The notes: generated by a model from the sequence alone, not told the origin. Positions 1 through 47,562 are shown, counted from the first letter of the stretch. The stretch: DNA of 47,562 bases from an uncultured Saprospiraceae bacterium (GCA_964396995.1 CAYNIG010000001.1:13632-61193), one strand, 5' to 3'. Made by a program: numbers and translations.

Positions 1-282
1 CTGTTACTAAATGATAATTTGTTTGATCTGCATTCCACAGGCTGAAGCCTATGCTCCCGTAGAACGGCCTTTAGGCTGTTACTAAATGATAATTTGTTTG
101 ATCTGCATTCCACAGGCTGAAGCCTATGCTACCGTAGAACGACCTTTAGGCTGTTATTAAATGATAATTTGTTTGATCTGCATTCCACAGGCTGAAGCCT
201 ATGCTACCGTAGAACGACCTTTAGGCTGTTATTAAATGATAATTTGTTTGATCTGCATTCCACAGGCTGAAGCCTATGCTAC
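1..282. repeat. 75-bp tandem direct repeat, about 3.8 units (unit starts 1, 76, 151, 226); cut by the window edge
   Basis: The unit ctgtta(c/t)taaatgataatttgtttgatctgcattccacaggctgaagcctatgct(c/a)ccgtagaacg(g/a)cctttagg recurs head to tail. Units differ by 1-3 substitutions. There are no unique spacers. Confidence 0.9.
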
Positions 283-437
283 GGCTTTTTAGATCCGCTT
301 TTCCATTTATTCAATCGGGCAATGACATCATTAAATATAGAGGTCAAAGTCAATATGATATCAAGGTTGAGTATCTTATCAGACTTGAGCAGTTCAGCCT
401 GGCGGCGGATTTTTTCAATAGCGTGTTTTTCGGACAT
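279..437 (-). CDS. hypothetical 52-aa protein (MSEKHAIEKIRRQAELLKSDKILNLDIILTLTSIFNDVIARLNKWKSGSKKP)
   Basis: Hand translation of the minus strand: ATG at 435-437, TAG at 279-281. It is below the ORF-track length cutoff. No motif support; only a weak KSDKIL..LD resemblance to the N-terminus of the 28046..28807 product. Confidence 0.2.
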   Translation of the reverse strand: MSEKHAIEKIRRQAELLKSDKILNLDIILTLTSIFNDVIARLNKWKSGSKKP

Positions 438-546
438 GGGTAAAGAGAGTTTTATGGCTGATCGTAGTGATATAGCCTTAAGTGTAATCAGGCTTTAGAA
501 TGTTACGCGGAAAGATCTGTTTTGAAACTACTTTTACTTTTTATGA

Positions 547-582
547 GATATCGCCACATGGAATTCCCAAATTGGCGATATC
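547..582 (-). terminator. 10-bp perfect stem hairpin downstream of the 633..3755 gene
   Basis: gatatcgcca (547-556) pairs with tggcgatatc (573-582) across a 16-nt loop. It lies about 50 nt past the stop codon of the minus-strand gene. There is no clear U-tract. Confidence 0.35.
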
Positions 583-632
583 CGGGTTTCGTTAATGCTT
601 CGAGATAAAAATAGTCGGTGATTCAAAACTCC

Positions 633-3600
633 CTACCACCCGGGCACCAGATTTAAGCCAAATGCCCCTTTAGCTCCTTTTAATAACGGAATGGCATAAT
701 ATGGCTCTACGATGATGGCGCCGAAAAGATTGATGCGGGCAGCCAATCCTGTACTCACCACACCACGTTTGAAAGTAAGGTCATTAGTGCCAAAAGGAGA
801 GGTCTTGGTAAAACTTATCTGATCAAACCGATCATAGGCTACACCTACATCAACAAATGCGGATAACTCTGAAAACAGATAGCCTGATTTCACTAAAGCC
901 AATTTCTCCGGGCCTGTAAAGGGAAGTCTCACTTCAAAATTACCCATCAATAGTTTTTGACCGCTGAGGTGATCAAAGGTAAGATTGTATTGGCTGGCGA
1001 TTTTATCTAATTGAGTATAATAAAAACCGTGTACGAATCCCATATTTCCTATTAAGATAGGACTAAAATTATTTGCACTCTGACCGTACCGGGCATGATG
1101 CATTCCCCTCACAGCTATCGTCACCGGTTTAAGTCGCCAGTATTTTCTATAATCGGCGGTCGTGGCAAAAAAATCGTATCCGCTAAAATACTTTTCTATC
1201 TCAAAACGGCAACGGTAACCTACCAATGGAGAAGCCATACCGAAATAGGAATTGTCCCCTACATAAGCCAGGCCGGTATTGAAAAATCCACCACGTTGTA
1301 TATAATATCCTCCGATATTGATCAGATCTTGCTCTAGCGGTATACGCTCCCGACGACCCTGATCGATATACTGAAAAGTAAATGGATCATAATAGGTGGG
1401 ATATCTGTCTAACCGGAAAGATCGGTAGTTGCCGGATAAAGTAGTTTCGAATCGCTGGGTCGTAGAGAGTGGAAACTGAGCAAACACTCCGGCCTGATCT
1501 TCGTATATCCTTAGTATATCGAGATCTTCCCGCAGCACTTCAAAACTTTGATTATTTCCAAATCGCAGTGTATCCAGGCTATAATTCACACCACCTGTCT
1601 GAAAAGGAATATGAGATAGGGTACCGCCCCAGGCTATTTTTTTCTTGGAGTTTATATAGGTTATTTGTCCGCCAAAATCATAGATCTCACCATTCAGGGC
1701 GAGGTTAGAAAAGATCTGATGATTTCCAAACAGATCAGAAAACAACATTTGTACACCACCGGCGAGACCGGTACGCGTGCCAAAGCTTCCGGTACCCACT
1801 CCAAGACCGGTACTGCCACCGATATAATCCAGTTTAAATCTGTTTACTACAGGTTGCTCTCTGAATCGCTCTTTGTATTTTGATGCTTCCTGTGGTAGTT
1901 GGCTAAACCCATCCGCTTTGTCCAGATTGGCTGATACAATATTGGTCTGACCCATATTGGCAAAGGGTAAGGTACCCGGTGTCTGGTCTACATCCGAAGG
2001 ATCAACCTCTCTGTTGATAAACCGCTCCTGGCTTGAAGTCAGTATAGTAAATGCATTCTTTGCATAATACGAATACACGATCTTGTCTTTTTTGCGGGAT
2101 ACAGATAAGGCAGGTGAATATTCAGTGATGCCGGATATACCAGAAAGATAGTTGGTCATCTGAAATATCTTGTCATTGCTGATTTCATACCGGTACATAT
2201 TTCTGAACCCATCGCGATCAGATAAGAAATAAATATTGCCATCATCATCGTGTTCGGGATTGAGATTATTGGCGCCATAGAAAAAATCAAGCTCACGGGC
2301 TGATCCGGTAGCCAGGTCCAGTAAGCCGATATTCATAGTGAACTTACCGTTTTTACGACCTCTGGTCATGCTGATCTTATCAGTTGCAAATGCGAGTGTC
2401 TTACCGTCAGATGAAAAATTGGGTTGTATCTCACTATAGATATCATTGGTGAGTCTTTTCAGTTTTTTTGTACGTATTTCATACTGGTATAAATCGGTCT
2501 GACCTTGTGATAAGCCGGCGAATACTATGCTTTTACCATCCGGACTCCAGGCAGGATTGGCTATGGCAGGAACATCTTTAAATTTGATTTCATCTTTGGT
2601 CTTGCCATTGGTCACATCTTTAATCACAATAGCATTAGTCCCTTTTTTATAAGCGACAATGGCAAACTGCTTGCTGTCCGGGCTCCATGTACCACTTGAT
2701 TCCAGGTAATTAAGATCATCGAGGTGTCCTTCTTTTGTGGTACTGAGTACTTTTCGGATGATCTTTCCTGAATTGGCATCAGCTAAAAACAAATCGGTAG
2801 AAAACAAATCCCGCTCAGATAAGAATACAATGTATTTACCATTGGGGCTGAGAACCGGAGATACATTCAGTCTGCCCCCATTTTCATTATTTATCAAAGT
2901 TTTACCTATGAGCCTTTCTTTTTTATCATCGAGAAAAGGTTCGTAATAAGTTTTGATACTGTTTACAAATCGCTCTGAAAGTTGATCGGCAGTGAGGCCC
3001 AGGGTAATCGCACTGGCGGTTTCAAGACCATACACAGCAGTATTGTAAAATAAATTACGGATGATGTCATCGCCATACAATCCTGCTATTACCGCCCAGA
3101 AAGCTTCACCATACCGGTAAGGAAAATAGCGGGGATTTTCTAATTTTTTAAAATTGGGCACATCATCATTCAATACGGCATCGCGCATCCACATAGCAGT
3201 GAAAGGATCTACCCTGCCCAGCGACATGTATTCAGCAAGACCCTCGACCATCCATAGTGGAAGGTTTTGCAGATTTTTTATAGAAGACGAATCACCATTG
3301 ATCACCAGGTCATATTGAAAGGCGTGTACCAATTCATGGCCAAGTACATGCCAGGTCTGCTGATTGGTCATAGTGAAAGGAAATACTACTCTGTTGCGAA
3401 ATGCTTCAGTGACACCGCCGGTGCCGACACCGATTTCGCCGGAGATGGCATTGGTTTGCTGAAAGTCGGCATGATCGTTATATAATAAAATCGGATTTTT
3501 TGTATAAAAAGAATCTCTCAATACTTTTTGGTGCATTTTGTACCATTGTTCGGACCAGAGGGCTATCCGGTCCAGTGCATCTTTGTTTTCGAGATAGTGA

Positions 3601-3755
3601 TAAATACTGAAATAGGGAGTTTCGTACAGTTTGTAATTAAAGGATTTGTAATGAGGCTTGTTTCTGCCAAAATATTGTGCTTCCAGGATAGTAGACATCA
3701 TCAATGCCAACATCAAAATCGGGTATATTCCCAGGGACTTAATTCGAATTTTCAT
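633..3755 (-). CDS. secreted multidomain protein: HExxH metallopeptidase-like head, PD40/TolB-type beta-propeller repeats, C-terminal Omp85/surface-antigen-like beta-barrel
   Basis: N-terminal signal peptide (MKIRIKSLGIYPILMLALMMSTILEAQ). HELVHAF plus downstream EGLAEY (gluzincin pattern). Repeated SPNGK/SPDSK/SPDGK/SSDGK propeller motifs. Strand-like C-terminus ending ...FGLNLVPGW. Confidence 0.75.
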   Translation of the reverse strand: MKIRIKSLGIYPILMLALMMSTILEAQYFGRNKPHYKSFNYKLYETPYFSIYHYLENKDALDRIALWSEQWYKMHQKVLRDSFYTKNPILLYNDHADFQQTNAISGEIGVGTGGVTEAFRNRVVFPFTMTNQQTWHVLGHELVHAFQYDLVINGDSSSIKNLQNLPLWMVEGLAEYMSLGRVDPFTAMWMRDAVLNDDVPNFKKLENPRYFPYRYGEAFWAVIAGLYGDDIIRNLFYNTAVYGLETASAITLGLTADQLSERFVNSIKTYYEPFLDDKKERLIGKTLINNENGGRLNVSPVLSPNGKYIVFLSERDLFSTDLFLADANSGKIIRKVLSTTKEGHLDDLNYLESSGTWSPDSKQFAIVAYKKGTNAIVIKDVTNGKTKDEIKFKDVPAIANPAWSPDGKSIVFAGLSQGQTDLYQYEIRTKKLKRLTNDIYSEIQPNFSSDGKTLAFATDKISMTRGRKNGKFTMNIGLLDLATGSARELDFFYGANNLNPEHDDDGNIYFLSDRDGFRNMYRYEISNDKIFQMTNYLSGISGITEYSPALSVSRKKDKIVYSYYAKNAFTILTSSQERFINREVDPSDVDQTPGTLPFANMGQTNIVSANLDKADGFSQLPQEASKYKERFREQPVVNRFKLDYIGGSTGLGVGTGSFGTRTGLAGGVQMLFSDLFGNHQIFSNLALNGEIYDFGGQITYINSKKKIAWGGTLSHIPFQTGGVNYSLDTLRFGNNQSFEVLREDLDILRIYEDQAGVFAQFPLSTTQRFETTLSGNYRSFRLDRYPTYYDPFTFQYIDQGRRERIPLEQDLINIGGYYIQRGGFFNTGLAYVGDNSYFGMASPLVGYRCRFEIEKYFSGYDFFATTADYRKYWRLKPVTIAVRGMHHARYGQSANNFSPILIGNMGFVHGFYYTQLDKIASQYNLTFDHLSGQKLLMGNFEVRLPFTGPEKLALVKSGYLFSELSAFVDVGVAYDRFDQISFTKTSPFGTNDLTFKRGVVSTGLAARINLFGAIIVEPYYAIPLLKGAKGAFGLNLVPGW

Positions 3756-4246
3756 AAACCAGCAATTTACTACTTATTTTAACTTAAAATCGGGCGAAAT
3801 TGATCTTTAAAAAGCACTTAATTTTTTTAACTCTCCATTAAATCTTCCTTAAGAGTGGTCCTTCCGGGCCCAAAAGGAATATGGTTTAAGAATTTCGCTC
3901 GATACAATAAGAATTCTGTTAAATAAAACACATAGGTATACCGTTAATTTCTAAATAAAAACAAGCATTTTTATTTGTTTGCAGAGGCGTCTCGAGATCC
4001 CGTACATTCCAGCACTGTCTGGATTGGGACTTTACTTTTTTTATTTTGCGGAAAGGTCATCTTGATATTGGAGCGATATCAGATGAGTTTATAAATCTGC
4101 TTGATTTATTTTTTCCACTATCGTCTATACAAACTTTCCAATATTCATCCACAGCATCACGAAAATCTTTTTCCAGAGCCAAACCCGTTTTACTTTCATC
4201 GGGGATCGGTTTGTATCTTGTGTTCTCAACTCATAACGGTTATTTA

Positions 4247-5431
4247 ATGAAAAGATTATTCGTCTTATTTATTATATGTATACTCATTTCTTTTAGTTGG
4301 AATGCATGTCAGCCGAAAGAAGAATCAATTAAACAGGCAAAAACGTATCCAAATTGGGAGGGTATTACAAACATGTTGATGGAGAGAAGCAAGTTATCAC
4401 CCGGTGAAAAAGTAATCTTGGTTTCTAAGCCTGGCGACTTTGATTCGCTCGTCACTATCTTAGCTGAGAAAATTAATAAGAGAGGAGCAATCTATCTAGG
4501 CACTTTTACAGTTGATTCCTTCCTGAAACCTGCCGTATGGGAAACCGATTTTGTAAAACAGGCAACAGGAAAAAGTGAGGAAGAACTGACAGATTATTTT
4601 AAACAGGTAGATCTGGGCATCATGTTACCCGGAGCGGCCCCTGATCACCTACCGTACGCATCCATGCAAAATGTATTAAATCAGAATAAAGGAAGAACAA
4701 TTCATTTCCATTGGTCAGGGGCATACGATGTATACGGATCTCCTATTCCAATCGATAGCAGTATAAACGAATATTATCAAAAAGTATTACTCGAAACAGA
4801 GTATCAGAAACTCGGACAATTACAGAGAAATTTTGAAGAAGCTATTAGAAAAGATTGGATTAGTGTAACTACACCGCTAGGTACGAATATTAAATTTAAA
4901 ATAGGTACCAGACCAGTTACAAAACAAGATGGTGATGCATCATCCACACGAGAAACACCTCGCAATTTGATAGACCGCGAGATAGAACTACCTGCAGGAG
5001 CTATTCGTGTAGCACCCGAAGAGAATACAGTCGAAGGCAAGATTGCATTTCCTAATTCTATATGGAATGGTCAAAATGTAGAAGGATTAATATTGACATT
5101 TCAGGAAGGAAAAGTGGTTGATATCAAAGCCACGCTGGGAGTAGATGCCGTCAAAGCTGAGCTGGATGCCGCAGGAGAAGCCGGACATTCATTCCGTGAA
5201 TTTGCCATGGGTTTTAATCCTATGTTAGCCATACCTACAGTAAAACCCTGGATTCCTTATTATGGGTATGGGGCTGGTGTAGTGAGATTGTCGCTGGGAG
5301 ACAATTCTGAATTGGGTGGCAATGTCAAAGGTGATTATGTAAGATGGAATTTTTTTATAGATGCAACGGTGCAGGTAGGCAACGAAACTTGGGTAAAGGA
5401 CGGTAAATTGCTGATTGGTAATAGTAGGTAA
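4247..5431 (+). CDS. M29-family (aminopeptidase T/AmpS-like) aminopeptidase, probable lipoprotein
   Basis: Internal ATG at 4247 gives MKRLFVLFIICILISFSWNAC (lipobox-like Cys). IELPAGAIRVAPEENTVEGKIAF and LTFQEGKVVDIKA...FREFAMGFNP resemble the conserved M29 C-terminal core. The ORF-track start at 4046 is an unsupported 5' extension. Confidence 0.65.
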   Translation: MKRLFVLFIICILISFSWNACQPKEESIKQAKTYPNWEGITNMLMERSKLSPGEKVILVSKPGDFDSLVTILAEKINKRGAIYLGTFTVDSFLKPAVWETDFVKQATGKSEEELTDYFKQVDLGIMLPGAAPDHLPYASMQNVLNQNKGRTIHFHWSGAYDVYGSPIPIDSSINEYYQKVLLETEYQKLGQLQRNFEEAIRKDWISVTTPLGTNIKFKIGTRPVTKQDGDASSTRETPRNLIDREIELPAGAIRVAPEENTVEGKIAFPNSIWNGQNVEGLILTFQEGKVVDIKATLGVDAVKAELDAAGEAGHSFREFAMGFNPMLAIPTVKPWIPYYGYGAGVVRLSLGDNSELGGNVKGDYVRWNFFIDATVQVGNETWVKDGKLLIGNSR

Positions 5432-5777
5432 GAACCTATATACAGGTCTGCAGAAAAGTCAACGGAAGTTGTTAAAGCAATCGATGATGGTTTACATGAA
5501 ACTGCCCGGGATGCATTAAATTCAAAAACTAAAAACAAGGAGTCACAGGTGCATGCATCATAATCACATCGGTATAGTTGATATTTAATTCGCTAACCTC
5601 TCCATTAAAAAAAAAGAATTAGTATGCATGGTGCGGGGTACTGTAGGTGAAACAAAGCAATCACCTTGCTTTCACCAGAGAGAGCCACTATAAATGGATT
5701 GAGGATTGCCTGAATTACAGGAGCAGAAAAGAGTGTATTAAAAAAAAATCAATTAAAATAGTTTATTCAGATTAGCT

Positions 5778-5785
5778 TAATTTTG
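5778..5785 (+). promoter_or_regulatory. Bacteroidota-type -7 box (TAatTTTG) for the TPR gene
   Basis: taattttg is an exact match to TAnnTTTG, about 20 nt upstream of the TTG start at 5806. Confidence 0.4.
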
Positions 5786-5805
5786 GAATTCCAAATCCAA
5801 TAAGG

Positions 5806-6753
5806 TTGAAGCAATTTCTTGTATTATTTATTCTGATTCACAGCGTACGTGTATCTGCTCAGGATGATCCATTGACTTATTTCAATAAAGGAAATGACCT
5901 CATGACCGCTAAAGACTATCAGAATGCGATAAATGCATTTGACAAAGCGATTGAATTGGATCCTAATCTATATTATATCTATGCCAGCAGAGCAGAAGCT
6001 AAAGTGGAGCTGGGTGATTATAAAAGTGCATTAGCAGACTACAATTCATATAAAAAACTGGTCGAAGACCTCAACCTGTTGGGGGACCCCGAGATCATGG
6101 AAAAACGACAAAAGCTAATCAATTTGTTTCCCTCTACTGCAGCCGCTGCTGCTAACGGTAACCCTGATTCGGACCTCGAATCAGCCTTAGTGATTAATTC
6201 AAATGAACAATTAAAAGCTTTGTTTTACAGGGCAAAGCTAAAATTTGAATCGGGTGAATACAATGCAGCATTGCGGGATTTTACATTGGCCATTACCACC
6301 GACTCCTCCTTTGCCGATGCCTATAATGCCCGCGGATTTACTTTCCTCAAAATGCGGAATATGCAGGCAGCCTACGATGATTTTGGCCAGGCTATCCACC
6401 TCAATCCTAATTTGTATATGGCCTATGTGGGTAGAGGTGAGGTAAAAGACAAACTTAGAAATTTTGTCGGAGCTATTGAAGATTATGAAGCGGCAATAAA
6501 ACTAGCTCCTGGCAAATACAATGCCTATTACGATCGTGCTTTGTCCTGGTTTAATCAGAAAAATTTTATCAAAGCAGAAGAAGACTTCAGTACCGTGATC
6601 AAACTAAATGCAAAACACGAGAAAGCGTTTTTTAATCGCGGTGTTACCAAAATCAATCTGCGCAGATATACCGAAGCTTGTTTAGATTTTAAGACGGCTC
6701 AGTCACTGGGACACACCCAGGTAGCAGAGTATCTTGCCAGATTCTGTAAATAA
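5806..6753 (+). CDS. secreted tetratricopeptide (TPR) repeat protein
   Basis: Signal peptide MKQFLVLFILIHSVRVSAQ. Multiple 34-aa repeats with the A..Y..A..L.P pattern (AINAFDKAIELDPN, AIHLNPN, AIKLAPG). TTG start, with no in-frame ATG nearby. Confidence 0.85.
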   Translation: MKQFLVLFILIHSVRVSAQDDPLTYFNKGNDLMTAKDYQNAINAFDKAIELDPNLYYIYASRAEAKVELGDYKSALADYNSYKKLVEDLNLLGDPEIMEKRQKLINLFPSTAAAAANGNPDSDLESALVINSNEQLKALFYRAKLKFESGEYNAALRDFTLAITTDSSFADAYNARGFTFLKMRNMQAAYDDFGQAIHLNPNLYMAYVGRGEVKDKLRNFVGAIEDYEAAIKLAPGKYNAYYDRALSWFNQKNFIKAEEDFSTVIKLNAKHEKAFFNRGVTKINLRRYTEACLDFKTAQSLGHTQVAEYLARFCK

Positions 6754-6830
6754 GCAGCAGCAATTCTGATCCATGGAAATACTCCCCGTTTTCCTATTTT
6801 TATCCCAAGAATAGTTCAATACATCAATTT

Positions 6831-8204
6831 ATGCGTTTATTATTGCCTTTTATGGTCTTAGCCTGTTTATGCACATCCTGTATGAATAAAGAAAAAACAG
6901 CCAGTGTGAACAAACCGCCCATATCCATCATCACTTTAGACCCCGGGCATTTCCACGCAGCATTAGTACAAAAGTCGATGTATCCTGAGGTGGACAGCAA
7001 TGTATATGTCTATTCTGCCGGTGGTAGTGACCTGGACCTTCATTTACAACGTATACATAATTACAATTCCCGCCCTGACAATCCTACCCATTGGAATGAA
7101 ATAGTATATACCGGCAACGACTATCTTGAAAAAATGATCTCAGAGAAAAAAGGAAACCTGGTGGTGATTTCCGGTAACAATAAATTCAAAGCAGATAATA
7201 TATCCAAATCACTGGCTGCAGGATTGCATGTGTTTGCCGATAAACCGATGATTATACAACAAGAAGACTTTGAAAAACTGAAAGCCGCATTTGATATTGC
7301 CCAAAAACAAAATGTGCAGCTCTACGATATCATGACTGAACGGTATGAAGTCACCAATGCCCTGCAACGGATATTTTCGATGAATAAAAAAATATTTGGT
7401 AAACTCGAGAAAGGCACACCTGAAAACCCGGCAATCACCAAAGAAAGTGTCCATCATTTTTACAAATTTGTATCGGGCAATGTATTGGTACGGCCACAGT
7501 GGTTTATGGATATACAGCAGCAAGGCGAAGGGCTGGTAGATGTGATGACCCACCTGGTAGATTTGGTACAATGGGAATGTTTTCCGGATCAGATCATCGA
7601 TACACAGAATATACAGATACATCGTTCGCTTCGCTGGCCTACCAAAATGAGCCTTACCCAATTTAATACCATTACTAAATCCAATGGCTTTCCCGATTAT
7701 CTGAAAAGCAGCCTCGTCTCCGATACCTTGCTCCCTGTCTACTCCAATGGCGAAATCATATACAAGATCAATGATGTATATGCCAAAACTTCGGTGATCT
7801 GGAATTACCAGGCTCCGGAAGGTACAGGAGATACACACTATTCCATCATGAAGGGCTCTGTATCACACCTGGAGATAAGACAAGGTAAAGAAGAAAACTA
7901 CAAGCCCGTATTGTATATATTACCCCAATCCAAAATCGATTCGAATTACATCAATGAAATAAATGCCCTGTTAAAATCTTTAGAACAGCCATGGCCGGGG
8001 CTTACGGCAGAAAATTTGATCAGCGGAATACGGATCAATATACCCGCAGCCGTACAGGTAGGCCACGAAGCCCATTTTGCCCAGGTAATGGAAAAATATC
8101 TGGATTATTTAAAAAATAAAAATATGCCTGCCTGGGAAGTGCCGAATATGATTGCGAAGTATTATACTACGACTAAAGGATTGTCGATGGCGGTGGAAAA
8201 ATGA
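6831..8204 (+). CDS. secreted or lipoprotein putative oxidoreductase (Gfo/Idh/MocA-related, 'putative oxidoreductase C-terminal domain' type)
   Basis: Signal with Cys (MRLLLPFMVLACLCTSC). ITLDPGHFHAALVQ N-terminal motif and overall layout recalled from Bacteroidota proteins of this family. Motif-level call only. Confidence 0.5.
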   Translation: MRLLLPFMVLACLCTSCMNKEKTASVNKPPISIITLDPGHFHAALVQKSMYPEVDSNVYVYSAGGSDLDLHLQRIHNYNSRPDNPTHWNEIVYTGNDYLEKMISEKKGNLVVISGNNKFKADNISKSLAAGLHVFADKPMIIQQEDFEKLKAAFDIAQKQNVQLYDIMTERYEVTNALQRIFSMNKKIFGKLEKGTPENPAITKESVHHFYKFVSGNVLVRPQWFMDIQQQGEGLVDVMTHLVDLVQWECFPDQIIDTQNIQIHRSLRWPTKMSLTQFNTITKSNGFPDYLKSSLVSDTLLPVYSNGEIIYKINDVYAKTSVIWNYQAPEGTGDTHYSIMKGSVSHLEIRQGKEENYKPVLYILPQSKIDSNYINEINALLKSLEQPWPGLTAENLISGIRINIPAAVQVGHEAHFAQVMEKYLDYLKNKNMPAWEVPNMIAKYYTTTKGLSMAVEK

Positions 8205-8491
8205 AAGCAGACTGATTATAATTTTTTTTTAACCTTATTGGAGGGAGGTGTCATTCACAAAATTATCAATGTAGAGGGTTGGTTGTGCTTTGAAGAACAG
8301 GAATGGCACCCTGCATATTTTACACCAAAGACAAGTAACAGACTTACATTTTTTTTAAAACTAAAATGGATATGATTATTGAAAGTGTTGAGCCTTCCTT
8401 CAAGTTGCCTAAAATTACAAGGCCAGAAAAATGAACCAATGTTCGATTTAGCACTTCAGCCCCGCTTTTGGCAATACCGTGTTACCTGCCG

Positions 8492-9424
8492 TTATTTCTG
8501 TCCACCAAATGCCTTTCTTAATGCTGTTACTCTTTGTCTAATGCTTTCTTGCGTTATGCCACTTTTTTCAATGATGTCGTAAGCGTGAATGGTTCCTTTT
8601 GTTTGGTTCATTTCTACTTCTATGTTTATTTCTTTTAATTTTTGTGCATACAAAATTGCTTCGTCTCGCAAACAATCAAATTCAGCCGTTTCAATGTATG
8701 TAGGTGGTAGACCTTTTAAGTCTGTTCTTTGTAATGATGAAACGTATTTGGGTAAATTATTTCTGTCCAATCCTTTCAAATAAACATCCCACATAAGCTT
8801 TGAACTTGGTGCATTCCAAAGTGGTGTGTCCTGAAATGTTTGCATAGAAGCTGTGCTTAAAGTATGGTCGCAAACTGGGTATATCAAAAGTTGAAAGCGT
8901 AATTTTATTTCTTGTCGATCTATTGCCATTTGTGCAACGCAGGACGCTAAATTTCCACCTGCACTATCACCACCAATTGCCATTCTGCTTTTGTCAATTC
9001 CAAGTATTTTATAATTGTCATTCGCCCATTTTAAAGTGGAGTAACAGTCTTCCAAACTTGTCGGAAATGGATTATTCAAACTCACTCTATAATGAGGAAA
9101 AACGACAATACAATTTGCTTTTTCGGCATATTCAAACATCATTTTCTTATGTACTTGTGCCGCTTCAATAAAAAATCCACCACCGTGGCAATACACCAAA
9201 CAAGATGCATTTGCTTGAATATCTTTTGGTTTGAATACCAAAACTTCAATGTCGATGTTCTCAAAACCTTTTATTTTATGAGAAGCTATTTCAATGCTTT
9301 GTGGTGCTTTGGTGGATTTAAAATGCCACTTAAATAAAGCGTTATACGCAGGTATCTGCCATTTTTTAGTGTTAGGAAAAAAACGAAGGATTGCAAAGTC
9401 TTTATGAATATTGTATTTAGCCAT
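8492..9424 (-). CDS. alpha/beta hydrolase, hormone-sensitive-lipase-type esterase/lipase
   Basis: HGGGF oxyanion-hole motif (VYCHGGGFF), GDSAGG nucleophile elbow (GGDSAGGNLA), and a C-terminal His region (GTIHAY). Confidence 0.85.
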   Translation of the reverse strand: MAKYNIHKDFAILRFFPNTKKWQIPAYNALFKWHFKSTKAPQSIEIASHKIKGFENIDIEVLVFKPKDIQANASCLVYCHGGGFFIEAAQVHKKMMFEYAEKANCIVVFPHYRVSLNNPFPTSLEDCYSTLKWANDNYKILGIDKSRMAIGGDSAGGNLASCVAQMAIDRQEIKLRFQLLIYPVCDHTLSTASMQTFQDTPLWNAPSSKLMWDVYLKGLDRNNLPKYVSSLQRTDLKGLPPTYIETAEFDCLRDEAILYAQKLKEINIEVEMNQTKGTIHAYDIIEKSGITQESIRQRVTALRKAFGGQK

Positions 9425-9429
9425 ATTAA

Positions 9430-9789
9430 TTAATTCATTAAAGATGAAAGAAAGCCAATAGTGATAAGTGTTTCTACCACTGTTGAAACTAAAATTCCTT
9501 TGCTAACTCTACCGCCTTTCAACTCATACAAACCTGAAATGGCTAAAAGTCCTGTGATTACAGCTCCACCAATAGCTATTGCTTCTGTGGTTGGCATACT
9601 TTTTCTCGCTAAAAATAGAATTGTGGAAAGGCCAAGATAAACCGACCCAATTCTTCGGGACATTACTTTGGCTTCATCGGGTGATTGCATTCCCCATTGT
9701 TTCAGCATTGATGTGCTTGAAAATAAAAAACCTAACCCCAAGCCAAATGTGGCGATTGCAGCAATTAATGCGATTGTTGTAAATGTCAT
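9430..9789 (-). CDS. small integral membrane protein (about 4 TM, DUF4345-like)
   Basis: 119 aa, four hydrophobic segments, 5-nt gap to the esterase gene (same strand, likely an operon). Confidence 0.55.
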   Translation of the reverse strand: MTFTTIALIAAIATFGLGLGFLFSSTSMLKQWGMQSPDEAKVMSRRIGSVYLGLSTILFLARKSMPTTEAIAIGGAVITGLLAISGLYELKGGRVSKGILVSTVVETLITIGFLSSLMN

Positions 9790-9850
9790 ATTTCTATTAT
9801 TTTAAAATTTCGGTAAAAATAAGGGCAACATGTCAAACCTACAACATTAG

Positions 9851-9865
9851 AGCATAGTCTATGCT
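9851..9865. promoter_or_regulatory. perfect 7-1-7 dyad (agcatag t ctatgct), candidate MerR-family operator
   Basis: Palindrome read directly. It lies in the 123-bp divergent intergenic region between the membrane-protein/esterase operon and the MerR gene. Confidence 0.45.
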
Positions 9866-9887
9866 TTTAATTTATTTTTATATTCCC

Positions 9888-9895
9888 TATATTTG
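9888..9895 (+). promoter_or_regulatory. -7 box TAtaTTTG for the MerR-family gene
   Basis: tatatttg is an exact match to TAnnTTTG, 17 nt upstream of the ATG at 9913. Confidence 0.4.
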
Positions 9896-9912
9896 CGCCA
9901 AATTTTAATCTT

Positions 9913-10275
9913 ATGCTAATAAATGAACTGTCAAAACGAACAGGTATTACTCATCATACGATTCGTTTTTATGAAAAATCGGGGCTAATCAAAGGTAAAC
10001 GGCTTGAAAGTGTCAAGTCGAACAATTATTTTCATTATGATGAAGAAACAGTAGAAAAACTAAACCTAATAAAAGGTGCTAAATCTATTGGTTTTACAAT
10101 TAGTGAGATTAGTAACCTAATTGATGCATGGTATGATAAGAAATTGTCAACGAAAGAGAAATTATCTGTCTGTGATGAAAAATTATTGTCAATCGAAAAT
10201 AAAATCAAAGAGTTGAAACAAATGCAAAAATTGCTAAATCAATTGAAGAAAAATATTATTTCGTCAAAGTGTTAA
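9913..10275 (+). CDS. MerR-family transcriptional regulator
   Basis: N-terminal HTH (INELSKRTGITHHTIRFYEKSGLI) followed by a coiled-coil dimerisation helix. 120 aa. Confidence 0.85.
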   Translation: MLINELSKRTGITHHTIRFYEKSGLIKGKRLESVKSNNYFHYDEETVEKLNLIKGAKSIGFTISEISNLIDAWYDKKLSTKEKLSVCDEKLLSIENKIKELKQMQKLLNQLKKNIISSKC

Positions 10276-10328
10276 TAGTCTGTCTGTTGAGTGTCGGTCT
10301 ATAATGGCAGGTAACTTCCAGATTGAAG

Positions 10329-10351
10329 AAGAAATTGAAAATCAATTTCTT
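10329..10351 (+). terminator. 10-bp stem, 3-nt loop hairpin after the MerR gene
   Basis: aagaaattga aaa tcaatttctt, read directly. No U-tract. Confidence 0.3.
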
Positions 10352-10576
10352 GTGTGGGTTGTCTCTGACGGAGTCTGATAGGCTTGCCGCTCATCAGAGT
10401 CGTCAGATGGTTAATAAGAAAATTCTACTGAACCATCTCGGATTAATTTTAAAAAGCATTCATCCACAGCAGGTGTATGGCTTAGAATCTTGCTGAAAAA
10501 TCACCACCGGAAATCTTTGGTATAGCCAAACCTCCCAAATCTGGACTGCTTCACTGGCTTTCACTTCAGACATATT

Positions 10577-13009
10577 TTATTGAGTTCGTAATGCCGTTAC
10601 AGGATTAATCAGGGTAGCACGCCAGGCAGGAAGTAAAGCCGCCAGCATGGCAGATAAAGTCAGAAACAATGGAACGAGCACGTACGTAGTGATGTCCAGG
10701 ATCCGAACTCCAAAGAGAATGCTTTCCAGACTTCGGGTGAGGATAAAAGAAAAACTGATCCCAATTACAATTCCCCAAAAGGAAAGCTGGGCTACCTGCT
10801 TTAATATCATTTGAAATATCCCTGCTTTATTCGCTCCCACTACTCGCCTTACCCCCAGCTCTTTTGTACGCTGGCTTACCATATAGCTCATTACACTAAA
10901 AATACCGACACCGGATAACATCATGGTAAGAAATGCAAGCAAAGAAAAAACGATGCCAGATATTCTGCTTTGCCACAGTTTTCGGTCAATGCGGTCTTCC
11001 ATACTCATAAAGTCGAAAGTAGACTGGTCACCATCCACTGCCAGGATAGCCCGCCGGGCGGGTTCAACAAACTGCATGGCTGTCTGGGTAGTCTGAACTA
11101 TAAAATATTGATTGCTGTACGGAGATTGCAGAGCCGACACGTATATATCATATCCTGCAGAACTCGTCAGATGATCATGTTTAACATCTTTCACCACTCC
11201 AACCACCGTCCGGTAAGAAGACTTGCTATCTAAAGTACCGCTTTTGATTCGTCTTCCTAAAGGATTTGTAGAGCCAAATAATTTTGTTGCGAGGCTCTGA
11301 CTGATAATGGCCACCTGTGTGCTGGTGCTATCTTTATCAAATTCTGAAAATAATCTACCGGAAACTCGCGGGATTTTTAGTAGTGTAAAATAGTTTGAGC
11401 TTACAAACTGATAGTTCACGTATGGATTGCCAGCTTGTTCTTCCACTGACTGGCCTTCTAACGTGATGGCATCTTTAGTTTCGGAAATAGCAGCATTATC
11501 AGCTGCTGAAAGGGGAGGGTTGCTGTTGAGGGCTACCCCTTCTATGCCAGGAATGGCAGCAAGCCTGGCTAATGCCGTCTGGTAGAATACGTTTACTTTA
11601 GCCGGTTGTCCTCCATAGCTTCGCCAGGGCAGCGATACCCGAAAAGTGAGTTTTTTCCCGGGATCAAAGCCTAAGTCTACTTTCTGAAGGGCTAAAAAAC
11701 TCTTCACCATTAAAGAAGCAGCTATTATAAGAACTACACCCAAGGCCATCTGGGCTACAACAAACGCTTTGCGTAAACGATGGCGGTGCTTGCCCCCTGA
11801 AGATCCTTTTGCCTCTTTGAGCACCTTCACAATATTAATAGCTGTCACTTTTAATGCAGGCATTAAACCTGCAAGAATCCCGGTAATCACCGAAAGCAAA
11901 AGGGCAAACAGCAGGGCGGTGGTATGAATGTTGATGTGCACCCAATGGGGCATATCCCCTTGCAAATAATCCTTGAGGGCATATAAGCACAGGGTAGCCA
12001 ACCCGACACCCAGAATTCCTCCCATCAGCGAGAGGCTAACACTTTCTATAAGAAACTGACGGATCAAACTCCTGCGGCCGGCGCCCAGAATACTTCTTAC
12101 ACCCACCTCTTTATCCCGGCCAGCGGCATGGCTCAGCAGCAGGTTGGCAACATTCACACAGGCGATCAAAAGGAGAAAAAACACCGCACCGGAAAGGGCG
12201 TATAAGTAGGGTCGGATATTTCCAAGGTATAGATCACTTAGAGGTGTCAGACTCAATTGCAAGCCCATATTGGTGTTTGGATATTGAGAGGAAAGCATCA
12301 ATCCCACTCTTTCCACCTCTCGTCTCGCTTGCGTTAGATTCACCCCTTGTCTGAGCCGTCCAAGACCTTTATAGGCTTTTGCTCCCCTGTCAGTCACATA
12401 AGAATCAGAGATCACCGCAGAACGGAAAAGATCACAAGCAAAAGGAAATGTAACTCCCTGTGGTAGTATACCAAACACCTGATAGCCATTGTAGGCATCC
12501 AGAGTAATGGATTGTCCAAGGATAGAAGGATCTTTGTCATATTTTCGTTCCCATAATTCATGGGTAAGCACAATACCAAAGCTGCGCCTGGTATCAAAGG
12601 CTGTTGGCCAGGGTTCGCCCAAAGCAAAATCGGATCCTAGTACTGTAAATAAGTTGCTGGTGCATAAAGTGGCGGGCAGTTCTTCGGGATCTCCCTGTCC
12701 GCTCATGTTATATTGAGCCCCCGGCACATAAGCAGCAATGTCTTCAAAAATGGTGGTGGTTTCCAGCAAATCCCGAATTTCCCGGAGGGATATACCCCCT
12801 TCTTCACCTCCGCGAATTGATTCAAGTATAACCAGCTTTCCGGCATCTTTGTAAGGTAAAGGACGCAACAGTAAAGCGTGTACGAAACTAAATATAGCTG
12901 TACTGCAACCAATGCCTAAAGCTAAAGTCAGTACAATTACTAAAGTGAATAAAGGTTTCTTCCGGAATTGCCGGAAAGCTTGCCTGATGTCGTAGCGAAG
13001 TTGCTCCAT
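10577..13009 (-). CDS. ADOP-type duplicated FtsX/MacB-like ABC transporter permease
   Basis: 810 aa. N-terminus MEQLRYDIRQAFRQFRKKPLFTLVIVLTLALGIGCSTAIFS is typical of ADOP permeases. Two FtsX-like 4-TM blocks are each preceded by a large periplasmic domain. There is no adjacent ATPase. Confidence 0.85.
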   Translation of the reverse strand: MEQLRYDIRQAFRQFRKKPLFTLVIVLTLALGIGCSTAIFSFVHALLLRPLPYKDAGKLVILESIRGGEEGGISLREIRDLLETTTIFEDIAAYVPGAQYNMSGQGDPEELPATLCTSNLFTVLGSDFALGEPWPTAFDTRRSFGIVLTHELWERKYDKDPSILGQSITLDAYNGYQVFGILPQGVTFPFACDLFRSAVISDSYVTDRGAKAYKGLGRLRQGVNLTQARREVERVGLMLSSQYPNTNMGLQLSLTPLSDLYLGNIRPYLYALSGAVFFLLLIACVNVANLLLSHAAGRDKEVGVRSILGAGRRSLIRQFLIESVSLSLMGGILGVGLATLCLYALKDYLQGDMPHWVHINIHTTALLFALLLSVITGILAGLMPALKVTAINIVKVLKEAKGSSGGKHRHRLRKAFVVAQMALGVVLIIAASLMVKSFLALQKVDLGFDPGKKLTFRVSLPWRSYGGQPAKVNVFYQTALARLAAIPGIEGVALNSNPPLSAADNAAISETKDAITLEGQSVEEQAGNPYVNYQFVSSNYFTLLKIPRVSGRLFSEFDKDSTSTQVAIISQSLATKLFGSTNPLGRRIKSGTLDSKSSYRTVVGVVKDVKHDHLTSSAGYDIYVSALQSPYSNQYFIVQTTQTAMQFVEPARRAILAVDGDQSTFDFMSMEDRIDRKLWQSRISGIVFSLLAFLTMMLSGVGIFSVMSYMVSQRTKELGVRRVVGANKAGIFQMILKQVAQLSFWGIVIGISFSFILTRSLESILFGVRILDITTYVLVPLFLTLSAMLAALLPAWRATLINPVTALRTQ

Positions 13010-13033
13010 GTCGATAAAAATTTCAGTTATATT

Positions 13034-13257
13034 TTAACACGAACTTTGAAAAATCTCCTTTTCCTGTAAGACCATTTTATTTCTTAAGGTTATTGTTATG
13101 GTGTTTTCATTTTTTACCAGTAGCGCATAATGGTTAACTTCACTCATATCATTTACATTCTTGGTCACACTCAAGCTTAGTTTGTACATGATTGAGGAAG
13201 GTGGTTTTACCTGTTCCAAGAAAACTATCCAATACAGTAAATGGTAGTTTATTCATT
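13034..13257 (-). pseudogene. remnant of a G3E/CobW-family P-loop GTPase (first ~30 codons readable, then frame loss and truncation)
   Basis: Hand translation from ATG 13255-13257 gives MNKLPFTVLDSFLGTGKTTFLNHVQTKLECDQECK*. FLGTGKTTFLNH matches the G3E Walker-A/LLNHIL signature. Only about 75 codons of space remain before the next gene, versus more than 300 aa for intact family members. Confidence 0.5.
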
Positions 13258-13308
13258 TTTCTCAATTTTTAAATTTATAATTCTGAAACACAATTTCATA
13301 TCAACTTT

Positions 13309-14763
13309 TTAAAGCATTTCTTTCAGTTGCCGGTTAGCTATTTTCATCAACCCGGTGCCCAGTATCATCATAAAGACGAAATAAGCCACTATTGAAAATG
13401 GGAGATTATTGCGGAAATAAGTAAACTCCGGCAAGCTCTTATATTCATTCTGTGAAAAAGAATTTCCGTGGAACAGTTTTCCGAAAAAGGTGCGTTGCAG
13501 CCCTTTATGAAGAGCTTCTGTTTCATTTGTAAAATGATGGAAAGCTGCTGCATCGTTATCAGCAAGTGCGGTAAGATAACCATCCGTACTGGCAGCCGGA
13601 TTGATCAGGGTGCTCCAATTAGTAACCTGCTGCCTTTTCTCTACCTGGTGAAAGTATTGCTGCACAACGGGCCATCGCTCTTTATGCAGCAGCAAATGCC
13701 AGGCATGATAAACACGCAGGTAAAAGGCCGGTGAGGATGTGCCGGTATCGGCATTCCTATAAACTTCCTCTTCCTTTGCCAACTGTTTAATAAAACCTGC
13801 AGCAAACAAATTATCGCTATCGATCCTTGGATCTTGAGGTCGACGGGAAAATGAACTGACGGTTGTATTGTCAACCGGTACGGTGGCTGCCGCCAGTTTA
13901 CTGATAACTACCGGTAACACAAAGCATACTGCAATCCAGGCTACTCCACTGACCAGAGCATTGTATGCTGTCGGGCGGCGCAAGGTGTTGATAAAATAAA
14001 ACATCGAAAGCCAGAAACAGAGATAAACTGCAGCTGACAGAAAAAACAAGCCATCGCTCCATACAAAACCATGACCGAAGGTAGCCAGATTAATCACCAA
14101 ACCTGCAATTGCAATGACTAAAAGTAGTGCAGTGGCCAGAAGGGCAACAGCAATAAGCTTAGTTTCCAACCATGCTTTTTCACTTATGCCTTGGGCGGCT
14201 ATCAATCGCCAGTTGCCATTGTCCCTTTCCCCGGACAAAGCATTGAACAAAAGCAATAATATCATAAGGGGGAGCAGGTAAACAATCCAAAAGCTGATAT
14301 CAAAATGGCCGGAGAGTGACCGCAACGGATTAGCAATTTCTGTTTGTTTCAACCATTGCATTTCAAAGTTCTCCGCAGCAAACAAATAATAATAAGGGAA
14401 AACATCACCCTGGCCAATATTAAAAATAGCTGTGGAAACCGGCAGTTTGAAAGAGGGCAGACGGGAGTTCCATAATCCCGGATTCAACCGGCTGCTCCTG
14501 CTATAGGCAGCTTTACCTTCTGCTGTAGTGGTGTCAGCGGAAATACCGGCTTTCATGGCATTCAATAAGCTATCGCTATGTTGACGAAAAGCACTGATGG
14601 TAACCGTTTTAGCCTTTTTATCGACATAGCCTTGGTACAAGGCGTACAATCCTGTGCAAAGAAAGAAGAGAAAAACAATCCAATTGCTTTTTCGTTTTCC
14701 AAATTGCTGCAGTTGTAAGCCGGTTAGTTGTTTAAATAATATATTTTGCTGATGCTTTTCCAT
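13309..14763 (-). CDS. ABC-2/DUF3526-type transporter permease (second of a pair)
   Basis: Multi-TM protein. The start at ATG 14761-14763 overlaps the upstream stop as TAATG. The large extracytoplasmic loop plus 6 TM layout is like DUF3526 permeases. Confidence 0.65.
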   Translation of the reverse strand: MEKHQQNILFKQLTGLQLQQFGKRKSNWIVFLFFLCTGLYALYQGYVDKKAKTVTISAFRQHSDSLLNAMKAGISADTTTAEGKAAYSRSSRLNPGLWNSRLPSFKLPVSTAIFNIGQGDVFPYYYLFAAENFEMQWLKQTEIANPLRSLSGHFDISFWIVYLLPLMILLLLFNALSGERDNGNWRLIAAQGISEKAWLETKLIAVALLATALLLVIAIAGLVINLATFGHGFVWSDGLFFLSAAVYLCFWLSMFYFINTLRRPTAYNALVSGVAWIAVCFVLPVVISKLAAATVPVDNTTVSSFSRRPQDPRIDSDNLFAAGFIKQLAKEEEVYRNADTGTSSPAFYLRVYHAWHLLLHKERWPVVQQYFHQVEKRQQVTNWSTLINPAASTDGYLTALADNDAAAFHHFTNETEALHKGLQRTFFGKLFHGNSFSQNEYKSLPEFTYFRNNLPFSIVAYFVFMMILGTGLMKIANRQLKEML

Positions 14764-16202
14764 TACCTGTAAAAATTTTTCCGACTGATAAAGAATAAAC
14801 CTAAAATGGCAATAAGGGCCCAAAGCAATAGACCTATTCCTTCTGTTTTTACAAACCCCAAACGCCAGCGTAATGCCTGCGTAGGTGCTTCAAAGGCTTG
14901 TATGTCGTGGTATAAACTGTTCTTTACTTTGTAGTCTTTCCAACTTTCAGCACCCCATTTTGAGTTTTGCATCATATCCTCATTAAGGGTCTGCACAAAT
15001 CTTCGACGGTAGGCTTCCGCATCCTGTTGAAAACGAATTTCGGTTTCGAGAGAAGCGTTGCTGGCTGCCATGCTCAGTGAACGCAACAGCATGGGCGGGC
15101 TTACCAGTGAGAACAATGATTGCATTTTCCTTTGATTTTCCAAAGTGTTGTAAATAGTTTTGAAATGCATGTCATATACATTGCTGCTATATTCTTCTGC
15201 ACGCTGCATCACATAACCTTCAAAATTGAATTTTAAGTCTTGAACACTTTCAACGCCTTCGGCTTTCAACACCGAATCCTCAATACGCCTTGCCCGATCG
15301 CTGGCAACATCATGCCCGTTTAATCCGTTGGCAATATCTTCAGCCACTTTCTTTTTGAATTCATAATTGGTAGTGAGCGGATAAGCGTTTTCGCCGGCAC
15401 TGGCAGCCCATTTGGGCAGAATGACACTGCTGATTATCCAGAACAACAGCAGAAGCGAAACCGATACGCCGGATGTATTTGCCAATGCTGAAACCATTGC
15501 ACCTATACTGCACCAGATGATGTAGTACAGTAGATAGCTCAGCCACAAATATAGAAAAGCACCAACCGGCAGTCGCGATGAAAAAATAATGCCTCCTGCG
15601 GCTGCTGTCAGCAATAAATAAGCGGTGATGAAAGCGGCAAATAAGATGGTTGCCGCTGCTGTTTTGGCAAAAATGATTTGCCGCCCCGTAGCACCCTGAG
15701 CAAGATACAATGCATAAGTGCCGTTGAGTTTATCGGAAACCACCAGATTGAATGTTAGCAGAATGATTAAAAGTGGCACAATGAACTGGCATACGAAGGA
15801 AGGCGTGAACGTACCAAACCGGGCACCCGTATCTTTCTCCCCGCTTTCATTTAACAGGAAATCATTTTGCCGGTGCGGTTCCAGGTAAACAGATGTGCCG
15901 GTATAGGCTGTAAGGCCCGGATCGAACAGTGTCAGTACTGACGGTTGCTTGTAGACATAATTACCAAAATGTGCTGCTATATGCGGATGTTTCTCACCTT
16001 GCTGCAGCCATGCCATGCGTGAAGCTTCCTGCGCCGCTTTCCTATGTAAAAGTTTTTTGTGAGTATCGCCAAGCTGTAAAAAAAGAGCCAAAGCGCTCAA
16101 CACTGCCAGCGTGGCAAAAAGCCAGACCGTGCGCCGGTCCCGCCGCCACATCCGCCATTCGTTTAATATAATTTGTTTTACCATAAAAAAAAGTAGCAAC
16201 AT
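14763..16202 (-). CDS. ABC-2/DUF3526-type transporter permease (first of a pair)
   Basis: N-terminus ...IILNEWRMWRRDRRTVW, TM bundle and long C-terminal loop. Translationally coupled to the downstream permease. The start could be M7 (16184). Confidence 0.65.
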   Translation of the reverse strand: MLLLFFMVKQIILNEWRMWRRDRRTVWLFATLAVLSALALFLQLGDTHKKLLHRKAAQEASRMAWLQQGEKHPHIAAHFGNYVYKQPSVLTLFDPGLTAYTGTSVYLEPHRQNDFLLNESGEKDTGARFGTFTPSFVCQFIVPLLIILLTFNLVVSDKLNGTYALYLAQGATGRQIIFAKTAAATILFAAFITAYLLLTAAAGGIIFSSRLPVGAFLYLWLSYLLYYIIWCSIGAMVSALANTSGVSVSLLLLFWIISSVILPKWAASAGENAYPLTTNYEFKKKVAEDIANGLNGHDVASDRARRIEDSVLKAEGVESVQDLKFNFEGYVMQRAEEYSSNVYDMHFKTIYNTLENQRKMQSLFSLVSPPMLLRSLSMAASNASLETEIRFQQDAEAYRRRFVQTLNEDMMQNSKWGAESWKDYKVKNSLYHDIQAFEAPTQALRWRLGFVKTEGIGLLLWALIAILGLFFISRKNFYR

Positions 16203-16282
16203 CCTGTTGCAAGGGAAGCATAATCAGATTTTTTTAAAATAGTCATTTGCAGCAACGGTAGTATTTCATTTGGTGTTGTTAC

Positions 16283-16519
16283 TTAAATTGTTTCCAGATA
16301 CCACTTCTGCAGTTCATTCGCAGAAATTTTTGAAATAGCTAGTGTACAAACCAATTGACCTTGATTCATTATTCCAATATTGGTGCCTACATTAACCGCA
16401 TTGAAAATGTCATGTGTGGCCATAAAAATGGTCTTGCCATCGGAAGCAAAATTGAGGTTGCTTAAGGCAACCATACCATTGTAAAAATTACCAAGCTGTG
16501 AAGCTTGTAATACAGGCAT
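16283..16519 (-). pseudogene. ABC transporter ATP-binding protein with an internal in-frame deletion (Walker A through Walker B missing)
   Basis: The 78-aa product joins a typical ABC N-terminus (PVLQASQLGNFYNGMVALSNLNF) directly to the post-Walker-B/H-loop region (GKTIFMATHDIFNAVNVGTNIGIMNQGQLV). There is no GxxGxGK[ST], LSGGQ or Walker B. Confidence 0.65.
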
Positions 16520-16599
16520 GAGAATATGTTTAAATAAAGGAAAGATGAATTGAAAACATCACTAACTGATAATGTTTATCAGTATGCGAAAGAAGAAAA

Positions 16600-16941
16600 T
16601 CAAGCCGCTGAAGGTGGGCCTCTGTTAGATTGGCCGTTGCCGGGGTTGGCTATTTTTTTGAGTGAACTTAAATCAATAACCCTATTAAAGAAATGGATAG
16701 GGGAAAAATAAACAGTACTAGCATCGTTTAGGGCTATGGAATAGTGGTGAGAACATATTTTGCAATTATCATCAACAGCCTCATTGGATTCTTCCACAAC
16801 TTGTGAATGTTGTTTAGTAACAATATTCTTTTCAAAAGTGCTTTTGTGGTGATGCCAATAAGAAACCGGTGTTGCTGTAAAAGCATACAATGCCAGCAGG
16901 AAGGCAGTTATAATTTTTTTATGCTTTTTTATTAACTTCAA
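16600..16941 (-). CDS. hypothetical membrane-anchored His/Cys-rich protein
   Basis: 113 aa. N-terminal TM (IITAFLLALYAFTATPV), then WHHHK and CKICSHH motifs. First gene of the minus-strand ABC cluster. Confidence 0.45.
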   Translation of the reverse strand: MKLIKKHKKIITAFLLALYAFTATPVSYWHHHKSTFEKNIVTKQHSQVVEESNEAVDDNCKICSHHYSIALNDASTVYFSPIHFFNRVIDLSSLKKIANPGNGQSNRGPPSAA

Positions 16942-17308
16942 TTAATTGCTAATAGGCTTGTAAATATAAGGTTTATTGTAAAAAAATCAAACAGACTGTA
17001 AAATAGGAGATGTCGTTAAATTGATAAGGGAGTTACTGCTGAAATACTATACTATCCCCAATAAAAATTAATTCACTCCAGTCTGCGCCTTACATTACCA
17101 ATATACCCGTTATCTTACCTATATTCTTTTTTTGACGGAATTTGAACTATGTGATTCAAAATGAGAACAGCAAGGCTGGCCCAAAAGCCAAACAGAAATT
17201 GCTCTACTCTTAAATGCAGGAACGACCAAAATGAAACCTTAGTTTAAATTGACTGAGCGATATCAGCCCCAAACCTTTATACACATTGGCTATTTAGATT
17301 AATTTTGA

Positions 17309-17716
17309 TTGTACTTATACATTGCTTCTCCGGTGAAAGACAAACTAATAAACGTACTCTTGACTATTACATCACTTTTTGGTTACCTGGAATGGGGTGG
17401 TGATAATAAAATGTTTCTATACCAGGCAATAGCGGATATTTTCAACAAAATATTTACTGCCCCGGCATCTGTTTTACATCCGTTTATTGTATTACCCCTG
17501 ACCGGTATATTCATATTAATATGTACCCTGTTTCAGAAAATGCCTGGCAGGATTTTGACCTTTTTTGGTATAGGCTGTATCGGTTTGTTGTTGGCTTTTA
17601 TGTGTGTGATCGGGGTAATAAGTCTAAACTACAAAATCATGCTTTCCACCGTGCCGTTTTTGGCGATGGCGACCTATACCATATTCAGGTACAAGAATAA
17701 AATGGTATCTCAGTAA
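17309..17716 (+). CDS. hypothetical integral membrane protein
   Basis: About 4 hydrophobic helices. The start is uncertain: TTG at 17309 in the ORF track, GTG at 17333 is also possible. Confidence 0.45.
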   Translation: MYLYIASPVKDKLINVLLTITSLFGYLEWGGDNKMFLYQAIADIFNKIFTAPASVLHPFIVLPLTGIFILICTLFQKMPGRILTFFGIGCIGLLLAFMCVIGVISLNYKIMLSTVPFLAMATYTIFRYKNKMVSQ

Positions 17717-17723
17717 TTTTCAA

Positions 17724-18068
17724 TTATTCTTTTATCCTCGTAAGTTTTATCTCTCCAAATTGATTCTTTAGCACGATTTCATCCTGGGAAGTAAGTTCAC
17801 CGGTAGACTCCACTGTATTATCATTAAGCGATACTTTGTAAGAAAATTTATTTCCATCCACTTTACCATCATGTATGGGAAGTTCTCCGAAGGAGCTGGA
17901 AATGCTGCCTTTTAGTTCATTACCCGTTACTTCAAATTTGTATTTGAGTTCCATCATTTCACCGTTTTGATTCGGTCTTTTACCCAACCAGGTACCGGAA
18001 ATGCCGGTCTGGCTCAATGCAGAAATAGAAACAAAAAGGAATGTGGTTAAAAAAAAGAATGGCTTCAT
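17724..18068 (-). CDS. small secreted protein, beta-rich (lipocalin-like), unknown function
   Basis: Signal peptide MKPFFFLTTFLFVSISALSQ, then a GTWLG...ELKGSISS...GKVDGNKFSYKV pattern. Confidence 0.55.
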   Translation of the reverse strand: MKPFFFLTTFLFVSISALSQTGISGTWLGKRPNQNGEMMELKYKFEVTGNELKGSISSSFGELPIHDGKVDGNKFSYKVSLNDNTVESTGELTSQDEIVLKNQFGEIKLTRIKE

Positions 18069-18176
18069 AAATCTAAGTTTTTTTTATTTCAGTCAAATAT
18101 AAACAGTATCTCCAAAAGCAAGACCACTCTGTAGCTATTACTACCGGATTTTTGCTATTGACTATCTTTGACTCCT

Positions 18177-18864
18177 ATGCCCGGGTTATTATCTTTATTT
18201 CGAATTGTTTTACTTGCCATTTCAATAGCTAATCTTTCGGCTTTTCTTTTAGCCAGCAAGCACCCAATATCCTTTTCATTTTAGTAGACGATATGCGCTT
18301 TGATGATTATCATCTTGGGGGGCATAATTTTGTCGAGACCCCCAATATAGACCGGCTCGCGAAAGAAGGTGCGCAATTCAGAAATATGTACTACACCCTT
18401 ATGCTCACCAAGCAGGGCGGCTTTTTTAACCGGGTAATATGCGCATCATAATGGAATCATAGATAATACCGCAAAAGATAAGCTCAATCATGAGTTTATG
18501 ACCTTTCCGCGAATCTTGAAAGAAAAAGCCGGGTATCAAACTGCTTTCATCGGCAAATGGCATATGGGTAATGACGATTCAAAACGACCGGGATTTGATT
18601 ACTGGATAGGTATGCCCGGTCAGGGCGAAGCCATTGATCCACTGTTAAATATAAATGGAATACGGCAGCGGGTAAAAGGATATGTAACGGATTTGTTTAC
18701 TGGTTACGCAATTGATTTCCTGGAAAAAAAAGCGGATAAATCCGTTGTTTTATACTTATCGCACAAAGCTTTACACCCCAATGTAATACAACGCGATGAC
18801 GGATCGTTAGTCAATATTGGTGAAGGGGAATTTATTGCAGCCGAAAGACATAAGTCAAAATATC
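18177..18864 (+). pseudogene. decayed 5' fragment of a sulfatase gene (paralogous copy of 26632..27325)
   Basis: Direct alignment to the intact gene. The same tatctttg box sits at the same spacing to the ATG. The signal-peptide region is unalignable and out of frame. There is a 5-nt deletion (atgtactacaccc vs atgttttgtaccacaccc) and a CAG->TAA nonsense change. The last ~360 nt have 3 mismatches. Homology stops abruptly after ...caaaatatc at 18864. Confidence 0.9.
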
Positions 18865-18880
18865 TCCAGTTTATCAATAT

Positions 18881-19408
18881 TTATTTACACTTCTTCTCTT
18901 TCGTCTTTTTCGTCTTATCCACTTTCCCATTCACCCCTGCCTGATCGGGATAATAACATCCCGGATTACTGATCAGTGCATCTGCCTCATCACTGCACTC
19001 GAGCCTGCAGGCGCGGCCATACAGCAGTTGTGTATCTCCTTTTTTATTTACGATTTTCATCATATACTTAAAAGCACCGATATACGGCTCTTTGTATCCA
19101 TCTCGCAGACCATTCCATCCATAGTTTTCCAGATTAGTATATACTATAGAGGGTCTATAAAATAGTACCGTATCACCTGTACCCGTAAAAATAGTAAAGT
19201 CTATCACCTCCACCACATTACCATTGAGATGAGGAAAAAACAGATCATTTATGCTGTCTTTATTGGGAGAGAATACATTGGGCACATAGATGCTCATATC
19301 GGCATAAGTATATTCTATCGGCTCGGCACCACAGCAGGCCTCATATTTTTTCTGAGCTATGATAAAACTATTGCTTATCATGATAGCTACTAATATTATG
19401 TATCTCAT
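18881..19408 (-). CDS. small secreted protein consisting mainly of a T9SS type-B (gliding-motility CHU_C-type) sorting domain
   Basis: Signal peptide MRYIILVAIMISNSFIIAQ. VPNVFSPNKDSINDLFFP ... WNGL ... GAFKYMMKI ... GRACRL matches the type-B CTD consensus (PNxFSPNGDGxND...WDG...G.Y.Y). An extra Cys/Lys-rich ~35-aa tail follows. Confidence 0.7.
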   Translation of the reverse strand: MRYIILVAIMISNSFIIAQKKYEACCGAEPIEYTYADMSIYVPNVFSPNKDSINDLFFPHLNGNVVEVIDFTIFTGTGDTVLFYRPSIVYTNLENYGWNGLRDGYKEPYIGAFKYMMKIVNKKGDTQLLYGRACRLECSDEADALISNPGCYYPDQAGVNGKVDKTKKTKEKKCK

Positions 19409-19497
19409 ATTATATAATTTTTAGTTAATCTAAATCTTATCTACTACTCATTTTTCTCATGCCTTCTTATCACTCACACTCAAACCTCGACACTTGC

Positions 19498-19525
19498 CAC
19501 TTGTAATTTGTCACTTGTAATTTGT
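19498..19525. repeat. perfect 14-bp tandem duplication (cacttgtaatttgt x2) upstream of the 175-aa gene
   Basis: Read directly. It is preceded by a partial third unit (cacttgc, 19491-19497). Confidence 0.8.
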
Positions 19526-19538
19526 AATTTTCCATTTG

Positions 19539-19949
19539 TCAATTCTTCACCACCATCATCACCTTATACCTCCTACCATCTACTACCCTCAAAAAGTATC
19601 TCCCATTCTGCAGCCCGGTCAGATCTATATTATTTTGCCCTTGTGACCAATGTATAGGTATTACCCTGCCTAATATATCAGATAGTGTGATTTCTGCATC
19701 AGCACTGAGTATTGCTGATCTGATCTCTACTATTCCCGAGGAAGGGTTAGGAGAGAGTACGAGATCTGCATCATCTATTTCCTGCCAGCTTGCTATTTGT
19801 GTAGTTAATACTTTATCGGTATTAGATACTAATGGTTGAGGGCAGATATTGCGGGCAGTGCGGTCGCCTGCGGCATCGTAGGTGAAAGTGATGCATTGAG
19901 CGGAAAGCTTAGCTATAGATGAAAATAGTAAAATTGAAATGAGTTTCAT
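19539..19949 (-). CDS. small secreted protein: signal peptide, one YD/RHS-type repeat, then a T9SS type-A C-terminal sorting domain
   Basis: MKLISILLFSSIAKLSAQ signal. ITFTYDAAGDRTARN is a YD repeat. LSPNPSSGIVEIRS...LQNGRYFLRVVDGRRYKVMMVVKN matches the Por secretion tail pattern. Confidence 0.7.
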   Translation of the reverse strand: MKLISILLFSSIAKLSAQCITFTYDAAGDRTARNICPQPLVSNTDKVLTTQIASWQEIDDADLVLSPNPSSGIVEIRSAILSADAEITLSDILGRVIPIHWSQGQNNIDLTGLQNGRYFLRVVDGRRYKVMMVVKN

Positions 19950-19979
19950 TATGAATAAGTCTAATTTTAAATAAATTAA

Positions 19980-20264
19980 TTAAATAATCCTTGCATATGC
20001 ATCAGAATAGTACTCAACTTTTGAATCCGCTAATTCATTTTGAATCATTAATGCGATTTGTTGACCTTCAGAATCAAGAATGTCAATGATATCTCTATCT
20101 TCAAAACCAGAATAATGTTCTAATTCATATTTAATCAGCCAAATACATATTTTCTGAATCAATAAATCACTAATACCAAGTTGGTTTAGATCAATGAATT
20201 CACTTTCATACTTGGACCTCACCCCACTTCCACCAAGTTCAGCGTCTACAATTAAATATTTCAT
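19980..20264 (-). CDS. candidate cognate immunity protein for the RHS toxin tip (94 aa, cytoplasmic)
   Basis: It starts 11 nt after the RHS stop on the same strand. No signal peptide or TM. Acidic and small. It shares the AT-rich composition of the toxin tip. Confidence 0.55.
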   Translation of the reverse strand: MKYLIVDAELGGSGVRSKYESEFIDLNQLGISDLLIQKICIWLIKYELEHYSGFEDRDIIDILDSEGQQIALMIQNELADSKVEYYSDAYARII

Positions 20265-20275
20265 GTTTTTATTTA

Positions 20276-23200
20276 TTATTTAAAAATTCTAAATACTCTA
20301 TGGTCAATTATATTTTCTTTTGTAAGACCAATTTCAAAAAATCCAGGATTTCCGTTCATAGTTCCATTTAACCTAAATATTTGATAACCGTTTGGTTTAT
20401 TAATAGGATTAGATTTTAGTATTAAGTCATCAAAACTATATGGAAAATTATGGCCTCGTGGATCCGTTAATGCTCTTTCTCTGACTTTATTTGCATATTT
20501 AAAACCATGTGTGAACAAACTACTTGTTTTGCTAGAACTTGATTCAATTGAATGAACAATTAGATCGTTTTTTAACGTATAACCATTAACGTTATCACCA
20601 ATAGATTCAAGATAAGAATAACTATTAAAATCGTCTGCAATTTGACTTTCATTGGCACTAATGCCGGTAATTTTTCCAGGAGGATTTATTTCACCACTAT
20701 TAGGATTAACCCCGGATTTACTTTTACTTAACCATTTGGATATTTGGCCAGAAGCTGCTCCTATTGCTGCCCCAAATAAAACATCTCTTCCATAACTCTC
20801 CAATGAATAAGGATCACCAAATGCAATTTGATTTCCTATTCCCAAGATCGGTGATCCAAATGCAGATCCAACGCCTCCTACGACTGCACCCCCAAGAAAA
20901 CTAGAGCCTGCTGCACTTACTGCGCTGTAGCTAAAAGCGGTAGCCATGGTGCCTCCATTTGCTAATACGCCAGCTGCTCCTCCGGTAGCCGCTGTCACTG
21001 CACCGGCAACTGCACCGATTCCAAATGCCTTGAGTCCATCTCCTAAGTTGTTTATCTTACCTTGAAATCCTTTGATCAATAAATTAGCAGTACCTCCAAT
21101 AATTCCTCCTATAACTATATGCAACCATTCTCCATCAGGATCTGTATATTTTAGCGGATTATTTAGTGCATAACTATATCTATTATAATTTTGTGTAAGA
21201 TCAGGGGCCTGTATATTATTATCTACCGCCATCATCCTACCCACCACAGGATCGTAAAGACGGCCATTCATATTAATTATATTGAACAGCGGTAAGTGTT
21301 CGTGTCCGGTATATCCCCTCTGCATAAAAGTAATGGAGGATGTGCCTGTACTGCTATAATCCCAAGCACTTGGGTTACGATATCTACCCCAAACATCATA
21401 GTTTCTATTAAGTACTACAGATCCCCCGTTATTAGTGACTTTTACTATAGATCCTAAATGGTCTGTGTAGGCATATAAAAATCCATTGGTGCCGCTTGTA
21501 TTGGTTACGATCGATACCAGCCCATCACCTGCTGATATATAATGTATATGCCGGGTAATGCCTCCGCTGATGTCGATCTCATAGTCTCCAAAAAAATAAT
21601 GCGTATTGGTGGTACTACCGCTTTGTGTAGTGACGGTCTTTACTCGGTTTTCATCAGTACCATAGGTAAAGGTAAGGGTATTGGAGCCCTCTGATAAACT
21701 GGCTGGCTGTAAAAAAGAAGTGTAAGTGGGCAATGATTGAGATACGGTAGATATATTGCCTGCTGATGGATTGATCTGGGTCACCGCATTGATGCTGGCA
21801 CTACCATAGGTATAGGTACCAGCATCTGTCTTGCTAATTATATTACCATTTGCATTATAAGCTATATTTTGTGTAGTTAGGCCCGTTACGGTACTACTGG
21901 TAAGCCTATTGAGATTATCGTATACAAATGATTCTGTTTTAGTCACCAAATTATCTGTACGGCTGGTAAGGTTGCCTGTACTGTAATTCCATACCATGCT
22001 GAGATTTTGTAAGGTGCCCGCTGTATAATTGGTAGGTATGCCAAAGTGATATGTATTGGTACTTGTCACACCATTGCCCAGAGTATAGGTGAGATATTGA
22101 TTGTACCCATTCATGGTGCCCGTACTAAATATAGTGGTAGCTCCATTAGTGATGGTACTCAGATAGCCTTTGGTGTCATAATTATAGTTGAGTACAAACC
22201 CACTGGGGTAGGCTATAGAGCTTAGTAGATTGGAAGTAGTATATCCATAGGTTTTAATGTAATCAGTGGCATCCACCCTGTCTTTTTTGGTAGCTACCCT
22301 GCCATAGATATCATAAGTGTATTCCTCTATATGTCCTGAGTATGATGTGATTTTTTTGAGTTTTCCGGCTGAGCCCGTTCCTGTAGTATGGTATTCATAG
22401 CTCATAGTACCTTCGGGCATTACTTTGGTGAGCATACGACCTGCCAGATCGTAGGTCATAGTATGGGTCTGGCTTTTGGCATTTATCTGTGACACCAGCT
22501 CACCCAGTGCATTGTAATCATAGGTAGTGGTACCTGCATTGATATCTACGAGTGATGATTGCCTGGCATAGGCATCGTAATTATTGGTGACGAGAGTATT
22601 GGCTCCATTTACTACCGTTTTTAATCCGCCATGACTGTAATACGTATAGTTTAGAGTACCACCATAGTCAGTAGCTGATGTGGTTTTACCTGAGGCATCG
22701 GTCACTTTAGATGATACCTGGCTGGCAGGATTAGTCACTGTTACAGTAGTATTGCCGGAAGCGTATGCATAGCCATAGGTAGTAGTATAGTTGGTACCTC
22801 CTTTATTGTTTACAGTGCTGCTGATTCGATTGTATCCATCATAGTTTGTGGTGTTTATCTCGCCTGTTTCTCCAAGGCCTGATTTATAAGGCCCTGTTAC
22901 TGTAGTGAGATTACCCTTGGCATTGTATGATTTTAAAGTGGTGATCCAGTAATTTTGCCAGCCTTCTGTTTCTGATTTGATCTCCCTGTCTAATAAATCA
23001 TAATAAATTATTTCTTGAGGTTTACCGGTGGTGGTGACAGTAGTTTTAGTGATGGGCCCTCCGGTGGCATATCCATAGCCTGTGCTTATAGTTACTGAAG
23101 GTTGGATTGTCTGCGATGTTTGTCGACCAAAAGCATCATATGAAAAGGTGGTTACTACACCATCTATACCGGTCACTTGAGTAGGTTTTCCCCACAAAGG

Positions 23201-26200
23201 AGAATAAACTACCGATAAAGTTCCTTGCTGGGTCACCGTGGTGATAGGATACCTGCCTTTGGTGTCAAAAGTATGAGTAAAAGGAGTTCGGGTAGTAATA
23301 CCGGTAGCACTCACTGTAGCTGAGGTTTGATTTCCAAATGAATTATAAGCAAAGGTGGTAGTCTTTGCTTTGGGCAAACCAGAGAACTCTACAGAGCTGA
23401 TCATTTGACTCAAAGTGTTGTACCCATACGTATTGGTAAATGAATAAGCTGATTGACCGCTCCTGGTGATCGTGGTACTTACAGAGGTAGGCAATGATGG
23501 CACCGGTGTACCGTGCTGACCAAAGACAGTAGTAGTAGTGGTAGTTTCAAGGCCACTTTGTACATTTACTGTATTACTATTTATATTTCCATAGCTATCG
23601 TAGCCCAATGTAGTGACTGTACTTTGAGTGGTAAATGAATTATTTTCATTTATTCCATTAACCCTACTATAAAACTTGCCTGATCCTGTGGATACCCATT
23701 GATTGGTATTGGTGATTTGGCTGAGGAGTTGAAAGCTATTAGGCACATATTTTGTAGTAATTATTTTAGCAGCAGAGGTAAAGTAGGAAGTAGTTTCAAA
23801 TTCATTTTCATTAATTAACTGAATTCCGGTAGTCGTATTATGAGAGATATTTCTTAAAAATCCCATGAGCCCCCTGCCCTCTTTGTGTATTTTTAATTCT
23901 TCATAGGTATAGTTAGTAGTATTGGTAGTACCTATGCCATTATCTACTACTATGCTGGAAGCCAATGTGAATGGCAGCAATACATTGTTTACTTTCCCGG
24001 TTAATATTGCACCTCTGCCATAAAATGATCCCTGTTCGTTAAGTCTTTTATAAGCCCACTGTGTGGTGTGATTGTAGCCATTTTTTACTTTTTCCAGGTA
24101 AAGTTCTTTACCATCTTTCATAAAATAGATACCAAAAAATGGGGAGGTATTATTTACCCTTGTGAGCAATTCTGATTTTCCATCACCATTAATATCAAAT
24201 GGAGTAAATGGCATTGTATTAATGGCAAATGTTTGGACTTGAGATTGTACCTGAAAAGAGTTTCCTTTAGAAAAATAAGTCAAGGTGGTGGCAGGTGATG
24301 CGGAGGTAGCATGAAAAATATCTGTCTTTCCATCCCCATTGGCATCTAATAGTACAATCTTATCAGGGGCCCCTGTCTCGTTTATATTTGGTGTAACAGA
24401 AAAACCGAAAGCAGTACTGACAAAACCGGTACCTGTGGAGGCATAAATACTCCATGCAGATGCATTGTTATTTTTGTCTGCTCTACTGAGTATATCCATT
24501 TTGCGATCTCCATTAAAATCGCCAAAAAAGACTAAGTGAGTATTAGTAGGGTAAGCTGAATAATAAATGCTCCTTACTACATAATTATCAAAAGTAAATA
24601 CCTCTGTCCAGTTACCCGAAGTAATCATAAGATCAGATTTTCCATCGCCATTAAAATCTAAAACTTGAATTCTATTGGCAGTAGGCCAGGTAGATAGTTG
24701 AATATTCACGGTACCAGTAGATCCTACGGTTAAGAATCCAGAGGAAATACCTCCGTGATATAAATGTATACCAGCAGGCCCTCCGGTGGTCGTACTGAGC
24801 ATGGATACCAAATCGCCCATACCATCTCCATTAAAATCACCGGAAAATAAATAGTGCTGTGTGGTATTATTGATTTTACTGTAACCTGTATAAGGATTTA
24901 TAGTAATAGAGTCGTTAAAATTATTCAGGCCCTGAGATCCTTTATAAATTCGCACAAAATCCAGTGTGAGATTATTTGCTGTAACCGAACCACTGGTTTT
25001 TGCAGCAACCAAATCATCTATTCCGTCACCGGTATAATCATTGGTGTAAAATGTATAAACATCGGGGATAGATTTCTTTTTTAATGAAGAAAAATTTCCA
25101 GGTAGATTTTTGGTATAAGATCCTGTAAACCCTGTAGTGCCATTGGATTTATATAGATTAAATTTGGAAGTGTATTCTACGCCATTGGATACGTTTGTCA
25201 CAGCCTCCACTAAGTCAGAGAAGCCATCCGTATTAAAATCACCTGAAAAATAATTTGCAGTCTGCACTCCCGTGGTCCCTGTGGTAAGTGAAGTGTAAAT
25301 AGCTGGCTGATCTCCATATTTAAAAATAGTACTATTTAGTAATGTATTATCAGACCCCATCTCGACCACTTCTGTTAAATAGCTGTTGACCAGGTCCCAC
25401 CCATAATAAAATCTATACGATTTGAACCCAGCCAGTCCTTCAGCAGTAATAGTAATTTTATCAAGAAAATAATTATTGGTAATACCAATGGTACCAATGT
25501 AAACGGTATTTACATCTGATCGGGATACATAAGTAAAACTTATCTTACTATAAGGAGCCAGACCTGCTGATGTATTTCCTGTATAGTTTATTTCTGATAT
25601 TCTGGGATTATTATTATCCGTAGCATATACATATTCAATATAGTTACCATCCTGATATCGGATTTTGTTTAATCGCCATATGTGGGGTACAACGCCATTA
25701 TCGGAAGTAATACTATTTCCTGTATTACCATATTCATATACTACGCCATTTTTTTGTGTTACGTTAAATGCAATTTGATTGGTAACAGCAGATGTATAGC
25801 AGGAAATGCTCGCAAAAGATTCTATCTCTGTACCATATACAGACCCACTAAGGCCATAAGAGCCCGTAACGAGGTTTAATCTCACACCATCCAAAGCAAA
25901 ACGATCGTTTGCATTTGCTTCGATAGGGTTCACTAAATTGTCGTGTATAAGATCTCTGTTTACTCTGGTGATAGAAGATAGACCCGCCAATGACCAGCCC
26001 TGTCCGAGAGCACCATTGCCCCCCAAAGAATTATAAACCACACTCAAAGATGGTTGTACGCCATTAGTTCCGGGTGGAACTATTATCGGAATACTATAAG
26101 TGGCTGCCCCTGACAAATCTACATCTGCAGCCGCAGGTATGGTACCTACAGGCAAAGTAGTATTAATAGTCTTAGTAAAGTTAGCATTGGTGTATAAAGC

Positions 26201-26272
26201 ACCTTGACTTAAAATTCCATTTACTATGGCAACTATAAAATAAAGAATAAAGAATGACCTGTAAATTCTCAT
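20276..26272 (-). CDS. RHS/YD-repeat polymorphic toxin with SpvB-like N-domain and 7-bladed FG-GAP propeller (fused TcB-TcC-like cocoon) and a variable C-terminal toxin
   Basis: Signal peptide MRIYRSFFILYFIVAIVNGILSQG. SpvB/TcdB N-terminal motif (GAATYSIPIIVPPGTNGVQPSLSVVYNS...GQGWSL). Seven GDFNGDGxxDL-type FG-GAP repeats. Dozens of YD repeats (YDAFGRQT, YDLAGRM, YDIYGRV...). RHS core end YTGHEH...GRLYDPVVGRMMAVD...NPLKYTDPDGEW. A 283-aa tail follows. Confidence 0.95.
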   Translation of the reverse strand: MRIYRSFFILYFIVAIVNGILSQGALYTNANFTKTINTTLPVGTIPAAADVDLSGAATYSIPIIVPPGTNGVQPSLSVVYNSLGGNGALGQGWSLAGLSSITRVNRDLIHDNLVNPIEANANDRFALDGVRLNLVTGSYGLSGSVYGTEIESFASISCYTSAVTNQIAFNVTQKNGVVYEYGNTGNSITSDNGVVPHIWRLNKIRYQDGNYIEYVYATDNNNPRISEINYTGNTSAGLAPYSKISFTYVSRSDVNTVYIGTIGITNNYFLDKITITAEGLAGFKSYRFYYGWDLVNSYLTEVVEMGSDNTLLNSTIFKYGDQPAIYTSLTTGTTGVQTANYFSGDFNTDGFSDLVEAVTNVSNGVEYTSKFNLYKSNGTTGFTGSYTKNLPGNFSSLKKKSIPDVYTFYTNDYTGDGIDDLVAAKTSGSVTANNLTLDFVRIYKGSQGLNNFNDSITINPYTGYSKINNTTQHYLFSGDFNGDGMGDLVSMLSTTTGGPAGIHLYHGGISSGFLTVGSTGTVNIQLSTWPTANRIQVLDFNGDGKSDLMITSGNWTEVFTFDNYVVRSIYYSAYPTNTHLVFFGDFNGDRKMDILSRADKNNNASAWSIYASTGTGFVSTAFGFSVTPNINETGAPDKIVLLDANGDGKTDIFHATSASPATTLTYFSKGNSFQVQSQVQTFAINTMPFTPFDINGDGKSELLTRVNNTSPFFGIYFMKDGKELYLEKVKNGYNHTTQWAYKRLNEQGSFYGRGAILTGKVNNVLLPFTLASSIVVDNGIGTTNTTNYTYEELKIHKEGRGLMGFLRNISHNTTTGIQLINENEFETTSYFTSAAKIITTKYVPNSFQLLSQITNTNQWVSTGSGKFYSRVNGINENNSFTTQSTVTTLGYDSYGNINSNTVNVQSGLETTTTTTVFGQHGTPVPSLPTSVSTTITRSGQSAYSFTNTYGYNTLSQMISSVEFSGLPKAKTTTFAYNSFGNQTSATVSATGITTRTPFTHTFDTKGRYPITTVTQQGTLSVVYSPLWGKPTQVTGIDGVVTTFSYDAFGRQTSQTIQPSVTISTGYGYATGGPITKTTVTTTGKPQEIIYYDLLDREIKSETEGWQNYWITTLKSYNAKGNLTTVTGPYKSGLGETGEINTTNYDGYNRISSTVNNKGGTNYTTTYGYAYASGNTTVTVTNPASQVSSKVTDASGKTTSATDYGGTLNYTYYSHGGLKTVVNGANTLVTNNYDAYARQSSLVDINAGTTTYDYNALGELVSQINAKSQTHTMTYDLAGRMLTKVMPEGTMSYEYHTTGTGSAGKLKKITSYSGHIEEYTYDIYGRVATKKDRVDATDYIKTYGYTTSNLLSSIAYPSGFVLNYNYDTKGYLSTITNGATTIFSTGTMNGYNQYLTYTLGNGVTSTNTYHFGIPTNYTAGTLQNLSMVWNYSTGNLTSRTDNLVTKTESFVYDNLNRLTSSTVTGLTTQNIAYNANGNIISKTDAGTYTYGSASINAVTQINPSAGNISTVSQSLPTYTSFLQPASLSEGSNTLTFTYGTDENRVKTVTTQSGSTTNTHYFFGDYEIDISGGITRHIHYISAGDGLVSIVTNTSGTNGFLYAYTDHLGSIVKVTNNGGSVVLNRNYDVWGRYRNPSAWDYSSTGTSSITFMQRGYTGHEHLPLFNIINMNGRLYDPVVGRMMAVDNNIQAPDLTQNYNRYSYALNNPLKYTDPDGEWLHIVIGGIIGGTANLLIKGFQGKINNLGDGLKAFGIGAVAGAVTAATGGAAGVLANGGTMATAFSYSAVSAAGSSFLGGAVVGGVGSAFGSPILGIGNQIAFGDPYSLESYGRDVLFGAAIGAASGQISKWLSKSKSGVNPNSGEINPPGKITGISANESQIADDFNSYSYLESIGDNVNGYTLKNDLIVHSIESSSSKTSSLFTHGFKYANKVRERALTDPRGHNFPYSFDDLILKSNPINKPNGYQIFRLNGTMNGNPGFFEIGLTKENIIDHRVFRIFK

Positions 26273-26617
26273 TGCTTTGAATTTATTAAATGATGTAAAG
26301 CACGGCCTGATCTTATTTTTAGCAATACAAAAAGAGAATTTGTAGAATTAAAAATAAAACTTAACCGTAATTTCCCCTAAACTTTTGTTGGTCTTTTACA
26401 CTTGAAGTCGATGAAGTATTCTATTGTGCCTGGTGTTATTATTCTATAGTTCTTTAAATTGTATTCAAAAACTTTTAATGTCCTGATAAATTATATTTAT
26501 TTTAATTATACGACGAATATACGATCCGTATTATAGTAATGTCAAGTTTTAACACTAAATATTCAAATAAATTTTTAACAGCCCTTCAAATTAAATATTC
26601 AAATATTTTCTGATCAC

Positions 26618-26625
26618 TATCTTTG
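26618..26625 (+). promoter_or_regulatory. -7 box TAtcTTTG for the sulfatase gene (6 nt before the ATG; leaderless-style)
   Basis: Exact TAnnTTTG match. The same box and the same 6-nt spacing to the ATG are conserved in the pseudogene copy (18163-18170). Confidence 0.4.
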
Positions 26626-26631
26626 AATCAT

Positions 26632-28056
26632 ATGTCGATTCATAGATCTGTGATCCGTCTCTTTTTAATATCCATCATTTTTTATAGTCTTTCCATTCCG
26701 GCTTTTGCACAACGCAGGCCCAATATTCTTTTCATTTTAGTAGACGATATGCGCTTTGATGATTATCATCTTGGCGGGCATAATTTTGTCGAGACCCCCA
26801 ATATAGACCGGCTGGCGAAAGAAGGAGTACAGTTCAGAAATATGTTTTGTACCACACCTTTATGCTCACCCAGCAGGGCGGCTTTTTTAACCGGGCAGTA
26901 TGCGCATCATAATGGAATCATAGATAATACGGCAAAGGATAAGCTCAGTCATGAGCTCATGACCTTTCCGCGAATCTTGAAAGAAAAAGCCGGGTATCAA
27001 ACTGCTTTCATCGGCAAATGGCATATGGGTAATGACGATTCAAAACGACCGGGATTTGATTACTGGATAGGTATGCCCGGTCAGGGCGAAGCCATTGATC
27101 CACTGTTAAATATAAATGGAATACGGCAGCGGGTAAAAGGATATGTAACGGATTTGTTTACTGGTTACGCAATTGATTTCCTGGAAAAAAAAGCGGATAA
27201 ATCCGTTGTTTTATACTTATCGCACAAAGCTTTACACCCCAATGTAATACAACGCGATGACGGATCGGTAGTCAATATAGGAGAAGGGGAATTTATTGCA
27301 GCCGAAAGACATAAGTCAAAATATCACGATAAGATTTTTACCAAACGACCCAACTATGGAATAAGCCCGACTGACAAACCTGCTTTGATGCGCACTATTG
27401 GTGACCTGCCACCACTTAGCATTCATACCGTCACTGCCGAAAAAACTATTCGCGACAGAGCGGAAATGCTGTTGGCCATCGATGAGGGTCTTGGTCGAAT
27501 ACGGGAATACCTCAGCCAAAAAGGAATACTGGACAATACTATAATAGTGCTTACCGGTGACAATGGATATTGGTATGGTGAACATGGCTTGAATGAAGAA
27601 AGGCGACTGGCTTATGAAGAAGGAATCAGAATACCACTTATCATACGATACCCTCCCCGTATCAAACCAGGAACTGAAATCAAAGAATTGGTACAAAACA
27701 TAGACCTGGCTCCTAGCCTACTTTCTATGTGCAATATCGTACCTCCTGCTAATTTGGATGGCCGATCAGTAGAACCTCTGTTTGCCGATAAAAAAAATGA
27801 TTGGAGAAAAGAATTATTTTTCGAGTATTATTCCGATATCGTATTTCCCAGGGTACAAAATATGGGCTACAAAGCAATACGAACAGATAGGTATAAATAC
27901 ATACGATATCACCGACTGGAAGGAATGGACGAAGTGTACGATCTGAAAAAAGATCCCTATGAACTGGAAAATATACACAATAGCAATAAAGGAAAGAAAA
28001 TACGAATGAAATACGAATCCAGGCTCAAATCATTTGGATTAACTAATGCCCGATAA
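26632..28056 (+). CDS. sulfatase (formylglycine-dependent arylsulfatase/glycosaminoglycan-sulfatase family), secreted
   Basis: Signal peptide. NILFILVDDMRFDD metal-binding start. CSPSR formylglycine motif (TPLCSPSRAAFLTGQ). GKWHMG. LTGDNGYWYGEHG. ATG at 26632 is preferred over the TTG at 26623. Confidence 0.9.
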   Translation: MSIHRSVIRLFLISIIFYSLSIPAFAQRRPNILFILVDDMRFDDYHLGGHNFVETPNIDRLAKEGVQFRNMFCTTPLCSPSRAAFLTGQYAHHNGIIDNTAKDKLSHELMTFPRILKEKAGYQTAFIGKWHMGNDDSKRPGFDYWIGMPGQGEAIDPLLNINGIRQRVKGYVTDLFTGYAIDFLEKKADKSVVLYLSHKALHPNVIQRDDGSVVNIGEGEFIAAERHKSKYHDKIFTKRPNYGISPTDKPALMRTIGDLPPLSIHTVTAEKTIRDRAEMLLAIDEGLGRIREYLSQKGILDNTIIVLTGDNGYWYGEHGLNEERRLAYEEGIRIPLIIRYPPRIKPGTEIKELVQNIDLAPSLLSMCNIVPPANLDGRSVEPLFADKKNDWRKELFFEYYSDIVFPRVQNMGYKAIRTDRYKYIRYHRLEGMDEVYDLKKDPYELENIHNSNKGKKIRMKYESRLKSFGLTNAR

Positions 28057-28807
28057 AAAAGGTGAAATGGCAGAGGAGCAAGTTTCTAACAATTATACTG
28101 AATTAAAGTCCGATAAGATTTTATTTACCTTAGATAGACTGTATCACCGGATTATTGAACGATTTCCGGACTCAGGCTTGTCACAGGTATGTGTTGAATT
28201 TAAATTATTGGCGAGGGAACTGGAGTCAGTAGCTACCCAATATGCCAAACCCATGAAATGGCTCCGAATGGGTATATTCATTACCATTGCTTTACTGGTG
28301 ACCATGCTGATCATGGCGGTCCTTTTTTCATATAATGCCATTACTTCCACCACTGATAATTTGATCAGTCTTTCAAGGCCCACTGTCTTTTTTCAGACCA
28401 TCGAATCCATTATCAATGACCTGATCTTTTTTTCACTGGCAATTTATTTCCTGCTTTCATTGGAAATCAGGATCAAACGAAGAAAAACACTGAAAGCCAT
28501 CCATAAGCTTCGTAGCCTGGCACATGTAATAGATATGCACCAGCTCACTAAAGATCCGGTCGTCATCACCAATCCACACCCTACTGAGTCATCACCTTAC
28601 CGGAGTATGACTCCGTTTGAACTCATTCGATATCTGGATTATTGCAGTGAAATGCTTTCGATCATCAGCAAGATCGGTGCCTTGTTTTCACAAAATATTT
28701 CAGACGAAGTAATACATGAACAGGTAAATGATTTAAATAATCTTACACAGGGGTTGAGCGCCAAGATCTGGCAAAAGATCATGATCATGGAAGATGACGC
28801 AGGATAA
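28046..28807 (+). CDS. hypothetical 2-TM membrane protein, overlaps the sulfatase stop by 11 nt
   Basis: 253 aa. Two hydrophobic helices (MGIFITIALLVTMLIMAVLF; LIFFSLAIYFLLSL). The ATG at 28046 lies inside the sulfatase 3' end. No recognisable motif. Confidence 0.5.
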   Translation: MPDKKGEMAEEQVSNNYTELKSDKILFTLDRLYHRIIERFPDSGLSQVCVEFKLLARELESVATQYAKPMKWLRMGIFITIALLVTMLIMAVLFSYNAITSTTDNLISLSRPTVFFQTIESIINDLIFFSLAIYFLLSLEIRIKRRKTLKAIHKLRSLAHVIDMHQLTKDPVVITNPHPTESSPYRSMTPFELIRYLDYCSEMLSIISKIGALFSQNISDEVIHEQVNDLNNLTQGLSAKIWQKIMIMEDDAG

Positions 28808-28857
28808 AATGGATCACACAGTGAATTTAAATTAAAGCATAGAATTCAAAACATTTA

Positions 28858-28925
28858 AACCTCTTTCTTTCCCTGCCCCAAATTGGCCAATACCATTCTA
28901 TATTAATCCATTTACACGGCAAATC
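28858..28925. repeat. diverged copy of the AlkB 3'-end/downstream segment
   Basis: ccccaaattggccaataccattctatattaatccatttacacggcaaatc aligns with acccaaatttgccaataccattctacattatattaatcaatttgcaccgaaattc at 29127-29181. Confidence 0.6.
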
Positions 28926-29107
28926 TGGTCTTGGACTTAGACATTTATCGTCATAGGAACCAAACTATTAAGCAGCAGATCAATAAATTTTAATCACCCA
29001 TTTCCTGTTTATTCATGGCTTCGGTGATTAAGTTGTGTTCAAATGCCAAGAGTGTGGTTCCCAAAAAACACCTTATTTTAAGGGACAGGGAAAATACCCT
29101 AGTGTCA

Positions 29108-29181
29108 ACCATACTTTCTTCCCATGACCCAAATTTGCCAATACCATTCTACATTATATTAATCAATTTGCACCGAAATTC
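29108..29181. repeat. master copy of the above repeat; includes the last codons and stop of alkB
   Basis: Same alignment. 29163-29181 encodes ...NFGAN* on the minus strand. Confidence 0.6.
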
Positions 29182-30182
29182 AATCTCGGGTTCATGATTT
29201 TAAACCACAGACCAGGCATCAATGCCAATATTATTGATGCCGGATAGCCATAAGCCATTTTGGGACTGCGGTGAGATGCCTGCAGCGTTTGATATGGTTT
29301 GGAGGCATTGGTGTGATGATCTGCATGACGGGTGAGTTCGTATAAAAATATCCGACCCAGTGGCTGATCGGCATCCCATGAAAGTCCCTCATGTACCGGG
29401 TCGGCAGGTTTCCTGAGCAATCCATAATGCTCTATATAGTTTACACTTTCAAGGAATAATAGTCCTATGATTCCAACCAGTGTTATCATCGCGGCTACAT
29501 ACAGATTAAAAACAAAAATGAAAAATCCTATATAGGCAAAAGTGGAGAATAAAAACAAGATCATTACATTATCTGTACTCCATACTTTTTTATGTTGTAA
29601 TCCAAGCCTGTCTTTTTCAATAGCCCATGCATGGACATAGGAGTCTTTTACTGATCGCAGCCAAAAAGAATAAATGGTTTCATTCTTACGCGCAGTAGCC
29701 GGATCATCTAAAGTAGCAATGTAACGGTGATGCCCTTTATTATGTTCTATAAAAAAATGCAGATAATGTGATGGAAGCAACAAAGCCCACGACATCCAAT
29801 GATGAATCTTTTCCTTTCTATGCCCCAGCTCGTGAGCTACATTGATGCCGGATGTGCCGAGAATCAATCCCACATTGAGCAACAACCCGATATGCTCATA
29901 CCATAAAAGATCGTTTGTATAAATCGTATAGGCGTAATAAAATAACAAAGCATACACAATAGGAATATTGAGATATAAAAACAAGTCGTGCAAAAAGGAT
30001 TGTTTTAACTCCCCGGTCGGAGAATCATCGATATCCGGATTGTGGTAAAAAAGTCCTTCCACTAACGGTATAAAAAGAAAACCAATATAAATAGATCCAA
30101 ATGACCACCATCCTTTGAAATACATACCCGCAAAAGCACTGATCGGAGCCAGGTATGCGATGAGGTATTTGTAACGGTGCAT
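29163..30182 (-). CDS. alkB: alkane 1-monooxygenase-type integral-membrane di-iron hydroxylase
   Basis: All four canonical AlkB histidine boxes are present: HELGHR, EHNKGHH, NYIEHYGL and LTRHADHH. Multiple TM helices. Confidence 0.8.
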   Translation of the reverse strand: MHRYKYLIAYLAPISAFAGMYFKGWWSFGSIYIGFLFIPLVEGLFYHNPDIDDSPTGELKQSFLHDLFLYLNIPIVYALLFYYAYTIYTNDLLWYEHIGLLLNVGLILGTSGINVAHELGHRKEKIHHWMSWALLLPSHYLHFFIEHNKGHHRYIATLDDPATARKNETIYSFWLRSVKDSYVHAWAIEKDRLGLQHKKVWSTDNVMILFLFSTFAYIGFFIFVFNLYVAAMITLVGIIGLLFLESVNYIEHYGLLRKPADPVHEGLSWDADQPLGRIFLYELTRHADHHTNASKPYQTLQASHRSPKMAYGYPASIILALMPGLWFKIMNPRLNFGAN

Positions 30183-30239
30183 AATATTGGTAAATCAAAA
30201 ATAAACAAATTCGTTTTCCCGTTTAAAAAATACAACAAG

Positions 30240-31208
30240 TTACCTGGTCTTTTTACTGTACACTCCAAATACATAATCGGATTTGTTTTTTTTCAGGTAT
30301 TCATCTTCTATATCAAATAATTTTTCCAACTCACTATCCTCTGTTACGAAATGGTGAGCAATATGTTTCAGTGCCGGCATAAGCAAATTGCCGCCCAAAG
30401 GTTTTTCTTCTGATACGACAAAATAGGTATGAAAAACAGGCAGTATATTTTCAGATTCTATGCATTCTGACGGATCAGAAAAAAGCATTCTCCATTTGCC
30501 CAGGCGGTACGATCGTGTTTTAATGATATGGGTAAATGCAATCTTCCTTTTTTGTTCCGGTAAATAGGCGAGCAGAGCACTGCTTTCCTTTATTTGACTG
30601 ACCGGGAAATTCATTCTGTTTGGCCCTGCATATTCATTGAGAATTACCAATCCATTTTTTCTCAGTGCCGGTACAATTTTATTTTTGATAAAAGAATCAA
30701 TAGAATGAAGATGATGTAAAGAAGCATTGAATAAAAAATAATCTATTGATCCGGTATCAAAATGAAGCTGATGTGCATCGGCTTTTACAAAAGAAATATT
30801 TTTTACGCCTGCTTTTAATGCTTCAGCTCTTCCTTCGTTCAGCAATGATTCAGCCAGGTCATACCCGATTATACGCAACCGGGGATTCAGTGCAGCTAAT
30901 TTTATTTCATGATTGCCTGTACCACACCCTATGGAGATCAATACTTTGCCTTCTGTATCTTTCAAATAGTTCATGGTGATGTATGCTTCATAGGATGTGT
31001 TTTCGTCTCCGCTGATTTTTTTATTCATTCGCTTCCGGATAGAGGGTATGATCCACCAATTGGAGTGAATAAAATCATTTTCAAAACTGGAGAGGGTACG
31101 CCGCTGGTTATTCCATTGAAACTTACTCAGGATAAATGGCAATCCCCGCTGTTTAAATTTTATCCATGTTTCTATGAGATCATCCCAATACAATAGTCCG
31201 CTAAACAT
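30240..31208 (-). CDS. class I SAM-dependent methyltransferase
   Basis: Motif I VLISIGCGTGNHE, an acidic residue after beta-2 (IIGYDLAE), and motif IV-like FNASLHH. Confidence 0.7.
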   Translation of the reverse strand: MFSGLLYWDDLIETWIKFKQRGLPFILSKFQWNNQRRTLSSFENDFIHSNWWIIPSIRKRMNKKISGDENTSYEAYITMNYLKDTEGKVLISIGCGTGNHEIKLAALNPRLRIIGYDLAESLLNEGRAEALKAGVKNISFVKADAHQLHFDTGSIDYFLFNASLHHLHSIDSFIKNKIVPALRKNGLVILNEYAGPNRMNFPVSQIKESSALLAYLPEQKRKIAFTHIIKTRSYRLGKWRMLFSDPSECIESENILPVFHTYFVVSEEKPLGGNLLMPALKHIAHHFVTEDSELEKLFDIEDEYLKKNKSDYVFGVYSKKTR

Positions 31209-31214
31209 GACGGG

Positions 31215-33629
31215 TTATCTTACTATTGCAATTTTAATATTCCGCGTATCGGGACTCTCAAATCCATCTCCTGCACTGATCCAGGCTACGTAGATGCCAC
31301 TGGCCACTTTTTTTCCTTTGATATCGAGACCATCCCAGGTATAGATACCACCATTTGATTTGCCCTGATTCACTATCTGGCCGGCAAAATCAGTAATTTT
31401 TACTGTGCTGTTTCGCCTCATTCCCTGTATGGTGATGATGCCGTTGTATTCCGGTCGCACGGGATTAGGAAAAGCATAGATATCGGAGAATTCATTATTG
31501 CGACTACCTGAGGTGGCATCTATTCTCAAAGATTGCAATCCGGCGCCGGTACCAATATACATCTCGCCTTTTTCAGCATGATAGCGAAGTGCCGTGATCA
31601 GGTTATCGTATAAAGGGCTATTGTCTTTGGTATACCTGGCTACCAATGCATCTCCCGCAGCAGATATCACCGTGATGCCATTTCGCGTACCAAACCATTT
31701 TCTATTGGCACCGTCGATGGCTATGCATTGAATATCTTCATTTTCCAGTAAGCTGCCGCCCAGATCGAGTTGTACAATAATTCGTTTTGATCCTTTACAT
31801 GATGCATCGAATACATCTCCACATTCAAATACGAATACTCCATTCGCAGTACCCACCCATACCGATCCATCGAGATCTGTAGCAATTGCATTTATATTAT
31901 TGGAGGTAAGTACACTATTGCCATTATTAAAGAGTTTGTATTGGTCATCGCTTGTATTATTCAGATCATCACCCGGATTAAAAGCCAATAATCCCTGCCC
32001 GATTACCGAAAACCAAATCGTATTAGCGGAATCACTGGCACAGGCAAGCAAAGTGGTATTGGTATTGGTTGCAAAATTTTTCCAGGTTCCAGAAGAAGTA
32101 AATACGGAAATGGGTTTTTCAGCAAGATAATTGGTCATCCATAGATTACCCTTTCGGTCATAGGTAAGTCCTCCTACACGGGTGCGGGTAGCGTCCCCTA
32201 CGGCTCCTTGCAGACTGCTGTTGGTCTTATCAAATACTTTTATTACAGGTTTTGCAGGCTCTTTCATATCACATTGCATAAGCCCTCCCCAATAAGTACC
32301 TATGTATAATAAACCCGTCCTGGGATCAATATTCATCTTAAACAGGTCTACCAGATCATAAGCCTGCATTACGGCATTATTCCCTCTGTTATATACCCGC
32401 CAATCACCATCAGCATACGAAAAAAAACCATCCCCTCTGAACAGATAACCATACGATGCATTGATCCCTCCTGATGCGACATAGATACGATCACCCTGTA
32501 AAGCGATATCGGTAGAAAAGGCAGATAGCGGAGTATTAAAATATTTAAATGAACAGGGATCAGTAATCTTTGCATTCGACCTGAATGCTTGGAAACGATC
32601 TGCAAACCATCCGCGGTTTTTATCATCCAGTATAGCATAAATGGGTCTGGGCACGCAGGAAACATCCAATGTGTTTACAGTGGAACTCTTATCGATAGAA
32701 TACAATTTCCCATCGCAATCACTTTTACAACGATATCCTGCAAGCAGCAGATCTTTATTGCTACTCAGATATTGAATCGTATGATTGGATGAATTTTCTT
32801 TATAAACAGGCGTACGTGAAATACCATCAAATGAATATATGGTCTGATCCTGTACCGTGTATAAAAAGCCATTAAACACAGCCAGGGCGGCATAAGTCTC
32901 CGATCCGAATACAGATACGGCACTCCATTGCCCAAAATCACTCGGATTGGTTTTTGCTTTATCTATTGAATAAATACCGGTTTCTGTAGCTATATAAATC
33001 AGATTTTTATACAATGACGCTTCGTATACCGGTATGCCCGTGAAGGCAGTAAAGCCAAATTCATCTCGCTTGAGGTTGAGTTCCACTATACCAAAACCAC
33101 ATGCCAGGTAGGCAAAGTCAGAATCCGGTGAGGTATAGATCCGGTTGATAATTTTATCGCCGAGTATTTTGGTATTGCGGACGATATCCGGTAGGTTGAT
33201 TACTTTATTGGTTTTGGGATCATAGATATCAATATTGCTGTTGCGATAGGCGATGATCAGGCGATTGGTTTTGCTGTCCCATGCCATTGTCTGCACACTG
33301 ATATCACTCAATCCGGATACTTTAGTTACAAACTTTATTTCTTCATTCGATTTATTGATCAGTACCAGGCCACCATTGCTTCCAAAAAATACATAATCGG
33401 GGCTCTGGGCTACAAAATTGCCGGTAGAATGAGACATATAACTTGTCCACTCTCCAATTCTTTTAGCAGATTGTGAAAACGATACTGTAGCAGGGAAAAG
33501 CATAAGCATAATAATGAATGCCAATGCATTTTCAACTATTTTTCTGCAACCATAAATCGTGCTTGCAGAATGCTCTGGGATTAAGATTAGTGAAGGTTTG
33601 TTCAGCACGGAATACTGTATAAAACGCAA
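31215..33629 (-). CDS. PorZ-like T9SS component / two-component-regulator-propeller protein with C-terminal sorting domain
   Basis: Two propeller regions. The C-terminus YAFPNPVRPEYNGIITIQGMRRNSTVKITDFAGQIVNQGKSNGGIYTWDGLDIKGKKVASGIYVAWIS resembles my recollection of flavobacterial PorZ tails. The start is uncertain (TTG in the ORF track; ATG at 33509 possible). Confidence 0.55.
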   Translation of the reverse strand: MRFIQYSVLNKPSLILIPEHSASTIYGCRKIVENALAFIIMLMLFPATVSFSQSAKRIGEWTSYMSHSTGNFVAQSPDYVFFGSNGGLVLINKSNEEIKFVTKVSGLSDISVQTMAWDSKTNRLIIAYRNSNIDIYDPKTNKVINLPDIVRNTKILGDKIINRIYTSPDSDFAYLACGFGIVELNLKRDEFGFTAFTGIPVYEASLYKNLIYIATETGIYSIDKAKTNPSDFGQWSAVSVFGSETYAALAVFNGFLYTVQDQTIYSFDGISRTPVYKENSSNHTIQYLSSNKDLLLAGYRCKSDCDGKLYSIDKSSTVNTLDVSCVPRPIYAILDDKNRGWFADRFQAFRSNAKITDPCSFKYFNTPLSAFSTDIALQGDRIYVASGGINASYGYLFRGDGFFSYADGDWRVYNRGNNAVMQAYDLVDLFKMNIDPRTGLLYIGTYWGGLMQCDMKEPAKPVIKVFDKTNSSLQGAVGDATRTRVGGLTYDRKGNLWMTNYLAEKPISVFTSSGTWKNFATNTNTTLLACASDSANTIWFSVIGQGLLAFNPGDDLNNTSDDQYKLFNNGNSVLTSNNINAIATDLDGSVWVGTANGVFVFECGDVFDASCKGSKRIIVQLDLGGSLLENEDIQCIAIDGANRKWFGTRNGITVISAAGDALVARYTKDNSPLYDNLITALRYHAEKGEMYIGTGAGLQSLRIDATSGSRNNEFSDIYAFPNPVRPEYNGIITIQGMRRNSTVKITDFAGQIVNQGKSNGGIYTWDGLDIKGKKVASGIYVAWISAGDGFESPDTRNIKIAIVR

Positions 33630-33942
33630 AAGTAAGGTGGATTGGTGTAAATGCCCTCATTTATTATGGATGTGCGGATAATCACATTATTGAACACTTC
33701 TCGCGGTAAATAAACGACTTAGTGATCATAGGAAGTTGAAAAACTTGCATAAAATGTAAAAAGGTAAATTGTAAGTATACCTTATTTGATTGACAAGCGT
33801 AAATCGGAATTGCAGAGCAATTCTTATTATGTGTCCTTTGTATAATAGTATATTTTAATCTTTATAAAATATCCCAAATAAACCATATGCCTATGTGTTT
33901 ATAAAGTCAGACAGTTTGTGTTATTTTAATGATATTTAGCAC

Positions 33943-34734
33943 ATGAAATCCTGTAGTTTCTTCCTATTGTTTTTTATTAGTCAGTCACTTTGTACTTCTG
34001 CTCAGATGATATGGCCGCACGGAGCCAAAGCAGCCATCGTGCTCAGCTATGATGATGGTATGCAGACGCATCTGACCACGGCTATTCCTCAACTTGATCA
34101 ATATGGCCTCAAGGGCACTTTCTTTATCAATAATATCACCGGCAGAAATGAAGCGGTGACCTGGATGACTGCTGCAAAACAAGGGCATGAACTCGCCAAT
34201 CATACTCTAAATCATCCTTGCCCGGCGGCTACAGGCAGCAGCTGGCCTGCCCATTTTACCACAGAGGTATACAGCGTACCTAGGTTTATAAATGAAATAC
34301 GCATCACCAATGATATTTTAAAAATAGTGGACCCAAATGCTAAATACACCACATTTGCTTATCCGTGTAATAATACTGTAGTAGGAAATACCGATATCAT
34401 AGCGGCAATCAAAAAATCAAAGCTGGTAAAATATGCCCGGGGAGGGGGTAAATCAATGCAGACAGTCACCGATTTTAAATCCTTACCTTCTCTTCATGTA
34501 CCTTCCTGGCCCATACCCGAAGGTACCTCATCGGATGTATTAATAGAATATGCCGCTAAAGTAAAAAGAGAGGGAGGCCTGGGCATCTATCAATTTCATG
34601 GCATCGGCGGCCAATGGATTCAAACCTCCAAAGAAGATCACGCAGCATTGCTTGCCTATTTATCTGCCCATAAAAGTGAATATTGGGTGGCTACCTTCAG
34701 AGAGGTGATGGATTATATAGTAAAAAATAAATGA
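33943..34734 (+). CDS. secreted polysaccharide deacetylase (CE4 family)
   Basis: Signal peptide. LSYDDG (motif 1) and HELANHTLNHP (motif 2, H-x-x-x-H). Confidence 0.8.
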   Translation: MKSCSFFLLFFISQSLCTSAQMIWPHGAKAAIVLSYDDGMQTHLTTAIPQLDQYGLKGTFFINNITGRNEAVTWMTAAKQGHELANHTLNHPCPAATGSSWPAHFTTEVYSVPRFINEIRITNDILKIVDPNAKYTTFAYPCNNTVVGNTDIIAAIKKSKLVKYARGGGKSMQTVTDFKSLPSLHVPSWPIPEGTSSDVLIEYAAKVKREGGLGIYQFHGIGGQWIQTSKEDHAALLAYLSAHKSEYWVATFREVMDYIVKNK

Positions 34735-34767
34735 ATCAAACGGGTCTCTGTTTTTTGTCTATACGAT

Positions 34768-35097
34768 TTACGCAATTCGTAATCCATTAGGCGTTTTTCT
34801 CTCCGGACATAATAATGTAATCACTTTATTTTCTCCAACCGTTCCCAGCACCAGGCATTCGGAGATAAAATTGGCGATTTGTTTGGGTGGAAAATTGATC
34901 ACCGCTATAATTTGTCGTCCTACTAATTCTTCTTTTTTATACAGATCCGTAATCTGCGCTGAACTTTTTTTAATACCCAACTCACCAAAGTCGATCACCA
35001 ACTGGTAAGCGGGTCTTTTGGCTTTTGGAAAATCATGGGCTTCCAGTATAGTGCCAACGCGCATTTCAACTTTTTCGAATTCCTCCCAGGTGAGCAT
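34768..35097 (-). CDS. csaA: tRNA-binding protein CsaA/YgjH type
   Basis: MLTWEEFEKVEMRVGTILEAHDFPKAKRPAYQLVIDFGELGIKKSSAQIT... is the classic OB-fold tRNA-binding domain. The ORF-track 5' extension runs into a repeat element and is rejected. Confidence 0.8.
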   Translation of the reverse strand: MLTWEEFEKVEMRVGTILEAHDFPKAKRPAYQLVIDFGELGIKKSSAQITDLYKKEELVGRQIIAVINFPPKQIANFISECLVLGTVGENKVITLLCPERKTPNGLRIA

Positions 35098-35168
35098 ATG
35101 GAATGGTTTGAGGGCAAAGATAAATGGATGGCCGACATAAAAGATACGAGGGACACAAAGGTGGCTCA

Positions 35169-35292
35169 AGCGAGGTAAGACTCGCCACAGGTCAGATTAA
35201 GGATGTATTAGCAATCTGCTAGAAGTGAGTGTGTCTCGCAAAATTTTTACCTCTTTGCTGATCCGTCCTTTAATCAAAGGCGAAAGGTTACC
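35169..35292. repeat. structured REP/MITE-like repeat, copy A (left flank of the TA islet)
   Basis: agcgaggtaagactcgccacaggt...gagtgtgtctcgcaaaatttttacctctttgctgatccgtcctttaatcaaaggcgaaagg recurs at 36752-36930. Confidence 0.75.
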
Positions 35293-35321
35293 TTACACTT
35301 TCAGTTTGAATAAGAAAACAG

Positions 35322-35329
35322 TACTTTTG
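35322..35329 (+). promoter_or_regulatory. -7 box TActTTTG upstream of the first TA module
   Basis: Exact TAnnTTTG match, 32 nt before the ATG at 35362. Confidence 0.35.
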
Positions 35330-35361
35330 TAAACTAAAATAATAAAGTAGACCAATTAAAT

Positions 35362-35580
35362 ATGAAAGTCATACTTGAAATTAAAGACAATAAAGCAAGC
35401 CATCTTTTAGAGGTACTCAAAGGACTATCCTATGTAAAAACCATCCCTATATTGGATGAAAAGGAATCCCGAAGGATCGGGATAAAAAATCAAATAAGGC
35501 AAGCAGTAAAGGAAGTGAAACTTGCCAAACAAGGAAAATTAAAATTAAAGACTGCAAGAGAACTTTATAATGAATTATAA
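35362..35580 (+). CDS. putative antitoxin (72 aa) of the first type II TA module
   Basis: Small and charged. It overlaps the downstream RelE/ParE-like gene by 11 nt (ATGAATTATAA). Confidence 0.55.
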   Translation: MKVILEIKDNKASHLLEVLKGLSYVKTIPILDEKESRRIGIKNQIRQAVKEVKLAKQGKLKLKTARELYNEL

Positions 35581-35899
35581 AGTATTGCCAATTCCCACTT
35601 TTGAAAAGCAGTTAAAGCAATTAAGTTCAAAGTATCCATCATTAAAAGAGGAATATTTGAGATTAATTGAAAAATTAGAGACTCATCCCGTTCAAGGCAT
35701 AAGTATTGGTAAAAGTTGCTATAAAATAAGATTGTCCATCGCCTCTAAAGGCAAGGGTAAAAGAGGTGGAGCCAGAGTAATTACTAATATCTCAATAGCA
35801 GGTAGCATCGTTTATTTGCTATCCATTTATGATAAATCTGAAAATGAAAATTTATCTGATGCTGAATTGAAAGAATTATTAAAACAATTGCCAGATTAA
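35570..35899 (+). CDS. RelE/ParE-superfamily toxin (109 aa)
   Basis: F.KQLK.L....P.L.......I..L...P, then CYKIRL...GKGKRGGARVITNI...IVYLLSIYDKSE, the typical RelE/HigB-like 'GG.RVI' family pattern. Confidence 0.7.
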   Translation: MNYKVLPIPTFEKQLKQLSSKYPSLKEEYLRLIEKLETHPVQGISIGKSCYKIRLSIASKGKGKRGGARVITNISIAGSIVYLLSIYDKSENENLSDAELKELLKQLPD

Positions 35900-36040
35900 T
35901 AATTACCCACATTGTCAGATCCTCAGTACAGCATTTCCTGCATCATATTTTTAAAAGCGAGGATACCTCAGGCATTCGGCTTTGCATAGACATATCTCAG
36001 AATATTTGGCTTTAAAAATGAGACAGGACTGCGGATAATT

Positions 36041-36048
36041 TACCTTTG
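36041..36048 (+). promoter_or_regulatory. -7 box TAccTTTG upstream of the second TA module
   Basis: Exact TAnnTTTG match, about 70 nt upstream of the ATG at 36117. Confidence 0.3.
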
Positions 36049-36116
36049 GCTTCAAAATTCATTAATTTTTGTTTTTACGAAACATTAGATTTTCAAAACT
36101 GCAAAATCAAAATAGT

Positions 36117-36323
36117 ATGCTTAACATACATCCGCAATATATTAAAGATGCTAATGGAAATAAATCCTTGGTTGTTCTTTCTGTTAAAGAGTTTGACACC
36201 ATTATGGAAGAACTCGAAGATTTAGAAGATATTAAACTCTATGATGAAGCCAAAAAAGAAGATACAGGTGAGCGCATAATATTTTCTGATTATTTAAAAA
36301 ACAGAAAAGCAAGAAATGCCTAA
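36117..36323 (+). CDS. antitoxin (68 aa) of the second TA module, intact
   Basis: MLNIHPQYIKDANGNKSLVVLSVKEFDTIMEELEDLEDIKLYDEAK... is a typical Bacteroidota antitoxin pattern. It overlaps the toxin start by 8 nt. The ORF-track start at 36069 is an extension. Confidence 0.6.
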   Translation: MLNIHPQYIKDANGNKSLVVLSVKEFDTIMEELEDLEDIKLYDEAKKEDTGERIIFSDYLKNRKARNA

Positions 36324-36575
36324 GTATACCGCAGTATTATCCAAAAAAAGCAAAGAAACAATTAGATAAACTTACGGATGATCTTGCCCAACCGCTAATT
36401 TGATGCCATAAGTAGACTTGAAGAAAACCCACGACCAGTAGGCTTTAAAAAATTAAAAGGCAGAGATGGTTACAGAATCAGAACGGGTGATTACCGCATC
36501 ATATACGATATTTATTAATACGAACTTAACATTGATGTTATAGTCCTTGGACACAGAAAAGATATTTATGAGTAA
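36316..36575 (+). pseudogene. RelE/ParE-family toxin inactivated by two frameshifts and an in-frame stop
   Basis: Hand translation in three frames: MPKYTAVLSKKSKETIR* / ..AKKQLDKLTDDLAQPLI* / FDAISRLEENPRPVGFKKLKGRDGYRIRTGDYRIIYDIY*YELNIDVIVLGHRKDIYE*. The first shift lies in an A7 run at about 36342-36348. Confidence 0.75.
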
Positions 36576-36694
36576 TGCTGCTTCCAAAATGGCGCAGCAC
36601 CTTGGAACAACTCTCTTCTGCCTTATGGAGGATACCAAACACGATCTGGATAAAAGAATTATCTAACGAATCCAAGAAATATCACTAAGAACAA

Positions 36695-37010
36695 AAGGTA
36701 ACCTCGCTTTTGTAACCATGATTTAAAAAAGCGAGGTTCCCTCATGGCTTTAGCGAGGTAAGACTCGCCACAGGTTAGCTTGAGGGGGTATTACCAATCT
36801 GCAATGAGTGAGTTATGTCTAGCCATATTTTTATCTCTGTGCTGATCAATCCTTTTAGCCCAAGGCGAAAGGTCGAGTGTGTCTCGCAATTTTTTAACCC
36901 TCTGCTGATCCGTCCTTTAGCCAACCTCGTAGCGAGTCTACCTCGCTAAGGCGAAAGCTAACCTCGCTGTTTAAACCATCATTAGAAAAAGCGAGGTTGC
37001 CTCATGGCTT
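36695..37010. repeat. structured REP/MITE-like repeat complex, copy B (right flank of the TA islet), internally duplicated
   Basis: Contains the copy-A core plus a second diverged core. It is bounded by two copies of a hairpin module (aacctcgct...agcgaggtt(c/g)cctcatggctt at 36697-36750 and 36956-37010). Several gcgag/ctcgc stems. Confidence 0.75.
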
Positions 37011-37431
37011 ATATTATTTCATCCAGCCTTATTGATTTTATATCCGGTGCCACATACATTGCCCTTGCCATGCCGGACATAAGCAAGTCTTGAGAGTAAA
37101 AATCAAAAGCAATATCTCTTCGGTTGTATGCAGATTCTAAAAATAAATTACACATTTGATCGTAACCAAGAGCCGTATGTTTTTCTACAAACAAAGACAG
37201 GAGTTTCCACCAAAAAACGGTAATCGTTTCATGATAGCCATTGGTCCCGTTGTTTTCACCACCAACACTGAGATTATAACTGATGATGCCCGATCTTATC
37301 TTGCAAAGCGCATCGTAAGGATCTGAATTCATGATAAACCATATCGCAGTAGTGAGGTGAGCCTGGTGTGTCCAGTTCTCTTTGGGCAATGAATGATGGC
37401 GAAAACCATCCACTATATCTATAAAACTCAA
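37009..37431 (-). CDS. hypothetical protein (140 aa)
   Basis: Clean ORF with no recognisable motif. Codon usage resembles its neighbours. Confidence 0.45.
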   Translation of the reverse strand: MSFIDIVDGFRHHSLPKENWTHQAHLTTAIWFIMNSDPYDALCKIRSGIISYNLSVGGENNGTNGYHETITVFWWKLLSLFVEKHTALGYDQMCNLFLESAYNRRDIAFDFYSQDLLMSGMARAMYVAPDIKSIRLDEII

Positions 37432-37473
37432 GTTAAATATCCGGTTTAATTTAAACTATTCCCCATATCGGGA

Positions 37474-38835
37474 TCAGATATTAAATGGTTTGCGTTGAGG
37501 TCTTGAAAGCATGGCACTGGCCTGTGGATCATTGATAAATTCTTCATTATCCGGATTCCATTTTATTTTGCGATCGAGTTTCATTGCGATATGATGCAAC
37601 AGGCAGGCGCTGCAGGATCGATGGGCTTCTTCTACAGGAGCAATTGGATTTTTATTGTCGCGAATACTTTCAAGCCAGTTGCGGTGGTGATCAGCACTGA
37701 CTATAAATTTAAATTCATTATCCCCGATTTTGGAAGTTAGTAGTTTGGGATCAGAAGCATCGAGTGGTTTCGTACCATCACTATTTACCGGATCGGAATC
37801 AGTGGCCCTGTATGCTCCCCGGGTCACCCATATCCATCCATCTGTCCCTACAAATTTTACCCCATTAGGCAATTCGTTACTTACAATCATCTTCACCCCA
37901 TTGGCATACAAAGCTTCTGTCTTAAATATACCATGCACATCCCATAGTCCGGAGGTAGGAAATTCAGCATGTCCCCATATTTCTATAGGACCGGTGAGTT
38001 CGGTACCCATGCCCCAGTGAGCACTGTCAATATGATGAGCACCCCATCCGGTAATCATACCGGCACCAAATTGTTCGCACCTCAACCATCCCGGTCTATC
38101 GTAACCTACCTGTGGATGCACTCTGTTTTCAGTGTAATATACTTCCGGAGTACTTCCGAGCCAGGTATTGTATTGCAGATTTTTAGGAATTGGCATTTCT
38201 TTTTCTTCAGGTCCCGATGGATCTCCCGGTAATCCCACATACACTTCCTGCAATTTGCCGATTCGCCCGTTTCTTACCAGTTCAGCAGCATATCTAAACT
38301 GTGTACTTGATCTTTGCTGACTGCCGATCTGAAATTTGATTTTTCTTTTTTTCACTACATCGGCCATTTTGCGACCTTCAGTGATAGTAAGCGAAGCTGG
38401 TTTTTGCAAATAAATATGTTTATGGGCATTAGCCGCATCTACGGCAATCTTCGCATGCCAGTGATCGGGTGTACTGATGACCACCGCATCTATATCTTTG
38501 TTTTTTAATAACTCTTCATAATTGTGGTATACCGTTACACCGTCGAAATCTTTTCCATTGCGTTTGGAATAGAATGCATTTACCAGTTTTTTAGCATCCT
38601 CTGCCCGTTTGCTATCCAGATCACATACAGCCATGATTTGAGCAAAATCATTTTTCCATATACCGGGCATATCGTGGGTACGGGAGATTCGACCATTGCC
38701 AATGGCACCTATATTGATCCTGTTGCTTGGAGCATTTTTGCCAAATACGGATGAAGGCACTATGAAAGGAGCAGTCAATGCAATAGCGGATTGACTTGTT
38801 TTCTTTATGAAGTTTCTGCGATTTATGGATTTCAT
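37474..38835 (-). CDS. Gfo/Idh/MocA-family oxidoreductase with twin-arginine signal
   Basis: MKSINRRNFIKKTSQSAIALTAP (Tat motif). Rossmann start INIGAIGNGRISR. EKP-like LQKP motif. ATG at 38835 is preferred over the upstream TTG. Confidence 0.85.
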   Translation of the reverse strand: MKSINRRNFIKKTSQSAIALTAPFIVPSSVFGKNAPSNRINIGAIGNGRISRTHDMPGIWKNDFAQIMAVCDLDSKRAEDAKKLVNAFYSKRNGKDFDGVTVYHNYEELLKNKDIDAVVISTPDHWHAKIAVDAANAHKHIYLQKPASLTITEGRKMADVVKKRKIKFQIGSQQRSSTQFRYAAELVRNGRIGKLQEVYVGLPGDPSGPEEKEMPIPKNLQYNTWLGSTPEVYYTENRVHPQVGYDRPGWLRCEQFGAGMITGWGAHHIDSAHWGMGTELTGPIEIWGHAEFPTSGLWDVHGIFKTEALYANGVKMIVSNELPNGVKFVGTDGWIWVTRGAYRATDSDPVNSDGTKPLDASDPKLLTSKIGDNEFKFIVSADHHRNWLESIRDNKNPIAPVEEAHRSCSACLLHHIAMKLDRKIKWNPDNEEFINDPQASAMLSRPQRKPFNI

Positions 38836-38936
38836 GAGATAATAATACAAAATTATAGAATTTATACTGTCACGGAAATATTAAAAAAATATCTCCATCC
38901 CTATATTCGTTATATTTACTTGTAGTTAGTCTGTCT

Positions 38937-40595
38937 ATGAAAAAATCAATTTTAGTTTTAGTATGGAGCCTGGTATTCCAATTTTCATCAGCTCAATCCT
39001 ATACCAATCCCATCTTATCGGGTTTTTATCCTGATCCAAGCATATGTAAAAAGGGAGATGATTATTATATCGTCACTTCCAGTTTTGCCTATTTTCCCGG
39101 GTTGCCCATATTTCATAGTAAAGACCTGGTGAGTTGGCATCAGATTGGTTATGCAATGAATCGCAAAGAGCAGCTGGATCTGACCGGAGCCGGTGTATCA
39201 AGAGGTTTATTTGCACCCACTATACGGTATTATAATAATAAGTTTTATATCGTGTGCACGCACGTAGACAAAGGAGGAAATTTTATAATCAGTGCAGATG
39301 ATGCCAGAGGCCCATGGACCAATCCGGTATTCATACCCGAAGTAAATGGCATTGATCCATCTCTGTATGTAGATGATGATGGCCGTGCATTCATTACCTA
39401 TAATAGTATTCCACCCGATAATAAATCTCTCTACAATGGGCACCGTACTATACGAATGTATGAATTTGATCTCACCACTCTTAAAGTAACCGGAAGTGAA
39501 AAACTATTGATCAACGGCGGCGTAGATATCAGTAAAAACCCAATCTGGATAGAAGCACCCCATATTTTAAAAAAAGAGGGCTGGTATTATCTCTATTGTG
39601 CAGAAGGAGGTACCGGATACAATCACAGTGAGGTAGTATTCAGAAGTAAATCGATTGACGGTCCCTATATTCCATATGATAAAAACCCTATACTTACCCA
39701 GCGACACCTGGATAAATCGCGGCCCAATCCGATCACCACTACAGGTCATGCCGATTTTATTGAGACCAATGAAGGCGAATGGTATGCTATATTCCTCGGT
39801 TGCCGACCCTATGAAGACGATCATTACAATACGGGGCGTGAAACCTTTATGACTCCACTAAAATGGGTGGATGGCTGGCCCGTAATCAATCCGGATCATG
39901 CAGAAGTGCAATATGCATATCCCTACCCTAAGGTGAATCAGAATACCACCTTCACTACCCGCATAAATGAATTTGCTTCCAATCAAAAATTCTTCGACCA
40001 TTTTGATGATACGATATTAAACAACCGATATACTTTTCTGCGCACACCATTAAAAAAATGGTACACCATAAAAAGGAGTATGCTGGATATGGAATTATTA
40101 CCTGACTCAATACAGGGAAAAACCAATGTCGCCATGGTAGCTGACCGCCAAAACAATATGAAGGGTATAGTAAGTACACGCATGTTGTTTCAAACCTTAC
40201 AGGAAAATGAAAAAGCGGGACTCATCGTATTTCAAAATGAAAACCATTATTACTATATGTGCAAATCGGCTAAGAATGGCAGGCCTGTGGTAGAACTGTA
40301 CAAAGGTCCGGGTAAAAACACTATAAATGCAGGTCCGGTGTTATTAAATTCCATTCCATTAAAGAAAAAAAACAGCGCCATCTTATTTAAAATCACGGTG
40401 GATGAAAAAGGATATTCTTTTTATTATGCTCATAAAAAGAATAACTGGTTATTATTAAGATCCTCTATGGACAGGCGATTTTTAAGTACTGCCACCGCCG
40501 GAGGATTTGTGGGTTGTATGTATGGTATGTATGCCACATCAAGCGGAAAACCTTCGGTGAATACAGTACGGTATGATTGGTTTGAGAAAGAATAA
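38937..40595 (+). CDS. glycoside hydrolase family 43 (beta-xylosidase/alpha-L-arabinofuranosidase) with C-terminal beta-sandwich domain
   Basis: Signal peptide, then NPILSGFYPDPSICKKGDDYYIVTSSF, then ...WIEAPHILKKEGWYYLYCAEGG, the hallmark GH43 catalytic motifs. Confidence 0.9.
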   Translation: MKKSILVLVWSLVFQFSSAQSYTNPILSGFYPDPSICKKGDDYYIVTSSFAYFPGLPIFHSKDLVSWHQIGYAMNRKEQLDLTGAGVSRGLFAPTIRYYNNKFYIVCTHVDKGGNFIISADDARGPWTNPVFIPEVNGIDPSLYVDDDGRAFITYNSIPPDNKSLYNGHRTIRMYEFDLTTLKVTGSEKLLINGGVDISKNPIWIEAPHILKKEGWYYLYCAEGGTGYNHSEVVFRSKSIDGPYIPYDKNPILTQRHLDKSRPNPITTTGHADFIETNEGEWYAIFLGCRPYEDDHYNTGRETFMTPLKWVDGWPVINPDHAEVQYAYPYPKVNQNTTFTTRINEFASNQKFFDHFDDTILNNRYTFLRTPLKKWYTIKRSMLDMELLPDSIQGKTNVAMVADRQNNMKGIVSTRMLFQTLQENEKAGLIVFQNENHYYYMCKSAKNGRPVVELYKGPGKNTINAGPVLLNSIPLKKKNSAILFKITVDEKGYSFYYAHKKNNWLLLRSSMDRRFLSTATAGGFVGCMYGMYATSSGKPSVNTVRYDWFEKE

Positions 40596-40600
40596 CCATT

Positions 40601-41336
40601 ATAAGCTTCAAACAAACTGTAGCTTCACTAAATAAGAATTTCGGCAGTATAAAACACATAGGCAAAATAGTTTATACAAGGCATCACATAGGGAATTTTT
40701 CTATGTGATGCCTTACCCATCCTATGATCCTATGTGTTTGAAACAGATGAAGACAGCGAAGCTGGCCGAATAATTATCATTTATTCTATACATTATTTTC
40801 AAGATTTATCCAATTCAATTCCCTCTTGGATCAGTAACCGACCCAGTAAACATAAAGCTTCAAACAACCTGAAGCTTCACCAAATAAGAATTTCGGCAGT
40901 ATAAAACACATAGGCAAAATAGTTTATACAAGGCATCACATAGGGAATTTTTCTATGTGATGCCTTACCCATCCTATGATCCTATGTGTTTGAAACAGAT
41001 GAAGACAGCGAAGCTGGCCGAATAATTATCATTTATTCTATACATTATTTTCAAGATTTATCCAATTCAATTCCCTCTTGGATCAGTAACCGACCCAGTA
41101 AACATAAAGCTTCAAACAACCTGAAGCTTCACCAAATAAGAATTTCGGCAGAATAAACACATAGGCAAAATAGTTTATACAAGGCATCATATATGGAATT
41201 TTTCTATGTGATGCCTTACCCATCCTATGATCCTATGTGATTGAAACAGATGATGACAGCGAAGCTGGCCGAATAATTATTTTTATTCTATACATTATTT
41301 CCAAGATTTATCCAATTCAATTCCCTCCTGGATCAG
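40601..41336. repeat. 251/252-bp tandem direct repeat, about 2.9 units (starts 40601, 40852, 41104); the last unit contains the true 3' end of 41295..41699
   Basis: Direct reading. Units 1 and 2 are almost identical and unit 3 carries several substitutions. Homology ends at ggatcag (41336). Confidence 0.9.
40678..40714. terminator. 14-bp perfect stem hairpin (aaggcatcacatag / ctatgtgatgcctt, 9-nt loop) between convergent genes; repeated in each tandem unit
   Basis: Read directly. A second copy lies at 40930-40966. The third copy (about 41180-41217) has stem mismatches. No strong U-tract. Confidence 0.4.
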
Positions 41337-41699
41337 TTTTTTTATCGCTTTTTCATTTATCTCATCCACGCGATGAATTACTTTATAAAAAATCTGTTTA
41401 TTTTCCCCTTTTATCAGGTAGTTCTGTAAGCTTGATAGTCGGTTTCCGTACCACATACCAAATAATACTCCGAATTTTATACCTCCCCTGGGTATGGTAG
41501 CAGGCCATATAATTGCAATTCCTTTTTTATTGAAAAAATAAGGTACTTGAAATGATATTTTTTCTCTAAGGTATCCATGCGAAGCGTCCAATACAATTCC
41601 TCTTACTATATCGGTGATGATCAATTGATCTTCCGGTAATAGGGCATACAATTGATCTACTGTTTTTACTTTGGCTATTTCTTGTTGGACTCGTTTCAT
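41295..41699 (-). CDS. DUF1801 (YdhG-like) domain protein
   Basis: 134 aa. The ...LPEDQLIITDIVRGIVLDA...ISFQVPYFF...GVLFGMWYG.RL pattern is reminiscent of DUF1801. Motif-level call only. Confidence 0.5.
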   Translation of the reverse strand: MKRVQQEIAKVKTVDQLYALLPEDQLIITDIVRGIVLDASHGYLREKISFQVPYFFNKKGIAIIWPATIPRGGIKFGVLFGMWYGNRLSSLQNYLIKGENKQIFYKVIHRVDEINEKAIKKLIQEGIELDKSWK

Positions 41700-41736
41700 T
41701 CGTATTTTTCGTGATAATGGGTATGGTCACAAACAT

Positions 41737-43563
41737 TTATAATAAATTCAAATCCTTTCGCCACATATTTACCCTTAATCCGGCTCCTATGTATTTCGTC
41801 ACATCTTTGGGGTTATTTCGATCTTTGCGATAATATGCATTTACATCCAAAAAATAATTATGAAATAACTGGTAACTGAATGTACCACCCAGGTGAATGA
41901 TTTTTCTTTTATCCCCTTGCAGGGTCTTAATTCCAAAATCGGATATTCTTGAATTATACGATTTAAAAATATTGGAACCATAATTGGTATTGGCTGCCGG
42001 GTCATCACCGAAGCTGTATATCATAGCATATGCCGACGCAGACCATTTTACAACAGGCTGATATCGTAATCTTAAAATAGTTTCTTTAAAATTAGCGCCG
42101 AGCGGATGAGCCAGCGGAGTACCATGATGTGCATAATTGCCAATGCTGTCGAAATGGGCATAGGTATAAGGTTTTGCAGTATTGTATTCAGCTTGCAGAT
42201 CCAGTCTGTTTATACCCAGGGCATTGTAGTATTTTACCCCTGCCTGGAAACCAAATTTATTTCCCCAGTAGCCATTTGATTTAAATACTTCTTTAAACAG
42301 GAATTCGTCAATCAGGATCTGACCGTAAACAGAAACTATCCTTTTAATATCATAGCGGGTATTGATACCCAGCATTACATTGTCAGGGCTTCCAATCGAG
42401 CCCTCTATCGAACGGTAGATGATCACCGGATTGAGGTATTGAAATTCAAAATGATCTTTTCGATGAAACACTACCGATTCGAATATACCTACATTCCATT
42501 TGGGAAATAGTTGTGCCTGCAAGGTATGCGTAGCCATGTATTTTTTGGGAGTCAGCTGATTGCCCTGTAGCGATGAAGAGGAATAACTGTCTGCATTTAA
42601 TTCGGCAAACAGGCTCTGGTAATGAAACTTCCATACCCGTGCATTTAATTTTAAAAACAAATATTCATTAGCATAGTCCGACAAAAAAACGGACCGCATA
42701 CCATCACCGATTAAATTAGTGCCATGCCCAAATTGAACATGAAAATGATTGCTTACTTTAAATCCGATCTGCGCATTGCTCAGAAAATAATCATAGCCTA
42801 TGGGTTTTAATATCGAGCTTTTGCTTAATAATTTAAAAAAGCCCGCACCGGGTACAGCATTAAATTTATTTATTTTATCCCTGAAAAAAGAAGGATATGT
42901 AAACTGGTTTTCAATGATACTGGTCTGGGCGTATATTTTATCATCTAAACCCACTCGAAGATCGGCACCACGCTGGTTGGATATGATATTTTCACTATTG
43001 TCCAATTCTCTTCCATATTGAATATTGACCATAGGATTTAATCTCAGATAAAAATCCTTTTGATTTACAGCGAGTAAGTGAGCGGGTGTAGTATAAAAAT
43101 AGCGTAAAAGAGATTTGGCTGATTGAGTGTATTGAATTGGATTGGTGATGGAGTTTTGTCTCAATTGATAAAAATTACTATCCTTCATTTGTGGGGCAGA
43201 GTGTGATTGAATGTATTTCCATACCCATTCATTATTTTCATTGCACAGATATTGGATAAAACTTTTATCCCGGGACTGCAGGAATCCCAGGCTATCCCAA
43301 TACTGTATGAGGTCTATCGCATCTTTGCGCATATACGGTTTAATACTTCGCTGAAAATGGGGCGGATGACCATACTCTATGCACATACGTTCCAGGTAAT
43401 ATTCCTGATCTGATCCCATAGGAATTATAGTACTCTGAGCGTAACCAACAGAACAAATCAATAAAAAGGAGAAGTATATGTATATCCTTGAAATGAATCC
43501 AATAGTGTCCTTGATATTCAAAATAATTTTTTGTAAAGATAGGAAGGTTTGCCAAGCAACCAC
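41737..43563 (-). CDS. outer-membrane beta-barrel protein, possibly capsule-assembly Wzi family
   Basis: Signal-like segment FSFLLICSVGYAQS. N-terminal YYLERMCIEYG helix motif. Alternating-strand C-terminal two thirds with an aromatic-rich end. GTG start in the ORF track. Confidence 0.45.
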   Translation of the reverse strand: MVAWQTFLSLQKIILNIKDTIGFISRIYIYFSFLLICSVGYAQSTIIPMGSDQEYYLERMCIEYGHPPHFQRSIKPYMRKDAIDLIQYWDSLGFLQSRDKSFIQYLCNENNEWVWKYIQSHSAPQMKDSNFYQLRQNSITNPIQYTQSAKSLLRYFYTTPAHLLAVNQKDFYLRLNPMVNIQYGRELDNSENIISNQRGADLRVGLDDKIYAQTSIIENQFTYPSFFRDKINKFNAVPGAGFFKLLSKSSILKPIGYDYFLSNAQIGFKVSNHFHVQFGHGTNLIGDGMRSVFLSDYANEYLFLKLNARVWKFHYQSLFAELNADSYSSSSLQGNQLTPKKYMATHTLQAQLFPKWNVGIFESVVFHRKDHFEFQYLNPVIIYRSIEGSIGSPDNVMLGINTRYDIKRIVSVYGQILIDEFLFKEVFKSNGYWGNKFGFQAGVKYYNALGINRLDLQAEYNTAKPYTYAHFDSIGNYAHHGTPLAHPLGANFKETILRLRYQPVVKWSASAYAMIYSFGDDPAANTNYGSNIFKSYNSRISDFGIKTLQGDKRKIIHLGGTFSYQLFHNYFLDVNAYYRKDRNNPKDVTKYIGAGLRVNMWRKDLNLL

Positions 43564-43923
43564 TGAACAATCTTGAGGTTATCTCTAAAAACCCGTTCAA
43601 GAATGGAATCATAAAATTAAAAAATTTTAGTAATGATGAAAACAAATTTATACTTCGTTGAAATTCAGTCAAAGAGACGCCCGGCTCGGCTCCTTCATCT
43701 CGCTTCTTCTAAATTTGTTTGGATCATTTTCTATCCATTTCAGGGTATTTAGAAATAATCTTAATTTAATATTGGAAAATAATTATATTCCATTTCATTT
43801 AATACTTGGCAGTGTAATTCACCGGTATGATTTTCCAAAGCGACCCTGAAGTGTCCTTGGAGATTTACTTTAATTACCCAAAATGAATTACATTAGTTGC
43901 CTTATTCCTAATCGAAATCAAAT

Positions 43924-46900
43924 ATGAAAAAACGGCTGCTCTTTATTTTTTTATTTCTTATTATTCATAGCCTTTCTTATACTCAAAAAGACAGCGCTAT
44001 CCTACCTTCTGCTTTTTACGATAAACTCAAATGGCGTAATATCGGTCCGCAGCGAGGAGGCAGATCACTGGGATGTACCGGTACGCCAGGCAGGCCATTG
44101 GAATATTATTTCGGAGCCACCGGGGGTGGACTGTGGAAGACTACGGATGGCGGACAAACCTGGGCTGCAGTCACAGATGGTCAGGTAACCAGCTCCTCTG
44201 TGGGGGCAGTCGCTGTAGCTGAAACCAATCCCGACATAGTATATATAGGTATGGGGGAAACCCAGTTGCGCGGGTCTATCACCCAGGGCGATGGTGTGTA
44301 TAAATCAAGTGATGGTGGAAAAACGTGGCGACACCTGGGACTAAAAGAGACTCAGGCGATATCCAGAGTACGGGTGCACCCCACCAATCCCGATATAGTA
44401 TATGTATCTGCACTGGGTCATCCGTATGGAGACAACGAAGAGCGGGGAGTATTTCGCAGTACCGATGGTGGTAATACCTGGAAAAAAATATTATATGTTG
44501 ATAACAAAACCGGTGCGGCAGATTTGGTAATAGACCGGCAAAATCCGCGCATCATCTATGCTACCACCTGGCAGGTCTATCGCAAAGCGTGGAAAATGTG
44601 GGGTGGCGGGCCCGGATGCAAACTCTGGAAATCTCTGGACGGCGGAGATACCTGGATAGACCTTAGTAAAAATACCGGTATGCCTGCAGAGCCCCTGGGT
44701 AAAATAGGTATCACGGTATCGCCCGCAGATAATAATCGGTTATATGCCGTAGTAGAAGCCAATGAAGGCGGAGTGTTCCGATCAGATGATGGCGGCTGGA
44801 CATGGAAAAGAGTAAATGAAGAACGCAAACTGAGACAACGGGCATTTTATTATTCCAGGTTGGTCGCTGATCCGTTTGATAAGAATACAGTATATGGATT
44901 AAATGTTGATTTTTTCAAATCTACCGATGGAGGGCTTACATTTAAAAATATAAGTACCGTGCATGGCGATCATCACGATCTGTGGATAGATCCCAATAAT
45001 CCGCAGCGAATGATTTTATCTGATGATGGCGGTGCTGTAGTAAGTACTAATGGTGGTAAGACCTGGACAGAGCAGGATTATATCACTACCCAATTATACC
45101 ATGTAATGACTACTTCTGATGTGCCGTATCATGTGGCCGGTGCACAACAAGACAATTCTACTGTAGCGGTACCCAGTGAAGGCTGGCGAAATATGCAAGC
45201 TGGTGGCCCAGGTCATGGATGGTATTATTCAGTAGGTGGTGGAGAAAGTGGCTGGATTACCCAACATCCCGTAAACAAAGATATTTTTTATGCAGGCAGT
45301 CAGGGTGCTTTACTCACCAAATACGATCGCAGTAATGGCCAGATCAGGGATATCCAGGTTTATCCACGATTTTTTAGTGGCGAACCGGCATCCTCATTGC
45401 CCGAACGCTGGCAATGGACATACCCCATTATGTTTTCACCAAAGGATTCCAAAATAATGTATACCTGTTCACAACATTTATGGAAAACCACAGATGATGG
45501 TCAAAGCTGGGAAAAAATAAGTCCTGATCTCACCTATGCCGATCCGGAAACACTGGGTCCCACAGGTGGTATCATCACAAAAGATATGAATGGCCCGGAA
45601 ATCTACGCTACTATATTTGCATTAGCACCATCCAATCACGATGTGAATACGATATGGACCGGATCAGATGATGGTAAAGTACACATTACACGAGACGGAG
45701 GCAAAAACTGGTCAGATATCACTCCCCGGGAACTACCTAAGTTTTCAAGAATAGAAATTATCGATGAATCGAGATTTACACCAGGCACGGCTTACCTTGC
45801 GGCCAACCGATACCAGGTAGATGACAGAGAACCCTATGTATTTCGTACCCGTGACTATGGCAAGACCTGGACTAAAATCATTTCCGGTATATCCAGCGGG
45901 CATTTTGCACGGGCAGTAAGAGAAGATGTAATGAATAAAAATCTGTTATTCCTGGCTACCGAGCACGGAGTTTATTTTTCTGCCAATGAAGGAGATCGTT
46001 GGCAATCACTGCAATTTAATCTACCCAATACTCCTGTACGTGATCTCGTCGTAAAAGATAATGATGTAGTATTAGGCACTCACGGCCGGGGATTCTGGAT
46101 CATGGATGATATACACCCACTGCGACAGTGGTCGGTCAGCCAATCATTGAGTGAAATCAAATTATACAAACCGGCTGATGCCATCCGATCCGTATACAAT
46201 GCAGAGATTCAATATTATTTACCCAAAGAATTGGATACGGTATTTATTGATATACTCGATGAACGCGGTACTTTAATACAAACTTATACTGGCGCAAAAG
46301 CAGCAAAGAAAGAAGAAACCAATGAAGACGATTGGTTTGGTCCGCCACCGCCACCTGCTCCAGGTACTGCAGCAGGATTAAATAAGTTTAGCTGGAATCT
46401 ATTGTATCCGGGTGCTAAAGTATTTGATGGCATCATCATCTGGGGGGCTCAAATGACCCGTGGCCCAAAGGCTCCCATAGGCAAATACCAGGTAAGGCTT
46501 CGTGCCGATGGCAAATCATTTATTCAATCATTTGAAATTAAAATGAATCCCAATCTCAAAGGGGTCACCGAAGCCGATCTAAAATCTACTTTTGAGATGG
46601 CATCCCGAATCAGAGATAAAGAAACCGAGGCCAATGAAGCAGTGATATTAATACGGGATATGAAATCAAAACTCGAATCAGTCATGAAATCCAACCCGGA
46701 TGATATGTTCAAATCCAAATCAGAATCTTTTATTAAAAATATCACAGCTATAGAAGAGGAATTGTATCAAACTAAAAATCGCAGCAGCCAGGATCCACTT
46801 AATTTTCCAATAAAATTAAATAACAGAATTGCAGCATTGAGACGAAGCCTGGAGACCGGCGAAGGCAAACCAACTGCAGGCGTAGGCAAAGTATTTGATG

Positions 46901-47028
46901 AGTTATCCAAAGAACTTATTGTATTGCAAACCAAACTGGATCAGGCAATGAATGCAGAATTGCCTGCCATTAATAAAATACTGGATGAAAAAGGGATAAA
47001 GCCGATAAAATTAAGGGAGAGGCCATAG
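43924..47028 (+). CDS. secreted BNR/Asp-box repeat protein (sortilin/VPS10-GH74-like double propeller) with C-terminal extension
   Basis: Signal peptide. At least ten S/T-x-D-x-G-x-T-W Asp-boxes (TTDGGQTW, SSDGGKTW, STDGGNTW, SLDGGDTW, SDDGGWTW, STNGGKTW, TTDDGQSW, TRDGGKNW, TRDYGKTW...). Confidence 0.85.
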   Translation: MKKRLLFIFLFLIIHSLSYTQKDSAILPSAFYDKLKWRNIGPQRGGRSLGCTGTPGRPLEYYFGATGGGLWKTTDGGQTWAAVTDGQVTSSSVGAVAVAETNPDIVYIGMGETQLRGSITQGDGVYKSSDGGKTWRHLGLKETQAISRVRVHPTNPDIVYVSALGHPYGDNEERGVFRSTDGGNTWKKILYVDNKTGAADLVIDRQNPRIIYATTWQVYRKAWKMWGGGPGCKLWKSLDGGDTWIDLSKNTGMPAEPLGKIGITVSPADNNRLYAVVEANEGGVFRSDDGGWTWKRVNEERKLRQRAFYYSRLVADPFDKNTVYGLNVDFFKSTDGGLTFKNISTVHGDHHDLWIDPNNPQRMILSDDGGAVVSTNGGKTWTEQDYITTQLYHVMTTSDVPYHVAGAQQDNSTVAVPSEGWRNMQAGGPGHGWYYSVGGGESGWITQHPVNKDIFYAGSQGALLTKYDRSNGQIRDIQVYPRFFSGEPASSLPERWQWTYPIMFSPKDSKIMYTCSQHLWKTTDDGQSWEKISPDLTYADPETLGPTGGIITKDMNGPEIYATIFALAPSNHDVNTIWTGSDDGKVHITRDGGKNWSDITPRELPKFSRIEIIDESRFTPGTAYLAANRYQVDDREPYVFRTRDYGKTWTKIISGISSGHFARAVREDVMNKNLLFLATEHGVYFSANEGDRWQSLQFNLPNTPVRDLVVKDNDVVLGTHGRGFWIMDDIHPLRQWSVSQSLSEIKLYKPADAIRSVYNAEIQYYLPKELDTVFIDILDERGTLIQTYTGAKAAKKEETNEDDWFGPPPPPAPGTAAGLNKFSWNLLYPGAKVFDGIIIWGAQMTRGPKAPIGKYQVRLRADGKSFIQSFEIKMNPNLKGVTEADLKSTFEMASRIRDKETEANEAVILIRDMKSKLESVMKSNPDDMFKSKSESFIKNITAIEEELYQTKNRSSQDPLNFPIKLNNRIAALRRSLETGEGKPTAGVGKVFDELSKELIVLQTKLDQAMNAELPAINKILDEKGIKPIKLRERP

Positions 47029-47562
47029 AGGATTATGAAGACATGATTTTCACTCCCCTCAATATATATACTCAGTACCCAAAATACTTCTGTCATATAA
47101 GAGGTAACCATTGAACAAATAAAGAAAAAAGTATTGAAGCAGGAGAAAACAGTGGTTATGTTAAAAACGATGACCCTATAAAAAGCGAAGAAAAGCTTTT
47201 CATAGTTACAAAAAGACCAAAACAATGCTCCATTCTTCATTCGTAATGTATGGAGCTTCTCTTTCCAAAGTCGGTTTCGTTTACAGTGTGATGTAATTGG
47301 GGCAAGAACATATTGATCCTGATAGCTACGTGTGACCTATTTAGGGTCTGCTGGGGAAATCATAAAAGATTGACGCCTATTGATTTATTGAAAGAAATAG
47401 ATCAAGTAAGTGCAAGGGTATTTGGTAAAAAGATTAAAAAGGTATGCACTTATAAATAATTGGCTCAATGGCCAAGCAAAGGCATAAGTCAGAAAATAAA
47501 GCATAGCCCTTTTCATGCTGCAACCGAAATCAATTAAAAGCTAGAAAGTAAAATCACCGTCA

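Follow-up and report, generated by a model that had tools for sequence, protein, structure and literature searches.

Gain of an RHS toxin cassette of 8.5 kb at the 5′ end of a sulfatase gene in a Chitinophagales strain

How does a toxin gene cassette come to lie between two copies of the beginning of a neighbouring enzyme gene? The question is raised by a 47,562-nt stretch of DNA from an uncultured Saprospiraceae bacterium (GCA_964396995.1, CAYNIG010000001.1:13632-61193), which was analysed as a whole and is called the window below, all coordinates being counted from its first letter. Within it, an 8.5-kb addition with an RHS toxin gene cassette stands at the front of a sulfatase gene, with a truncated copy of the 5′ part of the same gene (copy A) to its left and the complete gene (copy B) to its right (Table 1). 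The initial annotation had read this layout as truncated copy, insert and full copy, and the layout is real. It had attributed the layout to a circular element that carried ∼0.7 kb of a sulfatase allele and integrated by a single crossover, with a partly homogenised paralogue remnant as the alternative.

Table 1. Features of the RHS island and its flanks (window coordinates)
Feature	Position	Strand	Evidence or remark
114-aa gene, conserved left neighbour of the sulfatase gene in every empty-site strain	17724..18068	-	no Pfam match
Resident sulfatase promoter region, ancestral position, with -7 box TATCTTTG at 18163-18170	18148..18176	+	96-99% identity to alleles L017 and L044 over -45..+96 (six-way alignment, pairwise tables)
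Copy A, truncated sulfatase pseudogene: resident signal peptide, codons 1-231	18177..18864	+	alignment to empty-site alleles
Left joint, apparently illegitimate: sulfatase codon 231 fused to sequence 16 nt past the stop of the 175-aa gene	18864..18865	.	
175-aa small secreted protein with type-B (CHU_C-like) T9SS tail, last cassette gene	18881..19408	-	CHU_C E = 5.9e-4, under the Pfam cut-off
136-aa protein with Por_Secre_tail (type-A T9SS CTD)	19539..19949	-	PF18962 E = 2.4e-9
94-aa putative immunity gene, immediately 3′ of the RHS toxin tip	19980..20264	-	position only; no Pfam match
1998-aa RHS / TcB-TcC-like polymorphic toxin	20276..26272	-	Pfam: SpvB, FG-GAP, TcdB_toxin_midN, RHS_repeat
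AT-rich divergent control region, probably come with the island; new sulfatase -7 box TATCTTTG at 26618-26625	26273..26631	.	
Copy B, intact 474-aa sulfatase (Sulfatase + SGSH_C), evidently chimeric	26632..28056	+	PF00884 E = 2.4e-56; PF16347
Apparently foreign signal-peptide segment of copy B, MSIHRSVIRLFLISIIFYSLSIPAFAQRR; length as in orthologues	26632..26727	+	50-55% nt identity to every orthologue
Interval of the probable homologous (homeologous) crossover, most conserved block, encodes ILFILVDDMRFDDYH	26728..26774	+	B-specific sites versus L017
'D' tract within copy B	27015..27336	+	matches copy A at all sites but 27268, 27279 and 27282; 11 nt past the end of the duplication

The RHS cassette is an insertion at a single-copy sulfatase locus

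The initial annotation had proposed to look among relatives for a sulfatase gene that directly adjoins the 114-aa gene, and such an empty site, with a single sulfatase gene and no island, is present on at least 11 conspecific contigs from at least nine samples, with flanks that are ∼99.5% identical. The contigs with allele P0001 (L016–L018) come from three independent assemblies (SRR14932630, ERZ27240680 and ERZ794922), and on them a MacB gene, a cobW fragment, two ABC-2 permease genes, a 78-aa ORF and the 114-aa gene are followed by the sulfatase gene and then by a 253-aa gene, FA_desaturase, a methyltransferase and PorZ, which is the order of the window without the island. Allele P0121 (L044–L049), from the same cluster, adds eight more contigs from at least six samples with the same empty site. 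In L016–L026 and L044–L049 the 114-aa gene lies 107–110 nt upstream of the single sulfatase gene, and in the window a comparable 108 nt separate it from copy A. Over 8188–18864 the window is colinear with contig L017 (98.9% identity), and the alignment is taken up again at 26719; compared with L017, the window has gained a 7854-nt insert (18865–26718) and a second copy of 607 nt. Since conspecific strains carry the empty site, the RHS cassette is a true insertion.

The sulfatase gene is also single-copy in three further species. It is preceded by the 114-aa gene in the first (P0002, 81% amino acid identity) and by a GFO_IDH-type gene instead in the second (P0003, 83%), and the contig of the third (P0004, 81%) begins 175 nt upstream of the sulfatase gene, so that the upstream neighbour falls off the contig. 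The upstream side of the sulfatase gene is a variable hot spot across species. Genus-level synteny (G005 and G008) was uninformative about the empty site, the orthologues there being 58–62% identical with no neighbours in common. We also observed that the P0003 species lacks a 10-kb block that the window has at 8204–18100, between the GFO_IDH-type gene (6831–8204) and the sulfatase gene, with genes for an esterase, MerR, MacB and two ABC-2 permeases, a 78-aa ABC remnant and the 114-aa gene. In that species the GFO_IDH gene is followed directly by the sulfatase gene, and in the P0002 species a different gene takes the place of this block.

The single-copy state bears on the possibility that copy A is an old paralogue remnant, in which case two ancient sulfatase genes, one of them decayed and partly homogenised by conversion, would flank the island by coincidence. 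The graded identity of the two copies, described below, would suit such a history, but the locus is single-copy, with the 114-aa gene adjoining, on at least 11 conspecific contigs and is single-copy in three other species, the promoter and signal peptide of copy A are orthologous to that single gene, and the substitutions between the copies are synonymous allelic differences. Ancient paralogy, or a duplicated arrangement shared among relatives, is therefore refuted, and we regard the paralogue remnant as barely credible.

As for the insert itself, a Pfam scan agrees with the earlier description of its content as an RHS toxin gene, a putative immunity gene and two genes for T9SS proteins. The four-gene cassette recurs in other contexts in the congeners G003 and G001, and twice in another Chitinophagales MAG, and it is a conserved unit present elsewhere in the genomes of relatives. 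In these cassettes the RHS shell is 56–68% identical and the 136-aa Por_Secre_tail gene is kept, homologues of the 175-aa protein (60–67% at the amino acid level) occupy the same cassette position in G003, G001 and a Chitinophagales MAG, and the 94-aa gene is not conserved, the RHS tips and immunity genes being different. Full-length homologues of the RHS toxin (56–59% amino acid identity) were found in only two of 10 congeneric genomes, in other contexts. No close donor of the cassette was found in JGI metagenomes; GTDB species genomes returned only relatives of 58–68% identity in one Chitinophagales MAG, 400 genomes of the order gave at most 50% identity and no close donor, and an exact-protein look-up of the RHS protein found no record outside the MAG.

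The locus has no site-specific mobility machinery. Among all island and flank ORFs, Pfam identifies neither an integrase or recombinase nor a transposase domain, the window contains no tRNA or tmRNA gene, and there are no terminal inverted repeats at 18865 and ∼26600–26727. Plasmid and phage collections yielded no relative. The flanking repeat, at ∼600–720 nt and with graded identity, is unlike the short repeats of att sites.

Two unequal copies of the sulfatase 5′ end

Repeat search and MAFFT alignment place the direct repeat at 18148–18864 and 26603–27325, which bears out the repeat reported at 18161–18864 and 26616–27325 and gives its full extent. The start-to-start spacing is 8455–8461 nt, and the two copies are the only ones in the 5.2-Mb genome. 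The -7 box and the ATG lie in a 32-nt block that is 78% identical between copies A and B. Outside this block, 26273–26631 resembles neither what lies left of copy A nor the intergenic region of the empty sites; the initial annotation, too, had found the sequences left of the two copies unrelated. The signal-peptide coding region had been called unalignable, which is an overstatement: it is ∼50% identical, with equal length apart from one base. From 18263 to 18497 there are 17 substitutions (at least 12 had been counted), together with a 5-nt deletion after 18386 and a TAA at 18435–18437 in place of the CAG of copy B. Over the next 309 nt (18498–18806) there is no mismatch at all, and the three mismatches noted earlier in the 3′ part cluster at 18807, 18818 and 18821. 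The step in identity, from 17 of 235 to 0 of 309 substitutions, does not arise by chance (Fisher p = 4.5e-7). Homology between the copies ends at 18864, and the 175-aa ORF, stop included, begins at 18881, leaving the 16-nt gap that had been pointed out.

Copy A holds the resident 5′ end of the gene, its signal-peptide region being that of allele L044 except for a 1-nt deletion. Its body differs by 5–7% from the empty-site alleles, mainly at synonymous sites (94% identity to the empty-site allele), and at the left joint homology stops with respect to copy B and to all empty-site alleles alike. The 1-nt deletion, a T5→T4 change at 18242–18245 that shifts the frame at codon ∼23, is visible only against the empty-site allele and had been overlooked for want of that comparison. 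With it, the 5-nt deletion and the TAA stop, copy A reads as a dead stub, and these two deletions and one nonsense codon are its only true decay. The NCBI annotation of the MAG lists a 148-aa protein (P0122) at 18498–18944 on the plus strand, which is an annotation artefact: the tail of the sulfatase stub is read across the joint and antisense into the 175-aa gene, and an exact-protein look-up of this stub ORF found no record outside the MAG. The stub promoter would likewise now read antisense into the 175-aa gene.

Copy B encodes a protein with 95% amino acid identity to the empty-site protein P0001, its nearest match in a large protein search, with an intact CSPSR motif; an exact-protein look-up of the window sulfatase found no record outside the MAG. 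Over -45..+96, the promoter and signal peptide of copy B are as distant from the orthologues as the P0004 species is from the others, with 50–55% nt identity to each orthologue. Because this 5′ end keeps the -7 box, its spacing to the ATG and the 30-residue length of the signal peptide, it is orthologous and probably from another species-level lineage. The foreign sites end at 26727, 26728–27014 is identical to L017, and the first informative site between A and B is 26775. The bodies of both copies are within-species types, with 94–97% identity to the empty-site allele versus ∼80% for other species. On this comparison the working gene is evidently a chimera, its resident-type body being fused to a promoter and signal peptide of island origin. 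The sulfatase and RHS genes would now diverge from one shared, newly gained AT-rich control region. As to where the foreign signal peptide came from, a word-based protein search with residues 1–40 gave no match, its back-translation into a degenerate DNA pattern had 0 matches in JGI metagenomes, and the DNA upstream of the RHS genes of G003 and G001 has no similarity to 26273–26727.

Only the depositor's assembly links the 5′ parts to the exits of the repeat, as k = 31 Logan contigs cannot bridge the 309-nt core. In principle, a chromosome with one lesion-bearing sulfatase gene and no island, together with a separate 8.46-kb circle or a segment of another strain, could have been mis-resolved into the present layout. 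The MAG is short-read-like and broken into 518 contigs, the perfect repeat core exceeds k-mers of usual length, Logan contigs end where the repeat begins or ends, the same study contains empty-site strains (SRR14932630), and re-pairing the 5′ parts with the exits gives an equal number of allelic breakpoints, all of which would be compatible with such an error. However, only as assembled do all three lesions fall in the truncated copy and leave the 474-aa frame intact, mis-resolution needs an 8.5-kb circle without a replication or mobility gene at about chromosomal copy number, and the assembly contains no alternative contig for the locus. The left joint is moreover borne out by a k-mer assembly made independently: run SRR14932609 has two Logan contigs that match window 17016–18357 and 18835–20139 at 100% identity, the first holding the 1-nt deletion and the first copy-A variants and the second (L027) spanning 18864/18865, and each of them stops after 30–38 nt common with copy B, as expected for k = 31. 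Since these contigs match at 100%, the left joint and the stub are real sequence, and we consider a mis-resolved assembly very unlikely.

Allelic mosaic and the origin of the duplication

Between codons 31 and 231, 15 of the 20 substitutions that separate copies A and B are synonymous third-position changes (binomial p = 4e-6 against an expectation of 25%), and most of the substituted sites also vary in the 81% relative. This excess of synonymous changes indicates that A and B diverged as working genes in different lineages, and that their differences are allelic. Pseudogene decay is thereby ruled out as the cause of the 5′ divergence, and the description of copy A as decayed turns out to be mostly wrong, the three lesions aside.

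The same allelic divergence is seen beyond the repeat. Far from the island, the window differs from L017 at 42 of 9400 positions (0.45%), whereas in the 1.4 kb left of the island it differs at 75 of 1465 (5.1%; p = 4e-37 versus the far region). Divergent ('D'-type) patches lie left of the gene at -700..-600 and -200..-100, D-type sequence covers the whole body of copy A, and further patches occur in copy B and rightward at 27015–27336, 27603–27741, 28200–28400 and 28800–29200, so that D tracts stand outside the repeat beside the A/B allele pattern. The D tract within copy B continues to 27327 and 27336, although homology between A and B ends at 27325. Because the tract runs past the end of copy A, it cannot come from conversion templated by copy A, and A-to-B gene conversion is ruled out as the source of the identical 3′ part. 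Neither a D-type lineage nor a source of the foreign 5′ end was found in the protein and metagenome searches or among 400 genomes of the order. The divergent patches on both outer flanks indicate that the whole structure probably moved between lineages by homologous recombination, and the graded identity of the copies would then stem from inter-lineage import with interspersed recipient segments rather than from decay or A-to-B conversion.

Two further local differences from the empty-site strains were noted. An isolated patch at 13000–13200, near the boundary of the cobW fragment and the ABC-2 genes, has 12 mismatches per 200 nt to the empty-site strain, to which the left flank is elsewhere almost identical, and on the right flank the only stretch that does not align to empty-site strains is 29010–29178, with 168 nt in place of 104 nt in L017.

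From these patterns we infer an order of events, the donor lineages and a mode of integration, be it by a circle or between chromatids. In the best explanation, an integrase-free insertion-duplication, the RHS cassette would have come in along with a segment, promoter plus signal peptide, from the orthologous sulfatase gene of another species. Two joining events would have linked it to the resident gene, namely a homologous (homeologous) crossover at 26728–26774 and an illegitimate joint at codon 231 (18864/18865), and with these joints in crossed order on the resident gene, 598 nt (+97..+694) would come to lie on both sides of a 7.86-kb insert. Copy A, with the old promoter, the old signal peptide and 231 codons, would have been left redundant and would then have gathered its three disabling lesions, while copy B would be the working gene, run from the promoter and signal peptide that the island brought. 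The structure most likely arose in a lineage 5–7% diverged and would afterwards have entered the present strain by homologous recombination, with interspersed recipient segments in the imported structure, of which 26728–27014 may be one. We assign a probability of roughly 0.7 to this explanation as a whole, that is, an insertion-duplication through two joints followed by transfer from a diverged lineage; the part of the history that involves two lineages is suggested by mosaic patterns only. In the core of the explanation, namely that the insertion is real, duplicated part of the gene and left a working gene that is chimeric, our confidence is very high. Any scenario spelled out in full calls for two events or more, or else for a coincidence.

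A single crossover would give a reciprocal allele pattern, with a resident 5′ and an incoming 3′ part in the truncated copy and the converse in the full copy. The full copy agrees with this, being foreign to 26727 and then of empty-site type; the body of the truncated copy is another allele, though of a within-species type, and D tracts also stand outside the repeat. A strict Campbell integration, in which a free circle with the cassette and the promoter-proximal 0.7 kb of a sulfatase allele entered by one RecA crossover and the 3′ part was converted later, would fit the topology exactly. The change in copy B from a foreign 5′ part to resident type, with a body of another allele type in copy A, would place its crossover at 26728–26774, and the same mechanism has been proposed for Rhs tip displacement (PMC2935791). 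Even so, such a circle would need a ready-made chimera, with the signal peptide of another species on a within-species body, and its crossover would have to share the 47-nt interval of that older fusion, which is ∼8% of the 598 nt. Conversion from copy A cannot give the D tract that passes the end of copy A, and no account would be given of the divergent patches that lie left of copy A and well to the right of the duplication. For these reasons, we judge strict Campbell integration to be unlikely. A circle taken straight from the foreign species predicts a copy A body that is ∼20% diverged, in contrast to the 94% identity to the empty-site allele that is observed; a circle that carried an already chimeric segment is possible. 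Of the circle put forward in the initial annotation, then, the topology and the direction of insertion hold, but the 0.7-kb foreign allele does not, as the only clearly foreign part is the promoter and signal peptide of copy B.

Relation to known systems and consequences for the locus

Campbell-type insertion-duplication, as with non-replicating 'suicide' circles, leaves a direct repeat on both sides of the insert, with one copy truncated at a novel joint and the other complete, and like the island locus it is homology-dependent rather than site-dependent and is reversible by recombination between the repeats. The present case differs in that its allele pattern is unlike that of a simple foreign-allele circle, the clear foreign input to the full copy being the promoter and signal peptide, and in that it is known from sequence alone. 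A second parallel is homology-facilitated illegitimate recombination (HFIR), studied in PMC3240628, together with transformation-triggered merodiploidy, in which interchromatid integration yields duplications, shown in PMC3784515. In these systems, as here, homology anchors one end only, the other being joined non-homologously; pairing between chromatids gives a duplication with foreign DNA at the new joint. The island has the one homologous and one non-homologous junction characteristic of HFIR (26728–26774 and the abrupt end at 18864). In contrast to the island locus, which duplicates recipient DNA, classical HFIR replaces or deletes it (PMC3240628), and the merodiploids described so far span 100–900 kb and are bordered by IS repeats (PMC3784515). 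A Campbell-type circle crossover and an end-anchored, HFIR-like sister-chromosome integration give the same topology.

SXT/R391 elements insert in the 5′ end of prfC and supply a new promoter and N-terminal codons, using a tyrosine integrase and a 17-bp att site. The likeness to the present locus lies in an island at the 5′ end of a gene that restores function with a new promoter and N-terminal coding sequence; the difference is that here there is no recombinase and the repeat is ∼600–720 nt long.

For Rhs genes themselves, Jackson et al. 2009 proposed homologous single crossover with circular intermediates as the means of C-terminal tip displacement (PMC2935791). The island resembles that process as an Rhs-associated gain without an integrase, in which the displaced gene part persists as a silent remnant beside an intact gene. 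Unlike in tip displacement, the anchor is a neighbouring housekeeping-type sulfatase gene rather than the rhs core, the whole cassette is the cargo, and the remnant is a sulfatase 5′ stub rather than an rhs tip, with no rhs core fragment repeated. No rhs-core repeat was found downstream of the RHS gene, where the immunity gene and the genes of the two T9SS-tailed proteins lie.

The locus is therefore a well-documented further instance of integrase-free insertion-duplication and no new kind of mechanism. It shows cleanly, in nature, how a competition-toxin cassette can be acquired in the absence of a dedicated mobility gene, with filled and empty sites both in public data from related samples, and it gives Rhs biology a concrete locus for the long-proposed single-crossover, circular-intermediate route. 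It also has a side effect on annotation that is easily missed, in that the neighbouring enzyme becomes chimeric, with an imported promoter and signal peptide. One could go further and suppose that whole Chitinophagales RHS cassettes pass from strain to strain and from species to species as integrase-free episomal circles whose 'attachment site' is the 5′ end of a conserved neighbour gene, from its promoter through the signal peptide to the first codons. If so, each landing would swap the promoter and signal peptide of the neighbour and leave a decaying stub, and the locus would be evidence from nature in favour of Rhs evolution through circular intermediates, broadened to an anchor other than rhs. 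No flanking gene duplicates were found around the RHS cassettes of relatives, which thus give no sign of such a regular mode of movement, and we think this generalisation quite improbable.

Recombination between the repeats could excise the island. Because all three lesions stand upstream of the longest perfect stretch, 18498–18806, the sulfatase gene would in most excisions be left dead. If the sulfatase matters to the cell, this dead-on-excision arrangement would stabilise the island in an addiction-like manner.

Other repeats are present in the same genome. A 376-nt direct repeat with 100% identity occurs at G000:C145:1588-1963 and 4965-5340 (L050), at a distance of 3.4 kb. Here a 153-aa ORF contains a second copy of the 3′ end of a 355-aa FGE-sulfatase-like ORF, and the two copies enclose an amidohydrolase gene and a PQQ-propeller fragment. 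The genome may thus hold another insertion-duplication, unless the repeat is an effect of assembly. Genome self-comparison also showed tandem repeats within the window, with units of ∼254 nt (93–97% identical) at 40593–41337 and of 75 nt at 1–282.

Follow-up and report, generated by a model that had tools for sequence, protein, structure and literature searches.

On the immunity side, the described system closest to the locus reported here is the CdiA-CT/CdiI pair of Serratia marcescens BWH57 (PDB 7M5F; CASP14 target H1065). According to its depositors, the toxin has a BECR fold with an electropositive face that is covered by an acidic patch of CdiI (PMC8616854). The BECR core is defined by an N-terminal helical part followed by a β-meander, and the Ntox19 and Ntox50 domains have a layout with one N-terminal and one C-terminal histidine (PMC3482391). 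Ntox19 is a predicted BECR-fold RNase toxin domain with the signature D, H, DxxxR, E, HxxF, distributed among RHS and TcdB/TcaC-type carriers, Bacteroidetes and amoeba endosymbionts, and found as an ankyrin-repeat fusion in mimivirus (PMC3482391). The tRNase WapA of B. subtilis has WapI as its immunity protein (PMC5566331, PMC9990079). In Agrobacterium Tde1, an N-terminal glycine-zipper region is required for target-cell entry and not for DNase activity; its proposed role is to make the inner membrane of the target permeable so that the toxin can enter, and it is not itself lethal (PMC10240207).

Here, we compare these systems with an RHS gene and its downstream neighbour in a 47,562-nucleotide stretch of DNA from an uncultured Saprospiraceae bacterium (the window). 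An RHS polymorphic toxin with an immunity gene is a textbook kind of system. The warhead family is less ordinary: it extends over several phyla, comprises at least 564 clusters at 50% identity and has no Pfam or NCBIfam model or solved structure.

The RHS carrier

The RHS polymorphic-toxin gene (20276..26272, minus strand) is a 1998-aa ORF in which a signal-peptide-like leader is followed by SpvB, an FG-GAP propeller, TcdB_toxin_midN, RHS/YD repeats, the RHS-associated core and a 283-aa tip. Pfam placed SpvB at residues 54-222, FG-GAP at 535-595 and TcdB_midN at 690-831, with RHS_repeat (PF05593, E 2.6e-20) in four stretches, and NCBIfam detected YD repeats (YD_repeat_2x, TIGR01643, E 1.8e-19). 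The RHS-associated core domain, the plug and autoprotease region that closes the shell, occupies residues 1625-1714 (21131..21400, minus strand) and matches the NCBIfam model Rhs_assc_core (TIGR03696) with E 3.6e-11 and 43.4 bits, against a cut-off of 32.5. It ends in NPLKYTDPDGE, and the core-terminating motif DPDGE/W (residues 1711-1716; 21125..21142, minus strand) is the presumed autoproteolytic point of tip release. W1716 is encoded by codon 21125-21127, and 283 aa follow the core. An earlier reading, made from the sequence alone, had given the same positions for the W codon, the 283-aa tip and a downstream 94-aa ORF. A DPxG[x] then W/F-hydrophobic junction is also present in related Bacteroidota RHS proteins. 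The locus combines an RHS/YD shell, a core with DPxG followed by a variable tip, and an adjoining downstream partner gene, which are features of RHS polymorphic toxins.

The closest solved shells in the PDB were those of the Rhs proteins 8H8A, 8QJA, 7PQ5 and 7Q97. Vibrio parahaemolyticus RhsP (8H8A), Photorhabdus Tre23 (7PQ5) and P. protegens RhsA (7Q97) resemble the window protein in their RHS/YD shell, DPxG core end and encapsulated C-terminal toxin. However, these effectors are T6SS cargo with PAAR/VgrG-binding N-termini, whereas the window protein starts with a signal peptide and its N-terminal half is TcB-like (SpvB/FG-GAP/TcdB_midN); their tips are unrelated to its own. The RHS gene is flanked by housekeeping genes and a PorZ homologue; no T6SS or TcA delivery genes are encoded nearby, TcA having been sought within the window.

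A modular, AT-rich cassette

The sequence-only reading had proposed that the end of the RHS gene and the 94-aa ORF form a swapped, AT-rich toxin/immunity cassette. The AT-richness is evident, with GC3 of 0.14-0.26 in the tip and the 94-aa ORF against 0.33 in the core. The toxin domain has GC 0.28 and GC3 0.136, the Ser/Asn-rich linker that precedes it GC 0.318 and GC3 0.149, and the immunity ORF GC 0.309 and GC3 0.221. In 243-nt windows of the RHS core, GC is 0.394 ± 0.036 (minimum 0.313) and GC3 0.332 ± 0.059 (minimum 0.185). The G+C given earlier for the core, about 42%, needs correction to about 39%. The AT-richness of the cassette exceeds the effect of amino-acid composition. A single change-point fit located a GC3 drop at approximately codon 1690 (window ~21205), near the end of the core and in keeping with the proposed swap.

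Comparison of loci revealed unrelated tips between otherwise similar RHS proteins. The RHS protein of locus L063 is 40% identical to the window protein in the core and 47% in the Gly-rich segment, but only 25% in the toxin; those of L006 and L014 are 62-64% identical in the toxin and only 24-26% in the core. The cassette is therefore modular, and is set apart by a break in composition. Given the GC3 break and the shuffling of modules among loci, we conclude that recombination at the core/tip junction brought in the tip and immunity gene.

The Gly/Ala-rich pre-toxin module and linker

Directly after the core lies a Gly/Ala-rich hydrophobic pre-toxin module (residues 1716-1850; 20723..21127, minus strand), delimited by composition, hydropathy and homologous segments. 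The first approximately 135 aa of the tip contain 22% Gly and 16% Ala, with no charged residue at tip positions 34-104 and with three to four moderately hydrophobic stretches (Kyte-Doolittle 19-aa means 1.2-1.6). The earlier description of this part as Gly/Ala-rich and hydrophobic is thus accurate, but its 'glycine-zipper' periodicity is not upheld. Shuffles that preserve composition contain 6.3 ± 2.0 GxxxG pairs and the segment eight (p = 0.28), on which ground we reject a periodic glycine zipper; Pfam Gly-zipper_OmpA reached an E-value of only 0.51. Small-xxx-small pairs numbered 35 against 29.1 ± 2.9 in shuffles (p = 0.03).

Homologous segments follow the core in loci L017, L015, L063 and L014 (phmmer 1e-32 to 4e-15) and are also present in the proteins P0158-P0163. 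A word-indexed search with the segment returned only six short fragments. In L063, the toxin behind the module is divergent and is paired with another immunity protein. The stretch is a conserved, shuffled and reusable pre-toxin module that is not particular to one toxin. It is followed by a variable Ser/Asn-rich linker (residues 1851-1917; 20522..20722, minus strand), recognised by its low GC3 and by an identity of only 16-28% to the same region in loci with common flanking modules.

The module recalls Tde1 in being a Gly-rich hydrophobic segment N-terminal to a nuclease-type cytoplasmic toxin (a putative one in the window), and can also be likened to other toxin-borne segments for inner-membrane translocation, the CdiA-CT entry domains and the TMDs of Tse6. 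The window segment has no sequence relationship with these, is approximately 135 aa long and lies between the RHS core and the toxin; its shield is presumably the shell and not a chaperone. By analogy, the module would most likely insert into the target cytoplasmic membrane and aid the crossing of its cargo. This segment of Bacteroidota RHS proteins is a candidate self-contained device for inner-membrane entry.

The terminal toxin domain

The terminal toxin domain (residues 1918-1998, 81 aa; 20279..20521, minus strand), delimited by profile search and AF2 modelling, belongs to a family that we term 'HNFPYSFD'. It is an α+β, basic domain (charge +5 and pI 9.89 in the window; family average +3.5), with all family-invariant residues intact: Y9, D20, H24, F26, P27, Y28, D31, G53, G60, I72, H74 and R75 in domain numbering. 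The sequence-only reading had left the domain without a family, and this is where it stays: Pfam and NCBIfam scans of the tip and toxin domain, for the window and for family members, yielded no meaningful match, neither the tip nor the toxin profile picked up more than noise among PDB sequences (phmmer or hmmsearch), and the literature searched did not contain the motif HNFPYSFDD.

The domain was modelled with high confidence by AF2 (pLDDT 94.2, pTM 0.82). Helices at residues 11-19, 21-24 and 28-35 precede strands at 39-40, 47-55, 58-66 and 71-79 that form a β-meander, the same order that defines the BECR core. The alignment and model place invariant H24 in the helical part and invariant H74/R75 in the last strand, in agreement with the published layout of Ntox19 and Ntox50. 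BECR-fold RNase toxins have a four-stranded antiparallel meander after the N-terminal helices, with an active-site Ser/Thr or His in the last core strand and an N-terminal His or basic residues, and leave a 2',3'-cyclic phosphate on the RNA they cut. The topology and two-histidine layout of the model, along with the immunity homology described below, lend indirect support to the earlier guess of a BECR-type RNase. Against it stand the structural and profile searches. Foldseek found no PDB match below E 0.2 with either of two models (pLDDT 88.8 and 94.2), and none above TMq 0.44 for the AF2 model among 350,542 PDB chains; BECR members, including 7M5F, were absent from the top 50 matches. Alignment of the toxin profile by hhalign with RelE, YoeB, barnase, RNase Sa, RNase T1, HigB and MqsR, a weak test using single sequences, gave nothing significant, the best being RNase Sa (18%) over a 24-column FPYS stretch with 'FPYS.D' in common. 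A Foldseek search of BFVD aligned the domain over its full length with ankyrin-repeat proteins of giant viruses (E 1.9e-3 to 7e-2, TMq 0.59-0.67, 15-26% identity). On balance, we put at close to even the chance that the domain would prove to be a cytoplasm-acting, metal-independent, BECR-like endoribonuclease.

The family may correspond to the Ntox19 clade of 2012, compared here by its published description only. D20, H24, D31, E63 and H74xxF77 occur in the order of the Ntox19 signature, and the ankyrin/mimivirus fusion and amoeba endosymbionts of that clade are paralleled by the BFVD matches and by a homologue in the amoeba endosymbiont Candidatus Paracaedibacter (L065). On the other hand, DxxxR is missing from the HNFPYSFD family, which has DDxIL instead with no R at +4 from D31, and none of 32 HNFPYSFD partners matched in Pfam the partners reported for Ntox19, Imm38 (DUF2247) and Imm40. 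Pfam scans of the toxin family gave no Ntox19 match, and Ntox19 is not known to have a Pfam model.

The immunity gene and its linkage to the toxin

The 94-aa ORF (19980..20264, minus strand), whose ATG lies 11 nt from the toxin stop, is assigned as the cognate immunity gene by its membership of the CdiI-BWH57 superfamily and its homologues downstream of related toxins. Its product is acidic (pI 4.26, net charge −10; family average −6.1) and, as already noted from the sequence, has no signal peptide or TM-grade hydrophobic stretch (maximum Kyte-Doolittle 19-aa mean 1.26). It is sensible to infer a cytoplasmic target for the toxin. In 48 of 61 genome loci, a homologue (phmmer 1.6e-31 to 2.7e-4) is encoded directly behind the toxin domain, and most of these genes either share 4 nt with the toxin stop or lie within about 10 nt of it. 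An identical copy of the window immunity gene was present in only two short Logan contigs. Toxin subclass A was accompanied by immunity subclass 1 in 27 of 27 loci and subclass B by subclass 2 in 18 of 18, with no cross pairs. This co-segregation identifies a true toxin-immunity pair, as the sequence-only reading had supposed: toxin and immunity genes are linked and co-evolve.

That reading had called the toxin tip unassigned; the pair is not wholly so, since the immunity protein can be placed. Profile comparisons lead us to view it with confidence as homologous to CdiI of S. marcescens BWH57: the immunity family profile (A4) matched 7M5F_A in the PDB (hmmsearch E 3e-5, profile 2-87 against chain 2-96), and hhalign of the family with eight BWH57-type CdiI sequences gave 98.6%, E 5e-16 over 87 columns. 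Pfam/NCBIfam scans of the window protein and 31 relatives returned nothing meaningful, with no Pfam match at E<=10 for these 32 partners. To the partner of P0002, the window protein had no BLASTP match but is homologous by global alignment (z = 11.8) and phmmer.

The two immunity proteins are homologous over 87 of 94 residues, approximately 95-100 aa long, acidic and cytosolic, and the gene of each comes directly behind that of its toxin. The toxins are likewise small α+β proteins of basic charge, each with N-terminal helices and then a β-meander (in the window, from the AF2 model), situated behind a separate entry or pre-toxin region. However, the toxins lack sequence or profile similarity (hhalign 0.4%; hmmsearch --max no match), and 7M5F was not among the Foldseek matches of the window toxin. 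The BWH57-type toxin has approximately 110-127 aa rather than 81, its own motifs (GLxHIxxxHGxEF ... GFIVGANxR) and a weak PBECR1 signal, and is carried by CdiA/T5SS rather than RHS. The window immunity family does not conserve CdiI-BWH57 residues that contact the toxin, such as W16 and the C-terminal Tyr. The link to 7M5F offers a structural template for the antidote and poses an evolutionary question: are the toxins extremely diverged BECR relatives, or does one immunity fold act against unrelated toxins? Immunity relatives paired with sequence-unrelated toxins can also reflect a promiscuous immunity fold, which weakens the inference from 7M5F to the HNFPYSFD toxin.

Across loci, the partners of HNFPYSFD toxins are CdiI-BWH57-like, WapI-like or a 168-aa protein. 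WapI-like proteins (PF24716; E 9e-5, 2e-6 and 7e-8) follow the divergent toxins of L062-L064, a branch in which Glu63 is lost. WapA offers a parallel, with its RHS-type wall-associated carrier, C-terminal tRNase and small cytosolic immunity protein, although the immunity protein of the window is not WapI-like.

Proposed mechanism and alternatives

Overall, an RHS polymorphic-toxin tip with its own immunity gene is the best explanation; together with the mechanism below, we consider it fairly probable. The Sec-type leader, TcB-like part (SpvB, FG-GAP, TcdB_midN) and TcC-like RHS shell would enclose the C-terminal 283 aa, and the tip would be cut free inside the shell at DPDGE/W, as in known Rhs/TcC proteins. 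The shell would keep the Gly/Ala-rich segment away from the membranes of the producer. Following delivery of the RHS toxin by a presumed route, and entry assisted by that segment, the toxin domain would cleave RNA in the cytoplasm via His24 and His74/Arg75, with Glu63, Asp20/31 and Tyr9/28 as putative helpers. In the producer, the acidic cytosolic 94-aa protein would bind and block the toxin.

The Gly and Ala content and uncharged hydrophobic stretches of the tip raise the question of whether this segment is itself the toxin or the main toxin, depolarising membranes or forming pores like Tse5-CT, TelE/EsxX, the CDI ionophores or CdzC/D, with the terminal domain as a second warhead or accessory. 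Glycine-zipper toxins that kill by membrane damage have been described, including on polymorphic-toxin carriers (PMC12744356, PMC11630599, PMC5380434). Yet there is no membrane immunity gene: the 11-nt gap holds no ORF, and 19400-21200 no candidate TM ORF of >=30 aa. The sole conserved partner is cytosolic and acidic, and it is the terminal domain and not the Gly segment with which it co-evolves. Reuse of the same segment with different toxin/immunity pairs fits a delivery module, the GxxxG count is that expected from composition, and the tip matches no solved protein in sequence, Rhs toxin tips included; we regard a membrane toxin as improbable. Still further down the scale, and very improbable, is a Tc-like TcB-TcC fusion toxin directed at eukaryotic cells, in which the 94-aa ORF would have nothing to do with self-protection. 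The SpvB, FG-GAP and TcdB_toxin_midN domains at the N-terminus would suit such a toxin, as would the structural relatives in giant viruses of protists and the homologue in an amoeba endosymbiont. Immunity genes are, however, a hallmark of interbacterial toxins (PMC3482391), and here a linked, co-evolving partner lies downstream in 48 of 61 loci from six phyla; orphan toxin/immunity cassettes are common, the toxin domain is also borne by CdiA-type (VENN, DUF637) and HINT carriers, and the window has no TcA gene.

The chemistry of the terminal domain is a separate matter. A cytoplasmic toxin of another type with its own fold, whether a DNase, an enzyme that modifies NAD(P) or nucleotides, or an inhibitor acting stoichiometrically on an essential protein, would account for a pLDDT 94 model that has no significant PDB fold match and for the lack of profile similarity to the BECR families tested. 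RNA cleavage is not the only chemistry to which the invariant Y, D, H, N, Y, D, H and R could point, and since the partners of a single toxin family come from three unrelated immunity families, immunity homology is a poor guide to chemistry. We nonetheless think a non-RNase activity rather unlikely: most nucleotide-cofactor folds need more than 81 aa, nuclease toxins are usually basic and their immunity proteins acidic, the topology and placement of the two histidines agree with the published BECR and Ntox19/Ntox50 descriptions, and both named immunity relatives, CdiI-BWH57 and WapI, go with RNase-type toxins. More doubtful is the proposal that HNFPYSFD is a toxin fold of its own, common to the giant-virus ankyrin proteins and with a target or chemistry new among interbacterial toxins, that the CdiI-BWH57 scaffold was independently recruited against two unrelated toxins, and that the toxin family recruited three unrelated immunity folds. 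If true, this would amount to two-way partner switching between immunity proteins and toxins.

Distribution of the toxin family

As judged by profile searching, the toxin domain is not rare but is a large and widespread family. The profile matched 564 proteins at E<=1e-3, 84 of them at E<=1e-30, and the domain was C-terminal in every case, on RHS, PT-HINT, PT-TG, PT-VENN, DUF637 and eCIS core carriers. The 60 HNFPYSFD genome loci come from Bacteroidota, Pseudomonadota, Actinomycetota, Acidobacteriota, Verrucomicrobiota and Myxococcota, and short orphan cassettes account for 17 of the 61 loci examined. Once the family is defined, RHS, CdiA and HINT tips now listed as 'hypothetical', and orphan cassettes as well, could be annotated in their hundreds; useful markers are the invariant residues (Y, D, H, N-F-P-Y, D ... 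H-R) and the three immunity alternatives. A word-indexed homologue search retrieved three toxin relatives and none of the immunity protein, a limit of sensitivity and not a sign of rarity. The viral contigs searched held no close toxin relatives. Among the plasmids searched, a single close relative was identified, in Leptospira noguchii.

An RHS toxin/immunity cassette

The RHS gene (20276..26272, minus strand) encodes a protein of 1998 aa, in which Pfam and NCBIfam models place SpvB (residues 54-222), FG-GAP (residues 535-595) and TcdB_toxin_midN (residues 690-831) domains, RHS/YD repeats upstream of the tip and the RHS-associated core (residues 1625-1714). Its architecture is that of a TcB-TcC-like fusion whose N-terminus resembles a signal peptide, and the Rhs shells 8H8A, 8QJA, 7PQ5 and 7Q97 are its closest solved relatives. 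The core ends with ...NPLKYTDPDGE; the 283 aa beyond it begin at W1716 (codon 21125-21127) and comprise a Gly/Ala-rich segment (residues 1716-1850), a Ser/Asn-rich linker (1851-1917) and a terminal domain of 81 aa (1918-1998), here called HNFPYSFD. An ORF of 94 aa (19980..20264, minus strand) starts 11 nt past the double TAA stop of the RHS gene. The sequence-only reading had these coordinates and sequences correct, and its interpretation was largely right, apart from an overstated glycine zipper and a solved relative of the immunity protein that it missed. We conclude that the cassette is a genuine, intact RHS toxin/immunity pair, of a kind already known.

The AT-rich character reported for the cassette is real and no amino-acid artefact. 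G+C (and GC3) is 0.28 (0.136) for the toxin domain, 0.318 (0.149) for the linker, 0.309 (0.221) for the immunity ORF and 0.449 (0.259) for the Gly-rich segment, compared with 0.394 +/- 0.036 (0.332 +/- 0.059, minimum 0.185) for 243-nt windows of the RHS core, which is thus nearer 39% G+C than the approximately 42% first estimated. A change-point fit places the drop in GC3 at about codon 1690, beside the core end.

A widespread toxin family

Searching 1.84 billion cluster representatives with a four-sequence profile of the toxin domain yielded 564 proteins at E<=1e-3 (84 at E<=1e-30), and in every case the match was the extreme C-terminus. The carriers include RHS, PT-HINT, PT-TG, PT-VENN/DUF637 (CdiA-type) and eCIS core domain proteins. 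Sixty loci emerged when a single genome of each species was scanned, and they belong to Bacteroidota, Alpha- and Gammaproteobacteria, Actinomycetota, Acidobacteriota, Verrucomicrobiota, Myxococcota and one amoeba endosymbiont; with L001 these make the 61 loci examined, 17 of which are short orphan cassettes. In a 36-sequence alignment, Y9, D20, H24, F26, P27, Y28, D31, G53, G60, I72, H74 and R75 (domain numbering) are invariant and R16, N25 and E63 nearly so; the window toxin keeps them all. No family member matched Pfam or NCBIfam, even at E<=10, and neither the tip nor the toxin profile matched any PDB sequence. The family is widespread, uncharacterised and nameless in the libraries searched. 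Some members (P0096, P0126, P0131, P0143, L055 and L059) have about 14 extra residues (GKVVTDPxTGxRTQxYKDG) inserted into the hairpin immediately N-terminal to the FEIG strand, so this loop tolerates insertions.

Cognate immunity partners and probable alternatives

A homologue of the 94-aa protein lies directly downstream of the toxin domain in 48 of the 61 loci (phmmer 1.6e-31 to 2.7e-4), the toxin stop and partner ORF typically overlapping by 4 nt or falling within about 10 nt of each other. Toxins and partners each form two subclasses that pair without exception: ...I[DN]HR... toxins with DAxLxGTG-type partners (27/27 loci) and ...IFHR... toxins with ADY...IIP-type partners (18/18). Such strict pairing is the signature of co-evolving cognate pairs, and we take the 94-aa protein to be the immunity protein. 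The toxin domain is basic (+5, pI 9.89 in the window; family mean +3.5) and its partner acidic (-10, pI 4.26; family mean -6.1). As noted before, neither a signal peptide nor a TM-grade segment was found in the 94-aa protein. The window immunity protein has Ser at residues 17 and 21, positions that are Asp17 and Gly21 in at least 90% of its relatives (GVRSKYES versus GIRDxxxGG), and the window toxin has N-K for the D-R of most relatives (ANKVRER versus ADRVRxR); these departures could be compensatory or simply drift.

Other partners also occur. In L029, L030, L055 and L059 the toxins are typical of the HNFPYSFD family, yet the ORF downstream encodes an unrelated conserved protein of 167-169 aa (e.g. 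L029:4236-4742) in place of the approximately 97-aa immunity protein; it matches nothing in Pfam or NCBIfam and is probably an alternative immunity family. The most divergent toxins, at L062-L064, keep HNFPYSFD and HR, lack Glu63 and precede WapI-like proteins (PF24716; E 9e-5, 2e-6 and 7e-8; e.g. L063:4194-4610).

The sequence-only reading had no solved relative for the immunity protein. A profile of 32 partner proteins found one in the PDB, chain A ('CdiI') of 7M5F, at E 3e-5 over almost its full length; against eight BWH57-type CdiI sequences (7M5F and seven from plasmid records), hhalign gave 98.6% probability (E 5e-16, 87 columns). The 7M5F structure shows the CdiA-CT/CdiI pair from Serratia marcescens BWH57 in complex, and its depositors describe the toxin as BECR-fold RNase-like, with an acidic CdiI patch covering the electropositive face of the toxin (PMC8616854). 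Despite this solved complex, no Pfam model matched the BWH57-type toxin family or its CdiI family at threshold. BWH57-type toxin domains at L068-L071, the tips of plasmid CdiA, ALF-repeat and other large toxins, gave sub-threshold Pfam PBECR1 matches (PF18809, E 0.003-0.006).

Fold and predicted activity of the toxin

An AF2 model (m47a0a3c6bc8c) built from the 36-sequence alignment was predicted with high confidence (pLDDT 94.2, pTM 0.82). Its helices (11-19, 21-24 and 28-35) precede its strands (39-40, 47-55, 58-66 and 71-79), the same order as the helical N-terminal segment and meander that define the BECR core in Zhang et al. 2012 (PMC3482391). In the Ntox19 and Ntox50 clades one His is N-terminal and a second lies in the last core strand (PMC3482391), and H24 and H74 sit at these two positions. 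Apart from the Arg, D20, H24, D31, E63 and H74xxF77 reproduce, in order, the Ntox19 signature (D, H, DxxxR, E, HxxF). The only near-significant Foldseek matches were giant-virus ankyrin-repeat proteins in BFVD, aligned over the whole model (TMq 0.59-0.67, 15-26% identity): Bodo saltans virus A0A2H4UWK3 (E 1.9e-3, TMq 0.66, 25% identity), then proteins of Megavirus, Hyperionvirus and Edafosvirus. They parallel the Ntox19-ankyrin fusion reported in mimivirus (PMC3482391). Compared with the published description of Ntox19, the HNFPYSFD family may be Ntox19, although the Ntox19 immunity families Imm38 and Imm40 differ from the partners seen here.

We put at about even the chances that the toxin works in the cytoplasm as a metal-independent BECR-like RNase. 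The WapI-like proteins next to the most divergent toxins favour an RNase, since WapA of B. subtilis is a tRNase (PMC5566331, PMC9990079), and WapA-CT may be kin to the HNFPYSFD domain. Foldseek found no fold match in the PDB (best E 0.2, TMq 0.44), and action on some other cytoplasmic target is possible, if on the unlikely side. The BWH57-type toxins, with motifs GLxHIxxxHGxEF ... GFIVGANxR, bear no likeness to the HNFPYSFD profile (hhalign 0.4%; no match with hmmsearch --max), despite the homologous immunity proteins. Two-way partner switching between toxin folds and immunity folds, around a separate toxin fold, seems improbable to us.

The Gly/Ala-rich segment and a proposed mode of action

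The Gly-rich segment (Gly 22%, Ala 16%) has three or four moderately hydrophobic stretches and no charged residue at tip positions 34 to 104. Because GxxxG pairs are no more frequent than in shuffled sequences (8 versus 6.3 +/- 2.0, p = 0.28), the term 'glycine zipper' describes composition, not demonstrated periodicity. The segment is nevertheless a conserved module. By phmmer, it also lies right behind the core in Dyadobacter (L017, 1.4e-32; L015, 1.3e-29), a Salinivirgaceae MAG (L063, 1e-20) and a Bacteroidota MAG (L014, 4e-15), and it recurs in fragments whose annotation is RHS core protein. L063 shares 40% identity with the window in the core, 47% in the Gly segment and only 25% in the toxin, with a different immunity protein, whereas L006 and L014 share 62-64% in the toxin, with distant cores (24-26%). 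Module and toxin are thus shuffled independently of each other.

We propose that the protein is exported via its Sec leader and that the tip, enclosed by the shell, is cleaved between DPDGE and W. After delivery, the Gly/Ala-rich segment would enter the target inner membrane and aid crossing of the toxin domain, a role suggested by analogy with Tde1 (PMC10240207) and CdiA-CT entry domains. The toxin would then act in the cytoplasm, and in the producer it would be blocked by the acidic 94-aa protein. These steps are inferred; what the analysis shows directly is how the genes are built, the relationships of both families, the linkage and co-evolution of toxin and partner, the homology of the immunity protein and the break in composition. 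No T6SS or TcA genes lie nearby in the window, the neighbours being housekeeping genes and a PorZ homologue.

Surroundings of the RHS block

Direct copies of approximately 720 nt lie at 18148-18864 and 26603-27325, 93% identical with several indels; the former, frameshifted at 18386/7, is a degraded copy of the 5' end of a sulfatase gene (26623-28056) and sits across the RHS block from it. Between them lie approximately 7.7 kb that comprise the RHS gene with its immunity gene and two T9SS-CTD ORFs, a layout which suggests that recombination at the sulfatase gene brought in or rearranged the RHS island. One of the two ORFs (19539-19949, minus strand, 136 aa) follows the immunity gene after a gap of 30 nt. 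Its product combines a signal peptide with a YD-repeat-like stretch (TYDAAGDRTAR) and carries a T9SS C-terminal sorting domain (PF18962, E 2.4e-9), and the same gene order is found on two Logan contigs. In the other (18881-19408), a CHU_C T9SS domain was matched weakly. Between a 253-aa ORF and a fatty-acid desaturase gene, a 43-nt direct repeat (28863-28905 and 29114-29156) is 88% identical, with its copies 251 nt apart.
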